IMG/VR virus record: IMGVR_UViG_3300035698_012504
Span: 186,694 to 250,693 of that record
DNA from: a virus
Strand: one strand, 5' to 3'
DNA: 64,000 bases
The notes beneath the pieces were generated by a model. The model did not search any database and had not been told where the DNA came from. It saw nothing but the letters and a program-made list of their open reading frames with translations. Numbering within the stretch: position 1 is the first letter of the stretch; every line of letters begins with the position of its first letter. Below, piece by piece: positions 1 to 64,000 of the stretch. The position numbers and the translations under genes are program-made.

Positions 1-3000
1 GTATAGCTGCAGGATTCCGAGGCATAGCCGGGCACATTGGTGCAGCAGTAGGCGAAGCACTTAAGTTCCCAATGAAAGCTATTAATCTTGGACTAGAAGC
101 TGTAAGAGCAACCATACATGCAACGTCAAAGGCGATTGGATCAGCGCTTAATACTGGATTCAAAGCATTAGGTTATGCTGTTCAAGCAGTAGGAGAAACA
201 ATTAAAGTCGGGTGGAGAGGATTCAAAGCAGTAATAACTGCACCATTTAAATTCATTTCTAATTTTCTTAAGAAACCTTGGGAAGCAATGAAGAAAGGTG
301 TAACCAAACTTAAAGATAAATTGTTAGGTAACGAAGTTATTGGTGTGGACTCAATGGGCGAACCCATTAAAGCTAGATGGCCAGGTGCAATAATTAGACA
401 CCTAGTAGGAATAAAACGTAATACAAGTGCGATGGCTGCACACTTCAGTGGTAAAGAAGAAGGAAGTGACGAAGCGCAAGAACAAAGTAGGTACCGTGGA
501 ATATGGGATAGGATTAAAAAGAAGAGAGAGAAGAAAGATGAGAAAGGTGGAGGCGGTGGAATGGGCGGCGGAGTATTTGGCGGCATGCTAGGAGGCATAG
601 GTCCCAAATTATTAGCTGGACTTATTCCGATGATAATTGCTGGAGCAATAACCGGAGATGTTAAGACAGCAATGTTTGCTGGTGGTGGAGGAATGATAGG
701 TGGAATCCTCGGTGGTATTATTGGAATGGCAGGAGGACCTGTTGGTTCTGTTGCTGGGTTTGCAGTAGGTACAGCATTAGGTGGCCTTCTTGGAGGATTT
801 GTAGTTAAACCATTATCTGAAGTATTAGGTGAACATCCTATAATGGGTGGAGTAAGCCTAGGTGTTGGTGCAGCTGTTGGTGCTGTCCTTGGTGGATTCC
901 TAGGATCAGCCGTACCAGTACTTGGTACCATATGGGGTGTTGGTATTGGTGCAGCTTTAGGTGGAGCTATAACAGGATTCGCTATACCAAAATTAGCAGA
1001 TGCATTTGGACCAGAGGTCCCAGCAATGGCTGGAACTGGAGCAGTACTCGGTGGTATCCTAGGTGGTATGCTTGCTGCTCCTACGCTTGCAGGAATCCCA
1101 TTTGGTATAGCTGCTGGTGCTGCCATTGGTGGTGCAGTAGGTACAGTCGTAGGAATTTCAGGTGGGTTCTTTGGAAACATGGCAGAAAAATTAGGACTTC
1201 CGAGAGAGATAGGTAGTGGTGCTGGTATGGGTGCAGCAGCCGGAGCAATACTTGGTGGAATAGTTGGAACTGCAATGGGTGGTCCAATTGGATTACCTAT
1301 AGGTCTCGGACTTGGTGCTGCTCTTGGACTAGCAGTTGGAGCTATCGCTGGCGGTGCTGTATGGACTATTAAAAAAATGATAGGTGTATTTGGCGGTGAC
1401 GATAAAGACATGGCTAAGGGTGGATTTGCATCTGGTGCTATGAATTCTACCTCAGCAATGGCAACCGGAGCATTAGTCGGTACTATTTTAGGTTTCATGA
1501 TGGGTGGTCCAGCAGGTGCTGGAATAGGTGCAGCAGCAGGTGCAGCAGCAGGACCTATGATTATGTTAGCTATGTCTGCAGCAAAGACTGCTAAAGAATT
1601 AAAGGCAGCAAGTGAAAGCGAGAAGAGACTTACACAGAATCAAAAAGCGGTTAGATCCATGGGTGGGGTGATGGCTGGAAAAGAAAAAGGAAAACTTGAA
1701 CGCCTAGATTCTAAGGCCGCCGAAGCAATAGAGTCTGAAGAATCTCAAGGAAAAAGAAAAGAAGAAGCTGGTCGCCTTTATAGGCAAGAATTAAGAAATA
1801 CAAAGACAGAAATGGATTCCTCAAATTCCTCAGTATTTACTGGTTGGAGAGAGAGCTCTGTATACCAACAAAGAAAATCAAAATTAGCAGAGTTGAAAAC
1901 AGATGAAGGAAAAGAGAAAAGACTCAAACAACTCGAAAGAGAAATTAAAGAGAAAGAAAGAAAACGAGCGTTAGAGGGAATGGGTCAGGGTATTGATTAC
2001 GGTAGTATGTCACCCGAAGAAAAAATAAAAAATATATCTGAACTACTTGAAGCTGCAAAAAAAGAAGGGAACCCAGACAAAGTAAGACAGTTGGAAATGA
2101 GATTAAAAAATACGAAGCTGCTGAAGGAAAGAGAAGATAATAAAATGGGTGCAGCCCCACCAAAATTCCACTCAGGTGGAATCGTAGAAGGACAACCTGG
2201 AAAAGATGTTCCTGCTATATTAAAAGCAGGAGAAGCAGTCTTAACTGAAAAGCAACAGGCTGCCATCGGAGATTTCTCTCACCCAGATAATAAAGATTGG
2301 ATGAAATCTAAATCCCTATCTAAGTCTATGGACTTAAGTGAAGACGATATGATGAAGAAAGTTATAGCAACTACTCCTCTTGGTTGGGCTATTAATAACT
2401 GGGAAAAAGTAGACGAAGGGTTAACTAAAGCTGTATTTGATTGGGTTAATAGACCATCAGATACAGATACAATGGCTGATAAGATATCCAATGCTGTCTC
2501 TAGTTCAATTAGTAATGTGGCGGGATCAGCTCAACGAGGACAGCAGGCTGGAGCAAAGGCTGGAAGATCAGTAGGTGGAGCAATTGGTGGCGGCTTTGGT
2601 AAAAAAGCAGGCGGGGCAATTGGTGGTGCTCTTGGTAAGGTAGCTGGTGGCGCTACTGGATTGTTAGATGAAGCTACTGGTGGGGCCATTGGTATGACTC
2701 CAGGAAGCGATTACTTTGATGAGCAAAAGAGAAGTATATCTGATTCCTTTATGCAAGACAATGCTCCTGCTGGCGGCGATGCAGAAGTTAATAATAAGAC
2801 AGCATCAATAGGTGCAGCTTCTATATCAAATGGTATTGCATTTCCATCAGATCATAAATATATTACTTCTCCATGGGGTCCTAGATCTGTTAGAGGTGGA
2901 AGTAGTTATCATAAAGCTGTAGACATTAGAGCTAAGACAGGCGATCCTATTTATGCTTCTATGGGTGGAGTAGTAGTAGATGCTGGTGGAAAATATGGCG

Positions 3001-3602
3001 GTGTGGTTATAGATCATGGAGGCGGATTAAAAACTAGATACCTTCATATGTCTAGTATAAATGTCGGACCAGGCCAGCAGATATCTACCGGGCAAGTTAT
3101 AGGAATGGCAGGCGGTCGTGGACCAAGTGGACCAAATTCATACCCATCTCACTTACACTATGAGATATCAAAAGACGGAGTTAAATATGATCCAGAAAAT
3201 TTCTTAAGTAAATCTGGATTTGCAATGACTGGTCTTACAAACAGAGACCCAGGACAGTTCCTAACATTCCCAGAAAATGCAGCAGTAGGTGGAATAGAAG
3301 ATCCTCCAAGTGCTAGTATAAACCAATCAATACCTACTAGAGATAGATCAGCCCTAGTAGATAATAGTGTGAGCTATGATTTAGCAAGAGATCAAGGAAC
3401 CGGAAATGCAGTTGAGAAAGGCATGGCTGGTGTAGGAGAAACAATGAAGAAAAGTCAAGAGCAAGGATTAATAGTAATAAATAATATGGTATCATCTATT
3501 AATTCTATGGCTAGTAGTTTAGCGGGTGGTGGTGGAAATAGTGATAAGTTTGATGAAGGTGCAGATCCTGATCTACATGCAATATTAACAGGTAACTTAT
3601 AG
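1..3602 (+). CDS. Tape-measure-like virion protein with C-terminal M23 (lysostaphin-type) metallopeptidase domain; 5'-partial, reading frame open to the window edge
   Basis: No stop codon between position 3 and the ATG at 72 in frame 3. Gly-rich hydrophobic segments and a Lys/Glu-rich coiled coil are present. M23 motifs read HKAVDIRA...DHGGG...SHLHYE. Confidence 0.75.
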   Translation, partial: IAAGFRGIAGHIGAAVGEALKFPMKAINLGLEAVRATIHATSKAIGSALNTGFKALGYAVQAVGETIKVGWRGFKAVITAPFKFISNFLKKPWEAMKKGVTKLKDKLLGNEVIGVDSMGEPIKARWPGAIIRHLVGIKRNTSAMAAHFSGKEEGSDEAQEQSRYRGIWDRIKKKREKKDEKGGGGGMGGGVFGGMLGGIGPKLLAGLIPMIIAGAITGDVKTAMFAGGGGMIGGILGGIIGMAGGPVGSVAGFAVGTALGGLLGGFVVKPLSEVLGEHPIMGGVSLGVGAAVGAVLGGFLGSAVPVLGTIWGVGIGAALGGAITGFAIPKLADAFGPEVPAMAGTGAVLGGILGGMLAAPTLAGIPFGIAAGAAIGGAVGTVVGISGGFFGNMAEKLGLPREIGSGAGMGAAAGAILGGIVGTAMGGPIGLPIGLGLGAALGLAVGAIAGGAVWTIKKMIGVFGGDDKDMAKGGFASGAMNSTSAMATGALVGTILGFMMGGPAGAGIGAAAGAAAGPMIMLAMSAAKTAKELKAASESEKRLTQNQKAVRSMGGVMAGKEKGKLERLDSKAAEAIESEESQGKRKEEAGRLYRQELRNTKTEMDSSNSSVFTGWRESSVYQQRKSKLAELKTDEGKEKRLKQLEREIKEKERKRALEGMGQGIDYGSMSPEEKIKNISELLEAAKKEGNPDKVRQLEMRLKNTKLLKEREDNKMGAAPPKFHSGGIVEGQPGKDVPAILKAGEAVLTEKQQAAIGDFSHPDNKDWMKSKSLSKSMDLSEDDMMKKVIATTPLGWAINNWEKVDEGLTKAVFDWVNRPSDTDTMADKISNAVSSSISNVAGSAQRGQQAGAKAGRSVGGAIGGGFGKKAGGAIGGALGKVAGGATGLLDEATGGAIGMTPGSDYFDEQKRSISDSFMQDNAPAGGDAEVNNKTASIGAASISNGIAFPSDHKYITSPWGPRSVRGGSSYHKAVDIRAKTGDPIYASMGGVVVDAGGKYGGVVIDHGGGLKTRYLHMSSINVGPGQQISTGQVIGMAGGRGPSGPNSYPSHLHYEISKDGVKYDPENFLSKSGFAMTGLTNRDPGQFLTFPENAAVGGIEDPPSASINQSIPTRDRSALVDNSVSYDLARDQGTGNAVEKGMAGVGETMKKSQEQGLIVINNMVSSINSMASSLAGGGGNSDKFDEGADPDLHAILTGNL

Positions 3603-3613
3603 GAGATAACAGA

Positions 3614-6136
3614 ATGCCAATAGGTGATTATGATATAAATTCTGGATCGTTTGAGGGAATTACAGGTGCAGATAAAGGACCGGGATTGTCTCCTGCAATG
3701 AATGTACCAGAATCGGCAGGCTCTGGACAGAACCAACTAATAGAAAATACTAGCAAAGAGAGTGCGGCAGGGATTATCGGACTCCCTCCTCAGGCCTCAT
3801 ATAATGTTGGTCCTAATACTGGAGGAGGAGGATCGACTCCTGATATATCTGGATTAATGGAGGGTATGGTATTAAATACTATGCCTGTCTTAGATATTCA
3901 TCCCATGCTTCCTGTATTTTCGAAGTCTAGTGGAGCACAAGCAGGCGCTACATTATACGGATTAAAAGATGCGGGTGCGGATTATAAAAAGATATTAACT
4001 AAGTGCGGGATAGAAGGTGCCGGGGTTAAGATACCTATACAAGTTGCATTTTTAAATGACGTATCTATATCAGAATCATTCAGTGTAGACTTTGGAGAAT
4101 CTTCTTTTGAGAGTATGGGTAATATGGCTTCTCAAAAACTTCAGGAGTTACGATTTGTAACTGGTGAAAAAGAATCAGGGAATGCATTGTCTCAAATTGG
4201 AGAAGATGGAAAAGGAGTGATGGGTGCTTTAAGTAAGTTTGGATTAGGTGCAGCTGGCGGGATTATGAACATGGCTAGTGGTGGGTTAAATGAACTAAAG
4301 GAAGGACTAGGTAATATTCTTGAGGGAGACAAGGTAGACTTTCCAAAAATATGGAAAGGTGTATCTTATACTCCATCTTATTCTGTTACCGTAAGATTAT
4401 ATAATCCCTATCCGAATGATATGACTGCCCATGAGGATAATATAGTTATTCCTGTTGCTAGACTACTAGCAATGGTTGTACCAACATCATCTTCAAACTT
4501 TACATACAGTTATCCTTTAATGTGTAAAGTAACTTGTCCTGGATTGTTTCATATAGATGCAGGATACATATCTGGAATAGATGTTATTAAAGGTGGGGAA
4601 AGTAATGATATTTCTTTTGATCAAAGAGCAGGAAGTGTAGATCTAAAAGTAACATTTCAAGAAGTATATAGTGTAATAATGTCTATGCAAGAAGGAGACA
4701 CTATTGATCCGTTGAGACCAACCTTTGCAAAATATATAGATACTTTAAGAAAGAGTACTACTCCACCAGATATAAAACGTCCGAATGGTAGCAGTAGTTC
4801 TACAAATAAAGGTATCAATTTAATGGATGATTTGATTCCACTCGCACCTGTGGGGGCTTCAGGATTAGACACAAGAGGATTAGAATCCCCATTAAGATTG
4901 AATGTAGATGACCTCGACTTAGGTAAACAATTATCTTTAAACAATGGATCATTCCTAGGACAGAATGAAGCACTCGGTGGAATGTTTAGTGCGACAGATA
5001 GTATAGGAGATCTATTTAACTCTGCGGGAGACCTAGGAGGATTAGGAGATTTAGGAGGACTAGGAGATCTAGGACAGCTTGGGGGATTAGGAGATCTTGG
5101 TGGTGTAACTGATGGTATATTCTCTCCAGTTACAAGTATATTAAGTGGGGGTGGTGGTATAACAGGAAGCCTTGGAAACGCGATGGGTGGGGTTATGGGT
5201 GGACTAGATTCAGTAACAGGAGTGGCTGGCGTCGCCAGTGGTGGGTTAGGATCTCTAGTGACTGGTGGATTAGGAGGACTAACTGGAGGATTGACTGATA
5301 TCTTGGGTGGGTTGTTGGATAGCTTAGATGGATTGACTAGTTCACTTATGGGAGATGGTGTAGGAGATATGCTGACCGGATCATTAGGTGGGTTAATGGG
5401 TAACATGGATATATTGGATAATGGATTTGGCGATACATTAAGTGGAGCATTAGGTGGACTTACTGGAGGACTTAGTGCAGATGCATTTAGTCTAGACGCA
5501 TTAACTGGTAGCCTAGATGGAGATCTATCAGGTAAATTACAAGAAGCTACTAATCTTCTTAGTGGAGTAAGTGGATCTAATCCATTAACGGCGGTTTTAA
5601 ATTCTAATATATCTGGATTGGCCGATGCCGAAGGATTAATGTCGACCATTACATCCTTAAGTGGAGGTATAACAACTGACTTATCTAGTCTTATAGAAGA
5701 TCCAATAAGCAATGCTGGATTAGATTCTAGTATATTGGATAACTTAGATGAATGTATAAGCAAATCTATAGACGTTGAATCATTCTTTGGTGGTATGGAA
5801 ACAGATATGGATTGGGTTGATAAACAAATGCCGGAGATGTTTACATTCGACAATGCTAATTATGCAGACTTATTACCTATTGCTCCGGGCGCTGCTGCCC
5901 CTGCATTACCACCCATATTCTTTACAGATTTAGCAGCGTCCGCAACATCACCAACATATTATACTGGCGCTGGAAAGGTGGATGCTGATGATATGCTAGC
6001 AATATGCGGAGCAACATCAATTATTAAAGAAGCTGGAGAGATAGCAGGTACAATGAAAGATACAATGACTGTTGCGAATGCATCCTTCGGGGTTGCAAAA
6101 AATGAAGTTAGCTTTTGGAACGGCGAGAGCGTATAG
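3614..6136 (+). CDS. Virion structural protein with Gly/Leu/Asp-rich tandem hexapeptide (DLGGLG) repeats
   Basis: 840-aa ORF with an RBS-like GGAGATAACAGA before the ATG. The protein contains (G)DLGGLGDLGGLGDLGQLGGLGDLGG and many GGL/TGGL repeats. Confidence 0.5.
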   Translation: MPIGDYDINSGSFEGITGADKGPGLSPAMNVPESAGSGQNQLIENTSKESAAGIIGLPPQASYNVGPNTGGGGSTPDISGLMEGMVLNTMPVLDIHPMLPVFSKSSGAQAGATLYGLKDAGADYKKILTKCGIEGAGVKIPIQVAFLNDVSISESFSVDFGESSFESMGNMASQKLQELRFVTGEKESGNALSQIGEDGKGVMGALSKFGLGAAGGIMNMASGGLNELKEGLGNILEGDKVDFPKIWKGVSYTPSYSVTVRLYNPYPNDMTAHEDNIVIPVARLLAMVVPTSSSNFTYSYPLMCKVTCPGLFHIDAGYISGIDVIKGGESNDISFDQRAGSVDLKVTFQEVYSVIMSMQEGDTIDPLRPTFAKYIDTLRKSTTPPDIKRPNGSSSSTNKGINLMDDLIPLAPVGASGLDTRGLESPLRLNVDDLDLGKQLSLNNGSFLGQNEALGGMFSATDSIGDLFNSAGDLGGLGDLGGLGDLGQLGGLGDLGGVTDGIFSPVTSILSGGGGITGSLGNAMGGVMGGLDSVTGVAGVASGGLGSLVTGGLGGLTGGLTDILGGLLDSLDGLTSSLMGDGVGDMLTGSLGGLMGNMDILDNGFGDTLSGALGGLTGGLSADAFSLDALTGSLDGDLSGKLQEATNLLSGVSGSNPLTAVLNSNISGLADAEGLMSTITSLSGGITTDLSSLIEDPISNAGLDSSILDNLDECISKSIDVESFFGGMETDMDWVDKQMPEMFTFDNANYADLLPIAPGAAAPALPPIFFTDLAASATSPTYYTGAGKVDADDMLAICGATSIIKEAGEIAGTMKDTMTVANASFGVAKNEVSFWNGESV
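5030..5110 (+). repeat. Tandem 18-nt repeats (gga gat cta gga gga cta) encoding GDLGGL units
   Basis: ggagacctaggaggattaggagatttaggaggactaggagatctaggacagcttgggggattaggagatcttggtggt. Confidence 0.6.
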
Positions 6137-6147
6137 GAAGGAATAAA

Positions 6148-7416
6148 ATGACAGCAAATTATTATGTAGATATAGAGGCCCTTTCTGAACTAGAAGATCT
6201 ATCTAGTTTAGGACAGCTTGGAGAATTAGCATCCCTTGGAGAGCTAGGTAAGCTGGGAGATATTACAGGGATAAGTGAGATGTATAATCTTTACAGATTG
6301 GAAGAACTATCTGCTCTAAGTCAATTAGAACAGCTTGGAGAGCTAGGACAATTAAGTAGATTAAATAATCTTGGGAATAATATTGATATAAAAAGACTCG
6401 CTGATCTAGGAACATTGGGTTACCTTGGTGATCTTGGAGATATGGGAGATGAGTTGTGGGATCTTAGCAAACATAGAACTGACGTTAACGTTGGAGATCT
6501 ATCAAACCTAAATGAATTAGCTGACTTAGTCTCATTAAAAAATTTAGAAAATCTTGAGGTTCTTGGAGTACTTGGAACATTATCAGCATATGAATTTCCA
6601 ACTCTCAATGATGCATCAACATTAAGACTTAAACAAAGTCTAGGGTATCTAATAAATTTATCTAACCTTGGTAAGCTAGGAAACTTATGGAAGTTATCAA
6701 AACTATCAAGACTATCGACACTAGGTGAAAGTGTAACGTATGGAAATTTACATGATCTGCTTTCTGGATTTAGAAGTTTGATGATATCTATATTAGGATA
6801 TATAGATGAGTTGGAAAGAGAAATTGATGGCGGGGTTAATTCTACTACAGTGATAGGGTTACTATCCAATATGACAAATTCAATCAATGGGAATGAACCA
6901 AATATATTTGGAGTAGAAGAGTTAGGAATCTATAGTGTTAATGAAAACACAGGAGTCCATTCATATACTGGGATGGTATATAATCTTTTACAATCGATAG
7001 ACATTTATATAAAAATACTATCTTCTCATATTCCAAAGATTAGTAATATAACTAGTTTCCCAGCAGATATTCCCAGAGGGTTAGATAATATTAATGCTGG
7101 AAATATAGAAAAATTGAAGAACATAAAAAATGCAGATCTAACAGCACCTCTTGGAACTATGTATAGATCTGTACAATCAGAAGTATCGGATCTGTCTGAA
7201 AAAATTACAACATTCCAGTCAGTTATATTAGAAGGTGTCTCCGAAATAGAATTAATTATTTCTACATCCCCCACCCCAGAACGGATTCAATCTAAAATAG
7301 ATATTATGAAACTAACGATAAACGATTCGTTTCTACGAAAATTTGAGGCTACTGTGTCAAATTTATCTGACACAATAGCCGGGGAACTAAGTACGTTTGT
7401 TAATTATCTTAAATAA
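6148..7416 (+). CDS. Repeat-containing protein (LGELG / LSxLxxLG short leucine-rich repeats), probably structural
   Basis: ORF in the track. I chose the ATG at 6148 as start because a purine-rich stretch precedes it. The N-terminal half consists of L-G/S-x-L-x-x-L-G repeats. Confidence 0.4.
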   Translation: MTANYYVDIEALSELEDLSSLGQLGELASLGELGKLGDITGISEMYNLYRLEELSALSQLEQLGELGQLSRLNNLGNNIDIKRLADLGTLGYLGDLGDMGDELWDLSKHRTDVNVGDLSNLNELADLVSLKNLENLEVLGVLGTLSAYEFPTLNDASTLRLKQSLGYLINLSNLGKLGNLWKLSKLSRLSTLGESVTYGNLHDLLSGFRSLMISILGYIDELEREIDGGVNSTTVIGLLSNMTNSINGNEPNIFGVEELGIYSVNENTGVHSYTGMVYNLLQSIDIYIKILSSHIPKISNITSFPADIPRGLDNINAGNIEKLKNIKNADLTAPLGTMYRSVQSEVSDLSEKITTFQSVILEGVSEIELIISTSPTPERIQSKIDIMKLTINDSFLRKFEATVSNLSDTIAGELSTFVNYLK

Positions 7417-8493
7417 TTATACACATATTTTTGACCTCATGAACATAGTAATATAATGACAGAAGAACATATTCAATTGAGAAGAATTTAACTTCTTTAA
7501 TTGATATCCCATTTCTGTTTCATAGAGGACCTTTAGTATTTCTTTTCTCACCTCGTAGTTAACAACCTTTACTTTTGATTCTATTTTTCTAACCAGAGAA
7601 TTTCTCTTATTCTCTAAACAAACATCCTTTGGATTTCTTATTCTACAAATCAAAATCAAAATAAATTTGATTTTATCTCTATAGGCAACAGATGATAATT
7701 CAGATATTAACGGGACGCAAGTCTCTTTTTTTAATCCACTCATTGATATGGCCTTCAATAATGCTATCTTATCTATCTGCTCATATGTACACATAACAGT
7801 ACTCAATTTATCTGCTAGTCTTTCAATAACCTCTCCTTCTTCTTCTCCATCAGACGATGTAATACCTTTAACATTAGACTCATATAATTCATAATAAAGA
7901 TTGGCAAACGATCTCATCGATTGTTCTATTCTACTTCTTAATGCATATACAAAATCAAATATTTGTTTATCGGTTGTAGCCTTTAATAGTTTAGGATATA
8001 TCTTTGCAAATTCTGCATCAGATATAAATGTAACAGCATTAGGAACACCTTTATGTACCTTAAATAAATGACGAGGGGAAACTTGATTCAATGCTAACTC
8101 CCATAAATCATTCCTACAAAACTCTGGAAAGTATTTATGAACCAAGTGACTGTATTGTTTTACAGCTAGGAACTTGTAAATTAAATTTACAAAGTTCTTA
8201 TTATTTTTGTTAGTATAATGTATTATACAAATGTAAAGAAATACATTAAAGCTATCATTAAATATAGCAAACTTTTTAAACTCAGGACTCATAAACTTTT
8301 TGAATTCTTTTATTTGTTTAGCATCAAAGTTTGTTGTCTTATGTAGATCTCTCCAGTATTTAATAAATTTTGGGAAGTAACATGGCCCAGATATGTTAGA
8401 CACTTCGAAAGCGACTATCTTTGATAACTGTCTATAGAATTTACTGTCATCAGAATTGCTCATATTGAGACCGAACTTGCTCATATTTTCCAT
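7417..8493 (-). CDS. Hypothetical protein (last gene of the minus-strand baseplate module)
   Basis: 358-aa ORF. Its start overlaps the stop of the upstream gene by 1 nt, which suggests an operon. Confidence 0.4.
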   Translation of the reverse strand: MENMSKFGLNMSNSDDSKFYRQLSKIVAFEVSNISGPCYFPKFIKYWRDLHKTTNFDAKQIKEFKKFMSPEFKKFAIFNDSFNVFLYICIIHYTNKNNKNFVNLIYKFLAVKQYSHLVHKYFPEFCRNDLWELALNQVSPRHLFKVHKGVPNAVTFISDAEFAKIYPKLLKATTDKQIFDFVYALRSRIEQSMRSFANLYYELYESNVKGITSSDGEEEGEVIERLADKLSTVMCTYEQIDKIALLKAISMSGLKKETCVPLISELSSVAYRDKIKFILILICRIRNPKDVCLENKRNSLVRKIESKVKVVNYEVRKEILKVLYETEMGYQLKKLNSSQLNMFFCHYITMFMRSKICV

Positions 8494-11321
8494 TATCTAA
8501 CCTCTATCAATATACTATTCCTATCGAAATATACTAGCTCAGGAGTGTATGTGAGTAGCTGTGACTGAGAAAAATCATTTAGCGGATCATACTTAAAAAA
8601 TATATCATGTGAAGGTTTTAATACTTTACAATGATCAACGCCTTCTACTTCTTGTACTACCTTTGTAACATCAGACATATATAGTCCAGTGTCGTAACCA
8701 AATATATTATATAATTTATTAACTAAATTTGTTTTGACAGTTTCTACTACAGCGTAATCAGTATATGGTTTAGATCTATCTATCCATATAACTATATGAA
8801 GTTGGATAGGTATTTCCTGTAAAGGATCTTCAAATGTTTCTCCATTAAATATATATTTCTGAATTATATTTCCTGAGAGGTTTCCTAAATCTTGATCAAC
8901 TACTAAATTAAATTGATCATTAACAATTAATCTTTCATACACCCATCCACCAAATCCGCTACTAGCAGTAGAGTCATACTCTGCAATAAATCCATCAGAT
9001 GTTCCATCTGTATTAGTCGGATATCCCCATGGATTAACATCTGGTGCCTCACTCACAGCATATCTATCTCCATTCACAGGAACAATAGGAAGGGTATCTG
9101 GATTTATTCCTATGACTGGTTCTCTTGTTGGAGGATTGAGATACATATTATCTAGTTGACCTGTAGTATTACTAAATTTAAGATTTATAAAATCTGTTAA
9201 CATCTTATAATTGGCAACATCAAATGTCATTATTTTTTGATATACAAATAACTCAAAGTTATCTTGATCTACGTTGTCATAGTATAATTTTTTAATAACA
9301 GGAACATTATATATTACTACATTCTCATTCCCTTCTGTTCCACTTATATCTACATTACTTAACATAAACTCAGATAGATTGCTATGGATAGTTATGGTTG
9401 CTTCGGATTTATTTATACTTCCGAATTGTTCCCATGTACCATATGTAGGATTCTGGACCCACTTCTTAGATATTAAATCAGTAGGAGTCACAAGTGTTTC
9501 ATCAACAACCTCATAAGTAGAAAAGAAAAACTGTACGTTGTCTTCTGGTATATCTGATAAAGAGAACACGTATTTAAATTTAAACACAGGTTCGGAATCG
9601 TTATGTGAATATTGTGAAGTCATATATAATTCTTCGCCCGACCAACTAGGAACAACTAAACATCTAATTGTTGTAAGATCTATAAGACTTAATACATCTA
9701 TATCAGTAGCATCATGTTGATAAGGACTGTATATGTTCTTCAATGGATAGTAATTAAAATAAACCTCTATCTTTGGATCAGTTGAATCAGATTTATCTAA
9801 AGTAAAAGTAGCGCCCTCGGGTTGTATTATAGATTCTGTATTATCACTTCTTCCTAGAACGAGTGATTTTGTAATATCATCAAGTAAATATTTATATATG
9901 GCTGTTTCTTGATCTATATCTATACTTATATTAAACATACTTACATATTCTTCTCCACCAATACTAAACACGTCTCCAGTAAATACATCTAGTGCTTCTG
10001 CGCTGGTAGTATCAATTGATAATGATTCATTTCTAGTTGGAACCAGGGCCTTCTCAAAGATAAGATCTGTGAAAAGAGATATCTCATTACACTGAATGTC
10101 ACTTCGCTTGAGGACATGGATAACATTATTGATAGGTAGATCGCTTATTATTTTCTTAGCATTCTTATAGTCTTGATTAGATACTAGTCTTTTGTTTGAT
10201 GATACTCTTGCAATAGCGTTCGCTCTTATTTCATCAATAGATAATTCATCTCTTCCCCCCATAGCAGGGATAGTATTTATACATGAATATTGTAAGTACC
10301 TAGTAACTGGAGCATTATTAATTGTATCTACTACAGCAAATCTATCTCCAGTTTTGATAGAACCAGCAACTACATTTCCTGATTCTCCCTGTGTCAATGA
10401 ATATGATATTTTTGCAAGGTATCCTGAAGTCGGTTGAACTCCAATTATACCATTACCAAAGAATAATTTTAACCCCGAATTTTGATTCGTGTTTGTCATC
10501 CTATATACAAACCCTCTATAATTATTTGGGATCATAAATAAAGAGTTTCCTTTTATAGGAGAATCTGGGTCATCTGGTCCTCCCCATGTATATCTAATTT
10601 TATTAGCATCAGTCGCAGTGGTCTGCTTCTCTTCCGTTACCAATCTTACACGATGTAATTGTCCAGGTTTACCAAATTTAATTTCGTGTGTAAGGAACTC
10701 ATATGGTTTTAATGTTGGGATAGTAAACTCCTCAACAGGATCTATCTCTTCTATTTGAATTGTATTGATAAGAAAAATAAGTTTACCATCTCTAATATTA
10801 GATGGGATTATTTTTGTCCCGCCACTCTCAAGACTCTCAGTAACTATAGCTGTTTGTAATTCAGAATATATTGTAGCAGTCACTGAATTTTTTGTAGTAA
10901 ATACTGTTTCAAGACCAGCATAGAATTTAAATGGTTCTGGATCTTCTATGTCTTTTCTTAGTCCATGAAAGACTAACTGGGTTACGGGTTGTGTAAATAC
11001 AATAGGTACTTCCATCATTATGGGAACTTCTGCAGGAAGGGGTGGAGCATCAGATGTAGGATTATATCCTAGCATTGTTGCCAAGTTCAATACAGATTCT
11101 TTTTGAATTGCTCTCGTTAAAAAGAATTCTCTATATACACTTGTATTATAATACATTAAGTTAGTTGTAAGAATAGAAAGCATGTTAATAATATATGATA
11201 AATAAGATGCCTTAGAAAAATCTAAGTTTTCTAGTTCGAGATAATCTCTACTGTATTCTAATAACTGTTCTCTAATTCTATCTCTGCTCGAGTAAATTTG
11301 AATATTTCTATCGTTAAACAC
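8493..11321 (-). CDS. Large baseplate wedge protein, gp6/J-like (putative)
   Basis: 942-aa ORF positioned 3' of a gp25-like gene, as in myovirus baseplate modules. There is no diagnostic motif, so the call rests on size and position only. Confidence 0.35.
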   Translation of the reverse strand: MFNDRNIQIYSSRDRIREQLLEYSRDYLELENLDFSKASYLSYIINMLSILTTNLMYYNTSVYREFFLTRAIQKESVLNLATMLGYNPTSDAPPLPAEVPIMMEVPIVFTQPVTQLVFHGLRKDIEDPEPFKFYAGLETVFTTKNSVTATIYSELQTAIVTESLESGGTKIIPSNIRDGKLIFLINTIQIEEIDPVEEFTIPTLKPYEFLTHEIKFGKPGQLHRVRLVTEEKQTTATDANKIRYTWGGPDDPDSPIKGNSLFMIPNNYRGFVYRMTNTNQNSGLKLFFGNGIIGVQPTSGYLAKISYSLTQGESGNVVAGSIKTGDRFAVVDTINNAPVTRYLQYSCINTIPAMGGRDELSIDEIRANAIARVSSNKRLVSNQDYKNAKKIISDLPINNVIHVLKRSDIQCNEISLFTDLIFEKALVPTRNESLSIDTTSAEALDVFTGDVFSIGGEEYVSMFNISIDIDQETAIYKYLLDDITKSLVLGRSDNTESIIQPEGATFTLDKSDSTDPKIEVYFNYYPLKNIYSPYQHDATDIDVLSLIDLTTIRCLVVPSWSGEELYMTSQYSHNDSEPVFKFKYVFSLSDIPEDNVQFFFSTYEVVDETLVTPTDLISKKWVQNPTYGTWEQFGSINKSEATITIHSNLSEFMLSNVDISGTEGNENVVIYNVPVIKKLYYDNVDQDNFELFVYQKIMTFDVANYKMLTDFINLKFSNTTGQLDNMYLNPPTREPVIGINPDTLPIVPVNGDRYAVSEAPDVNPWGYPTNTDGTSDGFIAEYDSTASSGFGGWVYERLIVNDQFNLVVDQDLGNLSGNIIQKYIFNGETFEDPLQEIPIQLHIVIWIDRSKPYTDYAVVETVKTNLVNKLYNIFGYDTGLYMSDVTKVVQEVEGVDHCKVLKPSHDIFFKYDPLNDFSQSQLLTYTPELVYFDRNSILIEVR

Positions 11322-12201
11322 AGGTTTGTACCTCCAATCCCTCTAAGAATTTTTTAAATTCTTCTTTATTATATTTTGCATTCTTCCTCAAATTTTCTTT
11401 AGCTGGAAGAAATTGTAAATTGCTTTCATGATTTATTAATTTTAAATCATAAATATTATTATCTGTAAATGCCTTTATAGGAAAAATATGATCAACATGA
11501 ATATTTGGATTATTAATATTATTCTTTTTTCTGAGTTTTCTCTTATAACTATTACTTAAACTTTGTAGTTCTAGAACTATTCTTATTTTTTTCCTATCTG
11601 GATTCCACATATATGAATTTGATCCAGACAATGCCTCTATTTTACACCTTCTACATTTAACACCATTTAATAAACTACTAAGTGATATTTTAGTAGGATT
11701 TCCACATGAACATAATGAATCTACAGAATCATTATATCGTACATATTTCCCAATTAATTTAAATCCTCTTTCTTCAAACAATTTAAACACTTCTTCCTGT
11801 GTATATTTAACATTCCCTGAACAATTCATACATCTCCGACCAGCCTTAAATGATTTAAGTTGTGTTTTAGATATATTTCCACATGAACAACGGTATCTTA
11901 ATGTTTTTGCATTGTTACCGTCATATATGTCTAACAATTCACAACCACTATCTATAAACGTATTCTCCACCTCTTCTTGAGACAATCTCAGCTTCGACCC
12001 TACGTTTCTATAATGACATTTTTTACATCTTTTTTCGTTATGTATAAATGAGCTTACTTGTATAATAGATTCGTTCCCACATGGGCAAATATATTTTACT
12101 TTAGATCTTGATGTAATACTATCGGAATATTCTTCTAATAATACACCACCTCTTTTTTCAAATTCTTCTTTTATCTTATAGTAACCTAGGCATTTACCCA
12201 T
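11314..12201 (-). CDS. HNH endonuclease with 3 tandem Zn-ribbon (C-x-C-G-N ... R-C-x-x-C) modules; probably a free-standing homing endonuclease
   Basis: Repeats read Y.C.CGN.S...F..G.RC..C. The C-terminus has HVDHIFPIKAF...NLQFLPAKEN, an HNH motif. Confidence 0.75.
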   Translation of the reverse strand: MGKCLGYYKIKEEFEKRGGVLLEEYSDSITSRSKVKYICPCGNESIIQVSSFIHNEKRCKKCHYRNVGSKLRLSQEEVENTFIDSGCELLDIYDGNNAKTLRYRCSCGNISKTQLKSFKAGRRCMNCSGNVKYTQEEVFKLFEERGFKLIGKYVRYNDSVDSLCSCGNPTKISLSSLLNGVKCRRCKIEALSGSNSYMWNPDRKKIRIVLELQSLSNSYKRKLRKKNNINNPNIHVDHIFPIKAFTDNNIYDLKLINHESNLQFLPAKENLRKNAKYNKEEFKKFLEGLEVQTCV

Positions 12202-12206
12202 ATTAT

Positions 12207-12680
12207 TTATCCACTCTTAGAAAAATCTGGAGCGTGCTTCGCCACGCGTGTCACGACAGCATCTTTGGCCTTTTCTATCTGAGCCCTACCTTTTTCTTTA
12301 ACTATTTGGAGCATTGATCTTTTTGATTTTAATAAAGCTGCTAGCTCTTTGTCTTTTGCTTTTAATGTCGTTCTCAAATTACTCATCTCAGTTCTTTTAA
12401 TCTTTGCAGCTATGATCTTTCTTCTCTTAATTAAATTTCTTATAGCTATAGATATCCTATTCCATATTACCTTTAATCCTCTAGACATATCTTTAGCTAG
12501 ATTCGCCTTCCCTTCATCTAACATTTCATCCCTATGTAGATTAATATATTGTTCTTCTAATCTTTTTTCTAAACTATCTAGCTGTTCATAATTGAGATGT
12601 TCTAAAAAAGAATCGAAGTCATTCGTATCAATTCTCTCTGACTCTAAAAAAATAAGAAAGCTTTCTGATAAATTGTTCAT
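12207..12680 (-). CDS. Hypothetical coiled-coil protein
   Basis: 157-aa charged helical ORF. Confidence 0.4.
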   Translation of the reverse strand: MNNLSESFLIFLESERIDTNDFDSFLEHLNYEQLDSLEKRLEEQYINLHRDEMLDEGKANLAKDMSRGLKVIWNRISIAIRNLIKRRKIIAAKIKRTEMSNLRTTLKAKDKELAALLKSKRSMLQIVKEKGRAQIEKAKDAVVTRVAKHAPDFSKSG

Positions 12681-12683
12681 GTT

Positions 12684-13352
12684 TTAATCCTCTATAAAAT
12701 AAAATCCAGATGTGTTATCAAATAAACTATTAAGTCGTGTAGACATAGAAGCTGATCTCTCTTGTAATCTTAATAAGAAATTAGCATTCTCTAACGGCAA
12801 AATAGTCTTAGTAAACTCTAGAAATTTCCAATGTGTAGACACTTGTAGTTCTAAATCCCTCACTGCGTGCGGAGCACCTTTTAATTGACACTGATATATA
12901 TTATAAAAATCTCCGAAGTGTGCCAAGTTAACATTAGTAACAACCATCAATCTTTCATTTACTGACTCAGTTTTTATTCCAAAACTAATATCTACGAAGT
13001 CCCCTTCTGCTGGTTTTAATCCATATACAGAAGGGATTGCTAATTGTGTACTAATAGATGCTCCGAATCTTAATCCTTTTTCCTCAGAGTCTCCTGTTGG
13101 TTGAACTTGTTCTAATCCAAATACAGGTAACAATGATATTTTTATCCACTGTTGTCCAGATAGTTCGCCCACTCCTAGCTTCTCATATGAACCACCTAAT
13201 AAATTTTCATTCTCCCATACAGTTTCATCGTGATCTGTAGCATAATATGTTACTGGAAACGCTGGGTATTCTTTTATATAATGTTCATAAGCTGTTTCAA
13301 AGTAATCACTTATATAATTATATCTTCTTAACCAAGGTTGTACTGTAGACAT
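12684..13352 (-). CDS. Hypothetical baseplate-module protein
   Basis: 222-aa ORF immediately downstream of the gp25-like gene. Confidence 0.4.
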   Translation of the reverse strand: MSTVQPWLRRYNYISDYFETAYEHYIKEYPAFPVTYYATDHDETVWENENLLGGSYEKLGVGELSGQQWIKISLLPVFGLEQVQPTGDSEEKGLRFGASISTQLAIPSVYGLKPAEGDFVDISFGIKTESVNERLMVVTNVNLAHFGDFYNIYQCQLKGAPHAVRDLELQVSTHWKFLEFTKTILPLENANFLLRLQERSASMSTRLNSLFDNTSGFYFIED

Positions 13353-13353
13353 T

Positions 13354-13782
13354 TTATTTCTCCATTGTAGTAAGTAGAGTCTCGTCTACATCAATAGAAA
13401 CTCGTTTAGACTCACCCTTATATGATATTAAAAAATTAACTCGGAAGCCTTTCTTATTACTGAAGTATTTAACTGAGTATGTTATAGTGGCAAGGTGTTT
13501 ATAATATGCAATAGCATCATCTATCTCCATCCTTGCTCTCATGTTTGTCTCAGTATCAGATGGTTCGAATATTAATTTATATAAATCGGATCCAAATTCT
13601 GGATCAAATGGGTACGTCCTTCTAGCAGTTAATAGAGTATTCTTTATTCCCTGCACCACTACATCTACCCCAGATAGCTCCCTAAAATCACCTGTCTTTG
13701 TAATAGTAGAGTGGACATCTATAGGTCCATCTCTGCGACCAGGTATTATTTTTAAAAAATCACTTGTAGTTATATTATTCAT
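13354..13782 (-). CDS. Baseplate wedge protein, gp25/GpW-like
   Basis: The stretch IKNTLLTARRTYPFDPEFGSDLYKLIFEP matches the GpW/gp25 family signature (I..LL.T..GER...P.FG..L..L.FEP). Confidence 0.6.
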   Translation of the reverse strand: MNNITTSDFLKIIPGRRDGPIDVHSTITKTGDFRELSGVDVVVQGIKNTLLTARRTYPFDPEFGSDLYKLIFEPSDTETNMRARMEIDDAIAYYKHLATITYSVKYFSNKKGFRVNFLISYKGESKRVSIDVDETLLTTMEK

Positions 13783-14553
13783 TTATACTTTTTCCTCAAC
13801 GTAATTTTTAAACTGAGTTGAATTATATTTTCCCTGTTTGCTTAGATTTTCCTTAGCTGATAATAGTTGTAAATTATCTAATGAATTAATAACTTTAGGA
13901 TCGGTAATTCCATTTTCAACAAATGCTTTTACTGGAATAATATGATCAACGTGATAATGATACGAATCCTCTTTCCAAGCGTCAAACAAAGGATCTTTCC
14001 TTAAATGGTTTAAAAGATCTTCTCCAGAATATCCAAGTAATTTATATGTTTTAGTATTTTTTAACTGACCTGTAGATTTTAAACTATGTCTTATTAACGA
14101 TTTTGATAAACTTCTTACTCTTTCTTTTAATTTTATATACTCTCTATCAATAATCCAATTATGATTTTTTCGACCTGACTTTATTATTGATCTATATTTA
14201 TTTGCACACTTCATACATCTTTTTCCATTTTTAAAATTCGAAAAAGATATTTTAGATATGTTTCCACATTTACATATATATTTAACAGGATCGTGAGATT
14301 TTTTATATATTCCTAATAACTCGCAGTTATTATCTCTAAAATATTGAGATACATACTTTTGTGAATATTTAGGAGTTCCGGAACATTTCATACATCTGCA
14401 TCCTTGCCTAAATTTATCAAAATTTATATATGATATATTACCACAAGAACATTTATATTTCATCTTAGTTTTAGCATTCTTATAAAAAGATAGTAATTTA
14501 CAATCATTATCTTTAAAATACTTTTCTATATATTCCTGAGAATGTTTCTTCAT
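13783..14553 (-). CDS. HNH endonuclease with 2 tandem Zn-ribbon modules
   Basis: Two KYKCSCGNIS...RCMKC modules. The C-terminus has HVDHIIPVKAF...NLQLLSAKEN. Confidence 0.75.
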   Translation of the reverse strand: MKKHSQEYIEKYFKDNDCKLLSFYKNAKTKMKYKCSCGNISYINFDKFRQGCRCMKCSGTPKYSQKYVSQYFRDNNCELLGIYKKSHDPVKYICKCGNISKISFSNFKNGKRCMKCANKYRSIIKSGRKNHNWIIDREYIKLKERVRSLSKSLIRHSLKSTGQLKNTKTYKLLGYSGEDLLNHLRKDPLFDAWKEDSYHYHVDHIIPVKAFVENGITDPKVINSLDNLQLLSAKENLSKQGKYNSTQFKNYVEEKV

Positions 14554-14625
14554 TTACTTGACTCCGTATATTTCTGTAGATGCTTCTTTCATATGAACTT
14601 ACCTCATCATAATGTAACTACTTTA

Positions 14626-14640
14626 AAATTTGTCCGTAAT
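14626..14640 (-). promoter_or_regulatory. Promoter-like motif (sense strand ..ACGGACAAATTTT..)
   Basis: aaaatttgtccgtaat, 75 nt upstream of the minus-strand gene starting at 14553. Confidence 0.4.
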
Positions 14641-14889
14641 TTTTTAGGGAAATGATTAATAAAAAAATAGAGGGTAAAAATACCCTCTATTTCCTTCTAT
14701 TTCTTTCGGCGTGTGGACTCTTCCATCTTCTTACGCTTCTCTTCTTCTAGGTCAAATTTCCATTTAATGGTATCAATAAAGAATTTATATGGCATAATCA
14801 TTATATCAGTATAATCTTGCTTCATAAGCTCCATCATAGATCTAATATTTTCTTCTAAATTCTTTTGAAATCTTTCAGATTCTTCTTGA

Positions 14890-16047
14890 TTAGACGAGTG
14901 CGACCATTCGAAAAAATTGACTTGATATTTCCACTCCCAGATCGTTTTCTGAACCACACTGTGTGCAGTTCCAAACAGCCTTAAGGTCAATACCATACTG
15001 ACCAAACTCATCTCTGAATTTTTCAATGAGTTTAATCTGATCTCTAGGTGGGAGACTTCTATACGCCATTATAATTTCTTGTCTTTCAGTAACACTGATC
15101 ATAGGGATAGTTTGACCTGGAGCATATTGATCAAATCTTTCAATGATTAATGTTTCATAAATGATATCAATCTGTGCTCTCTGAGAAAAAGGAACACTAC
15201 TCATCATTTGTTCTTCATCATGTAGAGTTGGTTGTCTTAGCGTAACAACTACATTGGATACTGGTAGTTCAAACTGAACTTTCTTTAATAGTATATCTGA
15301 ACCAAGATCCATAGTTCTAGCGAGATCTAATTCAGTAGGCTCCTGGTTTCTAACTACTGGCTCTTCAGATACTTCTGGTGCCTCCTGAAGACCCCTGAGT
15401 GACCCAGGAGTGACATCGATGTTAGATTCAGGCAAACCAGGTGGTTGAGATAGCGTAAGAGGCTTAGAAGGCTCTACAGGAGGTTCGGGAAGATCGAGCG
15501 GTTGTGTAGTTTCCTTTCCAGCATTCTTCTGTTTAATGGCTTCTTCCATTACATCATCTGGTTCAACATCATTTGATTGAGAAAGTTTATAACTTTCCTG
15601 TAAACCGTCACTACCAGGATACGAATTCATATTAAACATCTGTGAAATATTTACTTTAATGTCTTGCTTATTAGCACACTGTTTACATGTAACATTAAAA
15701 TCTGTTTCGTTTCCAAATGTGGAATGATATAATCCATATAATAGTGCGTCTCTATCTCTTACAGTAACTTGCTTTTTAAATGAATCATAGTCCTTTACTT
15801 CCGGTGGACTATTTTCTAATGCATCAAATATACATTTATTAATTGACTCTGTAGCTTTCGTTGGGGTCGTGGCTGAGTTCTTCAGCTTTGAAACCTCTGA
15901 AACATTCAAGCTCCTAACATCATAAGCCGTTCCTGTTTGTGGGGTTACAACAGAATATGTTGGGTACTTAAATTTAAATCCTCTGAATGGGGTACTCATA
16001 TTACACTCTCTCCTATTTTTCTTTTGTCTTGGCGCAGTTTGCACCAC
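14890..16047 (-). CDS. Hypothetical structural protein. The true start may be the internal Met MSTPFRG. A 109-aa ORF at 14697..15026 in another frame overlaps its 3' end.
   Basis: 385-aa ORF lying between the 272-aa structural gene and the HNH/gp25 module. Confidence 0.45.
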   Translation of the reverse strand: MVQTAPRQKKNRRECNMSTPFRGFKFKYPTYSVVTPQTGTAYDVRSLNVSEVSKLKNSATTPTKATESINKCIFDALENSPPEVKDYDSFKKQVTVRDRDALLYGLYHSTFGNETDFNVTCKQCANKQDIKVNISQMFNMNSYPGSDGLQESYKLSQSNDVEPDDVMEEAIKQKNAGKETTQPLDLPEPPVEPSKPLTLSQPPGLPESNIDVTPGSLRGLQEAPEVSEEPVVRNQEPTELDLARTMDLGSDILLKKVQFELPVSNVVVTLRQPTLHDEEQMMSSVPFSQRAQIDIIYETLIIERFDQYAPGQTIPMISVTERQEIIMAYRSLPPRDQIKLIEKFRDEFGQYGIDLKAVWNCTQCGSENDLGVEISSQFFRMVALV

Positions 16048-16126
16048 TAAATTTTAAAAGTTTCCTTCCATTGATTACATAAGCTTAAACAAGACATAAC
16101 AATATCTTATTCCCCTCATGTTTCAA

Positions 16127-16140
16127 AAATTTGTCCGTAT
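16127..16140 (-). promoter_or_regulatory. Promoter-like motif (GGACAAA core)
   Basis: aaatttgtccgtat, upstream of the gene starting at 16047. Confidence 0.4.
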
Positions 16141-16166
16141 ATATTTTAAGGGTTAATATTATATAA

Positions 16167-16202
16167 CTGGATCCTCAAGGAAATAAATCCTCAAGGATCC
16201 AG
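16167..16202 (-). terminator. Hairpin downstream of structural gene 16235..17053 (candidate terminator/attenuator)
   Basis: ctggatcc-(20 nt containing a direct repeat of atcctcaagga)-ggatccag. Confidence 0.35.
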
Positions 16203-16234
16203 CATTAATAATTGTAATAAATAAATTAATTAAA

Positions 16235-17053
16235 TTATGATGTGTATGGTGCGTAATCTCCTGACTCGGCTTCGCCATATACCTTACCAATTTCACCACC
16301 ATCGGTGACACCATTCCAAGCTTTACCATAGAATATATCAGATAGATCTTGAGCGTTACTTAATACCCAATCTTCGTGCCATAAGTAATCACAGTTAAAG
16401 TCTATATCTATTTCTAATTTATCATTAGTTGTAATATCAGAACTAAGTAAATCAGTAGGATCTTTCTTCGGGAACATACCACTCATACAAGATGCATATT
16501 CTACAAGATGACCATCAGGTTTAGTAACCCAGTAATACATTGTTGCAGCATATTCTGTCTTGATATATGCACCATCCCCATCTTTTTTTCCACCAGAGTC
16601 TAGAGGTGTAACTCCAGATCTGTAATCTCTAATCATTCTTGTCCAACCATGGAAGATAGCATGAATCGGAAGTGAAGAGAGTTCTAGGAACCTAAGTGTT
16701 ACAGTATTATCCCACTCTACATTAGTAGGGACTGCCCACTTTACTCCACCTAGTCCAACAATATCAGTAGTGTTTACTGTTCCACCAGGAATAGTAACTG
16801 ATAAACAAGTTGAATGTAGAGTACTAGCAATAGATTTAAGACCATCGTCACCTTTACCAATACCATCTGGGCCTGCGGCGTGGGATACATTATTGGCCAA
16901 TTGCTTAGGTAGGTATGAAAAATGGATGAAAAAATAACCTGAGATAAAAGGTTCTACTGCACTGTTAGTAGTACCAAACTTTCTTGTAAATCTATTTTGA
17001 AATCCGTGTAGTGATGCGAAACTATTAGAAACTGACATTATTAAATCCTCCAA
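16235..17053 (-). CDS. Virion structural protein (first gene of the minus-strand structural block; tail-tube/baseplate-like, unassigned)
   Basis: 272-aa ORF. The promoter-like motif lies 40 nt upstream, and a hairpin at 16167..16202 follows the gene on the minus strand. Confidence 0.45.
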   Translation of the reverse strand: MEDLIMSVSNSFASLHGFQNRFTRKFGTTNSAVEPFISGYFFIHFSYLPKQLANNVSHAAGPDGIGKGDDGLKSIASTLHSTCLSVTIPGGTVNTTDIVGLGGVKWAVPTNVEWDNTVTLRFLELSSLPIHAIFHGWTRMIRDYRSGVTPLDSGGKKDGDGAYIKTEYAATMYYWVTKPDGHLVEYASCMSGMFPKKDPTDLLSSDITTNDKLEIDIDFNCDYLWHEDWVLSNAQDLSDIFYGKAWNGVTDGGEIGKVYGEAESGDYAPYTS

Positions 17054-17092
17054 ATTTTTGATTATTGTTAAAACTCAGCTCTTGCTGTTTAC

Positions 17093-17106
17093 AATTTTGT
17101 CCTCAT
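17093..17106 (-). promoter_or_regulatory. Promoter-like motif (GGACAAA core)
   Basis: aattttgtcctcat, 40 nt upstream of the gene starting at 17053. Confidence 0.4.
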
Positions 17107-17338
17107 TATATGAGGGCGTCTACTTCTTTATTTCTATAATATATTAAATTCGATATGTGATACTAAATATGAAGTGAAATTCGATTCCTACTAAATATAT
17201 TAAATAGTGAGGTAGCCGAATTCTTCTTAATTCTCTATGAGAATTAAGTCCTTTTTATTCTTCGAAAAATAAATGGACCGGTCTCATGTTAGAAACCGAT
17301 CCTGAGCCACCATTGAGGGGGGAAGGCGACTCCCGCAA

Positions 17339-17352
17339 TAGTTTGTCCGCAG
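17339..17352 (-). promoter_or_regulatory. Promoter-like motif (GGACAAA core), second copy in the divergent intergenic region
   Basis: tagtttgtccgcag. Confidence 0.3.
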
Positions 17353-17435
17353 ATTTCATATTGATATGGACTATATATATTAAAACATGAGTACAGTTTT
17401 TTAGTATGTGTTACACTTTCTGAAATCGCAACACA

Positions 17436-17915
17436 ATGAAGAGGATGAGGACTATGGGAAATACGGACAAATTCTCGGCATCAACCCGCGAAGCAGCAGA
17501 GGCATTGGGTATGACTTATGTTTGTCTTGCCGCCAGGACAGAGCTCCGGGAAAAGTATGCACGAAACGTAGGTACAGGAAAGAAGGGGCGATTTGCCTGG
17601 GACGTCAATGCAATGAAGAAGGATGGGATCAAATCCACTGGACGTGGAAGACCTTCTGCTCCGACATCTATCGGTGAGGGCGGGCTCCCTGGCAGTATAC
17701 TCAAGGCAATCCGCAAACTGTCCGAACCGACGCGCAAGCAGCTGGAGGAAGTGATGCAGGCACGGCAAGGAATTGCCAAATTGCAGGCACATTGGCCCAA
17801 AGACAAGGACGTCGTCGCTCTGGCTAATAAGAATCAGAAGCGCTTTGCGATGATCCTGGCCAAAGAAATGGAAGCGAGCGAAGTAGTTCAGGACATGCTC
17901 GCGTTGGCTTTCTAG
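17436..17915 (+). CDS. Hypothetical protein encoded on a GC-rich island
   Basis: 159-aa ORF. Its base composition is strikingly GC-rich relative to the flanks. A 15-bp perfect hairpin follows it. Confidence 0.4.
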   Translation: MKRMRTMGNTDKFSASTREAAEALGMTYVCLAARTELREKYARNVGTGKKGRFAWDVNAMKKDGIKSTGRGRPSAPTSIGEGGLPGSILKAIRKLSEPTRKQLEEVMQARQGIAKLQAHWPKDKDVVALANKNQKRFAMILAKEMEASEVVQDMLALAF

Positions 17916-17990
17916 GTTACCCATAGTCCAGCGATCCCGGAATGGCTCCAGGGGATGGTGGCTGTTTCGAAGAGATCGCAGGTTCCGCTA

Positions 17991-18038
17991 GGGAGCGGGG
18001 TGAAACACGGAGTATTAACATACTTTCACCCCGCTCCC
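17991..18038. other. 15-bp perfect GC-rich inverted repeat (hairpin) at the edge of the GC-rich island, immediately upstream of tRNA-Arg
   Basis: gggagcggggtgaaa-(18 nt)-tttcaccccgctccc. Confidence 0.6.
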
Positions 18039-18053
18039 CTCGTTATTCAATTA

Positions 18054-18130
18054 GCCCCAATAGCTCAGCTGGATAGAGCGACGGCCCTCTAAGCCGTAGG
18101 CCGCAGGTTCGAGCCCTGCTTGGGGTGCCA
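18054..18130 (+). tRNA. tRNA-Arg (anticodon TCT)
   Basis: Cloverleaf: acceptor gccccaa/ttggggt, D arm tagctcagctggatagagc, anticodon arm acggc-cctctaa-gccgt, T arm gcaggttcgagccctgc, CCA encoded. Confidence 0.8.
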
Positions 18131-18162
18131 TTTTTTTCGAAGAACAAACGAAGGAGGATATC

Positions 18163-18621
18163 GTGCAGGTAATTAAAGTAGGAACGTTCGTTCGATATTT
18201 CGACGCTGAACGAGGCGTCATAATTCATGGACAAGTGGATGGATTCCAAACAGTTGGTAAGATCAATGTTGTTCCCTTTGATGGAACAGACGATCAAGTT
18301 GCAATTGAGGATACTCAAATTGTATGCTTCTCCAACGAAACGGGAGTCTGTCCCACCAGAGATGGATCGTATATCCCATATTCCTTTTTCGCAAAAAATA
18401 AATATCCTTTGGCCGCAAAGGCAGCATTAAGAGGAATCGTAGAACCGCTTCGGGAAGAAGAACCTATCGACGATGAACCACATGATCATTCGGGGATCGC
18501 TGAGGGAGATGGGGTAGGTGTCGAAGATGTAGTAGTCCAGCCCAAGAAGAAGGTAATCACTACGCTGGATACGGATGCGATCCTTCACAGGAAGGGACGA
18601 TTCGGTAGAAGTTACATGTGA
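18163..18621 (+). CDS. Hypothetical protein
   Basis: 152-aa ORF between two tRNA genes with an RBS-like GAAGGAGGA. Confidence 0.4.
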   Translation: MQVIKVGTFVRYFDAERGVIIHGQVDGFQTVGKINVVPFDGTDDQVAIEDTQIVCFSNETGVCPTRDGSYIPYSFFAKNKYPLAAKAALRGIVEPLREEEPIDDEPHDHSGIAEGDGVGVEDVVVQPKKKVITTLDTDAILHRKGRFGRSYM

Positions 18622-18630
18622 GTGAAGCAT

Positions 18631-18707
18631 GGGCGGATAGCTCAGTTGGTTAGAGCGCGACACTGATAATGTCGAGGTCGAAGGTTCAATTCCTTCTCCG
18701 CCCACCA
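18631..18707 (+). tRNA. tRNA-Ile (anticodon GAT)
   Basis: gggcgga/tccgccc acceptor, tagctcagttggttagagc D arm, cgaca-ctgataa-tgtcg anticodon arm, gaaggttcaattccttc T arm, CCA. Confidence 0.85.
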
Positions 18708-18907
18708 TTTTTAAGAGATGAAGGATATGCTCGATACGTTCTTGTAAATAATGAAAGACATTGGGAACTTATACCTAAGGCAGAACTAACACCAGAGAAA
18801 CCAGTACCGATCCTACCTACTGGATACTGGTGTTGGATATCGGAAGACGGAAAGATTATTTATACTGAGAGAGATCAGTGGGATAAAACCCCTAACCTGG
18901 AGGAAAT

Positions 18908-19471
18908 ATGGAAGTCACTGGCTATACCATAAGAGAAGCATTAAAGTATTGGAATTTAAAATTAGAAGCATTGAGTGAACAGTTCCCAACAACAATCTTT
19001 GGATTTGAAGGCGACGAGGAAGCAGATCCAAGCGATTTATTTGTAGAAATAGTTGAGGCAGAATCAGCAATTGTAAGATTACAAACATTACAACAAAAGT
19101 ATAACCTTAGTATTGAGGTTATTATTAAAGATACTAATCAACATCGCTCTGTTATGCCATTGGCAACAGCCATAAAAATAGCTGGGTATATGGGGAGATT
19201 TGAAAAACTATGGAAAACTTCCATGTCTACTTCTAAGGGTAGAGGCATGTTTGGAGAACGATTTGGGGGAGGCGGTGCCGAGACCAGGAAGGTAGACGAC
19301 ATGGTAGCCAAACGGAGAATCTCAATCGTGGCATGTAGAAATAATTCATTAAGCTTTTCTAAACTTGCAAGTGCCTGTAGATCTGTTATTGCAGAAGCAA
19401 ATGGTACCGCTGTAACTCTCGGAGAGGGAGAGTTCGTAGGTTTTGACGACTCATTGTTCAGTGTCCTCTAG
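18908..19471 (+). CDS. Hypothetical protein
   Basis: 187-aa ORF. Confidence 0.4.
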   Translation: MEVTGYTIREALKYWNLKLEALSEQFPTTIFGFEGDEEADPSDLFVEIVEAESAIVRLQTLQQKYNLSIEVIIKDTNQHRSVMPLATAIKIAGYMGRFEKLWKTSMSTSKGRGMFGERFGGGGAETRKVDDMVAKRRISIVACRNNSLSFSKLASACRSVIAEANGTAVTLGEGEFVGFDDSLFSVL

Positions 19472-19735
19472 GATTACTGGATGATGACGAGTCCGCTGAG
19501 ACGTTGAAAACCTCCTTGGTCAAAGGAATATACCTCCACTGGTCATCCGTATCACCGATGCTCACAAACCAGCCCGCATGATTCTTGAAGAGCGGAACTT
19601 AACTGGTACCAATAAAAGGTGTAGACGAGACCAATTCCTAGCTCATTGCTGTTCAACGTCTCAGCAACTTTTTTAATTCGTCTGTAAAATGTATGTATAT
19701 AGAAGGGATTTAGATTTTGAAAAAAAGGAGAAAGA

Positions 19736-20971
19736 ATGTTTAAGAAGATTATGTCGTTGGTATTAGTTTCGTTCATGGTAATCAGTTTAACTGCTGCAGC
19801 ACAATCATATGATTACTCACATAGAAAATCATCTGCTACCATCGAGGTAACAGATTTGAGTGGTAATGCTGCGCCCGGCGTGAGTGTAGAAGTCACACAG
19901 ACCGGTCACGAGTTCCTATTTGGTATGGGTCCAGGAGTATTCTATAAACCAGAACTCCTGGATAAAGTTGATGATGTCTTCAACAATGCTACACTCGGGT
20001 TGTATTGGTCTAGCTTAGAAAGCCCACAAGGTACCTATAAGTTTCCAACACTTCAGATCCAGGTAGATTGGTGCAAGACAAGAGGGTGGCCTATGAAAGG
20101 ACATCCAATTCTTTATACTATAGCACAACCAACATGGGGCGCTACGCCAGAAGCACAAATAGAACATATTAATAAACTATTAAATGAATATGCAGATGAC
20201 TTTATGTTCTGGGATACGGTGAACGAACCTATTAATAATCCTGGAATAGATATAGGATCTGTTCATTCTTATATAAGAACATTACCATACAATGACTTGA
20301 AGATAGGAATTAATGAATATGGAATCCTTGGTGGTTGGTTGAATCTTGCTACTATACTGAAAGGTGTTGGAAGCCAATTTGACTATGACTATGTAGGAAT
20401 TCAGTCTCATATTCCAGACGATAAAGAATATGATATTAATTATATAAAATCAAAGATAGAAGAATTTAATGATCTTGGAAAACCTATTCACATTAGTGAA
20501 GTATCTGTTCAGTCCGCTGGTGGAATTTGGAATGAAACCAATCAAGCAGACTATGCAGAGAAATTATATAGATTGTATTTCTCAATACCCTCAGTAGAAG
20601 TTATTACCTGGTGGAGCATTCCAGATGGAGATCCTTGGAAACCTACGATTGGATTATTCAGAACGAATGGTACATCGAAGCCAGCATTCGATAGATTGAA
20701 AAATCTTATTACAAATGAATGGTATACTAAATTAACAGTTGAATCTAATAGTGAAGGTAAAGTAATATTTAATGGGTTCCGTGGCAATTATAAAATATTG
20801 GTAGAAGACGTAGAGGTTCCGCTTACTTTAGATAAGAGTAATCCTACTGTTACAGTCGCGGTTGCTGTTGAAGTAGTTGAACCAGAACCCGATCCTGAAC
20901 CGGATCCGGAACCAGTTCCAGAACCAAAACCAAGGAAAAGATGGTGGAAATTCTGGAGATGGGGTAGATAG
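19736..20971 (+). CDS. Secreted glycoside hydrolase (clan GH-A, GH5/GH26-like) with Pro-Glu repeat linker and Trp/Arg-rich C-terminal tail
   Basis: N-terminal signal peptide MFKKIMSLVLVSFMVISLTAAAQS. VNEP catalytic acid/base motif and ISEVSV nucleophile motif. C-terminus EPEPDPEPDPEPVPEPKPRKRWWKFWRWGR. Confidence 0.6.
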   Translation: MFKKIMSLVLVSFMVISLTAAAQSYDYSHRKSSATIEVTDLSGNAAPGVSVEVTQTGHEFLFGMGPGVFYKPELLDKVDDVFNNATLGLYWSSLESPQGTYKFPTLQIQVDWCKTRGWPMKGHPILYTIAQPTWGATPEAQIEHINKLLNEYADDFMFWDTVNEPINNPGIDIGSVHSYIRTLPYNDLKIGINEYGILGGWLNLATILKGVGSQFDYDYVGIQSHIPDDKEYDINYIKSKIEEFNDLGKPIHISEVSVQSAGGIWNETNQADYAEKLYRLYFSIPSVEVITWWSIPDGDPWKPTIGLFRTNGTSKPAFDRLKNLITNEWYTKLTVESNSEGKVIFNGFRGNYKILVEDVEVPLTLDKSNPTVTVAVAVEVVEPEPDPEPDPEPVPEPKPRKRWWKFWRWGR

Positions 20972-20975
20972 ATAG

Positions 20976-21347
20976 ATGGAATACTTTACCATGGGAAGTG
21001 ATCATGTTTATCCATTGGGGGAAAAATTCGTAGTGGATTACTATATCTCTGGTACTTGTTCCACTGGCAAAGCCTATAGGCTCCTTGAGACATTAATTAA
21101 TACATTGACGTTCGTTAGAACATATGACCGGAGTTATAAACGACAACAATTAATTTTATTAAAGACATGGCACGACAGAATATGGAATGCTATTGAGTTA
21201 GGATATATTGATAATAAGACTGATGACGATTTAAGAATATTTCTTCCTTCTGAAATGCATCCCAAGAGGGATAAAAAAGTTCGAATGGATTTTCTAAGGG
21301 ATCAGTTACACCGACTGATCTCTGAAAACGCAGGGCTTATAATTTAG
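20976..21347 (+). CDS. Hypothetical protein
   Basis: 123-aa ORF. Confidence 0.35.
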   Translation: MEYFTMGSDHVYPLGEKFVVDYYISGTCSTGKAYRLLETLINTLTFVRTYDRSYKRQQLILLKTWHDRIWNAIELGYIDNKTDDDLRIFLPSEMHPKRDKKVRMDFLRDQLHRLISENAGLII

Positions 21348-21355
21348 GAGGAAAG

Positions 21356-21490
21356 ATGGATATACATCCTGTCCAGAAGAAAAAAGGATTTACATTAATA
21401 GAATTGATAATTGTTGTTGCCATCCTTGGAATATTAGCACTCGGGGCAATTGTCGCTGGTGTTATATTGTTTATGTTCATTCTTTCATAA
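21356..21490 (+). CDS. 44-aa prepilin-like peptide (type IV pilin/pseudopilin N-terminal motif)
   Basis: This ORF is absent from the track because it is under 60 aa. A strong RBS AGGAGGAAAG precedes the ATG. It translates to MDIHPVQKKKGFTLIELIIVVAILGILALGAIVAGVILFMFILS, which carries the G-FTLIELIIVVAI signature of prepilin cleavage/methylation domains. Confidence 0.45.
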   Translation: MDIHPVQKKKGFTLIELIIVVAILGILALGAIVAGVILFMFILS

Positions 21491-21594
21491 AGGAGATTAA
21501 TGCAGTATTGTATTGGTTGTGGATTACCAATTCGCGAAGGATTTGTGAATTGTATAAAATGTAAAATAAAAGAAACTAATGAGGAGAAAGTGGA

Positions 21595-21978
21595 ATGCCT
21601 AGAGGTAGACCGGCAAAATTAATGACCGCAGATTTAGAAAAATTTAACAAAAAATTACAGGCTACTTTGGTTAGAAAATTAGAATCAGATGATAGTGATA
21701 ACGAATCACTTATCGAATTAGCGATGGCTGGTAGATTTCTACATCAAGTAGACCAAAGAGATTCTGGAAAAATTTCAATAGAGTTGAGAAAAGTTGATGG
21801 ATCGGTTGCACATACTTTATACATTGAACCTGAAGATAGTGAATTACTAGCAGAGTTGATGGCAGATGATGCCAATGAAGTCCTAGTAACGAGTACTAAT
21901 CCTCCTAGCGATACTGAGATCCTTAGTGAAATCATGGCGGAAGATAAAGACTCAATAGACGAAGAGGTTCCCATCTAG
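21595..21978 (+). CDS. Acidic hypothetical protein
   Basis: 127-aa ORF with an RBS-like GAGGAGAAAG. Confidence 0.4.
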   Translation: MPRGRPAKLMTADLEKFNKKLQATLVRKLESDDSDNESLIELAMAGRFLHQVDQRDSGKISIELRKVDGSVAHTLYIEPEDSELLAELMADDANEVLVTSTNPPSDTEILSEIMAEDKDSIDEEVPI

Positions 21979-22000
21979 AGGAACTTAATGTTTTTGTTTT

Positions 22001-22134
22001 GGAGGAGTAGCTCAGTTGGTAGAGCGCATGCCCGTAAAAATGCCCTATTCGATATTTTCCCCTTCAAGGGTTATGAGGAACAGGGTTACTTCGCAAAAAG
22101 CAAGAGGTCGCCAGTTCGAGTCTGGTCTCCTCCA
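22001..22134 (+). tRNA. tRNA gene with a ~60-nt insertion in the anticodon-loop region (candidate intron). Anticodon tentatively GTA (Tyr) if the insertion sits at the canonical 37/38 position.
   Basis: Perfect acceptor stem ggaggag/ctcctcc. Canonical D arm tagctcagttggtagagc and T arm gccagttcgagtctggt. Between them lie 75 nt instead of 17+5, namely catgc-ccgtaaa-[60 nt]-a-gcaag. Confidence 0.5.
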
Positions 22135-22192
22135 AAACAATTTATTTAAATAATATATTAAAAGAATTTAAAATTCTTTTATATTAAAAATT

Positions 22193-22208
22193 TTTAGGAC
22201 AAATAAAA
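22193..22208 (+). promoter_or_regulatory. Promoter-like motif (GGACAAA core) upstream of tRNA-Asn
   Basis: tttaggacaaataaaa. Confidence 0.35.
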
Positions 22209-22211
22209 AGA

Positions 22212-22287
22212 TCCGGGGTAGCTCAGTTGGTAGAGCGGGTGGCTGTTAACCATCAGGTCGCAAGTTCGAACCTTGCTCCCGGAGCCA
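22212..22287 (+). tRNA. tRNA-Asn (anticodon GTT)
   Basis: tccgggg/tcccgga acceptor, tagctcagttggtagagc, ggtgg-ctgttaa-ccatc, gcaagttcgaaccttgc, discriminator G, CCA. Confidence 0.8.
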
Positions 22288-22315
22288 TTTTTAAAGAGAG
22301 GGAGATTGGAGAGTT

Positions 22316-22594
22316 ATGGCTACAACTAGAGAAGATATCCAAAGCTGGATAGACGAATCAGGTGATAACCAATTTCTAATGATTGTATGTGATACATTTG
22401 ATTGGGAAGATTATCCAGTTAGAGTAAACGATGAAGCTCATTTAATTTCAGAAGTAAAAAGAATTAGGTCTGTTGGTATGCAGAAGATAATGGAAGTATA
22501 TAATCTCTCTGGAGACGTACCAAAACAACTTAGTCAACATAGATCTTGTGAAGTTCCCAGATCTGTTCTTGACGAAACCGGAGCTATACTCTAA
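22316..22594 (+). CDS. Hypothetical protein
   Basis: 92-aa ORF. Confidence 0.35.
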   Translation: MATTREDIQSWIDESGDNQFLMIVCDTFDWEDYPVRVNDEAHLISEVKRIRSVGMQKIMEVYNLSGDVPKQLSQHRSCEVPRSVLDETGAIL

Positions 22595-23253
22595 TGGAAA
22601 TGTCTGATATTCTTTACGCCCCAACCATTGCAGATGATAGAGATCGGGAAATATTTACAGCATTTGAATTATTCATACACGATTGTATATTCGGTGGGTC
22701 ACTAATCGAAGCAGCAGCAAATAGACATTTTCATACAATCTTTCCTAATTGTAATGCTTATGCGACAGCAGTAAGATACTTCAAACCCAGTATATCATTA
22801 TTAATAAACCATCTAGCTTTTAGACATGCGCTCGAAACGTATGCTAAAACTAAGAATTTTGAAGCTTGTAAAACAAATGTATGGAAATCAGTACCCGGTA
22901 ATACATATAATACATACACTGGATATACTTTTAAAGATATAGTAGGTGCAACTAATAATTACTGGTTGAATACAAGATGTAAGAGTTATATAGAATTATT
23001 TGAGATATATGGATCTGTTATAAGAAGAATAGAAGACGATGCTATTGAGCGCGGCCTACATCCACAATATGCTCCACATGTAAAAAATATGAGAGGCATT
23101 TATTACATTAGTAAAATTCTTCTTGGTGCCTATGGTGCTTACGAGGTAATGGATAAGATGAGAAATATAGCACTACTGTTTTCAAACGGAAGAAGTACAG
23201 ATGTAATTATGAAACACTTCCTAAGTAAAGGAATTGTATTCGAAGACATTTAA
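22594..23253 (+). CDS. Hypothetical protein
   Basis: 219-aa ORF. Its start overlaps the stop of the previous ORF (ATGA). Confidence 0.4.
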   Translation: MEMSDILYAPTIADDRDREIFTAFELFIHDCIFGGSLIEAAANRHFHTIFPNCNAYATAVRYFKPSISLLINHLAFRHALETYAKTKNFEACKTNVWKSVPGNTYNTYTGYTFKDIVGATNNYWLNTRCKSYIELFEIYGSVIRRIEDDAIERGLHPQYAPHVKNMRGIYYISKILLGAYGAYEVMDKMRNIALLFSNGRSTDVIMKHFLSKGIVFEDI

Positions 23254-23271
23254 TGTAAGACATATTAAAAA

Positions 23272-23362
23272 GCCGGGGTCGCATAGTTGGTCGATTGCAC
23301 CGGACTTGTAATCCGGATGGCTTTACGCCGCATCGTAGGTTCGAATCCTACCCTCGGCTCCA
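23272..23362 (+). tRNA. Type-II-shaped tRNA (18-nt variable arm, 3-bp D stem) with anticodon TGT (Thr-decoding) and discriminator U
   Basis: gccgggg/cctcggc acceptor, ccgga-cttgtaa-tccgg anticodon arm, variable arm atggctttacgccgcatc, T arm gtaggttcgaatcctac, CCA encoded. Confidence 0.55.
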
Positions 23363-23441
23363 TTTTTAATATATATGTTCATCCAGAATCAACGGATTGA
23401 GATTGGGCAGGGTTGTTTAAAAGAAACAAGAGGTGATAAGT

Positions 23442-23747
23442 ATGAACGAGGCAGGGCCATGGAGATTCAAGTACCAGCTTTCTGAGGAGCAAATGAAAGC
23501 AGTAGGCACTGAAATACATAGAAAGATCCACGGGGAAATTATAACAATCGGAGTAGATAAAAATGATTCGATTGTGGAATTGATTGGAGACAAAGGCATG
23601 GAACTTCATCTTGTTGATGGGAATGGTCTGTCAAATAGCGAACTTGCTCTGCTGTTCCCAGTCGACCACTTGAAGATACTTGGAAAGTTATGTATCTTCG
23701 TTGGGTCTCTTATTGATATGGGAACAATTCCAAAGGCAACAATGTAG
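23442..23747 (+). CDS. Hypothetical protein
   Basis: ORF with RBS AAGAGGTGA before the ATG at 23442. Confidence 0.35.
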   Translation: MNEAGPWRFKYQLSEEQMKAVGTEIHRKIHGEIITIGVDKNDSIVELIGDKGMELHLVDGNGLSNSELALLFPVDHLKILGKLCIFVGSLIDMGTIPKATM

Positions 23748-23838
23748 ATTTCTCAGTGGGGGTGTGGTGGAATTGGCAGACACGCGAGACTCGTACGGTT
23801 ATCGCAATCATCAGTGTATTCCTGATTTGGACTATTAT

Positions 23839-23853
23839 TTTGAGGACAAACTC
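23839..23853 (+). promoter_or_regulatory. Promoter-like motif (GGACAAA core) upstream of an HNH gene
   Basis: ttttgaggacaaact. Confidence 0.35.
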
Positions 23854-23872
23854 TTAAAAGGAGAGTTCTCGA

Positions 23873-24463
23873 ATGAGTTGGAAATCCAAAGAAGAAAGAC
23901 GCTGTATTGATTGTGATAAAAAGGGTGTTGTAGAAAGAAGACGGTGTAAGGAATGTGTTAAAGAATACAATCGAGCGCGTGCGAAGGAAAGACACGCTCG
24001 GTTGGGAAGACACAATTATGGTATATCCACATGTCCTATATGTGGAAAACCCATGACAATGTGGAGAAAGACCCAGGCAACGCATGCTACATGTATACCT
24101 AAAACGACTGGGGATTATAACTTAGTCGGGAGGTCTCCATCTGGCAGAACATTGGGTCGACAGAAGATGATTGACGCTGGCGTCGATGTCCCAACCGAAT
24201 TCGTTGTTCACCATCTGGACGAAAATCCAGATAATAACGATCTTGGGAATTTGATAGCAGTGAGGCGGTCGTCACACACAACCCTACACAGAAATCTACA
24301 GTATCATAGGTCGCTGTTCCTGAAAGAGAACAGTAAGTATTCCGAGGATTGCTGGAAACCCCTTAGAGATCATCTAACCAAAGCATGGATGGAAACGTCG
24401 AGTGCGAAGGTTCTAAAAATAGATGATATTGGGCAATCAGCAGCCGAGCCTCTAAACTCCTAA
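23873..24463 (+). CDS. HNH endonuclease
   Basis: Cys-rich N-terminus, then VVHHLDENPDNNDLGNLIAVRRSSHTTLH (HNH motif). The GGACAAA promoter-like motif lies 25 nt upstream. Confidence 0.7.
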   Translation: MSWKSKEERRCIDCDKKGVVERRRCKECVKEYNRARAKERHARLGRHNYGISTCPICGKPMTMWRKTQATHATCIPKTTGDYNLVGRSPSGRTLGRQKMIDAGVDVPTEFVVHHLDENPDNNDLGNLIAVRRSSHTTLHRNLQYHRSLFLKENSKYSEDCWKPLRDHLTKAWMETSSAKVLKIDDIGQSAAEPLNS

Positions 24464-24600
24464 TAAGGAGCAAGAGGAAGGTTCAGAGGCCATGCACGGA
24501 ACACCTACGTCCAGATTGGATATGGTGAAGATATGGTCCAGACTTCAACAATCGATGTCTTTAGATTGGTTGGTGAAAGCCAATGAGGTATGTAAAATCT

Positions 24601-24645
24601 CGTGATCGCAAGATCGTGTGGGTTCGATTCCCACCATCCCTACCA
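24601..24645 (+). tRNA. tRNA 3' fragment: hairpin + T arm + 3' acceptor strand + CCA. No matching 5' half adjacent.
   Basis: cgtgatc-gcaa-gatcgtg hairpin, gtgggttcgattcccac T arm, catccct-a-cca. A possible 5' partner gggggtg lies about 840 nt upstream at 23768. Confidence 0.4.
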
Positions 24646-25065
24646 TTTTATATTATACCCAGTTGCCCATTTTCTAACTGCGTTATCTGAGACTTTGTAC
24701 TTTCTACCCAACGCCGAAAAAGAACTATTTCGAATTTCAAGTTCTAATATTTCTTTTGTTGGGCGTGATACTTTTCTTGGGCGAAGTTTACCACTACATG
24801 ATTTACATCTAACTGCACCTGCAGATATATGTTTATGACAATCAATACACACATTGATTTGTAATTTAGGTCTTACTTTAGATGTCTTTTGTTTGATCAC
24901 ATTTTTCCGACCCCTATATGTAGGTGTCTGTGCATGACAGTTCGGGCATATAATTCTTAAATTTTCCAATCTATTATCATTATTAATGCCATTAATATGA
25001 TCTAATTCCAGAGAGATAGGTTTATTATTCCATTCGGTTAGTCCACACATCTCACATACATACAA
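24640..25065 (-). CDS. HNH endonuclease
   Basis: DHINGINNDNRLENLRIICPNCHAQT HNH motif plus a C-terminal CxxC zinc ribbon. Confidence 0.7.
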   Translation of the reverse strand: MYVCEMCGLTEWNNKPISLELDHINGINNDNRLENLRIICPNCHAQTPTYRGRKNVIKQKTSKVRPKLQINVCIDCHKHISAGAVRCKSCSGKLRPRKVSRPTKEILELEIRNSSFSALGRKYKVSDNAVRKWATGYNIKW

Positions 25066-25299
25066 TTTAAACCCTTCTTTTATTAATCTCTCTCTAAGTT
25101 TAGACGAACTGATACTATTTCCTTTATTTGTTGAGAGCTTTACAAAATTCTATAATTCTCTTAATGTGGTGACTCTTGTTAAAACAGTAATATGTATTAT
25201 TGGAATTGGATTATATATTATGGCGGCGAGTAATCCAGATATACTGAAGCGTTCTCCACAAACCGAAGAGGTAATATCAACTGAAGAGGAACCTAATGT

Positions 25300-25713
25300 A
25301 TGAAAGTAATTCTGTTAGGCATCGTAGCTTTAGCAATTGCAGTGCTTCTCGTTATGAACAACAATGAAAAATTGAAGGGGTATCTTCAGAAAGCAAAAGA
25401 ATTTATTTCTAATGGTACAGATGGAATGATTGCTATATCGTTTGCATTGATATGTGTGAATTTACTTCAGTTTGTATACTGGGCTAGGTATTCAGAGATG
25501 TTATCTTTCTTCGTATTACCTTGTGTCCTCTTCTGTGTATTAGTTGGGGTAATTATATTATTCACATGTATGTATGCAGATCAAGAAAGAGAAGATCCAA
25601 TGAAACTTGTTCCCAAAGTATTAGTTGGTGTTATCGGAATAATAAGTCCCATCATATTCTCTCTTACACTTATAATAGATATAATGGTTAAGACATACGT
25701 AAACAGCTTGTAG
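25300..25713 (+). CDS. Small membrane protein (3-4 TM helices)
   Basis: 137-aa hydrophobic ORF. Confidence 0.4.
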   Translation: MKVILLGIVALAIAVLLVMNNNEKLKGYLQKAKEFISNGTDGMIAISFALICVNLLQFVYWARYSEMLSFFVLPCVLFCVLVGVIILFTCMYADQEREDPMKLVPKVLVGVIGIISPIIFSLTLIIDIMVKTYVNSL

Positions 25714-25718
25714 CTAAA

Positions 25719-25796
25719 TGAGGTGTAGCTCAATTGGATTAGAGCACCAGAATTTGGATCTGGATGTTGGAGGTTCGAGTCCTCCCACCTCATCCA
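25719..25796 (+). tRNA. tRNA-Gln (anticodon TTG)
   Basis: tgaggtg/cacctca acceptor (U1-A72), tagctcaattggattagagc, ccaga-atttgga-tctgg, ggaggttcgagtcctcc, CCA. Confidence 0.8.
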
Positions 25797-25826
25797 ACAC
25801 AACCCCCGAACCCAAGGAGAAGACAA

Positions 25827-26675
25827 GTGGCAATTAGAGGGAAAAACACTCAGCTCCTGGTCATCGATCCACAGGTGGACTTTTGTGATCCGACCGGAGC
25901 CCTATTTGTACCTGGCGCTGTGGAAGATTCAGTCCGCCTTGCGACAATGATCGACCGACTAGGAACCGGTATCAAAGATATCCACATTACACTGGATTCG
26001 CATACCCAACTTGACATTTCCCATATTATGTGGTGGAAGTATGTGGATGGCCAAGCAGTCAAGCCGTTCACCGTAGTCATTACGCGGCATGGTCGGATAT
26101 ACGGAATGGAGATCAACCTGACGGATGGTTCTCTTGGACCGGAACGCGAACTCATCACGGCGGCTCCCTTCGCGGCGCAGAGGACTCTCGACTATCTGGA
26201 AGCTCTCGAGAAGAGCGGGCGGTATGGTCACACAATCTGGCCGGATCACTGCATCATCGGATCAGTGGGTCACAGCATAACCCAATCCATCTTCGATGCC
26301 GTTCTTGGTTGGGAACAGAAGATCTTCGGTAGAGCCCAGCGAGTCGTGAAAGGCTCCAACATCTGGACCGAACACTTCGGTATCGTCAAGGCTGAGGTGC
26401 CCGATGACACCGACAGCTCGACACAAGTCAACACGAAGCTCATCGATATCTTGATTGCCGCAGACGAAGTGTTTCTTGCCGGGCAAGCGTCCACCCATTG
26501 CGTGGCAAATTCCGTGATGGACATCGCAGATGAATTCGGTGACGAGAACATTCACAAGCTCATCCTTCTCGAAGATGCGACTTCACCCGTTCCCGGATTC
26601 GATGCCCTGGAAGCTGACTTCAAAGCGAAAATGACTGCGCGGGGCATGCAGTCCGCCAAAACCACAGACGTATAA
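25827..26675 (+). CDS. pncA: Nicotinamidase / pyrazinamidase (isochorismatase-fold, PncA-like)
   Basis: GTG start after RBS AAGGAGA. The stretch LLVIDPQVDFCDPTGALFVPGA matches the PncA N-terminus (LLVDLQNDFC..GALAV). Conserved Cys context GQASTHCVANS. GC-rich gene. Confidence 0.7.
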   Translation: MAIRGKNTQLLVIDPQVDFCDPTGALFVPGAVEDSVRLATMIDRLGTGIKDIHITLDSHTQLDISHIMWWKYVDGQAVKPFTVVITRHGRIYGMEINLTDGSLGPERELITAAPFAAQRTLDYLEALEKSGRYGHTIWPDHCIIGSVGHSITQSIFDAVLGWEQKIFGRAQRVVKGSNIWTEHFGIVKAEVPDDTDSSTQVNTKLIDILIAADEVFLAGQASTHCVANSVMDIADEFGDENIHKLILLEDATSPVPGFDALEADFKAKMTARGMQSAKTTDV

Positions 26676-26689
26676 GGAGACAGATACAA

Positions 26690-27481
26690 ATGCCTTCATT
26701 CGAAGATATGGTAGACCAAAACATTACGGGAAGCGAATTCCATTTCTCCTCAGTAAATATTGACAAATTAGACGAGCTCAAGTACACGGTCGCAAACATC
26801 TCCGCCGACGTAAGCGGTAGTATGTGGGGGGAAGAAGCCAAAGTCGATGAGGCGTTGCAGCGGATTATCAAGACATGTCAAAATGCTGCGACAGCCGATA
26901 ACATCCTTCTGAGGCTCATTGCATTCAACAACTCCGTGCAGGAAATCTTCGGGTTCAAACCGATCCACACGATTACCCCTGCTGATGTCGCAGTGCCGTC
27001 GCCCGGTGGAGGTACGGCACTGAATGATGCCGTGTTCAGTTCGGTAGGTGCCGTGGAAGACGAATGCGTCCAACTCTTTGATCAGTCCTGTGATACCAAC
27101 GGCATCGAGGTTATTATCACGGACGGCTATGAGAACTCGAGCAAATCAAGCAACAAGAAGGTTCGCAATCGGATCAAATCGATGAAGAAAAACGAGGCGA
27201 TGGAGTCGAACATCAGTATCCTCGTTGCAATGGGTTGCGACACCAGCACCGACAAAGCATACTTCACCAAGTTGTGCACGGACCTTGGCATCGATCACTT
27301 CTTGCCGTTCCCGGACATGACCGAGGCGACGTTCGGCAAGTTGGTCCAGCTCATCTCGCAGTCGATCAGCTCACAGAGCAAGGCGCTTGGGAACGGTGGT
27401 CCTTCTCAGATCATCAACCCACTTACCGGCGCAGTGTCCCAGCCTGTTACGGGTGGGGCTTCAGTGAGTCTCTCGATATAA
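26690..27481 (+). CDS. von Willebrand factor A (vWA) domain protein, TerY-like
   Basis: MIDAS motif DVSGSM, then GGTAL and ITDG motifs. GC-rich like pncA. Confidence 0.7.
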   Translation: MPSFEDMVDQNITGSEFHFSSVNIDKLDELKYTVANISADVSGSMWGEEAKVDEALQRIIKTCQNAATADNILLRLIAFNNSVQEIFGFKPIHTITPADVAVPSPGGGTALNDAVFSSVGAVEDECVQLFDQSCDTNGIEVIITDGYENSSKSSNKKVRNRIKSMKKNEAMESNISILVAMGCDTSTDKAYFTKLCTDLGIDHFLPFPDMTEATFGKLVQLISQSISSQSKALGNGGPSQIINPLTGAVSQPVTGGASVSLSI

Positions 27482-27548
27482 TCCGCAGATCCTTGGGGGT
27501 GGGGGGTCGAAAGACCTTCTGCCTCCACCATCTTTTAGGAGGTACGCC

Positions 27549-28430
27549 GTGATAACTAGCGATGCGTTTTTGGCAATTGGTGCCACTCACGCAATGTGTG
27601 AAGATTACATCAGAACTGGAATCATTGGACAACACATAGGAGAAGATGTACCATTTGCCATAGTTTCAGATGGATGTTCAGGTTCTCCAAATACAGACAT
27701 AGGGTCAAGACTCTTAACAATTGCTGCAGAGAAAACAATTAAAACTATTCATTCACTTAATTCTGCTCTTTCATTTGGAACCGATTATCGTAGCTTAGGA
27801 TTTATAATCTCTAACGAAGCCAATCAGCTGAATGCTGGTAATACTGTAACTCCAAAACAATGTCTTGACGCAACATTAATAATGATGGCTGGTATGAAAA
27901 CTGTATATGTTTACGGAGACGGATATATTATTCTACAATTCACAAGTGGAAGAATTATAATTATTGAACTAAGTTGCTATAAAGGTGCACCTCCGTATCT
28001 TTCTTATCAAACTCAGCCCGAGAGATTGGACATGTATAATAGTAAAGTCCCGAAGGCAGCCATTAAAGTGAAAGCCTGGGAACTAAATGGGGGACCAGTA
28101 ATAGAATTTAATGGATGGGAATTTGGGTACCAGGGTGGTAAGTTTCAATTCAATGTATCCGAGCTTATCCATGTTGATATTGGTTCCTTCGAAGAAATAA
28201 CAACCACATTAATTTCATCTGATGGACTAGGTTCGTTTATTCATGTTCCAACTGGAGAGCAAGTACCAGTTGATGATATAGTTGCAAAACTATTTGATAG
28301 GATGCCTAATCATGGGAAGTTCATTCAGAGAAGAGCTAAGCGGGTTCTCAAGGAACTTGCAAAGGATCAAATAGTCCACAACGACGATGTCTCTATCGCC
28401 GGTATGACATGGAGGGAGGATCAGGTATGA
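27549..28430 (+). CDS. PP2C-like (PPM) Ser/Thr phosphatase (putative)
   Basis: GTG start after AGGAGG. GATHAMCEDY (motif 1-like), FAIVSDGCSGS (motif 2, DGHGG-like) and LISSDGLGSF (C-terminal DG motif). AT-rich gene. Confidence 0.5.
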   Translation: MITSDAFLAIGATHAMCEDYIRTGIIGQHIGEDVPFAIVSDGCSGSPNTDIGSRLLTIAAEKTIKTIHSLNSALSFGTDYRSLGFIISNEANQLNAGNTVTPKQCLDATLIMMAGMKTVYVYGDGYIILQFTSGRIIIIELSCYKGAPPYLSYQTQPERLDMYNSKVPKAAIKVKAWELNGGPVIEFNGWEFGYQGGKFQFNVSELIHVDIGSFEEITTTLISSDGLGSFIHVPTGEQVPVDDIVAKLFDRMPNHGKFIQRRAKRVLKELAKDQIVHNDDVSIAGMTWREDQV

Positions 28431-28560
28431 TGTTTAAAATCTTTCTATGCGTAATAGCATTTCTTGTAGTATCTTATTTCGTTACATATCCAGAAGAGAT
28501 TCCAAGAGACTTCAAAGATTTGTTTGAGAAGTTCAAAGGGAAAGATAAGGATGATAAATA

Positions 28561-30312
28561 ATGGCTGCGATATCTGTTATAAATGAGGCGACAGGTAAAA
28601 CAGTTAAGTTGAAAGATAAACAATTCTTGGCTTCTGGAGGAGAAGGAAAAGTATTTCTAGTCAATGGAGTAATATATAAAGTATGCCATGATATATCTAA
28701 TATGATACCTAAAGAAAAAATACAGGAACTATGGGCGCTGTCGTCTCATGGAAATATTGCTTGTCCAGAAGATATTCTTGTAACATCCAATAAGGCAAGA
28801 ACACCAATAGGATATACTTCCAAATTCATACCAAACTCTATCCCTATTGCTAAGCTTGTCTCGAATGGGTTCAGAACCAAACAAGGATTTGGTGCAGAAC
28901 AAACTGTAGAATTAGTAGAGAGTTTAGTTAAGATGGTTAAGTTTGTTCATTCTCATCCAGGAATTTTGATAGTAGATCTTAATGAATTTAATTTCCTAGT
29001 CAATGAATTGAAGTTAACAGACCCATTTGCAATTGATGTTAATTCATGGCAGACACAGAACTTTCCTGCTTCTGCTATAATGCTACATATAATAGATCAT
29101 AAGACCAGTAAGTTTTCAAAGTTAACAGATTGGTTTTCATTAGGAGTTGTATCTACTATGTTGTTCTTAGGAGATGGTCCATACGGAGGAAGACATCCGA
29201 ACTTCGCTGCAAGAGATATCAAAGCAAGACAAGCAGCAACCGCTTCCATATTTGGACCAGGCGTAACCCTTAATAAGAATATAAGATCATTCGATGTTAT
29301 TCCAGATCAGTATAGAAGCTGGCTGGAGTCAATGTTTCAAAAAGGAATGAGACTTCCTCCTCCTGATGTGTTGGGACTGATGAGTCTGGAGAGCATCGTA
29401 GTGAAATTACTTACTGGTAGTGACTTATTTGAAATAGTAAAATTGTCAGAATATACTTCTGATGTTATTGAATGGCGCTCCGTTAATAATACAGTGATAT
29501 GTATTACAAAGAACTCATTGATTGTAGGGAATGAAAGCAAAAAAATTAGACGGAATGATTTAGATGTAGTAGTAACTGATGAATCACGTACACCAATTGC
29601 TATCGCTATTAAGAAAGATTCAACTACCTCAGGATTACCATCAGGATACGGTCTACTTTCTCTGGTGAATTTCTTAACAAATGATCCTATAGGTGGAGCA
29701 TCCTTGGCTGCGAAAGGATTCTTTGTTGCTGGTAATAGAATATATGTTCTCTCAGTAGATAAAGTAATTGAATTAGGTATTCGTGAAATGGGAAGTAAGA
29801 TAGTTGCTGCTGTTAATAAAGAGTGGGCATTTCAAAGCTTGTCAAGTACAGTATATTCTGGATTAATATATTCTGACATATTCGGCAAACCATACCTTAC
29901 AATCCCATATGCTGTAGGAAAATGTCTGAAGCGACACTTCCCAGAACTTGACGGGATCAAAATTACAGACGCCAAATATGAATCAGGTGTCGCATTTGTA
30001 ATAGGTGCAGACCAGGATGGTAAATATAACAAATATATATTTGTGTTCGATGAGAAACACAGCACACACACTACAATAGAAGAAAAGGATATTACTCCAA
30101 GCGATATAAATTTCACTGTTCTTGATAATGGAACGGTTGCATATATAGATTCAAATGACGCACTGGTACTCTTCAAGAAAGATGCACCAGATAAACGAAA
30201 AGAAATAAGAGACCCAGCCGTACATGGCGGGATGACTCTAACGAAAAGAGGGACTCAGGCAATGGCATTTGTAGGCAAGACGGTCTATACCATTTCCATG
30301 AAGACCCCATAG
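28561..30312 (+). CDS. Protein kinase-like (Ser/Thr kinase fold) protein
   Basis: Gly-loop SGGEGKVF, VIYKV lysine, HSHPGILIVDLNEFNFLV catalytic-loop-like segment. It has a long C-terminal extension. Confidence 0.5.
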   Translation: MAAISVINEATGKTVKLKDKQFLASGGEGKVFLVNGVIYKVCHDISNMIPKEKIQELWALSSHGNIACPEDILVTSNKARTPIGYTSKFIPNSIPIAKLVSNGFRTKQGFGAEQTVELVESLVKMVKFVHSHPGILIVDLNEFNFLVNELKLTDPFAIDVNSWQTQNFPASAIMLHIIDHKTSKFSKLTDWFSLGVVSTMLFLGDGPYGGRHPNFAARDIKARQAATASIFGPGVTLNKNIRSFDVIPDQYRSWLESMFQKGMRLPPPDVLGLMSLESIVVKLLTGSDLFEIVKLSEYTSDVIEWRSVNNTVICITKNSLIVGNESKKIRRNDLDVVVTDESRTPIAIAIKKDSTTSGLPSGYGLLSLVNFLTNDPIGGASLAAKGFFVAGNRIYVLSVDKVIELGIREMGSKIVAAVNKEWAFQSLSSTVYSGLIYSDIFGKPYLTIPYAVGKCLKRHFPELDGIKITDAKYESGVAFVIGADQDGKYNKYIFVFDEKHSTHTTIEEKDITPSDINFTVLDNGTVAYIDSNDALVLFKKDAPDKRKEIRDPAVHGGMTLTKRGTQAMAFVGKTVYTISMKTP

Positions 30313-30322
30313 GAGAACGCCT

Positions 30323-30805
30323 GTGAAGTTTCTAAGGTTCAGTCTAAGGATGCTTTGGGCAACAGCCATTGGACTGTGTAAAGGCACCATCGGCGGTGCA
30401 AAAATGTTCTGGAAATTTCTTATGAATACAAATTGGAAACAAAAAATAGGTGTAGTTATTGCTACAATACTCATTGGGTTTTGGGGATTCTATGGATTCA
30501 TGTCGGAAGAACTGGTTATCAATGTTAACAAAACTGAGAAAGTAATTGATGCAGTACATGGTACATCTGTTTACAGAGTATCAAGCTACAACCTCACTGA
30601 TGAGAAAGCGGAGGTATTTGTCAATAAAGATTCGCTTGCGTATTTTAAGTGGAACTCTGCAGATGTAGATAACATCCTATCTCCATATGGCCTCTTCAAA
30701 GTTCGTGTGTGGGGAGTACGATTCGTCTATATGTCTTGGTTCAGAAATGTCATTTCAGCAACACCATTTCCTGGAATAAAACCGTTAACGGCTCAGGCGA
30801 ACTGA
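30323..30805 (+). CDS. Membrane protein
   Basis: 160-aa ORF with N-terminal TM helices. Confidence 0.4.
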   Translation: MKFLRFSLRMLWATAIGLCKGTIGGAKMFWKFLMNTNWKQKIGVVIATILIGFWGFYGFMSEELVINVNKTEKVIDAVHGTSVYRVSSYNLTDEKAEVFVNKDSLAYFKWNSADVDNILSPYGLFKVRVWGVRFVYMSWFRNVISATPFPGIKPLTAQAN

Positions 30806-30825
30806 ATCACAATAGGTGAATATAA

Positions 30826-31119
30826 ATGAAAAATTTGATCAGCCTATTATGGGCACCTAAAGCTGAGGACAAATATAAAGATTGGTGGAAAGTAAGAATT
30901 GGAGATTTCTGGATTAAGAGTACAAGAAATAATGAATTGATTATTACACTAAATAGATTGAAGGCTGCTAAATTCAGTTGTAGAGATGCGGCTGATCTGT
31001 TGGTAAAATCCACAAATGGATGTTTGGTAAGTAGGTATTGCAACAGACGTAGAGTTGTTGTACATGAATGCCAACCATTACGAGAAGATGGACTTCGAGA
31101 AGAATCTCCCATCAACTAA
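30826..31119 (+). CDS. Hypothetical protein
   Basis: 97-aa ORF. Confidence 0.35.
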   Translation: MKNLISLLWAPKAEDKYKDWWKVRIGDFWIKSTRNNELIITLNRLKAAKFSCRDAADLLVKSTNGCLVSRYCNRRRVVVHECQPLREDGLREESPIN

Positions 31120-31692
31120 ATATATTAAATAGTGACTAACAGGTTTCATCTTTGTGGGGGTGACCTGGTTTCGACGTGGGTGAATGGAAGGATGAGTTGC
31201 GTACCGAGGACTCCGATGGCCTCGTAAAAAATCGGAAAACGCTTAATTGCGAAAAACGTAGTAGACTTCGCTAGCCGTGTGGCTTCCAAGATCGCAGATG
31301 TTGTGGCTCCGGCCCCCGCGTTCGCACTTGCTGCCTAATCGGATGAACTAGCTGTCTCGTTCTAGACGCCCTCTATGGGATGAGACAACGACAGAGGGAC
31401 TGGACTCGGTAAGATGTAATCACTTGTAACCGAGAAGAGTACTTACTAGTGGTATAGGCGAAAGGAACCGTGCCTGACGGGTTCTGAGCTGAAACTAAAT
31501 GAAAGGCTATGTACGTAGACGCTTGTGCGGATACACTGACGGACGCGGGTTCGATCAATCTGGTCGACTTGGGAAGTAATTCCCTCGATTAAAGAGTGCT
31601 CATACGGTGAAAGCTAAGTCGTGCAATACGATAAGCCAATACCGTGGGGTTGAGGAAGAAATTCCAAAAGCCCTGTAGAGACTTATAGACAC

Positions 31693-32136
31693 CTAACTCT
31701 CACTGAGACATGGTGTACTAGGATGGAAAAATTCTTCCTGAAATTGTTCCTTTGCTATAGTGGCGGCGTTGTTGTACTTCCCATTCCGTGGGGTTACTTC
31801 AATATACCGATCTATCAGAAGATCGGTACGTCGGATCTTATCCGGTTCTCGGAGATAAGGTCGAAGTTGTTCTAGGAATTGTATGGCCTTCCTACCTTGT
31901 ATTGCCCAAACAAACGACGGTTTGTGGTGATCTTTGTAGGTTTTCTTATGGGATATGCACCCACCATAATTGGCTTTCATGAACTCTAGTAGTTCATACG
32001 TTGTGCTTGCAATAGAAACAATGGGTCTTCTCCATAGATCTGATCGTTTCTGTTTGGTCACCGTTACACTTCCTTCGCCATCAAACAACCCAGCAGCATA
32101 GGAATCATTCAGTTGTGAATCTTTCATAATACGCAC
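31693..32136 (-). CDS. LAGLIDADG homing endonuclease (single-motif, I-CreI-like)
   Basis: YAAGLFDGEGSV motif. 147 aa, typical of homodimeric LAGLIDADG enzymes. A promoter-like TTTGTCC motif lies 20 nt upstream inside the intron. Confidence 0.8.
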   Translation of the reverse strand: MRIMKDSQLNDSYAAGLFDGEGSVTVTKQKRSDLWRRPIVSIASTTYELLEFMKANYGGCISHKKTYKDHHKPSFVWAIQGRKAIQFLEQLRPYLREPDKIRRTDLLIDRYIEVTPRNGKYNNAATIAKEQFQEEFFHPSTPCLSES

Positions 32137-32151
32137 TCCTCTTGAAGTTTA

Positions 32152-32165
32152 TAGTTTGTCCTCAT
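32152..32165 (-). promoter_or_regulatory. Promoter-like motif (GGACAAA core) inside the tmRNA intron, upstream of the LAGLIDADG ORF
   Basis: tagtttgtcctcat. Confidence 0.4.
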
Positions 32166-32245
32166 TAGGATAGGGCTTCGAGATGAAGGTATAGTCCAGG
32201 CCTTTGCGAAAGCATTGGATCCACCTGTCCCGCCACCTCCACCAT

Positions 32246-32323
32246 CGGGTAGTAGCGCAGTCCGGTTAGCGCACTTGCTTTGGGAGCAAGGGGTCGTGAG
32301 TTCGAATCTCACCTACCCGACCA
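32246..32323 (+). tRNA. tRNA-Pro (anticodon TGG)
   Basis: cgggtag/ctacccg acceptor, tagcgcagtccggttagcgca D arm, cttgc-tttggga-gcaag, gtgagttcgaatctcac T arm, discriminator A, CCA. It starts 2 nt after the tmRNA CCA. Confidence 0.8.
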
Positions 32324-32495
32324 AATATTTCATGTACAATAAGCGTGCCCGGCGAAGGAGATGAGAACATCCGGGATTGGCCGTCAACGCGGTGACTTAA
32401 AACTCCTATTGTACATTTGCATCCGTTTCAGGGAGATCTTGTTCTCCAGCTCGAGGTTGTGGGCTTCCCCCAATCTCGGGTTTCAGTTTCTATGA

Positions 32496-32572
32496 CGCAG
32501 GGTAGGGCAGTTGGTCAGCCCGCTTGACTCATAATCAAGAGGTCGTGAGTTCGAATCTCACTCCTGCTACCA
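32496..32572 (+). tRNA. tRNA with CAT anticodon (Met or Ile2). The 1:72 pair is a C:U mismatch, so it may be initiator-like.
   Basis: cgcaggg/tcctgct acceptor, tagggcagttggtcagccc, cttga-ctcataa-tcaag, gtgagttcgaatctcac, CCA. Confidence 0.7.
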
Positions 32573-33042
32573 ATATTCAGATGGTAACTGGGTTGCGTGT
32601 ACCTCGGATACTCCTATACCCTTCGGGGCTGGAAACAAACATGGCACTTTAAAATGTATCCGCGCCTCTGATGTTCATGTATGTGCTTCTACAATGTGGG
32701 ACCGATCACCCCGTTTAAAGCACACCCATGGGTGACTCTTTCCGTAGTGTCCACCAATGAATTGCTCCCTCCAAAGGAGAACGAATGGGAAATGGGCATG
32801 CCCATGTAGAGTGTTGTAGCACTCATATCAAGTTTAAATCGGAAAGAATTGTCGTATCCTGTTGTTGGGAGCCGTGGGCATATCGACGCCGCGCAGTACC
32901 AACAACGAAAGCGAATGGGAGTGGGCCCACATACTCGCAAGGTGTGTGGAGAAACTGTTAGTCCTGGGGGAGCACGGTACCCCGGCGGACGCAATCTGCA
33001 GAGGCCGTTCGAATCGGCAGCTAACTTTACCCATTGCTTCTA

Positions 33043-33119
33043 GGGCTCTTAGCTCAGTTGGTCAGAGCACCGGCCTCATAAGCCGTTGGTCCTCGGTTCA
33101 AGTCCGAGAGGGCCCACCA
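33043..33119 (+). tRNA. tRNA with CAT anticodon (elongator Met or Ile2)
   Basis: gggctct/agggccc acceptor, tagctcagttggtcagagc, ccggc-ctcataa-gccgt, ctcggttcaagtccgag, CCA. Confidence 0.75.
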
Positions 33120-33220
33120 ATTTTCAAAAATCCTAGGTAGCATTCCGCTGCCTAGGTTGGATCGGGAACACATCTCGATTTTTTAGTTTCAGACTTAACG
33201 CAAAGAAAGGGCAGATTAAT

Positions 33221-34018
33221 ATGCCAAGCAATGAAAATAGAAATCAGCTGCATGCGCTTCTTGCAGCCGATAACGATAAATCCAAACTACTTATCGGATT
33301 TCTCAGAGAAGCACAAAAGACGTTCCAGGAGCGGCGAGGCCACTTCGACGGACTCACCACCTCGGTCGAGTTCTACGATGATGAGCGAGCGCTCCAAGAG
33401 AACAAAACCGAAGTGAAGCGGATGGAAGAGACCGTCTACGGAAAGCTTCGGTATGTGTTCGCACATGCTGCACAGGCATTCAATCTCGGTACATCCAAAG
33501 AACGCACCAACACCATAGCCACAGCTGACTTGATCGTCAATGGGGTCACGGTGGCGAAAGACGTGCCAGCGGCGGAGCTTCTGTATCTAGAGAAGAGGAT
33601 GAGTACCATTCGCGAACTGCTTCATCAAGTTCCAACACTTGCTCCGGGTAAGGTTTGGACTGAGTTGACAACTGTAGCGGAAGAAGGGGTATACTCTTCC
33701 CCAGAGGAGCTGACCACAAGAACGGAAAAGGAAACAGTCTCACTCGAACTTTCACCGGCTACGGAAAAGCATGCCGCACAAGTCCAACCCCAGGTGAAGG
33801 ACGTTCGTGTAGCGAAGATACTGAAGTCCCACCAGTCGAGTGCGGTTACGCCCCTCACCAAATCAGGGATTCTGGCGCGTTGTGATGACATCATCTCGGC
33901 AACCCGTGCCGCACGAATGGCTGCGAACACTGCAACAGTGAATCAGCAGACATACTCCGAGAAACTTCTTGCGTACATTCTGGATGGAGACGAAGCTCTG
34001 TCAGAATCCTCCGAATAG
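33221..34018 (+). CDS. Hypothetical protein on a GC-rich island
   Basis: 265-aa ORF preceded by AAAGAAAGGG. Confidence 0.45.
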   Translation: MPSNENRNQLHALLAADNDKSKLLIGFLREAQKTFQERRGHFDGLTTSVEFYDDERALQENKTEVKRMEETVYGKLRYVFAHAAQAFNLGTSKERTNTIATADLIVNGVTVAKDVPAAELLYLEKRMSTIRELLHQVPTLAPGKVWTELTTVAEEGVYSSPEELTTRTEKETVSLELSPATEKHAAQVQPQVKDVRVAKILKSHQSSAVTPLTKSGILARCDDIISATRAARMAANTATVNQQTYSEKLLAYILDGDEALSESSE

Positions 34019-34209
34019 GCATTGAGCCTCCCCTGTGGAGGCTGGGTCTAGTGTAAGTCTTATGATTCAGATTCAACGATTGGGAAATTGGAGAGGTTAC
34101 GAATCTCTTCTAAAAACCCATGGTCAGAGTCAGATTATTGAGACCCACAGATTCAGCTCGCAGGTTCAACATAGAACCCTCTCTTTATATCCTGGTGAAA
34201 TCAATCAAC

Positions 34210-34287
34210 GAGCAGACGCGAGTTCGATTCTCGTCCAGGCCCCCATAAATATCATCGGCCTGGTCGTCTAGACGGTAGGACATGCTC
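34210..34287 (+). tRNA. Candidate circularly permuted or rearranged tRNA: 3' half (anticodon stem 3' strand to CCA, 34210..34245), 11-nt linker, 5' half (acceptor to anticodon stem 5' strand, 34257..34287)
   Basis: 3' half: gagca-gac-gcgagttcgattctcgt-ccaggcc-c-cca. 5' half: ggcctgg-tc-gtct-agacggta-ggac-a-tgctc. The acceptor strands (7/7) and anticodon stem strands (5/5) are perfectly complementary across the two halves. Confidence 0.4.
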
Positions 34288-34374
34288 GCTAAGACTGAAG
34301 GTTTTGCAGAGGAAGAATGAGAGAGATCAACACGGGCCCATCAACATGTAAGACATGAAATCTTATAATAAAAG

Positions 34375-34803
34375 ATGGCAATCAGCCCGGAGTCGACGGG
34401 AATTCGGCTCCGGGCTTCTTTACTCAACAAACGATATGCTCAACGAGGAGGAACCGGTATGTATAGTATGCTGACGATACTACTCGATTTTGCGATGGTT
34501 TTCATCAATGCATTTTTCCTGCAGTCCACTTGGAATCTTACACTCCCTCATTTGTTTGACACTCCGTATACTGGTCCGATCATTTTCATACAAGCTCTAG
34601 GAATAGTTTGTTTCTATTCGATATTTAAATCATGTGATGCAACTATAATGGAACCATCTGAATTTAAGGATGTAGTAAGGATATTTAATGAATCTGATGA
34701 GGATACACTGGGACGGAGCTTAGGTTCCAAGGGAATCCTCTTACTTGGGAAATCAATATTTGTTATATTTGTATTTGTAATTGCCCACCTACTTTGGATA
34801 TAG
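34375..34803 (+). CDS. Membrane protein
   Basis: 142-aa ORF with TM helices. Confidence 0.4.
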   Translation: MAISPESTGIRLRASLLNKRYAQRGGTGMYSMLTILLDFAMVFINAFFLQSTWNLTLPHLFDTPYTGPIIFIQALGIVCFYSIFKSCDATIMEPSEFKDVVRIFNESDEDTLGRSLGSKGILLLGKSIFVIFVFVIAHLLWI

Positions 34804-35174
34804 TTCTTAAATAGTTATCTTTCTAAATTGGAAAGAGGCTATTTGATATGATTGATATGAACCATAACCTTTTTTATTTTAGGAGAAAACGTGGTTATTG
34901 ATATAGGAAAAGATAAAACATTATATAAACAAATGTAGGTGTACCCGTACACGTAAAGGAAAGTTAACTATAAAGGATTAATATATGTTTATTGAAGTTG
35001 GGCCGGGTAAATTTGTGAATGAAAATCGAGTAGAATATATTAAGTTTAAACCCAAACATGTTTTTATATTAACAACTCAGGATGAGTATAAAGTTCCTGA
35101 ATTGGTTTTAGTGGCACTGGAAGAACTTACAATGAGAAGTTAATTATTCCCTCAACAAACAAAAGGAGGTATCC

Positions 35175-35435
35175 GTGGTTAAGTTTACCACACAAACAGC
35201 GACTGGGCCTTTGATTGGGCTCGGCGTATCCGAAGGAAATGTGGAACGATTGAAAAAGGGTGAGCCCATATTAGTTGAATTAAATGAGATTGGACAAGGC
35301 GGCGGGCAAATACTATTGATGTATGGTGAAACGGAGAAAGCCATAGTGGCAGAATTAGAGTCAAATGGATTGATGACAACTGAAACAGTTGTACAACATC
35401 CTGATGCAAACTTCCCAACAGATAGTAAACACTAA
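35175..35435 (+). CDS. Hypothetical protein
   Basis: 86-aa ORF with RBS AAAGGAGG and a GTG start. Confidence 0.35.
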   Translation: MVKFTTQTATGPLIGLGVSEGNVERLKKGEPILVELNEIGQGGGQILLMYGETEKAIVAELESNGLMTTETVVQHPDANFPTDSKH

Positions 35436-35743
35436 TGTTCGCATACATAGGTGGGATGGTTTTATATTTCATAATAGGATTTGTATCTGCAATATTAGTT
35501 GGTAAGATTATAGTAGTATTTAAAATATGGGATATACATAATGATTATTGTGGAGACATGGGGGATGAGTTCTCTGGTTCAGGATTCTTTTCATTCATGA
35601 TGGGCGGGTTCTTAATAGCTTGGCCACTGTTCGGAGCAGTTTCATTAATCGTAGTTTTTGCTACTGGTGTAATATATACAATAGAACATTCTGTTGCATT
35701 GATTAAGAAACTAGTAGATCCAATTGGATTATTAAGGGTGTAG
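35435..35743 (+). CDS. Small 2-TM membrane protein, paralog 1
   Basis: Shares the AWPLFGAVSLIVVFATG-type motif with the next two ORFs. Start and stop overlap the neighbouring genes. Confidence 0.4.
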   Translation: MFAYIGGMVLYFIIGFVSAILVGKIIVVFKIWDIHNDYCGDMGDEFSGSGFFSFMMGGFLIAWPLFGAVSLIVVFATGVIYTIEHSVALIKKLVDPIGLLRV

Positions 35744-35774
35744 TGGGTGGTCACAAACATGTGAAGGAGAAATA

Positions 35775-36113
35775 TTGATGGTTACATTTCTTGCGTTAGT
35801 CGGTATATTGTTTTGTTGGATCGTGATTGGAATAGCTTCCACATATTTACTAGCATTTCTCGTACGAAATAAAGACATTCCGAAACATTCATATGTTATG
35901 TCTAATCCAGATGAAGGAGACTATGAATTTTTATGGTGGTTAGCATTAACAGTTCCACCAGGATTTTATATACTGCTTGTAGTTGGCCTGATTGTAAAAG
36001 TAGTTGAACCAATAATAAGTGGTATCAGTTTTAAGAACATAATAATCAAACAGCGTGAATCAGTTCGAAAGAAAACGGATGCTCCTGTGAAAATTGAAGG
36101 CGATTCACGATGA
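35775..36113 (+). CDS. Small 2-TM membrane protein, paralog 2
   Basis: ILFCWIVIGIASTYLLAF...VPPGFYILLVVG. Similar to 36110..36394. Confidence 0.4.
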   Translation: MMVTFLALVGILFCWIVIGIASTYLLAFLVRNKDIPKHSYVMSNPDEGDYEFLWWLALTVPPGFYILLVVGLIVKVVEPIISGISFKNIIIKQRESVRKKTDAPVKIEGDSR

Positions 36114-36394
36114 TTATCTTAGCTTTGATCGGAGGCATAGTCCTCTGGCTAGGAGTAGGAATTGCAACTACATTTCTAATAACATATATATCACGGACTT
36201 GGATAGAGGAATCAAAGACAGATCCAAAAATAACTGCAAAGGCTATGCAAGAAAATATATTAGCACTTAAAGTAATAGCAATAATAGTCCCACCACTATT
36301 CTATCTTCTACTCATTGTGGGGGGAGGTTGGGAAATAGTCCATAATCTTTTTAAGTACCAAGATAAATTGTTCCAAGAAGAAGAGAAAGATTAG
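36110..36394 (+). CDS. Small 2-TM membrane protein, paralog 3
   Basis: IVLWLGVGIATTFLITY...VPPLFYLLLIVG. It overlaps the previous stop (ATGA). Confidence 0.4.
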   Translation: MIILALIGGIVLWLGVGIATTFLITYISRTWIEESKTDPKITAKAMQENILALKVIAIIVPPLFYLLLIVGGGWEIVHNLFKYQDKLFQEEEKD

Positions 36395-37298
36395 AAGGGA
36401 TTTAAATGGACGAGGATACTGCATTAGAAATATGTAACTTCTGTGGCAAAGAAGAATATTGTACTCATACTACTGACCCATATATGTATGAAGTATTTGG
36501 AGATACTAGAGTGGATTGGTGGTGTGGTAATTGTTTATATGAACGATCAAAAAAAATAGGGTTAGCATAATATGGATGATTGTGAAGAAAGAATAGCTAA
36601 GTTATTAGATGCATTAGAAAGAATAACTACCTTCGGACATACAGAGGGTTGTAATTGTCAATGCGCCCCAGTATATGAATGTGGCTGCTATGAGGAAGAT
36701 CAAGCAGACATAGCAAGAAAAGCATTAGAGGAGTATGGATACGAATGAGTGATTTAAATTCTTTAAAAGAAAAAGCTGAATTAATTATTGCAAGAATGAC
36801 AAGCAATATAGGATTACTAGAAATGCAAATGGATGAATTAAAAGAAGTTATGATATTAATCCAAAAGAGAGATGTCGATGAAGACATTCATATCACCAAC
36901 GGAAATGTTTAAGGAGGAATAATGTCGGATGATAATAAGTATTCTGCGTACACGGCCTTCGCAGCAATGGGAGAATATATAGCATATGCAATAGTTATCT
37001 CTGTGCTTATTGGCTCCTGTGCATTTATAAATGTGAATCGTGACAATCAGAGACACGAATTAAAGAAATTAGAAATACAGATGGAACAGCAGGAGAAACC
37101 TCAGTAAGGGAGGATATATGTTAGCGACCTGGCCTTTCTCTGTTATCGAAACCCTTATTGGGGATATCCTCATAAGATTCATCAAGAAAATAAGAGACAC
37201 TTACTTCGAAATATATAAAGCAATCTATGTAGCCATCCTGGAAAATATTTTGACACCAGAAGAGTTGGAACAAAAGATGAAAATGTAATTCGATTTCT

Positions 37299-37383
37299 AG
37301 GAGGAGTAGCGTAATTGGTAACGCAGCGGTCTTGAAAACCGCCGCCTTCGGGCTTGGGGGTTCGAGTCCCTCCTCCTCCGCCA
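37299..37383 (+). tRNA. tRNA-Ser (anticodon TGA), type II
   Basis: ggaggag/ctcctcc acceptor, tagcgtaattggtaacgc D arm, gcggt-cttgaaa-accgc, 14-nt variable arm, gggggttcgagtccctc T arm, discriminator G, CCA. Confidence 0.8.
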
Positions 37384-37405
37384 TATTTATAGAAAGGATA
37401 TTGTC

Positions 37406-37951
37406 ATGGATGTCGGAGTGTTCCTAGGAAGAATGTGCCCTATTCATTTAGGACACCAACATGTTATAGAAAAAATGAGATTAGACTATGGCCGAGATTA
37501 TCTTATAATACTAGGAAGTTCAAATGAAATTATTACTCATAGAAACATATTTTCTTACAGGCAGAGGACATCGTACATTAGAATGGTGTATGGGGAAACT
37601 GCCCGTCTAATAGGATTGGGGGATCATGGTGGAAGAAACTTTCTTGATGACTTGGCTGAGTGGCTTGCCGAACTAAAAGATACAATTAAATTAGCTTTTT
37701 ATGGGCAAGATGTTCATCCAATATTTTATAGTGGAAGTGAATTTGATATTAGTTTCTTTGTTAATAATGATATGAGATTTAAGATAGTAAATAGAACTGG
37801 GCCTGGCTCTTATGATGTAGCCGGAGAAGATATAAGAAAACATCTGTTGCGTGAGGAACATGATCAATTAGGAGGACTCCTTGATCCGAGAATTATTCCT
37901 CATGTATTAACTGATTTCGAACAAAACCTAAAAATCCTTTTGTCTATGTAA
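37406..37951 (+). CDS. nadM: Nicotinamide/nicotinate mononucleotide adenylyltransferase (NadM/NadR-type nucleotidyltransferase)
   Basis: The N-terminal GRMCPIHLGH matches the GxFxPxHxGH signature. A later GEDIRKHL segment is SxTxIR-like. 181 aa, the size of archaeal/bacterial NMNATs. Confidence 0.6.
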   Translation: MDVGVFLGRMCPIHLGHQHVIEKMRLDYGRDYLIILGSSNEIITHRNIFSYRQRTSYIRMVYGETARLIGLGDHGGRNFLDDLAEWLAELKDTIKLAFYGQDVHPIFYSGSEFDISFFVNNDMRFKIVNRTGPGSYDVAGEDIRKHLLREEHDQLGGLLDPRIIPHVLTDFEQNLKILLSM

Positions 37952-37984
37952 ACGCAAAACCCAAAGTAGGGAAGGACATTATAT

Positions 37985-39454
37985 ATGCCTACGGCTAGTC
38001 AAATGAATTCCGTGATGGCCAAAAACGAGCAACTAGAAAGTGTGCTCGAAGAAGCCAAAGAAACAATAATAGCTCTTGAGGCGAGGCTTGTGGAGATAAC
38101 GACTCCTCCTCTTTCAGTGAGTACAGTTCAGAGTGTCGATTTGGAGAGTGGGGTCTGTTCATTAGCAACAGGTGAATCAATAATAGACGTATTGATTCCA
38201 GCCCATATGAAAGACACTATCGTAATTGGTGACGTAGTACAAGTAGAATCCATGTCGAAGCAAATCATCGGCCCTTCCGGCTGCGCGACAATCGGAGAAA
38301 TTGCATTAATTAAAAGAGTGATTGATAACAACACAGTAGAAGTTGATGTTGGTGGTACAGTGAAAGTAGTAACATATAATAAATTATTCAAACATGAAAA
38401 AGGCGACAGAGTTCAATTAGATCTGACAAGAAATATCATAGTGCGAAACCTTGGAAAAGACGATGAGCAGTTCAAGTTCTCAGGCGAGACGGCAGTCACC
38501 TGGGATGATATCGGTGGGCTCGAAGATGCGAAACTCTCTATGAGAGAAGCTCTCGAGTTGCCATATCAATACAGGGAAATTTTCGCACACTACTCCAAGT
38601 CGCCTGCAAAAGGAATCCTATTATGGGGTCCTCCTGGTTGCGGCAAAACACTTCTTGCAAAAGCAGCTGTATCATCCATTGCTGCCACGCATGGAGCGGA
38701 GACAACGAATACGGCATTGATATATGTTAAGGGTCCTGAGATCCTCAGTAAGTGGGTAGGTGAATCAGAAGCAGTCATTCGCGGACTCTTCCAACGCGCC
38801 AGAGAGCACCACAAAGAACACGGATATCCTGCCGTTCTGTTCATAGATGAGGCCGAGTCCATTATGAATAGAAGAGGATCAGGTATCAGTTCGGACATGG
38901 ATAGAACAATCGTTCCCATGTTCTTGTCTGAGATGGACGGTCTCGATGAATCCCATGCAATAGTAATAATGGCAACTAATAGACCCGACATGCTCGACCC
39001 AGCCGTCACAAGAGATGGTCGTGTCGATAGAAAGATTGAGATTCCAAGACCAAGATTAACCGAAGCAAGCAGTATCTTCGGAATCCATCTTCGGAACAAA
39101 CCACTTGCCAAGAAAACTAAAAGTGAAACATTGGTAGAACTGGCATGCGAAATGCTTTTCGATGACGAATTGAAGTTGAAGAAAATTGTGATGAAAGATG
39201 GCGGATCAAGATTCCTTCGCATGAAGCATGTCTTGAATGGAGCTATGATCGCCACCCTTGTCGAGAAGGCAACTGGTATCGCGATCAGACGCGACATCGA
39301 ATCAGGGAAACCTTCGGGGATCACTGAGGGGGATATTAAAGAAGCCATTGAAGATGCGATTGTTGAAAATAAAGGATTGGGTCTTAAGACCGAAGTTAAA
39401 GAATTAATGGGTGGAAAAGTGAGTGGTGTGGCCAGCGTAGAGAGAGTGATATAA
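37985..39454 (+). CDS. AAA+ ATPase of the classic clade with N-terminal coiled coil and OB-like domain (proteasomal-ATPase/ARC/PAN-like architecture)
   Basis: Walker A GPPGCGKTLLAK, Walker B LFIDEAES, second region of homology ATNRPDMLDPAVTRDGRVDRKIEI. The N-terminus has a coiled coil (EQLESVLEEAKETIIALEARL) followed by a beta-rich segment. Confidence 0.8.
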   Translation: MPTASQMNSVMAKNEQLESVLEEAKETIIALEARLVEITTPPLSVSTVQSVDLESGVCSLATGESIIDVLIPAHMKDTIVIGDVVQVESMSKQIIGPSGCATIGEIALIKRVIDNNTVEVDVGGTVKVVTYNKLFKHEKGDRVQLDLTRNIIVRNLGKDDEQFKFSGETAVTWDDIGGLEDAKLSMREALELPYQYREIFAHYSKSPAKGILLWGPPGCGKTLLAKAAVSSIAATHGAETTNTALIYVKGPEILSKWVGESEAVIRGLFQRAREHHKEHGYPAVLFIDEAESIMNRRGSGISSDMDRTIVPMFLSEMDGLDESHAIVIMATNRPDMLDPAVTRDGRVDRKIEIPRPRLTEASSIFGIHLRNKPLAKKTKSETLVELACEMLFDDELKLKKIVMKDGGSRFLRMKHVLNGAMIATLVEKATGIAIRRDIESGKPSGITEGDIKEAIEDAIVENKGLGLKTEVKELMGGKVSGVASVERVI

Positions 39455-39457
39455 GTT

Positions 39458-39712
39458 ATGGCTCGGGCGCAAGCTACCAAGAAACGTACCAAACAATCGT
39501 CTGGGGTAAGTTCTGCTCCACTTAAGACATCTACTCATACTGGACAATTCAAAACAACAAAGGCTGGAATACCTGGCGGCGATGTGCTTGGTGCTATAGA
39601 TGAAGCTTTGTCAGGTTCTTCGGATTTGAAAGAGGAGCTGGCCAGGGAGTGGGAGGCGAAGAGGTCCAGCTGCTGTGGTAGCAATTGTTGTGACAGTGAT
39701 GATGGTTATTGA
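39458..39712 (+). CDS. Small Lys/Ser-rich protein with C-terminal Cys cluster
   Basis: 84-aa ORF. Confidence 0.3.
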   Translation: MARAQATKKRTKQSSGVSSAPLKTSTHTGQFKTTKAGIPGGDVLGAIDEALSGSSDLKEELAREWEAKRSSCCGSNCCDSDDGY

Positions 39713-40169
39713 AAACTTAGTAGCTGCTATTTGGGTGTGCCTAGCAGTCGGTTCAATTTCTCTGACTATTACTAAGTCTGTCATATTCTCTCCGATAAGA
39801 GATTTCGTTGAGAAGAGATTTGGACGGGATAGTAAAATAGATGAATTGTTCAACTGTTCATATTGTATGTCACATTGGGTGGCATTATTTCTAGTAGGAA
39901 TATCAGGACTAAGAGTTACGTACTCTAACTTTATTGCAGATTTTATTATCTCCTGGTTCGCTGTCGTATCCATATCGACAGTAATAATTTGGATAGTATA
40001 TAGATCATTTCATTATTTACAAATACCTAATGTCGATAAGTTAAGAAGTTTACTAGAATTATCGAAAGAACGGTTGATGGAGCTGGAGGAGAAGACTACC
40101 AATCTCGAGCAAGAGAATGCAGAGTTGCAGGAATTGCTCGTTAAAAATATTGAGTCCTCACAGGATTGA
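39675..40169 (+). CDS. Membrane protein with C-terminal coiled coil
   Basis: 164-aa ORF: TM helices, then LMELEEKTTNLEQENAELQELL. Confidence 0.4.
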   Translation: MVAIVVTVMMVIENLVAAIWVCLAVGSISLTITKSVIFSPIRDFVEKRFGRDSKIDELFNCSYCMSHWVALFLVGISGLRVTYSNFIADFIISWFAVVSISTVIIWIVYRSFHYLQIPNVDKLRSLLELSKERLMELEEKTTNLEQENAELQELLVKNIESSQD

Positions 40170-40196
40170 TATTCATACATGCGTAAGACAAGAGGA

Positions 40197-40238
40197 GAGA
40201 GGCCCTAAACAGATATTGATTGGGCCTCTCATTTTTTG
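40197..40238 (+). terminator. Rho-independent terminator
   Basis: gagaggccc-(16 nt)-gggcctctc followed by attttttg. Confidence 0.7.
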
Positions 40239-40250
40239 AAAGGAAAGGAT

Positions 40251-41789
40251 ATGAAAGCACCACCTGGTATGGAGGATGGTATGTCTTCCAAGGTTGTTGA
40301 CGCGACGAGTGGAGAAAGTTCCAATCCATGGGTTGATAGACGCGGACTGGCATTACTTACAGACTTCTACGAATTAACAATGGGTGCAGGGTTTTTTAAG
40401 ACTGGCAAAGCAGAAGATGAATCATGCTTTGAATATTTCTTCAGAGGTCTTCCTGAGCACAATGGAGTTGGTGTCTTCTGTGGAATCCAATCTGTTCTCA
40501 AGTATCTCACGCACTTCAGATTCACTGAGGATGACATATATACTTTAGAACGTACTAAAATGTTTACAGGCGAATATCTAAATTACTTGAAAAATATGGA
40601 GCTGAAACTCACGGTCAGGGCTGCTAAAGAGGGAACACTTGTTTTCCCTGGCGAGCCCCTAGTCCAAGTTTCAGGTCCATTAATTCAGTGTCAATTAATT
40701 GAGAGTGCCCTCCTTAATTTTCTTAATTTTCAAACTTTAATAGCGACAAAAGCTGCCAGAATGGTAAGAGCAGCTAACCATGAAATGGTACTTGACATGG
40801 GATTGAGAAGAGCACAAGGCCCCGATGGTGCTCTATCTTCATCGCGCGCACAATACATTGGTGGTTGTTCATCAACATCAAATACTCTTGCACATAAATA
40901 CTTCGGAATTCCAGTCAAAGGAACAATGGCTCACTCATGGGTAATGATCTTCGATACTGAGATTGAATCGTTCCGAGCATATGCTGATACCTTTCCAGAA
41001 AGTTGTGCGCTGTTAGTAGATACATACGACACTATTAGATCAGGTGTACCAAATGCAATAACAGTATTTAAAGAACTGGCAAAACACAATCCGATGATTA
41101 GACCAGCAATACGATTAGACTCCGGTGACCTTGCAAAGCTAAGTAAACAAGCACACCAGATGTTTGTAGATGCAGGGTTCAAAGATCCTCTCATTGTCGC
41201 ATCGAATGACCTTGACGAACATTTGATTGCAGATCTTAAGAGACAAGGTGCCAAAATTAATGCTTGGGGAGTTGGAACAAAACTCACTACAGCATATGAT
41301 CAACCAGCTCTTGGCGGAGTCTACAAATTGGTAGCAGTGAAGGAGGGAGAAACTTGGGCTCCTAAAATAAAAGTTTCATCAAATATAGACAAAATAACAA
41401 ACCCTGGGCGTCACGATGTCGTTCGATTTTTGGATGAAACTGATTCACCAATTGGGGATGTGATATACGAACAAGGGGAAGCGAAGAATGTCGCCGGAGT
41501 TGGAACTGTTGTTGTAACTGACGCAACCAATCTCTGGAAGGAAGTAAAAATAAGAGGAGCCCATAAAAGGGTGAATCTATTAGATGATGTTTTTGTAAAT
41601 GGATCGACTGTCAACGTAGATACTAGAACTATTGCACAAATAAGAACCGATGTAATACTTCATCTAGATAGATTGGATGATGAATTCAAGAGACTTCTAA
41701 ATCCTGAATATTATAAGGTAGCTCTTTCAACTGGATTAGGTGAAACAAAGAAACGGCTCTTGCAAGAGGCACAAGATATGGAGGGATAA
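40251..41789 (+). CDS. pncB: Nicotinate phosphoribosyltransferase (NAPRT/PncB family)
   Basis: LALLTDFYELTMGAGFFKTGK...ESCFEYFFRGLP resembles the NAPRT N-terminus (ALLTDLYQ.TMA.GYW...FELFFR). GTMAHS motif present. RBS AAAGGAAAGGAT before the ATG at 40251. Confidence 0.8.
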   Translation: MKAPPGMEDGMSSKVVDATSGESSNPWVDRRGLALLTDFYELTMGAGFFKTGKAEDESCFEYFFRGLPEHNGVGVFCGIQSVLKYLTHFRFTEDDIYTLERTKMFTGEYLNYLKNMELKLTVRAAKEGTLVFPGEPLVQVSGPLIQCQLIESALLNFLNFQTLIATKAARMVRAANHEMVLDMGLRRAQGPDGALSSSRAQYIGGCSSTSNTLAHKYFGIPVKGTMAHSWVMIFDTEIESFRAYADTFPESCALLVDTYDTIRSGVPNAITVFKELAKHNPMIRPAIRLDSGDLAKLSKQAHQMFVDAGFKDPLIVASNDLDEHLIADLKRQGAKINAWGVGTKLTTAYDQPALGGVYKLVAVKEGETWAPKIKVSSNIDKITNPGRHDVVRFLDETDSPIGDVIYEQGEAKNVAGVGTVVVTDATNLWKEVKIRGAHKRVNLLDDVFVNGSTVNVDTRTIAQIRTDVILHLDRLDDEFKRLLNPEYYKVALSTGLGETKKRLLQEAQDMEG

Positions 41790-41790
41790 T

Positions 41791-43722
41791 ATGCAATTAT
41801 GTAAAATTGGCACAACATGTATCTCAACATTAGTGGGTGATTTCGAAGGGAATGTGAATAGAATAATTAGTGCAATTAAACTTGCCGAGAGACAAGGTGT
41901 ACAGATTCTAGTAACTCCAGAGTTGGGAGTAACCGGATATAGTCTGGGGGACCGAGTTCTTTGGGATGATATTGAATTGAAGTGCGAAGAAGCTATGCGA
42001 AAAATAAAAGAGCATTGTTCTAAAGTTACTGTGTTTGTTGGTCTTCCGATATTCGCAGATGGAAAAATATATAATGGAATGGTTTGTATTTGTGGTAGAA
42101 AGTATTGTGGGGGATTTCTAAAAGCCCACCTACCAAGTTATAATATATTTTATGAAACAAGAAATTGGTCTCCGTATGATGGAGAAGATAGCATACATCA
42201 TGATTTATATGGATACTTAGGTCATAATATTATAGAAATTGGTGGGGTTAAAATATTTGGGGAAATATGTGAAGATGTTTGGGCGAATTCCCAGACTGTT
42301 TCTCAAGCAGTTAGTGGAGAAAATGGAGCCGTACTCGTTGTCAATGGTAGTGCTTCTCCATTCTCACCACAAAAGAATGTATCTAGAATGAAATTGATTC
42401 AGACAACTGCACAAAAAAATATATGCGTATATGCATATGCAAATCAATTAGGATTAGACGAAGGCAGGACTGTATTCGATGGTGGTGGAATCATCGCATC
42501 TCCGGATGGTATATTGTCTGCTGGGAAAATACTTAGTGATGCTGCGTTTACTATTAACACTGCCGTAGTAGATTTTGATAAGATAAGAAGACAAAGAAGA
42601 GAAAACAATACATGGAAATCTATAAAATCGAAACATATGTCGCGGATCCATAGCGAATATACCAAACCTATTTTAACAAATTATCAACTGATAAAAGAAA
42701 TGCTAGAATGCGATAGATACAAAGAAGCACATTACTCTTCTGCAATAGATGAACGCCAAATATTTAAGGCATTATCTCTTGCGTTAAGAGATTATTTTAT
42801 TAAGGCTGGTTGTTTTAATCATATCCTAATTGGTCTATCTGGAGGTAGAGATAGCGCATTATGTCTATTGGCTGCCCATACTGCAGTTCATAGCATGGGT
42901 AAACTCCCATCCGAAATAATAAAGACAGTGTATTTAGATCATAGTAGAAATAGTAGTGACAGAACAAAACAAGCAGCAATTGCTTTAGCTGGGGCACTAT
43001 GTATTCCGATTGAAGTAGTTAATATTGACGAAGCATCTGATATATCAAACACATTCGCGCATGATATGTTAAAGAAAAGTTCTAATCTTGATAATCCTCC
43101 GTTGGATCGAATCACTATGCAAAATACACAGGCAAGAGTTCGTGGGGCATTCATGCTCAACTGGGCAAATGCAATAGGTGGATTAGTAATAGTAACTGCG
43201 AATATGAGTGAAACTGCTGTGGGATATTGTACGACCGGTGGAGACAATCAAGGCGGGTATTCACTCCTAACAAATGTTCCGAAGACTATGGTTAATTCCA
43301 TTCTAGTTGACAGAACCATTGTATACAAACCAATGGGGAATCCTATTTCAAAAGCCATTCGAGAAATATTGAATATGAAACCAAGTGCAGAACTGGAACC
43401 AGATCAAACAGATGAAGATGATCTAATGCCATATCAAGTATTGGATAATTTACTAGTATTATATATAAAAGAAAGAAGACCAATAATAGAATGTTTAGAA
43501 ATTCTGAAGGTGATGTACGAAGTTGATTTTTATATATTTGGAAAGCTGACTAAATATTGTAAACGATTTATTCAGATGTTAGTTAAAAATCAATGGAAGA
43601 GAGACCAGCATCCAGTGGGTCCAAGAGTAATGGACTTCGATCTCGATCCAAAAACTGGATTCAGATTCCCAGTACTCCAAGTACTAGAGGAAGATCTTGA
43701 GTCACTAGAAGGGAAGTTATGA
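41791..43722 (+). CDS. nadE: Glutamine-dependent NAD+ synthetase (N-terminal nitrilase/CN-hydrolase domain + C-terminal NAD synthetase PP-loop domain)
   Basis: CN-hydrolase triad context VTPELGVTGY ... ICEDVW. PP-loop LIGLSGGRDSALC. ATG at 41791 after GGAGGGA. Confidence 0.8.
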   Translation: MQLCKIGTTCISTLVGDFEGNVNRIISAIKLAERQGVQILVTPELGVTGYSLGDRVLWDDIELKCEEAMRKIKEHCSKVTVFVGLPIFADGKIYNGMVCICGRKYCGGFLKAHLPSYNIFYETRNWSPYDGEDSIHHDLYGYLGHNIIEIGGVKIFGEICEDVWANSQTVSQAVSGENGAVLVVNGSASPFSPQKNVSRMKLIQTTAQKNICVYAYANQLGLDEGRTVFDGGGIIASPDGILSAGKILSDAAFTINTAVVDFDKIRRQRRENNTWKSIKSKHMSRIHSEYTKPILTNYQLIKEMLECDRYKEAHYSSAIDERQIFKALSLALRDYFIKAGCFNHILIGLSGGRDSALCLLAAHTAVHSMGKLPSEIIKTVYLDHSRNSSDRTKQAAIALAGALCIPIEVVNIDEASDISNTFAHDMLKKSSNLDNPPLDRITMQNTQARVRGAFMLNWANAIGGLVIVTANMSETAVGYCTTGGDNQGGYSLLTNVPKTMVNSILVDRTIVYKPMGNPISKAIREILNMKPSAELEPDQTDEDDLMPYQVLDNLLVLYIKERRPIIECLEILKVMYEVDFYIFGKLTKYCKRFIQMLVKNQWKRDQHPVGPRVMDFDLDPKTGFRFPVLQVLEEDLESLEGKL

Positions 43723-43883
43723 ATTGTCCTAATTGTAATGAACCATATACCTCTAAAGAAATAGAGGATTCCGGGGAACCATTTAATTGTCATATGTGTG
43801 GATCAGAACTAATAACAAGTGGCCCCAAATTAAAAACGGTTAAAGCGGTGATGAATGAAACTGAACCAGAGGATTTTCAATGA
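43719..43883 (+). CDS. 54-aa zinc-ribbon protein
   Basis: MNCPNCNEPY...FNCHMCGSEL, two CxxC pairs. ATGA overlap with the nadE stop. Confidence 0.4.
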   Translation: MNCPNCNEPYTSKEIEDSGEPFNCHMCGSELITSGPKLKTVKAVMNETEPEDFQ

Positions 43884-44188
43884 ACAAAGAGCGGGACGAA
43901 TTAATAAAACTTGCATTAGATGTAGAGGAAGAAGTAACATTAAAAATAATAAGACCGGCACATATAATAATTTTTGAACCAAAAGATATAATTGATATTT
44001 ATAAAAGACATAGTGAACATAATGAAGAAATAGATATTTCTGAAGCAGCTTTATTATTGGATCAACTAATGGATGATATGGAAGCTGAGATCACCCCTAT
44101 AATTGAAGAACGGATATTTGAATTACTATCCCAACAACGAGAGGACAACGCCAATGGGAACCAAGACGGAGATTTTTCCACCGATTAA
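43880..44188 (+). CDS. Acidic hypothetical protein
   Basis: 102-aa ORF. Confidence 0.35.
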   Translation: MNKERDELIKLALDVEEEVTLKIIRPAHIIIFEPKDIIDIYKRHSEHNEEIDISEAALLLDQLMDDMEAEITPIIEERIFELLSQQREDNANGNQDGDFSTD

Positions 44189-44528
44189 AACTGAAACCAG
44201 TCTTTCTTATTTCGGATTCAAAACGAGATACGGAATATTATTTAAAGTTTACTTACCAGAAGCAAATGAAATTCGAGAAATAAATATAACCAAACCAATA
44301 TTTGTGGTAAAAAATGGGGTTAGAAGTATGAGAGAACAAGCGAAGGTTTCTTTGTGTGAGCCGACTGCAGTGTTCCGTGGCGGGGATTTAATGATAATGA
44401 CTAAGATGATGAAGATTGCAGCAGTTGTTGCGAAGAGATTAGAAGATGAGGAAGACGCAACTACGTTGATAAAGGGTACTGTCAATTACAAACGATTTAA
44501 AGAATTAGCTGGAGCGGAACCATTATAG
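44154..44528 (+). CDS. Hypothetical protein. It ends at a TAG that is in frame with the downstream DHH gene.
   Basis: ORF 44103..44528 in the track. The internal ATG at 44154 fits the overlap better. Confidence 0.35.
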   Translation: MGTKTEIFPPIKTETSLSYFGFKTRYGILFKVYLPEANEIREINITKPIFVVKNGVRSMREQAKVSLCEPTAVFRGGDLMIMTKMMKIAAVVAKRLEDEEDATTLIKGTVNYKRFKELAGAEPL

Positions 44529-44609
44529 GAGAATGTCATAGAGGAAGATAGCAAAAATGTTTTAGAAGGGATTTTTGAAAATTCTGTAGGTAAGTCGGCT
44601 GCAATTTTC

Positions 44610-45563
44610 ATGCATAGAAATCCCGATCCTGATTCATTAGGTGCAGCCATATGTATGAAGTTTATATTATCAAATAAATTTGGGATTCATCCAACTATAT
44701 TTTTAGAAGGTGAGGTTAGTCATTTACAAAATCAAACGATGGTTAATATATTATCAATTCCTCTCATCAAGGTAGAAGAATATAAAAAAGATGAATTCGA
44801 TTTTGTAATAATTTTAGATACTACAACAAAGAATTCATTTCCAGATGAGTCAATTTTAACAATAGATCACCATAGGTCTGGAGATAGTAACGCGGCCAAT
44901 TCTCAAATAGAAGAAATAGGATCGACTTGTACTTTCATGTGGGAACATATGAAAGCTCTCAATTTAATAGAATTGGATGAAGATCAATCAATAAGAACTG
45001 CCCTAGTTTGTGGTATAGTTACAGATACTAATTTTCTAATCGAGCCTACTGTAACCAATAGAGATCAGGCAGCATATCAAGAACTAGTTCAAAATGTAGA
45101 TAAGAAAAAGTTAGATACTTTTCTCAATTATCCACTCCCTACTTATTACTTTGATCTTGAACGAAAAGTATTTGAGCCAGATAATTTTATAGAAGATGAT
45201 ACGTTTTTTATTGGTGGGACGGGGATTATTAGTGATGCCAGGCGGGATGTGATTCCTATGATTGCGGATAGGCTTCTTCGGAAACAAGGAATCGACACGG
45301 TATTCATATTTGGAATAATAGGAACCAGTCTTGTCTTTAGTGTTAGAAGTAAAAATTCATCGTTAGATGTTAATACATTCTGCCAGAAGGCCACCAACAC
45401 AAAGGCGAGTGGTGGAGGAAAACAAGGAATGGGTGGAGGTAGGATTTCATTGGCGGGTATTTATGAAACAACTTATCCAGATGAGCTGAAGGCTCACTTC
45501 TGGACATACGTCAAAGGAAGTATGTTTCATAGAGTTTCTAGCCTCCTATCAGGCGAACTATAA
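44610..45563 (+). CDS. DHH/DHHA1-family phosphoesterase (NrnA-like nanoRNase / pAp phosphatase fold)
   Basis: MHRNPDPDSLGAA (motif I), ILDTTTKN, TIDHHRSGD (DHH motif), C-terminal GGGK...G motif of DHHA1. The true N-terminus may lie upstream: the frame is open back to the TAG at 44526. Confidence 0.65.
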   Translation: MHRNPDPDSLGAAICMKFILSNKFGIHPTIFLEGEVSHLQNQTMVNILSIPLIKVEEYKKDEFDFVIILDTTTKNSFPDESILTIDHHRSGDSNAANSQIEEIGSTCTFMWEHMKALNLIELDEDQSIRTALVCGIVTDTNFLIEPTVTNRDQAAYQELVQNVDKKKLDTFLNYPLPTYYFDLERKVFEPDNFIEDDTFFIGGTGIISDARRDVIPMIADRLLRKQGIDTVFIFGIIGTSLVFSVRSKNSSLDVNTFCQKATNTKASGGGKQGMGGGRISLAGIYETTYPDELKAHFWTYVKGSMFHRVSSLLSGEL

Positions 45564-45631
45564 CGTAAAGAGGAGCGCATCCAGGAAGTTAGATGCGCTC
45601 CTCTCGTTCGGATAGGGGAGAGTGTGGAAGA

Positions 45632-47350
45632 TTATACAACGAAGAAGTTCAGGTGAATTTGTTCAACAACCCTTGTCGGATTGAGAGTAATATTCGCTTG
45701 GATTCTCTTCGCTTTAATGTCATACTCAGATGCACCAACAGTAACACCAAATGAATATAATCCTCTTCTGTCTTGAACTGTCTTCAAGAAAGCAGAGATG
45801 TTATTGCTAATTGCACCCCAGGTTGCGGTATCGTTTAATTCAAATATATAGAATCTGCAGAACTGTTCTAGAGCACGCTTAATATAAAGAATCAATCTCA
45901 TAATATTAAGATCCTGTAGTGCAGTTGGTCTTACCTGTGAAGTAAGTTGTCCATAAACTGTGAATCCTACATTAAATTTAACAATTGGGTTAATCTGTTT
46001 CAGGTAGAATTGATCTCTCTGAGACAGGTTCGGGCTGAATCTTAGTTCTTGAATCTGAGCAATTGTCGCTCTGTTAAATCCAGCTGGAGCATACCAAAGT
46101 TCTGCAATGTTATCCGTGTAAGGAATTATATTTGCCATGTGGTATACAGGAGTCATCCAAAGATAACGTCCAGTAAACTTATCAAATATTTTTGAATATG
46201 GTTCATATATCGCAGCGTATCTAGTATTAATACCGTAGGTATCACCTCCAGATTCTGATCTAGAATCGTATGCTGCTTGATAGTTAACGTTGTCGCCATT
46301 ATCAATTATAGCAATACAATCCTGTCTTAGATCGCGGGTTAATTCTACAATGTTTCTCTTGACATTTGTGCTGTATCCACCGTCAAACACTATATTAAAA
46401 TAGTGGTCTTCTGTATCAATAACAGATTCTAATGCTTGACCCGTTAATGGGTTTGTAATGTCACCAGTGTATGCTAATGATAATATTGAATCACCAACAG
46501 TTGTAGTTACTGCTCCGTTTGCATCAAATAGAGATCCAGTTGATCCGTTCTCTAGATTAAGTGCGCCATCTAGGAATGGTATATCAAACTCACAAGATCC
46601 TTCTACTGCTGCTAAGCAGGCTACTTCATCTGCAATACAATTTAAATGTCTACTATATCTATTAACAATATCTTCGATCCACATGGACTCACCGTCGTCG
46701 TCAAGTCTTGTGCTTAAGAAAGATACCATATAGGTTTCAATTATCTCAAATTGATCAGCGCCTGTATCTGGATTTACATCGTTTTGTTTTTCATATACAT
46801 CCATTACATAAATGTCTGGTTTATCAGTTTGGACAGTTGTATTTGCTGGTTTTGTTATTTCAACTCTAAACCTATCATACCAATCACCACGACCAACTCC
46901 ATAAAACACACAGCATGTATCTTCTGAGCCTGTCTCATAAGTATTAGTAAGTAGTGTTGATAGTTCGTTTAATGTATTAACTCCTGCTTCAGATGTGGCG
47001 ACTGCGGATGCTGTACCATCAGCGCCGTACTCACCAGCTCTTTCAGCCATTAATATCAAGTTTGAATATGCAGCGTCTGTCGGAAGACATCTAACTACAT
47101 ATAGGGAATCAGATTGTTTCAAGAACGAATCTGCTACATACGGTCCTTGACCGAATGCCTTTTTCGCATAGGTGATATCTGGTCTACCGAAGTCTAGATA
47201 AAAGTCTCTAGCATTAGTGAAGATCAGTTGATTATCCGGACCATGCTCGGAAATGATGCAAATGAAACCAATGGTTGATGGTACATTTTGCACGAATTCA
47301 GACAGGTCTATAATCTTAGTATATACACCTGGAGAAATATGTTGTGCCAT
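45632..47350 (-). CDS. Contractile tail sheath protein
   Basis: The N-terminus MAQHISPGVYTKIIDLSEF...GFICIISEHGP...FGRP matches the conserved sheath N-terminus (SPGV..E.D.S......G...G.F.GP). 572 aa. Confidence 0.85.
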   Translation of the reverse strand: MAQHISPGVYTKIIDLSEFVQNVPSTIGFICIISEHGPDNQLIFTNARDFYLDFGRPDITYAKKAFGQGPYVADSFLKQSDSLYVVRCLPTDAAYSNLILMAERAGEYGADGTASAVATSEAGVNTLNELSTLLTNTYETGSEDTCCVFYGVGRGDWYDRFRVEITKPANTTVQTDKPDIYVMDVYEKQNDVNPDTGADQFEIIETYMVSFLSTRLDDDGESMWIEDIVNRYSRHLNCIADEVACLAAVEGSCEFDIPFLDGALNLENGSTGSLFDANGAVTTTVGDSILSLAYTGDITNPLTGQALESVIDTEDHYFNIVFDGGYSTNVKRNIVELTRDLRQDCIAIIDNGDNVNYQAAYDSRSESGGDTYGINTRYAAIYEPYSKIFDKFTGRYLWMTPVYHMANIIPYTDNIAELWYAPAGFNRATIAQIQELRFSPNLSQRDQFYLKQINPIVKFNVGFTVYGQLTSQVRPTALQDLNIMRLILYIKRALEQFCRFYIFELNDTATWGAISNNISAFLKTVQDRRGLYSFGVTVGASEYDIKAKRIQANITLNPTRVVEQIHLNFFVV

Positions 47351-47416
47351 AATAGTTTCCTCCTAAAATTTATTAGTTACTTATTATTAAATCACGAAAA
47401 TAAAGAGGTCATCTTT

Positions 47417-47431
47417 ACAATTTGTCCTCAA
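47417..47431 (-). promoter_or_regulatory. Promoter-like motif (GGACAAA core) upstream of the tail sheath gene
   Basis: acaatttgtcctcaa. Confidence 0.4.
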
Positions 47432-47464
47432 AAAAATGGGCCATCAAAAAAAGGAGAAAATCGG

Positions 47465-47731
47465 TTGAAAGTCTTAAGTAAAACGGCCAGTGGTGGAGCA
47501 ATTATTGAAGGTACTAAAGAGGAATTAATACTTTTATTAGGCGATCTTGAAGTCAATGATGGTCAAAATTTTGATCTAAGTAAACTAATAGACGATATAG
47601 CTACAGTTAGATGGCTTCGTACTGAAGGGATATTTGTTGCAAACTGCTTGACCGAGATGGCAAATCGTACAAGAAAAATTGAGAGTGTTGTTCCGAAGGA
47701 AAAGAAAGAGGCGGTCCCAGTGGCACCATAA
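47465..47731 (+). CDS. Hypothetical protein (TTG start)
   Basis: Track ORF 47288..47731 overlaps the sheath start. The TTG at 47465 is preceded by AAAGGAGAAAA. Confidence 0.3.
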   Translation: MKVLSKTASGGAIIEGTKEELILLLGDLEVNDGQNFDLSKLIDDIATVRWLRTEGIFVANCLTEMANRTRKIESVVPKEKKEAVPVAP

Positions 47732-47745
47732 CACATGGAGATGAT

Positions 47746-48465
47746 ATGAAAATACCCCATCAAAACCTCCATCTACATTCATATTCCATGGAGAGTGCAA
47801 AACGTCATATAGTTGGGGTAGCACTAGAAGCAAAAGAAAAAAAGATAATTACTTCTCCTAGAATGTCTTTTACCAACCATAACTTTATGTTGGATCCAGA
47901 ATTTATGACCAGTTTCTCTAGTAGATATGATATAGATTATGTTCCTGGTTTTGGATTTAAAACAAAAGAAGGAATTGAATTAAATGTTTATAATCCTGGG
48001 GATGAGTCTCTAGAGTTCTTAAATAAGTTATCTGCTGAAAAAGAATTCTGGTTATTGCTATTGATGGAAAAATTAGACGAACTAGGATATCCTATAGATC
48101 CGACTAAAGTATTAGAGTTAGTTAAAAAATCGGAATTAAAATTATTAGAAATCTGTGATATATGTAAATACTATGTAGAAGATGAATACACAGAGATCGA
48201 TACTGAAACTGAATGTTTAATTAAATTAGTACGTCCAGTGTTGGCATCCGGACTAGTTCCTATGTTGAGATTTCCTTTTGAGAAGTCTGTAGACGAATTA
48301 GCCGATTGCGAAGTATCGCTTGTAAACCCGAACGAGTTCCCAGAGTTGGTAGGCCACATAAGTATATCCAGCGTTATCTTCTGTGAGGAGACGCGAGGAG
48401 AAATAATAGAGAGCTGTACAGACAAAGGAACTCAATTGTGGTATGGGAATGGGGATTGGATATAA
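47746..48465 (+). CDS. Hypothetical protein
   Basis: 239-aa ORF. Confidence 0.4.
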   Translation: MKIPHQNLHLHSYSMESAKRHIVGVALEAKEKKIITSPRMSFTNHNFMLDPEFMTSFSSRYDIDYVPGFGFKTKEGIELNVYNPGDESLEFLNKLSAEKEFWLLLLMEKLDELGYPIDPTKVLELVKKSELKLLEICDICKYYVEDEYTEIDTETECLIKLVRPVLASGLVPMLRFPFEKSVDELADCEVSLVNPNEFPELVGHISISSVIFCEETRGEIIESCTDKGTQLWYGNGDWI

Positions 48466-48470
48466 ATAAG

Positions 48471-48516
48471 GCGGGAAGGCTAAACACCTTCCCGCCCGTT
48501 TCACTTTAATTTTTTG
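48471..48516. terminator. Hairpin terminator between convergent genes
   Basis: gcgggaagg-ctaaaca-ccttcccgc followed by ccgtttcactttaatttttt. Confidence 0.5.
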
Positions 48517-48651
48517 TTAAGAATTTATATTATTAGACTCGATATAAAATTGGAATTCTTTTTCATTCATTATCTTCAAAATACTTCCTAACATATTTGT
48601 ATGTGTGTTTCTTACTCATATTTTTAATTCCTAATATACCACATTATATCT

Positions 48652-49914
48652 CTAATCAAATACTATAAACTGTTCTATGTATTCCATGAAGTCATCTTCA
48701 TCATAATACCCATTTTTACTCATATTTTCTCTACCGGGAAGAGGCCGTAAATTTCTTTCATCATTGATTATATCTAAATCAAATATCCCATTTTCCACGA
48801 ATGCTTTTACTGGTATTATATGATCTATATGTATGTTTTTCAATGTTATATTATATTTTTTTCTGTAGTTATTTTTATATGTTGCGCTTAATTGATGAAT
48901 ATCTCTTATATTTCTAACAGCATTTCTATCAGGGTTCCAGTTATAATGGTTAGCCCCCGATATTTTTTCTGCTACTTTTTCATATCCACACTTCATACAT
49001 CTATGTCCTTGATTAAAACTACCAAATGTTACTTCTGAAATATTCCCACAACTGCATTTATATTTCATTTTAGTAACTATATTAGTATATTCATCTTCTA
49101 ATAAAATACAATCACGATCTGAAAAGTATTGTTTCACATATTCAAACGAGTGTTTTAGTTTTTCAGATCTCTTTTCATTACCACAATTATTACATCTTTG
49201 ACCTTGTTGAAAGTGGCTAAATGTTATTTCTGAAGTATTACCACACGAACATATATATTTCATTTTAGTGTTTGCATTTACATATTCATCTTCTAATAAA
49301 ATGCAGACATGGTCTTTAAAATAACTTTCAACATATTCATAGGTGAGTTTTTCATTACCACCGCATTCTCCACATCTATGTCCATGTTTAAAACTGCCAA
49401 ATGTTATTTCTGAAATATTCCCACAACTGCATTTATATTTCATTTTAGTATGATTATCAACATAATCTTTTTCTAATAATTCACAACCATTATCTTCAAA
49501 ATATTGATTTGTATATTCGAATGTATGTTTTTGTTTTTCGCCCGCTCTTTTAGATCCACACTTCATACACCTGTGCCCATATTGAAATCTGTTAAAAGTT
49601 ATTTCTGCAGAGTTACCACAAGAACATATATATTCCATATTAGTATGATTATTAATATATTCTGTTTCTAATAACCCACAACCATTATCTTCAAAATATT
49701 GCTTTACATATTTATGGGTGAGTTTTTCTCTACCACCACACTTTGCGCAACGTTTTCCTTGTTGAAAATCATTATATTTTATCTCTGAGATATTACCACA
49801 TGAACATTGATATTTCATTTTGGCGTGCGCCCTAACATACTCTTCCTCCAACAGCTCACACCCCTGTTGCTCGAAATATTCCTTTACAAATTCATAGGTT
49901 AATTTCTTAGACAT
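48652..49914 (-). CDS. HNH endonuclease with 5 tandem ~60-aa Zn-ribbon modules
   Basis: Five repeats of YV..YFE..GC.LLE.EY.N...KMKY.CSCGN.SEI.F..F..G.RC..CG. C-terminal HIDHIIPVKAF...NLRPLPGRENMSKN. Confidence 0.8.
   Translation of the reverse strand: MSKKLTYEFVKEYFEQQGCELLEEEYVRAHAKMKYQCSCGNISEIKYNDFQQGKRCAKCGGREKLTHKYVKQYFEDNGCGLLETEYINNHTNMEYICSCGNSAEITFNRFQYGHRCMKCGSKRAGEKQKHTFEYTNQYFEDNGCELLEKDYVDNHTKMKYKCSCGNISEITFGSFKHGHRCGECGGNEKLTYEYVESYFKDHVCILLEDEYVNANTKMKYICSCGNTSEITFSHFQQGQRCNNCGNEKRSEKLKHSFEYVKQYFSDRDCILLEDEYTNIVTKMKYKCSCGNISEVTFGSFNQGHRCMKCGYEKVAEKISGANHYNWNPDRNAVRNIRDIHQLSATYKNNYRKKYNITLKNIHIDHIIPVKAFVENGIFDLDIINDERNLRPLPGRENMSKNGYYDEDDFMEYIEQFIVFD
48690..49900. repeat. Five tandem ~180-nt DNA repeats (the Zn-ribbon module repeats inside the HNH gene)
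   Basis: Recurrent ...ccacaactgcatttatatttcattttagt... / ...ttccacacgaacatatatatttcattttagt... units. Confidence 0.6.
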
Positions 49915-49932
49915 TTATTCTCAGCATTCCCT

Positions 49933-50253
49933 TTATTTACATGTAACTTTTACATCAATACAAACATCTATCGATTTATCTTCGGATATAGGAATGCTAG
50001 TTTCAATTATCCCACTCAATCCATTTTCACAGTGGTCCTTAATCTGAGAAATCTTATTATCTATATCTAAATCTGGATAGGTGTTAAAAAAATCTTCACC
50101 ATTAAGCATAATATATACTGCAATATATTTTTTAAAATTTTCTATAAAGTCTTTTCCAGTATCTAAAAATTTCTTAAGTTGTAAATCCTCTTCATAATCC
50201 ACACCATCGATTGTAAAATGTCTATATTTCGAAGGGTCTATATATTCTTCCAT
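49933..50253 (-). CDS. Hypothetical protein
   Basis: 106-aa ORF. Confidence 0.35.
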   Translation of the reverse strand: MEEYIDPSKYRHFTIDGVDYEEDLQLKKFLDTGKDFIENFKKYIAVYIMLNGEDFFNTYPDLDIDNKISQIKDHCENGLSGIIETSIPISEDKSIDVCIDVKVTCK

Positions 50254-50268
50254 TATAATTTTCTTTCC

Positions 50269-50853
50269 CTACACGGCACTTTTCCAATATTTACCTTGTA
50301 GTATTTTACCTACCATTGTTCTATCAACACTAAAGATATTCGCTATCTTCTGATGTGTTAATTTTTCTTCTTCTCTTAATCTAAATATCTCTGGTATATC
50401 TGATTCTTTTAGTTTTGTATTCGGATGATTATCTCCTCTTGGGGCAGCCGCTTTTATTCTATCTTTATGTTCCTCTGATAGCTTTCGCACCTTAGTCTTC
50501 GGGGCAGAGTTTAATGAACCCCTACTCAATATATTAGTTAGATTTTCTAATCCAAATTCTTTTATACATTGTTCTTCCATATTCAATGCATCTGATTCTG
50601 AGACACCATATAATATTTTTTGAGATATTATATGTCCTACTTCATTCACGATCTTTCTATTTTTATTATAAGTCTTAATTCCATCTCGTGGCTTATACCC
50701 TTTATTAACATCTTGTTCATGATGATTAATCCTATTCCCTTTTCCTTTTCCAAAATAATATGGTTTAAATAAAAATGAAACGTTGAGTACCTGGGATGCA
50801 AATCTCCCAGGTACCCTCGGATCCAATAAGACATATGTATAAAAATTATTCAT
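50269..50853 (-). CDS. GIY-YIG homing endonuclease with C-terminal helix-turn-helix
   Basis: FYTYVLLD...YYFGKGKGNRINHH (GIY-YIG core). C-terminal LTHQKIANIFSVDRTMVGKIL. Confidence 0.7.
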   Translation of the reverse strand: MNNFYTYVLLDPRVPGRFASQVLNVSFLFKPYYFGKGKGNRINHHEQDVNKGYKPRDGIKTYNKNRKIVNEVGHIISQKILYGVSESDALNMEEQCIKEFGLENLTNILSRGSLNSAPKTKVRKLSEEHKDRIKAAAPRGDNHPNTKLKESDIPEIFRLREEEKLTHQKIANIFSVDRTMVGKILQGKYWKSAV

Positions 50854-50885
50854 ATATTTTCAATCTGATAATAGTATGATTACTA

Positions 50886-51719
50886 CTAAAAATAAATATA
50901 CCACGAAAAAACAATTTCACGAGAACTACTCTTTCTAATCGTAGAGAAGCATACTCTTGCAAACATTTCAGGATCTGGAGTGATTCTGGATGCTTCACCA
51001 ACTGTTGATGATATGCTTGTAAATAATCCTGCTTCGTTTATATCAAGATAATCATCGTCAGTGAGTCCACCATTATATTCATTAGATTCTATAGTTACTC
51101 TTACAAGAGCAATTAAGAAACTTGCATCAGGTCTACTCTCTGCTGTAACTGGATCAGTATGTAAGTTCGTTGCTCCAGTTTCCATATCAGTTGCATCAAC
51201 ATTTATATCAGATATAAATATCGGATACGATGTATCAAACGCATGATACTCTCTATTAGATGTATCAGTTACCCTGCTGCTTCCAGCGCCCACACTAGCA
51301 TGACTTAGTCTGTCTCCACCAAGTCCATAATCTGATAGTACTGGTTCATATGGTTGCAGCGGATCAGTAGATGCCGCACCCCCAGTTCCAAGTCCAAACC
51401 AATTGATCCACCTAGTGTAATCAACATCTCCTGTCTTTAATGCTTTATTAAACGCTCTTCGCATCAACCAAGAGCGACCAGTATAAACAATTAAATTAGT
51501 AGTGTCTTCAATTTTACCATACTCGGGATCATGATCTAGAGAACGTGGAAGAATTATATTATCCGTATTAGGTCTATACAAAACTCCATCATTCTTTTTC
51601 TCATGAATCTGAACTCTATTCTTAGGAAAGGGCGTTCCCGAACCTGAAATAAATTTATCAGATACACTATGTTGATCTATAAGATCTACGGAAATTCTTT
51701 CCACTTTATTTTTTTCCAT
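50886..51719 (-). CDS. Hypothetical virion protein
   Basis: 277-aa ORF directly downstream of the giant gene. Confidence 0.4.
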   Translation of the reverse strand: MEKNKVERISVDLIDQHSVSDKFISGSGTPFPKNRVQIHEKKNDGVLYRPNTDNIILPRSLDHDPEYGKIEDTTNLIVYTGRSWLMRRAFNKALKTGDVDYTRWINWFGLGTGGAASTDPLQPYEPVLSDYGLGGDRLSHASVGAGSSRVTDTSNREYHAFDTSYPIFISDINVDATDMETGATNLHTDPVTAESRPDASFLIALVRVTIESNEYNGGLTDDDYLDINEAGLFTSISSTVGEASRITPDPEMFARVCFSTIRKSSSREIVFSWYIYF

Positions 51720-51728
51720 TTTTTTCTC

Positions 51729-54700
51729 CTATGTTATATTTAAATAAGATGATAGATCCGATATTGTAACACCTATATCGGGATTTGTACAAAATTCCGA
51801 AAAGTCTATCCAACTAAGATCGGGAAACTCTTCTCTTACTTCATCAAACGTTATTTTACCATCTCCACTTGAATCTATTTGTCCAAATTTACTATACATT
51901 ATTGCCGCCACTATATAATTATGTGGTGGTACAATAGCACTTTCTTCTAGTTCTGAAATTGTCAATACTAGATCGTCATTTATATCATATACATTCATGT
52001 ATTGTTCTGCTGCTCCAGTTGCCTCACCAATGATGCTCCTTAATTCTTCAACTGAAAGTTTCTGATTATCATCTAAATCAACACCATTAAAATGATGTAT
52101 AATATAATGTGCAAAATTACTTTTTGCATATTCTGCTGTTGTCGGTGCTGTAGATGGAACTTCAATTTCTTCTATCTCAACCCTATCATAGCACTCCGAC
52201 ATATCAAGTAAAGTCTCGTGACCTGGGCATTGATCTACTATTACTAAATCAACTAAATCCATTTCCTCATCGTCTGGAATCCGTCCATCTGTCTTTACCC
52301 ATCTATTATTATTAAACATATAATATGTTGCATTTTTCTCATTAAATAAAACATCTAAATAACTAGGGTATTCTTCTTTAGACCATCTTCCAGTTGTTTC
52401 GTTATATGTAACAACATAATTATCAATGTTATTTCCAAGCTCAGTGGCAGAAGGAATACTAAGTAAATTCATTATATATCTATCACCATCTGAAGGTGAG
52501 TCTGGTAAAGCAGTTATAATTTCTTTTACAGGTGGTCCACATTCTACAATTTCAGTACTATCTATAATACCACTAGAAATTAATAGATCTCTTGTCGGGT
52601 AAATAGAAAATTCATTTGCGAGAGCATCCATTATTGTGGTTGATCTCTCTGAAATTTCCTTGGCTAAAATTACTTCAGATGTTATTATCCTGTCAGTCGT
52701 TAATCTATCTTCTACTGATGATATATCTCCCTCTTCTGATATAAGAATAGGAGTAATTTTTACACTACTTACATAAAAATCTGGAATTGGCGCAACAGGA
52801 TTTCCGTGGGTAGTAGAATCGTACATTGCTTCTATATAGAATTTAGAGTATTCGCATATGTCTTCACCTTGGTTAACAATAACTTGTTCATATGTTAATG
52901 TATAAAATTTATTAACTTCTAATTCTAATTTAGGTTCTAGATAACATAGTGGGCTTGATCCATTTTTAGTCATAGATGTACGAACACTAAACGTTTCATC
53001 TGCATCATCATTTGGGATAGTGTAACAATCTATTTCTATTTTATATGTCATTCCAGGATATAATAATCCGCTATCCTCATTGCTGCATGTGGTTACTAAT
53101 TTTTTATTATAAGTAAACCACGCCATTGAATAATATGAACCATATATATCTTCTCTTATGGGTTCTTCAAAGGTTAATGATAATCTACTTTCTGGTATTT
53201 CTCCAACACAAGAAGAGCATGTTAAACTAGGGTGTATTGATTTAATTATAGGTGCATCTGCTGAGTCTTTCCCATACGATGCTTGAGCAGTAAATCGCAA
53301 TTGATTTATGTCTGCTTCTATATCTATAGTTTCCTCTACCAATATTCTGGATATTTCTTCTGGTTCTCTATATTCTTTTCTAAATAAAATGTCACCAGTT
53401 TCAGGGTTATCAATAGTTACTGTACATATAGTTCTCATAGATACTTTATCATCATCGCCTTCATACATTCTAAACTCATATGATAAATCATATTCCCCAG
53501 CAGGAATAGATTGGTATGTAGAGTAATGAGTATGACCATAAATTGGACCTCTTCCTACTTCAAAAATAACATCATCTGCCTGTGTTAATGATTCTAATAT
53601 ATAAGCATTCGGATTCACTACAATCTCTTGCAATCTTTCTAAACTCATTAATCCATTTGAATCACAATATAATAACCAATCGCTTTCAGGAGTATATCCA
53701 TGATAAGCACCTGTTTCTTCGTATGATAAATACCCGTCATGGTTTGCATCTAATTGAGCAAACGAAGGAATCAATAAAATATATGCATATATGGGTAGAC
53801 CATAGCTTCCAACAAGATCAGTAATTCCTAGTTTACCATCCCCATCTATATCCATATCATTAAATAATTCTTGGGATATTTGAGCTCGTTCTGATGTTCC
53901 TGGAATAGTAACTAATGCTTCAGAGTATGTTAGATACCCATTGGTTTCCATTTCGTCGTGGTGTAAAACCAAATAATTATTTAGGTCAAATGCTATTAAT
54001 CCTTTTGGAAACCTATCGAACATTGCAGAGGATGTAATTCTTCCGTTCGAACTGTATTTTCTATCAAGGTGTCTGAATATCTTTCTAGTTATTTCTAAAG
54101 CATCCAATCTATGTATTGCATTTAAATTTGTTAAAATGAAATCTTCAATTAGATCATTGAAGTTTATCCAATTTACATGACTAGCCATCAACCCATTCCA
54201 AGAATTCCAAGCCATGAATGCTGCTTGCTCTCGGGAAGGTAGGAAATAATCATTACATAATTCTAAATTAGTTTCTCCAATCGCAATAGTCTCTGTTACG
54301 ACCTTCATAATATTATGTCTAACTTCTGGAATAAATGGTAATATAACCTCTATATCCATATTAATAATATTTGCTAATTCTGATTCATCTATAAGAACTC
54401 TTTCTTGATCATCATTAATATAATATCTCCAAAGTAGACCTTGTGCTATCTGTTCAACGACACCATCTTCTTCGTCATACATATCTGTAAATCTGATAGT
54501 AAATGTTTTATTATCAGATATTAAACTATCTGATAGAGGTACTAATGAATCCTTAGACAATCCTTCATCTAAATTCCAATGGCTAGTTTCAACAAACATT
54601 TCATCTAATATTGAAATATTATAATCAAGGAGATGGAGAACTGATGGGTACATGACCACATCAAATCCAGCGCCATGTAAATCATTTATGGTTGTTGGGA

Positions 54701-57700
54701 CACCATCTATCTCAGTAGGAAGATGTTCTAAATATACCATATCCGTGTTGTCTGTTCTAACTTCAACGGTTTTATTAATTGGTATAAGTTCTTCTCTAGA
54801 TTTATCTATATATCTAGCATTCGCTAATATTTCAAACTCTGCCTTACTTACATATCCATCTCCATTTGGATCAAGGATTTCAAAAAATGCATTGAGATCA
54901 TTGCCGAGCTCTGGAAAATATTCCTGCACCTCTCCATAAGTAACCCTATCGTTTCCAGATTCACCCAAATCACTAAAGTTTAATGGAGAAGTTCTACCTC
55001 CAAAGTAAACATTTCCGCCAAGAATCTGTTCAACATTAGTCATCTCTACATCATCAGTATCATAATAAACATTATCATCTCTATGATTAATAGAATCCAA
55101 ATCATAAAGTCTATATGATCTATATTTCAATCCAGGATATGTATCATCATGCATAGCTAATTCATATGCAACTTGAATTATAACTTCTATATTTAAATCT
55201 TCTTGTGGAAGACTTAGATTTTCTACCTTACTTAAATCACAGGGGATTTCTAAAGTAAAATTCTTACTCGATGGATAATGTTGTTTTAGATCCCAATAAA
55301 GAACTGAGGATCCAAGTGACTTCTCAGAATCTATTGATTCATCTCCACTAACATGTTTATATCTAGACATTACAAAAACTCTAATTGGGCCTGCGCCATA
55401 ATTAAAATTAGTAATTAGATCTATATCAAATCTTAAGTTGCTTTTTGAAGTCCATCTTACAGTAGGATCAACCCCAACATTATTCTGGAGACTAAATTTA
55501 TATATTTCATTATTATAATGTCCATGATTAGGATCATTATATACTGCTAAAGATTGGTATCTACTTGGGCGGAATATAATAGGATCCCTAGTAAGTACTT
55601 CCCTATATGGATTTGAATACAAACTATCTTTAATTACGTCTAACCATGTTTCATCCCATTCATCTTTTGCATGACCCAACAAATCTAGTAGATCATCATA
55701 AGACCAAAATCCTTTATCTAGCATAAATTGAGAAATTAAATCTTCATGGAATTCGTCGATGAGTAATGCATAATCTCCCAATGGATCATCTATTTTATAA
55801 GAAGTAATAAATTCCTTTACTCTTACTCTGAATGGTTTGAAGAAATCTATAATTGGAAATAATTTACTATAAAAATCTAGACCCAATACTATATATGATA
55901 AAGGTACATCAATTATTCCGAGGACTTCTTTTAGATAGTCTTCGAAATCTTTCATAATAGATTCTACAAGATCTTGATCATTACTAATCCCTCTGAAGTA
56001 TTCTAATTCATTTTTAAAATCTTTATTCATTGCTCTTAAAAATGTGCTAGGATTTTTTAATAATGTAAAGAAACTAGTGGAATCATAGTAGTCTAGTGGC
56101 TCTGTAAAATTACTAGTTCTATCTTGAAGTAGATTGTGTCTACTTTTTACATTCCCACTAATTGTAGACCCATATGTTTTATCCCATTTAGAACGGACGC
56201 CGCCCACCTCCTCTGGAAATTCTGTAGAGTCGTTTAAAATAGCTCCTGAGAATCTAGATACATCTGATTTATTCGGAGTATGTCTTAACAGTAATGGTTT
56301 AGTAAAAGATAATTCCTCATACTCTTCAAATACTCTTCTAAATTTATCTTCTGGATCATCGTCAACATCATCCCTAATTCCTGTTAATGTATCTTCTTCA
56401 TCAAAAGGTGCAGACGCACCATTATACATTAAAAATCTTTTATTATCAAATTGAATTTCTTTCCAGGGATAATTATCCATTTCTTTTAATTGCCATTCAT
56501 CATCTGTCCAAATATAATGAGCGCCGTCTAAATTTATAATATCTCCTTCTATTGGGATCTCATATCTATAGGTACCATTATTGTTTGCAAATAATATTAA
56601 ATTAGATACATCTGCAATCGGGTCTCCATCCATAGGATCAGGACTTGGATAAAAACATTGTACACCTTCTCCTAGCAAATATCTATGACCGGCAATCGGA
56701 GGGCCAGTTATACCCAAATCCATATCAGATGTAAATAACAGATCCATTAATTTAGAGTCTTTATATTCTCCAGTGTATACATAATATACTCCATCTAATA
56801 TAAAAACATCACCTCTATCTGGTTTTGATATAGTAGTATCGGTACCATCCCATTCAAAATAATACCCAGTACCACATTGTCCTGATGGTAGTATAATTCC
56901 CTCAGGAAGTATATATTTTTTATTTGCGTACGAGGCTGCGGGGAAAGGTGTAAAATCATTAATAAAATTGTCGGCTGTTAGAAACCCATAAACATCTTCT
57001 GGAACTATATCATTAAATAAATTTCCAATTGATAACATAACTTCCAAGAAAGAAAATGCACCATTTATTTTTGTAAGATAAACATTCTTATAAAAATCAC
57101 CAGACTTAGATGTGTTTAATTTACCACTAGTATCTTCATCAACACTTGAAACTGCTGGTAATCTCACTCCCAAATCTACCCATTCTTCTTCATTCCAAAC
57201 ATAATGGGTATCTGTGTCTACATTTAAAACAACCCAATTTTTTTCTGGTGTTGTAAATAACCAACCATCTGAGTAGGTTGCGATCTGACCATCTCTTCCT
57301 AGGAAATTAGTATCTGCACTATCTCCAATTAAATATATGTCTCCGTTGGTTGGAGAATCGGGAGGAGTAGTAACTTCTGATGTTACATTACTAGATGGGA
57401 TTAATACATATTCTATCCAATATTCATATGTCTCCTGCATCTTCCTAGATAGTATGGCCAAACCAGGGGTAACATCTAATAAGCTGACAGCACCTTCGAT
57501 ACTTATTATTGGTGTAATGGATGGTAATCCAATTACATTTGTAAGATATCCATATTCTAATTGATCTTCTGTTAATCTCCAATATGGGTCTCCATCTATA
57601 AAATCAGCATATGTCATTTCACGCATATACTCTGTATTATTTCTCTGATTTGCAGGAACAATAGGCTGAGACTTAGCATAAAAATCATGGGAAGAACTAT

Positions 57701-59984
57701 AAACAAGAAACAATTCTTGAGTATTAATTTCCATTGTTACTTCGTCACCATTATATGATTCTATTACTGCATCGAAATTTAAGACCATAGCACAATTATG
57801 AGGAGTATCAAATGTAAACGTATCACTAAATGTAACTTCTTCATTTAATCCAACATTATAAATAATAGTTTCATATACTTTATACGATAATCCAGTAGTA
57901 TCAAATGCATTAGAAAATATTCTTAATCTAACTTCTTGACATCTTGGTTGATCTCCATTAACAGAATATACTGTAAAGTTTAAGTTTAAATTATATGTTC
58001 CGGGGTGTAACATATCAGATGTATATGATCGAACATTTGTAGATTTTTCATTCGGATAAGTATTGTATGGTACTGCTGGGGCGGGTACTGTGTGGGGTGG
58101 GGAAAGTCCAATCATGTCATTAAGTATACTGAATGATGAATAAAATCCAGTAATCATGCTTTCATTTTCAAGTCCATCTGATATATCTGCTAATATATCT
58201 GGAAACGTTAGTGTACCATCTCCATCATGATCCATTCGATTGAATACACTCTCCGGAATATAATCTGCACCCATCGCACCTACGAGTGTAGCATATGTAG
58301 CATGGTCAGTTCCTAGCATCTGTCCTATAAGGAATGATAGAAAAAGAAGTCCGAATACTTCAAAATCTGGTATATTGTTCCAGCAGTCATCCAAAGTTAA
58401 TTCCCCATCATGATCAGTATCTAATACATCAAAAAATGTTCTTGGAAATGGCATTCCACCCATCTCATTCCAAAAGTCATTCCATGATACTCTATCACTT
58501 AAAGGATCGATCCCACCGACTATAAATGTTATGTAACTAAAGAAAGCCATGTAATTTGCACCATGCATCAATATATTATCTTCATCTTCATTTCGTAAAT
58601 ATTCCATTAATGAATCATATGATATATATCCAGTTTCATTAGTGTCAACTTCTCTAAAAAAATGTCGAACAATATGCTCAGGATATCCGTCCAGATCGTA
58701 TAGTATAAATACCAAATTGTCTTCAGTTAATCTACCACCACTAATCATATCTGTCCAGGAATCCTCAAGTTCTACAGGATCCATAAGCGATCCTTCCAAT
58801 ATGAGAAGTAAAAAATTCACAAATATAAATTTTAATCTAATATATGGGAGTTGATGAACAGCAGACTGGGGGGTCTCTCTTTTTCTTATCCACCATTCTG
58901 AGATAACTACATCATGTAATCCAAAATACCCCAACACTTTTTTAAGAACATCAGGTGTTCCTTTTTTATGATAGAAGTCTATTAGTTGTAAAAGGAATGT
59001 TGCTTTATTATCCCTAGTTCCTAATTCATGTGGATATGGGAATCCAAAACTTTCAATCAATTCATTTAATTCTTGACCAGATAAAGAGAATGGATCAGTA
59101 GCTACTCTGGCCTGGGTGACATTGGTTTTATTAACTGAGTACCAATCTAATATCATTCTCCTTAATCTTCTATGATCTTCTGTCATAAACGCAGGAACAT
59201 CTATAATAGTTTTAAAATACTCCAGCGCCTTTTGTCGTTCACTGAATGTTAGTTGTGCTAAGTTATCTTCAATACCTAACTCGCGGACAATCCTCTCAAG
59301 AGAATTATCGGAAAATGTAAATTGGCCTCTAAGGGCGGCAGCTTCTGGAATAACATAATCCAAATATGCGTTTCTTATAAATTTTCCACTAGAGTATACA
59401 GAGTATCTAATTTTAAAGACATCTGTTTCTTTTACATATAGTTTACCTATGTCATCTTGAATTTGATAAATAGGAATTCTAGCTAGATCTTCAGATATAG
59501 TTAGATCGATAGTTCCGATCTCTCCACTATTAGTACCCTTTCCTGTAATGGTAACTATATTAGTTTGCTTTAAAGCGGTTACTAATCCAGAACTACTAAC
59601 AGATGCAAACGAAGAATTAGACGAAGCCCATTCTACCGATGTATCATTAGGATCTAATGAAGTAAAGTTAAGAAGCATTGTATTCTTTCCTGCTTCTAAT
59701 AAAAGACCTTGATATGTTTTATAAATATTTGTACCTGACTTCAAATATTTAACAGTTGGAATAACAGTAATAAATTTTTTAGGTTGCCAGGATACTATAA
59801 TCTCGTTTACACTTGAGGATACAGAATAATATTTATCAGATATAACTACATCGTTCAATTCTACTGAATCAACAACGTAACTGTAAATGTCCTCTCCCTG
59901 TCTAAGAAGTTCCATTAGTTTGAAGAAATGTGTTATGCGTTCATGTGGAAATGACGCAAGATTAATCTCAAAATTTTGAGGCAT
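51729..59984 (-). CDS. Giant (2751 aa) virion-associated protein with multiple EF-hand/dockerin-like Ca2+-binding loops
   Basis: Loops DTDHDGELTLDD, DHDGDGTLTFPD, DPNGDGYVSKAEF, DIDGDGKLGITD, DANHDGYLSYEE and DSSGDGKITFDE are spread along the protein. Confidence 0.6.
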   Translation of the reverse strand: MPQNFEINLASFPHERITHFFKLMELLRQGEDIYSYVVDSVELNDVVISDKYYSVSSSVNEIIVSWQPKKFITVIPTVKYLKSGTNIYKTYQGLLLEAGKNTMLLNFTSLDPNDTSVEWASSNSSFASVSSSGLVTALKQTNIVTITGKGTNSGEIGTIDLTISEDLARIPIYQIQDDIGKLYVKETDVFKIRYSVYSSGKFIRNAYLDYVIPEAAALRGQFTFSDNSLERIVRELGIEDNLAQLTFSERQKALEYFKTIIDVPAFMTEDHRRLRRMILDWYSVNKTNVTQARVATDPFSLSGQELNELIESFGFPYPHELGTRDNKATFLLQLIDFYHKKGTPDVLKKVLGYFGLHDVVISEWWIRKRETPQSAVHQLPYIRLKFIFVNFLLLILEGSLMDPVELEDSWTDMISGGRLTEDNLVFILYDLDGYPEHIVRHFFREVDTNETGYISYDSLMEYLRNEDEDNILMHGANYMAFFSYITFIVGGIDPLSDRVSWNDFWNEMGGMPFPRTFFDVLDTDHDGELTLDDCWNNIPDFEVFGLLFLSFLIGQMLGTDHATYATLVGAMGADYIPESVFNRMDHDGDGTLTFPDILADISDGLENESMITGFYSSFSILNDMIGLSPPHTVPAPAVPYNTYPNEKSTNVRSYTSDMLHPGTYNLNLNFTVYSVNGDQPRCQEVRLRIFSNAFDTTGLSYKVYETIIYNVGLNEEVTFSDTFTFDTPHNCAMVLNFDAVIESYNGDEVTMEINTQELFLVYSSSHDFYAKSQPIVPANQRNNTEYMREMTYADFIDGDPYWRLTEDQLEYGYLTNVIGLPSITPIISIEGAVSLLDVTPGLAILSRKMQETYEYWIEYVLIPSSNVTSEVTTPPDSPTNGDIYLIGDSADTNFLGRDGQIATYSDGWLFTTPEKNWVVLNVDTDTHYVWNEEEWVDLGVRLPAVSSVDEDTSGKLNTSKSGDFYKNVYLTKINGAFSFLEVMLSIGNLFNDIVPEDVYGFLTADNFINDFTPFPAASYANKKYILPEGIILPSGQCGTGYYFEWDGTDTTISKPDRGDVFILDGVYYVYTGEYKDSKLMDLLFTSDMDLGITGPPIAGHRYLLGEGVQCFYPSPDPMDGDPIADVSNLILFANNNGTYRYEIPIEGDIINLDGAHYIWTDDEWQLKEMDNYPWKEIQFDNKRFLMYNGASAPFDEEDTLTGIRDDVDDDPEDKFRRVFEEYEELSFTKPLLLRHTPNKSDVSRFSGAILNDSTEFPEEVGGVRSKWDKTYGSTISGNVKSRHNLLQDRTSNFTEPLDYYDSTSFFTLLKNPSTFLRAMNKDFKNELEYFRGISNDQDLVESIMKDFEDYLKEVLGIIDVPLSYIVLGLDFYSKLFPIIDFFKPFRVRVKEFITSYKIDDPLGDYALLIDEFHEDLISQFMLDKGFWSYDDLLDLLGHAKDEWDETWLDVIKDSLYSNPYREVLTRDPIIFRPSRYQSLAVYNDPNHGHYNNEIYKFSLQNNVGVDPTVRWTSKSNLRFDIDLITNFNYGAGPIRVFVMSRYKHVSGDESIDSEKSLGSSVLYWDLKQHYPSSKNFTLEIPCDLSKVENLSLPQEDLNIEVIIQVAYELAMHDDTYPGLKYRSYRLYDLDSINHRDDNVYYDTDDVEMTNVEQILGGNVYFGGRTSPLNFSDLGESGNDRVTYGEVQEYFPELGNDLNAFFEILDPNGDGYVSKAEFEILANARYIDKSREELIPINKTVEVRTDNTDMVYLEHLPTEIDGVPTTINDLHGAGFDVVMYPSVLHLLDYNISILDEMFVETSHWNLDEGLSKDSLVPLSDSLISDNKTFTIRFTDMYDEEDGVVEQIAQGLLWRYYINDDQERVLIDESELANIINMDIEVILPFIPEVRHNIMKVVTETIAIGETNLELCNDYFLPSREQAAFMAWNSWNGLMASHVNWINFNDLIEDFILTNLNAIHRLDALEITRKIFRHLDRKYSSNGRITSSAMFDRFPKGLIAFDLNNYLVLHHDEMETNGYLTYSEALVTIPGTSERAQISQELFNDMDIDGDGKLGITDLVGSYGLPIYAYILLIPSFAQLDANHDGYLSYEETGAYHGYTPESDWLLYCDSNGLMSLERLQEIVVNPNAYILESLTQADDVIFEVGRGPIYGHTHYSTYQSIPAGEYDLSYEFRMYEGDDDKVSMRTICTVTIDNPETGDILFRKEYREPEEISRILVEETIDIEADINQLRFTAQASYGKDSADAPIIKSIHPSLTCSSCVGEIPESRLSLTFEEPIREDIYGSYYSMAWFTYNKKLVTTCSNEDSGLLYPGMTYKIEIDCYTIPNDDADETFSVRTSMTKNGSSPLCYLEPKLELEVNKFYTLTYEQVIVNQGEDICEYSKFYIEAMYDSTTHGNPVAPIPDFYVSSVKITPILISEEGDISSVEDRLTTDRIITSEVILAKEISERSTTIMDALANEFSIYPTRDLLISSGIIDSTEIVECGPPVKEIITALPDSPSDGDRYIMNLLSIPSATELGNNIDNYVVTYNETTGRWSKEEYPSYLDVLFNEKNATYYMFNNNRWVKTDGRIPDDEEMDLVDLVIVDQCPGHETLLDMSECYDRVEIEEIEVPSTAPTTAEYAKSNFAHYIIHHFNGVDLDDNQKLSVEELRSIIGEATGAAEQYMNVYDINDDLVLTISELEESAIVPPHNYIVAAIMYSKFGQIDSSGDGKITFDEVREEFPDLSWIDFSEFCTNPDIGVTISDLSSYLNIT

Positions 59985-59986
59985 TA

Positions 59987-60829
59987 TTACTCTCCCTGAT
60001 ACTCTATATAATAATCAATTATCAATACATCTCCCTCCTCGAAAGAAGAACTAAACCCGTCCCATCCAAAAATAAAATTACTTTCTCCTATTACTATTCC
60101 ATATTCTGTACTCTCCAATAAATCACCATCCTTATAAACAAACCTATCTGTTCCTGTGTATGGTAAATCAGAAACAACTATATATCCAAGAGTCACGTCG
60201 CTCTCGGTAATAGTTCTTCGGTATCTACGTATTACTAAATTAATCTCATCACCTTCTACTAGATACGCCCAAGCTTTAATTTTTTTATGTGCCTCGTTTA
60301 TCAGATATGTTTCAAAAAGATTAGATAACACATCATCACTATCGCTAAATATAGTAGATAAATTTATATTTTCATATTCATTATTAATCATAAGATCTAA
60401 ATATAGATAGATTAATTTAGAAAGTTTGGTTGATAAGGTACTATAGGTCACAGTGGTCAGATCACACGTCTGTGTTGTCCTGTAATCAAATAAAAGCTCT
60501 AACATGGGTAAAGAGTCCTCTAGATCTAAAACGTCCTCTGAGCCCGTCTCACTAGTCTTATAGCAATAAACCGTTCCTCTTTTAAAATGTATTCTATCTC
60601 TTATTGGTAATGAAAATGAGGTTAATGTAACTGACTCAAACAGATGATTATATGAAGAAGAACTGAAGGAACTAGAGAACAACAATTCTAATACAGAGTC
60701 ATCTGGGATATCATCCGTAATATTTGATTCATGTGTAGATGTTGCTATGTTATACGTTGTTATTTCGCCATACGTATCCCAGTAACTCTTAAAAAAATAA
60801 TCTAATTCTGGTATAAAGTTAGTTGCCAT
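59987..60829 (-). CDS. Hypothetical virion protein
   Basis: 280-aa ORF, 2 nt upstream of the giant gene. Confidence 0.4.
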   Translation of the reverse strand: MATNFIPELDYFFKSYWDTYGEITTYNIATSTHESNITDDIPDDSVLELLFSSSFSSSSYNHLFESVTLTSFSLPIRDRIHFKRGTVYCYKTSETGSEDVLDLEDSLPMLELLFDYRTTQTCDLTTVTYSTLSTKLSKLIYLYLDLMINNEYENINLSTIFSDSDDVLSNLFETYLINEAHKKIKAWAYLVEGDEINLVIRRYRRTITESDVTLGYIVVSDLPYTGTDRFVYKDGDLLESTEYGIVIGESNFIFGWDGFSSSFEEGDVLIIDYYIEYQGE

Positions 60830-60846
60830 ATCGGTTGTATGCTCCT

Positions 60847-61668
60847 TTAATCGCTAAAGTATTTCTCAAATGCTGAGTTTATAGTAATATATACTTTTTT
60901 AATACCCGATCTACTTGAGATAGCCATTCGATTGTTATTAAATATAACTCCCATTATAGAAACTAATTCCTTTATCTGATTTTCAGATGATACTGAAATA
61001 GGTCTAGGTACTGTTGCTGATTGAAACACTAAATCATAATCAAATATTCCGTTCTCGTCTAGGTATATTTGAGTTTTTGCTGTGGCCCAATCTTCATCTA
61101 GTTCCGAATATAATTCAAGGTCTTCCATTGGATTATTTTCATATATACTATTATACTCTTGTATTGCTGTTGGAATTCCAAATGGGATCATATTATATTT
61201 AATTATCGTTATTAATACTGCAAGCTTCACTTCTTCTAATTCATAATTAAGTATAAATGCTAAAACTATAGCAGACATTAGATCTTCATTTAAAACAGAA
61301 GCAAACATCCTAGGTATAGATGTTAATTGTTCAACCTCCGCTGCCGTTTCACAATCTAATGCTCGCTTCATTCTAGAATTTGTAATAACAGTATCGGCAT
61401 TTTCTTTTAAACGTGTTAATAACTCATCTGCATCATCGGACCCTTCATCAAAGTCAAAAATAAATGTAGACATATTCGCTTTTAAATCAGCTATTGTTGT
61501 TACCGTAGTGGTTGGGTCTCCCTCGAATGAATCTATAAATGTATCTATTGTTTCCACCATAAATTCTATTTGGCTATAATAACTGACCAACTTTGAGATT
61601 ATCTCTGATAATCCCACATACCCGATATTTACATCGACAGCCATCAGTAATATATTATTTAATGCCAT
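60847..61668 (-). CDS. Hypothetical virion protein
   Basis: 273-aa ORF. Promoter-like motif 33 nt upstream. Confidence 0.4.
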   Translation of the reverse strand: MALNNILLMAVDVNIGYVGLSEIISKLVSYYSQIEFMVETIDTFIDSFEGDPTTTVTTIADLKANMSTFIFDFDEGSDDADELLTRLKENADTVITNSRMKRALDCETAAEVEQLTSIPRMFASVLNEDLMSAIVLAFILNYELEEVKLAVLITIIKYNMIPFGIPTAIQEYNSIYENNPMEDLELYSELDEDWATAKTQIYLDENGIFDYDLVFQSATVPRPISVSSENQIKELVSIMGVIFNNNRMAISSRSGIKKVYITINSAFEKYFSD

Positions 61669-61696
61669 TATAATATTTCTCTCTTTCTATTTATCA

Positions 61697-61711
61697 AAAA
61701 TTTGTCCGCAA
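61697..61711 (-). promoter_or_regulatory. Promoter-like motif (GGACAAA core)
   Basis: aaaatttgtccgcaa. Confidence 0.4.
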
Positions 61712-61828
61712 ATAGATTGGACATTTCTTTTTCTATATATTATTAAAAAGGGCCGGATTCAATAGAATCCGACCCTTCCAATAATTTAAACAATTATTAT
61801 ATGATAAGGAAGGAGTTCCTTATTATTC

Positions 61829-63346
61829 TTATGCCTTGGCTTTTCTAGCCTGCCAAGATGAAATCTTGTTCTGGATAGAACGTCTGCATTTCTCAGGATT
61901 CTTAGCATCTTTACATGCGCGAGACTGAGAGCGTAGGGCTTTAATTGCTTGGTCAGCAGCTTGTCCACGATTCTTACCAGAACCTTTAGCTTTCTTATAT
62001 GCTAAAGCTCCTGCGGCAGAAGCTGCGGCCACGCCTGTAACAGCCAACCCAACTTTACCAGCTTTGGATTTCATAGCCTTGGCAACGTTACCAGCTGCGT
62101 TGGACAATCCTTTTCTCATTTTACCAACTTTTTCATTTCCTTTAACTGCACCAATTTTACCAGTTACATAACTCTTGGCACCAGCAGCTTTTCTAGCAAC
62201 ATAACCAGCTTTATCTTTAGCTACGGCCTTGATTTTATGTTTTCCAAGAGCTGTGCCTGTTCTAGATACAGCATTACCTGCTCTAGTTGCGCCTTTACCA
62301 GCAAGTGCTGCAGCTCTCTTACCACCTTTTACTGCAAGATTTTTAGCAGCTATAATCTGTTTTCTTACAGCTTCTATCATTTTACCAATTCTTTCTCTAG
62401 CAGCACCGGCTGCCTTACTTAACTTGGCTCTTAACTCTTTAAGTTTCAGCTGAAGCTTCCATACCGTACCTCTAACTTTAGAGTCTGTTACGGAACCACC
62501 AGAACGGCTGGATGTAGCAGTATACTCGGATAGTTCAATCTGACTCCACTCTTCAAGAATTGATGGGCTTCCTTCAATTTCAAAGATCTTGTTTGATTCA
62601 ACTATTAACTCAGTAACTTGTTGGATAGATGGGGTAAGATTATGAGTACCATATGCTAGATTATATTGAATTGCTTCATCTATAATGTAAGCCATTACTG
62701 ATTCATCAGTAATAGACCATCTTTCAAATAATGATCTAAGTCCAGCAACATCTAAGTCACCTTCTTCTAGTACATATATATCTTCGTCATCATCCTCGTA
62801 GTCTTCTGCTAACAGATCTTCGTCGAGATCTAAGTCTTGAGCACCTTCGGATAAATAAGAAATAAGATTCTCATTTACACGACCAGTAGATTCAGTAACA
62901 TATCCGTCACTAATATCTTCTGTTAATGATGCTTCGCCTTCAGTTTCATATCTTAATTTGGCTTCTTCAAGGGACAAAGCTACCTCATAAGTAACAAGAT
63001 CTAAAGAGACGGGGGCGTCGGCTTCTTCAAGATAATCGGGCTCAAGGGCTCCAATCATCTCAAGAATTGGTTGAATTGTTTCGTTCATAAAATTGGCAAT
63101 GTGCTCTTCTTTAAATACAGTATTCTCAATGACTTCCAAATGCCGAAGCTTATCTTCTGCTGGAGTGGAACTCTCCAATACTATACCACGAAGAGAATCT
63201 CTCATCGCTTCTTCTGTAAGAAAATCAAGCTCGGCATATATTTCAGAATCTGATTCGTCAATATCAATACCGTCTTCTATTCCTTGAAGGACTCCGTCAC
63301 TGCCTTCAGTGAGATAAAAGTCCAAAATTTCAAATTGCTTACTCAT
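61829..63346 (-). CDS. Virion protein with acidic N-terminal half and very basic Lys/Ala-rich C-terminal half
   Basis: 505-aa ORF. Promoter-like motif about 80 nt upstream. Confidence 0.4.
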   Translation of the reverse strand: MSKQFEILDFYLTEGSDGVLQGIEDGIDIDESDSEIYAELDFLTEEAMRDSLRGIVLESSTPAEDKLRHLEVIENTVFKEEHIANFMNETIQPILEMIGALEPDYLEEADAPVSLDLVTYEVALSLEEAKLRYETEGEASLTEDISDGYVTESTGRVNENLISYLSEGAQDLDLDEDLLAEDYEDDDEDIYVLEEGDLDVAGLRSLFERWSITDESVMAYIIDEAIQYNLAYGTHNLTPSIQQVTELIVESNKIFEIEGSPSILEEWSQIELSEYTATSSRSGGSVTDSKVRGTVWKLQLKLKELRAKLSKAAGAARERIGKMIEAVRKQIIAAKNLAVKGGKRAAALAGKGATRAGNAVSRTGTALGKHKIKAVAKDKAGYVARKAAGAKSYVTGKIGAVKGNEKVGKMRKGLSNAAGNVAKAMKSKAGKVGLAVTGVAAASAAGALAYKKAKGSGKNRGQAADQAIKALRSQSRACKDAKNPEKCRRSIQNKISSWQARKAKA

Positions 63347-63421
63347 TATTAATTCCTCCTATTTAATTGCAGGATATTTGCACTTATTTTTGTTTTACGT
63401 TATTATAAAGCAAAACCTTTA

Positions 63422-63435
63422 TAATTTGTCCTCAA
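63422..63435 (-). promoter_or_regulatory. Promoter-like motif (GGACAAA core)
   Basis: taatttgtcctcaa. Confidence 0.4.
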
Positions 63436-63440
63436 AATAA

Positions 63441-63989
63441 TTACTTAGAAAAATACTTCAGATACGCCTCCGAAGTAAACTTTAAAATCGACACGGTAAC
63501 GGATCCAGCCATGCCTCCAGAATCACTTCCCATAGCCTGATAATTTGCAGCACTAGTAGATACGTGTCTGGCACACGCTGCCAAAGCTGGTTTAGATCCA
63601 TTCTTTAAAAGAGCGGCTACTTTTCTAGAAGTAGATGTGTCTGGTGCAGCTTTAGATATAGATGAATATACTTTTTTAGTACTTACTACAGTTTTTCCTA
63701 ATGTTTTTAATGGTTTTAACATATCTCTAAATAAAGAAAATATTTCAAATACTACGACAGATAATACTGTTATCATTATAAGAACTGGAGATGATATTAA
63801 TAAAAAAAGAAATAAAGATATTAAAAAAAGAATTAGAGTTGCTACGTATAGCGAAGCCATTATCCAAGAAGCTAGACCAGTACCATATACTGTTCTCACC
63901 TCATTGAATAATTCTCCAAAACCTTTTAAAAGAACTTTAATTGCTGATGTTATATTTTCAGATTTAATTGATTTAACAAACTCTGGCAA
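63441..63989 (-). CDS. Membrane protein
   Basis: 182-aa ORF with a central hydrophobic helix. Confidence 0.4.
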   Translation of the reverse strand: MPEFVKSIKSENITSAIKVLLKGFGELFNEVRTVYGTGLASWIMASLYVATLILFLISLFLFLLISSPVLIMITVLSVVVFEIFSLFRDMLKPLKTLGKTVVSTKKVYSSISKAAPDTSTSRKVAALLKNGSKPALAACARHVSTSAANYQAMGSDSGGMAGSVTVSILKFTSEAYLKYFSK

Positions 63990-64000
63990 GACTTTCTTAG

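What the first reader, a model, noticed from the sequence alone, without database searches (positions are those of the whole stretch)
34195..34290. Candidate circularly permuted (or recombined) tRNA gene: 3' half upstream of 5' half with perfectly complementary stems
34210..34245 reads as anticodon-stem 3' strand (gagca), variable loop, canonical T arm (gcgagttcgattctcgt), acceptor 3' strand (ccaggcc), discriminator and CCA. After an 11-nt linker, 34257..34287 reads as acceptor 5' strand (ggcctgg), U8, a canonical D arm with GG loop, and anticodon-stem 5' strand (tgctc). Both the 7-bp acceptor and the 5-bp anticodon stem are perfectly complementary between the halves. This is the layout of permuted tRNA genes described in a red alga. 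In a bacteriophage it is unexpected. The alternative is decayed tandem tRNA copies, which is also informative about rearrangement in this tRNA-rich region.
Basis: seen in the sequence. Interest (0 to 1): 0.6.

Follow-up and report, generated by a model that had tools for sequence, protein, structure and literature searches.

The report
tRNA-mimic RNA paired with DUF7873 gene
The "back-to-front tRNA" is real, but it is a conserved tRNA-shaped non-coding RNA of the bacterial Y-RNA (YrlA) type, not a decoding tRNA gene, and it belongs to a large, apparently undescribed family that always follows one uncharacterised protein gene (DUF7873) in phages and bacteria.

Summary
34209-34288 encodes a T arm, a 7-bp acceptor stem, C73-CCA, an 11-nt linker, the acceptor 5' strand, a D arm and a 6-bp "anticodon" stem, in permuted order.

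It is neither a permuted tRNA gene nor tRNA debris. There is no anticodon loop: the flanks (34180-34202 and 34300-34324) pair into a closing stem. This is the rod-plus-tRNA-like-domain layout of YrlA, which is the only Rfam family matched end to end, below threshold.

The element lies 190 nt downstream of a DUF7873 gene (33221-34018).
- A covariance model built only from unrelated loci scores it 58 bits (E 4e-15).
- 82 of 96 IMG/VR DUF7873 loci carry the same RNA downstream on the same strand. So do at least 91 of 100 bacterial genome loci searched, and nearly all cultured phages examined.
- All 21 base pairs covary.
- The tertiary 15:48 pair covaries almost perfectly (37 G:C, 34 A:U, 1 other).

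No Ro60-like gene is linked, and DUF7873 has no known fold.

Best reading: a Ro60-independent Y-RNA-like tRNA mimic that works with DUF7873. In phage copies it is probably opened by RNase P to give a CCA end. The identity is firm; the function is inferred.

The parts
33221..34018 (+). DUF7873 (PF25283) protein gene, 265 aa. It is the invariant upstream partner of the RNA.
   Evidence: Pfam E 1.1e-52. The family has 2172 cluster representatives. The AF2 model reaches pLDDT 89.5 with no fold match in PDB or BFVD.
34025..34043 (+). Hairpin just after the DUF7873 stop codon (AGCCUCC-CCUGU-GGAGGCU). L001 and L002 have analogous hairpins.
   Evidence: Sequence; fold.
34044..34179 (+). Structured spacer of unknown role. 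It is not a second tRNA-like module.
   Evidence: The whole 34019-34430 stretch folds with z = -4.9. R2 with filters off finds nothing here.
34180..34202 (+). 5' strand of the closing stem: UCUCUU, UCCU and GUGAAAUC. It contains GGUGAAAUC, a near-match to the YrlA motif GNCGAA.
   Evidence: MFE fold. Duplex of the flanks -22.1 kcal/mol, z = -2.7.
34203..34208 (+). 5' internal loop, AAUCAA.
34209..34217 (+). 3' strand of the 'anticodon-like' stem (CGAGCA) plus a 3-nt variable region GAC, where C34217 is position 48.
   Evidence: Levitt pair G15:C48.
34218..34234 (+). T arm, GCGAG-UUCGAUU-CUCGU.
34235..34245 (+). Acceptor 3' strand CCAGGCC, discriminator C, and an encoded CCA.
   Evidence: N73-CCA is present in 61 of the 95 best phage-contig members.
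34246..34256 (+). 11-nt linker UAAAUAUCAUC. It closes the acceptor stem in the primary transcript. It is predicted to be removed by RNase P cleavage at 34256/34257 plus 3' trimming.
   Evidence: Inferred from the M. smegmatis YrlA precedent (PMC4201824).
34257..34265 (+). Acceptor 5' strand GGCCUGG, then U8 and C9.
34266..34282 (+). D arm GUCU-AGACGGUA-GGAC, then A26.
34283..34288 (+). 5' strand of the 'anticodon-like' stem, UGCUCG.
34289..34299 (+). 3' internal loop CUAAGACUGAA. A similar UAARACUGA-like motif occurs in several relatives.
   Evidence: Flank comparison. It aligns to the AaAcU stretch of the Rfam YrlA model.
34300..34324 (+). 3' strand of the closing stem: GGUUUUGC, AGGA and GAGAGA.
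34384..34416 (+). Intrinsic-terminator-like hairpin (13 bp) followed by UCUUU. It is the likely 3' end of the transcription unit.
   Evidence: L001 and L002 have equivalent GC hairpins.

Best explanation
34180-34324 encodes a roughly 145-nt non-coding RNA with the architecture of a bacterial Y RNA of the YrlA type. One end is an L-shaped tRNA-like domain: T arm, 7-bp acceptor stem and D arm, in permuted order, with no anticodon loop. It is joined through a 6-bp stem and two internal loops to a closing stem formed by the RNA's 5' and 3' ends. The RNA belongs to a large family that sits immediately downstream of a DUF7873 gene, on the same strand, in phages and in bacterial chromosomes. No Ro60-like gene is linked to it. 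These points are shown: conservation, covariation, synteny, tRNA tertiary covariation and the absence of Ro-like genes nearby. The following steps are inferred. The RNA folds like a tRNA and is handled by host tRNA enzymes. Because it has a full 7-bp stem followed by C73-CCA and a short linker, RNase P cuts 5' of G34257 and exonucleases trim back to CCA34245. This would give a two-piece tRNA mimic with a free CCA end, held together by the acceptor and closing stems. The closing-stem and loop part is bound by the co-encoded DUF7873 protein, giving a ribonucleoprotein that acts on, or competes with, tRNA-binding machinery during infection. It does not decode codons.
For: - Anatomy.
- Rfam: the only family matched end to end is YrlA (model positions 1-114, 24.5 bits, E 0.077). 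Syntenic relatives also hit YrlA: L001 23.1 bits and L002 30 bits, and cultured phages 29-38 bits. An accepted phage YrlA, next to the Ro gene of Bxz1, scores only 32.5 bits.
- Independent model: R2 scores the window element 58 bits, E 3.6e-15.
- Synteny: an R1 hit of at least 40.6 bits lies within 1.5 kb downstream, on the same strand, in 82 of 96 IMG/VR DUF7873 loci, and in 89 of 96 with weaker hits. In 8 of 11 cultured-phage loci there are hits of at least 44 bits in the unannotated gap after DUF7873. Two Vibrio phages have weaker hits at the same place. All 120 sampled bacterial genome loci carry a DUF7873 gene. Of the 100 searched with R2, at least 91 have hits, 59 of them two hits, and in the loci compared these lie just downstream of the gene.
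- Covariation: 94-96% of cells are paired, against 58-61% in shuffles and 36-49% in slid controls. All 21 pairs show double changes.
- Levitt 15:48 tertiary pair, which is not in the model: 37 G:C, 34 A:U and 1 other among viral members; 99 A:U and 1 other among bacterial members.
- NCCA follows the stem in 64% of phage-contig members, against about 1.6% expected by chance.
- Closing helix between the flanks: median z = -2.2 over 72 members.
- Neighbours: only DUF7873 is conserved.
- Precedent: M. smegmatis YrlA, which has a 7-bp stem, is cut by RNase P and receives CCA in vivo (PMC4201824).
Against: - No expression, processing or binding data exist for this RNA or for DUF7873.
- The Rfam YrlA score is far below its gathering cut-off of 69 bits.
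- The Ro-binding motif GNCGAAN0-1G is absent from the window (GGUGAAAUC) and present in only 6 of 72 relatives.
- That DUF7873 binds the RNA rests on synteny alone. Its fold gives no hint of RNA binding.
- The covariation alignments were fitted to the model, which inflates the paired percentages. The 15:48 result is free of this bias.
- Bacterial chromosomal copies mostly have a closed 7-nt acceptor loop, and only 23% of the best 90 have CCA. The RNase P/CCA step therefore cannot be general to the family.
- Only 64 kb of a contig of at least 152 kb was seen, so a Ro-like gene elsewhere in this phage is not excluded.
Confidence: 0.7

Rival explanations
1. It is a canonical YrlA Y RNA. It functions with a Ro60/Rsr protein supplied by the host or encoded elsewhere in the phage genome, and DUF7873 is only a neighbour.
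For: It has the same architecture as YrlA, which is the best Rfam hit. RNAs with the same architecture (73-77 bits on model R1, for which they served as training sequences) lie directly downstream of Ro-like DUF2828+vWA genes in L032 and L066. Only 64 kb of a contig of at least 152 kb was examined. Some hosts of DUF7873 phages may encode Rsr: Chen et al. found a YrlA candidate in Rhizobium etli, and their survey covered Ro60-encoding genomes (PMC4201824).
Against: There is no TROVE or DUF2828 gene in the window. There is none in 100,000 of the 101,119 bp of Rhizobium phage RHph_TM16, which carries the module. A Ro-like gene lies within the locus in 0 of 120 bacterial loci and 1 of 118 viral loci. 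Ro60 tblastn hits no Klebsiella, Rhizobium, Ralstonia, Arthrobacter or Pseudanabaena phage. The proposed Ro-binding motif is not conserved. DUF7873 is the only conserved neighbour.
Confidence: 0.15
2. It is a cis-acting tRNA-like element in the 3' UTR of the DUF7873 mRNA. RNase P or other tRNA enzymes would process or stabilise the message there, as with mascRNA-type 3'-end formation, and there would be no trans-acting RNA.
For: The element is always downstream and co-oriented. No sigma-70-like promoter was found between the stop codon and the RNA. A predicted RNase P site is present.
Against: A long closing stem and internal loops lie outside the tRNA-like domain, with motifs shared among some members. 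Two tandem modules are common. Bacterial copies mostly have closed acceptor loops that are poor RNase P substrates. A hairpin separates the gene from the RNA.
Confidence: 0.1
3. It is a true circularly permuted tRNA gene. The transcript would be circularised or ligated and re-cut to yield a decoding tRNA.
For: The order is 3' half then 5' half, with perfect stems and an encoded CCA. By coincidence, the 7 nt after the stem in the window, CUAAGAC, fit the Y-U-NNN-R-N format of an anticodon loop.
Against: There is no closable anticodon loop, because the flanks pair into a closing stem. Relatives show no consistent loop format at that position (flanks read by eye). No bulge-helix-bulge motif is present. 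Bacteria are not known to have the tRNA splicing endonuclease pathway (established knowledge). The variable region has only 3 nt. Bacterial members have acceptor stems closed by 7-nt loops. No report of a permuted tRNA gene in a phage was found.
Confidence: 0.03
4. It is either the remnants of two adjacent decayed tRNA genes or a two-piece (permuted) tmRNA.
For: The region is rich in tRNA genes. There are weak Rfam beta_tmRNA hits (13 bits). Permuted ssrA genes have the same gene topology.
Against: Against the remnant reading: covariation and synteny across about 200 loci. Junctions between ordinary tandem tRNAs score at most about 33 bits. Against the tmRNA reading: the element has a full D arm, there is no room for a tag reading frame (about 12 nt between the stem and the closing helix), and there are no pseudoknots. 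A standard tmRNA already lies at 31164-31557.
Confidence: 0.02

Closest known systems
YrlA (Y RNA-like A; Rfam RF02553), bacterial and mycobacteriophage Y RNAs (Chen et al. 2014, PMC4201824; Wang et al. 2018, bioRxiv 10.1101/312249)
   Same: The order is T arm, then acceptor-like stem, then D arm, with tRNA tertiary nucleotides including 15:48 covariation. There is no anticodon loop, and the 5' and 3' ends pair into a stem. The gene lies next to a protein gene on the same strand. The authors themselves describe these RNAs as resembling circularly permuted tRNAs.
   Different: The neighbour is DUF7873, not Ro60/TROVE, and hhalign shows no homology between them. The GNCGAA motif is not conserved. 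The score is below the Rfam threshold. Phage copies encode a full 7-bp stem plus NCCA.
Mycobacterium smegmatis YrlA
   Same: It has a 7-bp acceptor-like stem. It is cleaved by RNase P and carries CCA in vivo, giving a nicked tRNA mimic.
   Different: There the CCA is added after transcription and the RNA is bound by Rsr. Here the CCA is encoded, and processing has not been tested.
Permuted tRNA genes of the red alga Cyanidioschyzon merolae (from general knowledge, not read here)
   Same: The 3' half lies upstream of the 5' half in the gene, and the acceptor strands are joined by a short linker.
   Different: Those genes yield complete decoding tRNAs with anticodon loops, through a circular intermediate made by the eukaryotic/archaeal splicing machinery. 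Here there is no anticodon loop and no bulge-helix-bulge motif.
Two-piece tmRNA from permuted ssrA genes (alpha- and beta-proteobacteria, cyanobacteria)
   Same: The gene topology is permuted: T arm, acceptor 3' strand with CCA, an excised spacer, then the acceptor 5' strand. The two pieces are held together by helices.
   Different: tmRNA lacks a D stem, carries a tag reading frame and pseudoknots, and works with SmpB. None of these is present here.
Ro-like (DUF2828+DUF7788+vWA) genes with adjacent tRNA-like RNAs in phages (L032 and L066, seen here)
   Same: The RNA architecture is the same: 73-77 bits on model R1, for which these sequences were part of the training set. NCCA is present, and the modules are in tandem.
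   Different: The partner protein is Ro-like rather than DUF7873.

Membership tests
Permuted tRNA gene (C. merolae type) | The 3' half is encoded upstream of the 5' half, with complementary acceptor strands. | tested here: met
   7/7 acceptor pairs, in the order T arm, then CCA, then the acceptor 5' strand, then the D arm.
Permuted tRNA gene (C. merolae type) | The two halves together give a complete cloverleaf with a 7-nt anticodon loop and an anticodon. | tested here: not met
   The flanks of the 6-bp stem form internal loops of 6 and 11 nt and then a closing stem. Relatives show no consistent loop format at this position (flanks read by eye).
Permuted tRNA gene (C. merolae type) | A bulge-helix-bulge motif at the processing junction, and a host splicing endonuclease and ligase pathway. 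| tested here: not met
   No 3-nt/4-bp/3-nt motif is present at either junction in the sequence. The enzyme requirement is not testable with these tools and is not expected in bacteria (general knowledge).
YrlA / bacterial Y RNA (RF02553) | A tRNA-like domain (T arm, acceptor-like stem, D arm, tertiary contacts) and no anticodon loop. | tested here: met
   The 15:48 covariation gives 37 G:C, 34 A:U and 1 other.
YrlA / bacterial Y RNA (RF02553) | The 5' and 3' ends pair into a stem that carries the protein-binding site. | tested here: met
   The stem is present: 34180-34202 with 34300-34324. Across the family, the median z is -2.2.
YrlA / bacterial Y RNA (RF02553) | A score at or above the Rfam gathering threshold of 69 bits. 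| tested here: not met
   24.5 bits. The Bxz1 phage YrlA next to a Ro gene also fails, at 32.5 bits, so this test is weak.
YrlA / bacterial Y RNA (RF02553) | The GNCGAAN0-1G motif near the 5' end, the proposed Ro60 contact. | tested here: not met
   The window has GGUGAAAUC, with U in place of C. The motif G.CGA[AC] is present in 6 of 72 family 5' flanks, against 4 of 72 control flanks.
YrlA / bacterial Y RNA (RF02553) | Encoded within about 4 kb of a Ro60/TROVE gene on the same strand. | tested here: not met
   No TROVE or DUF2828 gene lies in the 64-kb window. In the family, 0 of 120 bacterial loci and 1 of 118 viral loci have one.
YrlA / bacterial Y RNA (RF02553) | Bound by Rsr/Ro60 in vivo. 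| not testable with these tools
   This needs immunoprecipitation or a gel-shift assay.
Two-piece (permuted) tmRNA | A tag reading frame with a resume codon, pseudoknots, and a tRNA-like domain without a D stem. | tested here: not met
   Only about 12 nt lie between the stem and the closing helix. A full D arm is present. The beta_tmRNA score is 13 bits against a gathering score of 84. ARAGORN reports no tmRNA here.
DUF7873-associated tRNA-like RNA (family defined here) | Lies within about 1.5 kb downstream of a DUF7873 gene on the same strand. | tested here: met
   The gene is at 33221-34018 and the RNA core starts at 34209. The family rates are 82 of 96 viral loci and at least 91 of 100 bacterial loci.
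DUF7873-associated tRNA-like RNA (family defined here) | Matches a covariance model built from other members. | tested here: met
   R2, built from 72 sequences with the window excluded: 58.0 bits, E 3.6e-15.

The most novel reading that the evidence does not exclude
DUF7873 and its downstream tRNA-like RNA form a previously unrecognised, Ro60-independent ribonucleoprotein class. It is widespread in phages and in Actinomycetota, cyanobacteria and other bacteria. In the phage versions the RNA would be opened by RNase P into a two-piece tRNA mimic with a genuine CCA end. That end could be aminoacylated, or could act as a decoy or substrate for enzymes or toxins that target tRNA 3' ends during infection.
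Probability: 0.35. Interest if true: 0.8.

Novelty: new variant of a known kind. Interest (0 to 1): 0.62.

Why it matters
Bacterial Y RNAs are known only as partners of Ro60, and the role of their tRNA-like domain is still open. Here the same RNA architecture is tied to a different, uncharacterised protein family: DUF7873, with 2172 cluster representatives at 50% identity. The link holds in about 85-90% of the sampled loci, in both phages and bacterial chromosomes, with no Ro60-like gene nearby.

This assigns a likely RNA partner to a large DUF. It shows that tRNA-mimic "rod plus L-shape" RNAs are a broader class than the Ro60 system. It also offers tractable systems for experiments: Klebsiella phage FBKp24, Gordonia and Arthrobacter phages, Rhizobium phages and Streptomyces.

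There is a practical point for annotation. These elements are missed by tRNA finders or mis-called as odd tRNAs, for example the "tRNA-Sup-TTA" annotated in FBKp24.

Tried and rejected
- Megablast and blastn of the locus against 50,697 phage records found no match. The phage has no close cultured relative: its tail sheath is at most 30% identical to PBS1/AR9-like jumbo phages.
- An exact DNA pattern for near-identical copies in IMG/VR gave 0 hits.
- A looser pattern (T loop, CCA, D arm) gave 120 loci. Most were ordinary tandem tRNAs; filtering on acceptor complementarity recovered 5 new members.
Single-protein queries gave only 2-4 loci each.
- My first protein-motif DNA pattern had 2 extra N and found nothing. 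It was corrected.
- The word-indexed protein search found only 2 homologues. The exhaustive HMMER search was needed.
- AF2 with a 2-sequence alignment was useless (pLDDT 38).
- PHROGs, NCBIfam and PADLOC gave no hit for DUF7873.
- hhalign of DUF7873 against Ro60 and against DUF2828 gave probability 0.2%.
- A second tRNA-like module upstream in the window was looked for and not found.
- A conserved anticodon-loop format across members was considered and rejected.
- tmRNA and tRNA-remnant readings were considered and rejected.
- Literature searches for DUF7873-linked RNAs or permuted tRNAs in phages found nothing relevant.
- The first neighbourhood clustering of the bacterial loci timed out. It was repeated on 60 loci.

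Full report
**Observation.**
- 3' half: GAGCA (34210-34214), GAC, T arm GCGAG-TTCGATT-CTCGT (34218-34234), CCAGGCC (34235-34241), C, CCA (34243-34245).
- Linker: 11 nt (34246-34256).
- 5' half: GGCCTGG (34257-34263), U8 C9, D arm GTCT-AGACGGTA-GGAC (34266-34281), A26, TGCTC (34283-34287).

The acceptor stem has 7 of 7 pairs. The inner stem is really 6 bp (34209-34214 with 34283-34288). The tRNA tertiary positions U8, A14, G15:C48, G18G19, T54, C56 and A58 are all in place. ARAGORN normal tRNAs in the window and nothing here.

**Why it is not a decoding tRNA.** Outside the 6-bp stem there is no hairpin loop. On the 5' side come 6 nt (AAUCAA) and on the 3' side 11 nt (CUAAGACUGAA). Then 34180-34202 pairs with 34300-34324: GUGAAAUC with GGUUUUGC, UCCU with AGGA, and UCUCUU with GAGAGA. 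The molecule is therefore a closed rod with a tRNA-like L at one end.

The whole intergenic stretch 34019-34430 is unusually structured (z = -4.9). It ends in a strong terminator-like hairpin at 34384-34416.

**Closest described RNA.** A permissive Rfam scan gives one end-to-end match, to YrlA (RF02553, model positions 1-114, 24.5 bits, E 0.077). This is far below the gathering score of 69.

YrlA is the bacterial Y RNA. Its effector domain mimics tRNA with a T arm, a closed acceptor-like stem and a D arm, and it has no anticodon loop. Its describers call it circularly-permuted-tRNA-like (PMC4201824; bioRxiv 10.1101/312249). The Rfam threshold is not a good discriminator here. The YrlA next to the Ro gene of mycobacteriophage Bxz1 scores only 32.5 bits.

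**Conservation and synteny.** The gene just upstream (33221-34018) is a DUF7873 protein (Pfam E 1e-52).
- Two IMG/VR relatives, 29-32% identical in that protein, carry the same permuted element about 200 nt downstream, with compensatory changes in every stem.
- The family is large: 2172 representatives at 50% clustering.
- In cultured phages of Rhizobium, Klebsiella, Ralstonia, Gordonia, Arthrobacter and Pseudanabaena, DUF7873 is annotated "hypothetical". It is followed by an unannotated gap of about 400-500 nt (over 1 kb in Pseudanabaena phage Pam2) and often lies among tRNA genes.
- A covariance model of the core (R1) hits that gap at 44-59 bits in 8 of 11 such loci. Two Vibrio phages give weaker hits at the same place. 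Junctions of ordinary tandem tRNAs reach at most about 33 bits.
- A DNA pattern for two DUF7873 motifs retrieved 120 IMG/VR loci. Of the 96 with enough downstream sequence, 82 (85%) have an R1 hit of at least 40.6 bits on the same strand within 1.5 kb. With weaker hits the count is 89 (93%).
- The same pattern retrieved 120 bacterial genome loci, all with a true DUF7873 gene. They come from Streptomyces, Nocardia, Kitasatospora, Nonomuraea, cyanobacteria, Sorangium, Planctomycetota and Chloroflexi. Of the 100 searched with R2, at least 91 have hits and 59 of those have two. In the loci compared, these lie just downstream of the gene.
- No Rfam family reaches its threshold on these RNAs in 16 bacterial loci.

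**Unbiased score for the window.** Model R2 was built only from 72 IMG/VR matches and does not include the window. The window's DUF7873 gene does not even match the retrieval pattern. R2 scores 34208-34289 at 58.0 bits, E 3.6e-15. The next best match in the 64 kb scores 29.7 bits.

**Structure is under selection.**
- On 21 sequences, 95.7% of cells pair, against 60.6% in shuffles and 41-49% in slid controls.
- On 141 distinct sequences, 94.1% pair, against 58.5% and 36-49%.
- All 21 pairs show double substitutions.
- These alignments were fitted to the model, which inflates the paired percentages. The Levitt tertiary pair 15:48 is not part of the model and is free of this bias. It is G:C in 37, A:U in 34 and other in 1 of 72 viral members, and A:U in 99 of 100 bacterial members. 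The window has G34271:C34217.
- This is the same argument that was used to establish the tRNA fold of YrlA.

**The CCA.** In the 95 best phage-contig members, the 7-bp stem is followed by N73-CCA in 61 (64%), against about 1.6% expected by chance. The spacer from position 73 to the acceptor 5' strand has a median length of 15 nt. Bacterial chromosomal copies mostly have a closed 7-nt loop, and only 23% of the best 90 have CCA. The window has C73-CCA plus an 11-nt linker.

M. smegmatis YrlA, the one YrlA with a 7-bp stem, is cut by RNase P and receives CCA in vivo. By analogy I infer RNase P cleavage at 34256/34257 and trimming to CCA34245, giving a nicked two-piece tRNA mimic. This step is inferred, not shown.

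**Independence from Ro60.**
- No TROVE or DUF2828 protein is found among the ORFs scanned or by tblastn over the whole 64-kb window.
- None is found in 100,000 of the 101,119 bp of Rhizobium phage RHph_TM16, which carries the module and only one tRNA.
- Ro-like genes lie within the locus in 0 of 120 bacterial loci and 1 of 118 viral loci.
- Ro60 tblastn hits 357 phages, none from Klebsiella, Rhizobium, Ralstonia, Arthrobacter or Pseudanabaena.
- The proposed Ro-contact motif GNCGAA is GGUGAA in the window. It occurs in 6 of 72 relatives, against 4 of 72 control flanks.
- Conversely, three loci used to build R1 have no DUF7873. Two of them (L032, L066) lie directly downstream of Ro-like DUF2828+DUF7788+vWA genes. 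The RNA architecture is therefore shared between Ro-linked and DUF7873-linked systems.

**The protein.** DUF7873 is the only conserved neighbour. Its AF2 model is confident (pLDDT 89.5; long helices plus beta-hairpins). It matches nothing informative in PDB or BFVD and has no PHROG, NCBIfam or PADLOC family. It is not homologous to Ro60 or DUF2828. That it binds the RNA is inferred from strict synteny, by analogy with Ro60 and Y RNA.

**Verdict.** The element is a genuine, conserved tRNA-mimic non-coding RNA of the YrlA architectural class. It belongs to a DUF7873-linked, Ro60-independent family that I could not find described.
- The permuted-tRNA-gene reading fails on the anticodon loop and the processing signals.
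- The decayed-remnant reading fails on conservation.
- The tmRNA reading fails on the D arm and the lack of a tag frame. The window has its own standard tmRNA at 31164-31557.

**Limits.**
- There are no expression or binding data.
- Only part of the phage genome was seen.
- The closing stem could not be tested for covariation with close relatives, because none exist at the DNA level.
- Function remains inferred.

Noticed in passing
window 31164-31557 (+): A full-length standard tmRNA gene (Rfam RF00023, 102.4 bits) lies about 1.7 kb upstream of the DUF7873 gene. ARAGORN did not report it. Gordonia phage Phendrix also has a tmRNA close to its DUF7873 module (L133 434-962).
   Followed up: partly
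window 22001-22134 (+): Rfam tRNA matches at 48.2 bits over 134 nt, with acceptor strands GGAGGAG/CTCCTCC and normal D and T arms. An insertion of about 60 nt lies in or near the anticodon arm. This may be an intron-containing or otherwise interrupted tRNA. ARAGORN missed it.
   Followed up: no
window 32957-33026 (+): The tRNA-Cys called by ARAGORN is not matched by Rfam tRNA at the gathering threshold, nor in the permissive scan of 31500-38000.
   Followed up: no
window 34044-34179 (+): The stretch between the DUF7873 stop-codon hairpin and the tRNA-like RNA is highly structured. It contains a T-arm-like hairpin (GAGAG-GUUACGAAU-CUCUU, about 34092-34110) and repeated CAGAUUC/UCAGA motifs. L001 and L002 have repeated AAGCUGA motifs in the same position. 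It is not a second tRNA-like module.
   Followed up: partly
L032 4644-6879 and L066 9818-11800 (IMG/VR contigs): Ro-like genes (DUF2828+DUF7788+vWA) are each followed by two tandem tRNA-like modules, most of them with NCCA. tblastn finds this protein type in 711 phage records, often annotated 'Ro-like RNA binding protein'. Y-RNA-like partners may therefore be common in those phages.
   Followed up: partly
L126 3512-3591 (Klebsiella phage vB_KpM_FBKp24, MW394391.1 46041-46120): The record annotates a 'tRNA-Sup-TTA' that overlaps the T arm and CCA of the DUF7873-linked tRNA-like module (3553-3649). This is probably a mis-call. A first module (3355-3429) has a tRNA-Leu-type D arm.
   Followed up: partly
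L264-L383 (bacterial genome contigs): The DUF7873 plus tRNA-like RNA module is also chromosomal in many Actinomycetota, cyanobacteria, myxobacteria, Planctomycetota and Chloroflexi. There are usually two tandem RNA modules. The stronger one typically has a 7-nt closed acceptor loop. Neighbouring genes vary.
   Followed up: partly
window 27549-30312, 31693-32136 (-), 37406-43722: The surrounding accessory genes are: a PP2C-like phosphatase and a protein-kinase-like gene; an HNH endonuclease inside the tRNA cluster; a cytidylyltransferase-like protein; an AAA ATPase; and an NAD salvage/synthesis pair (NAPRTase, NAD synthase).
   Followed up: no
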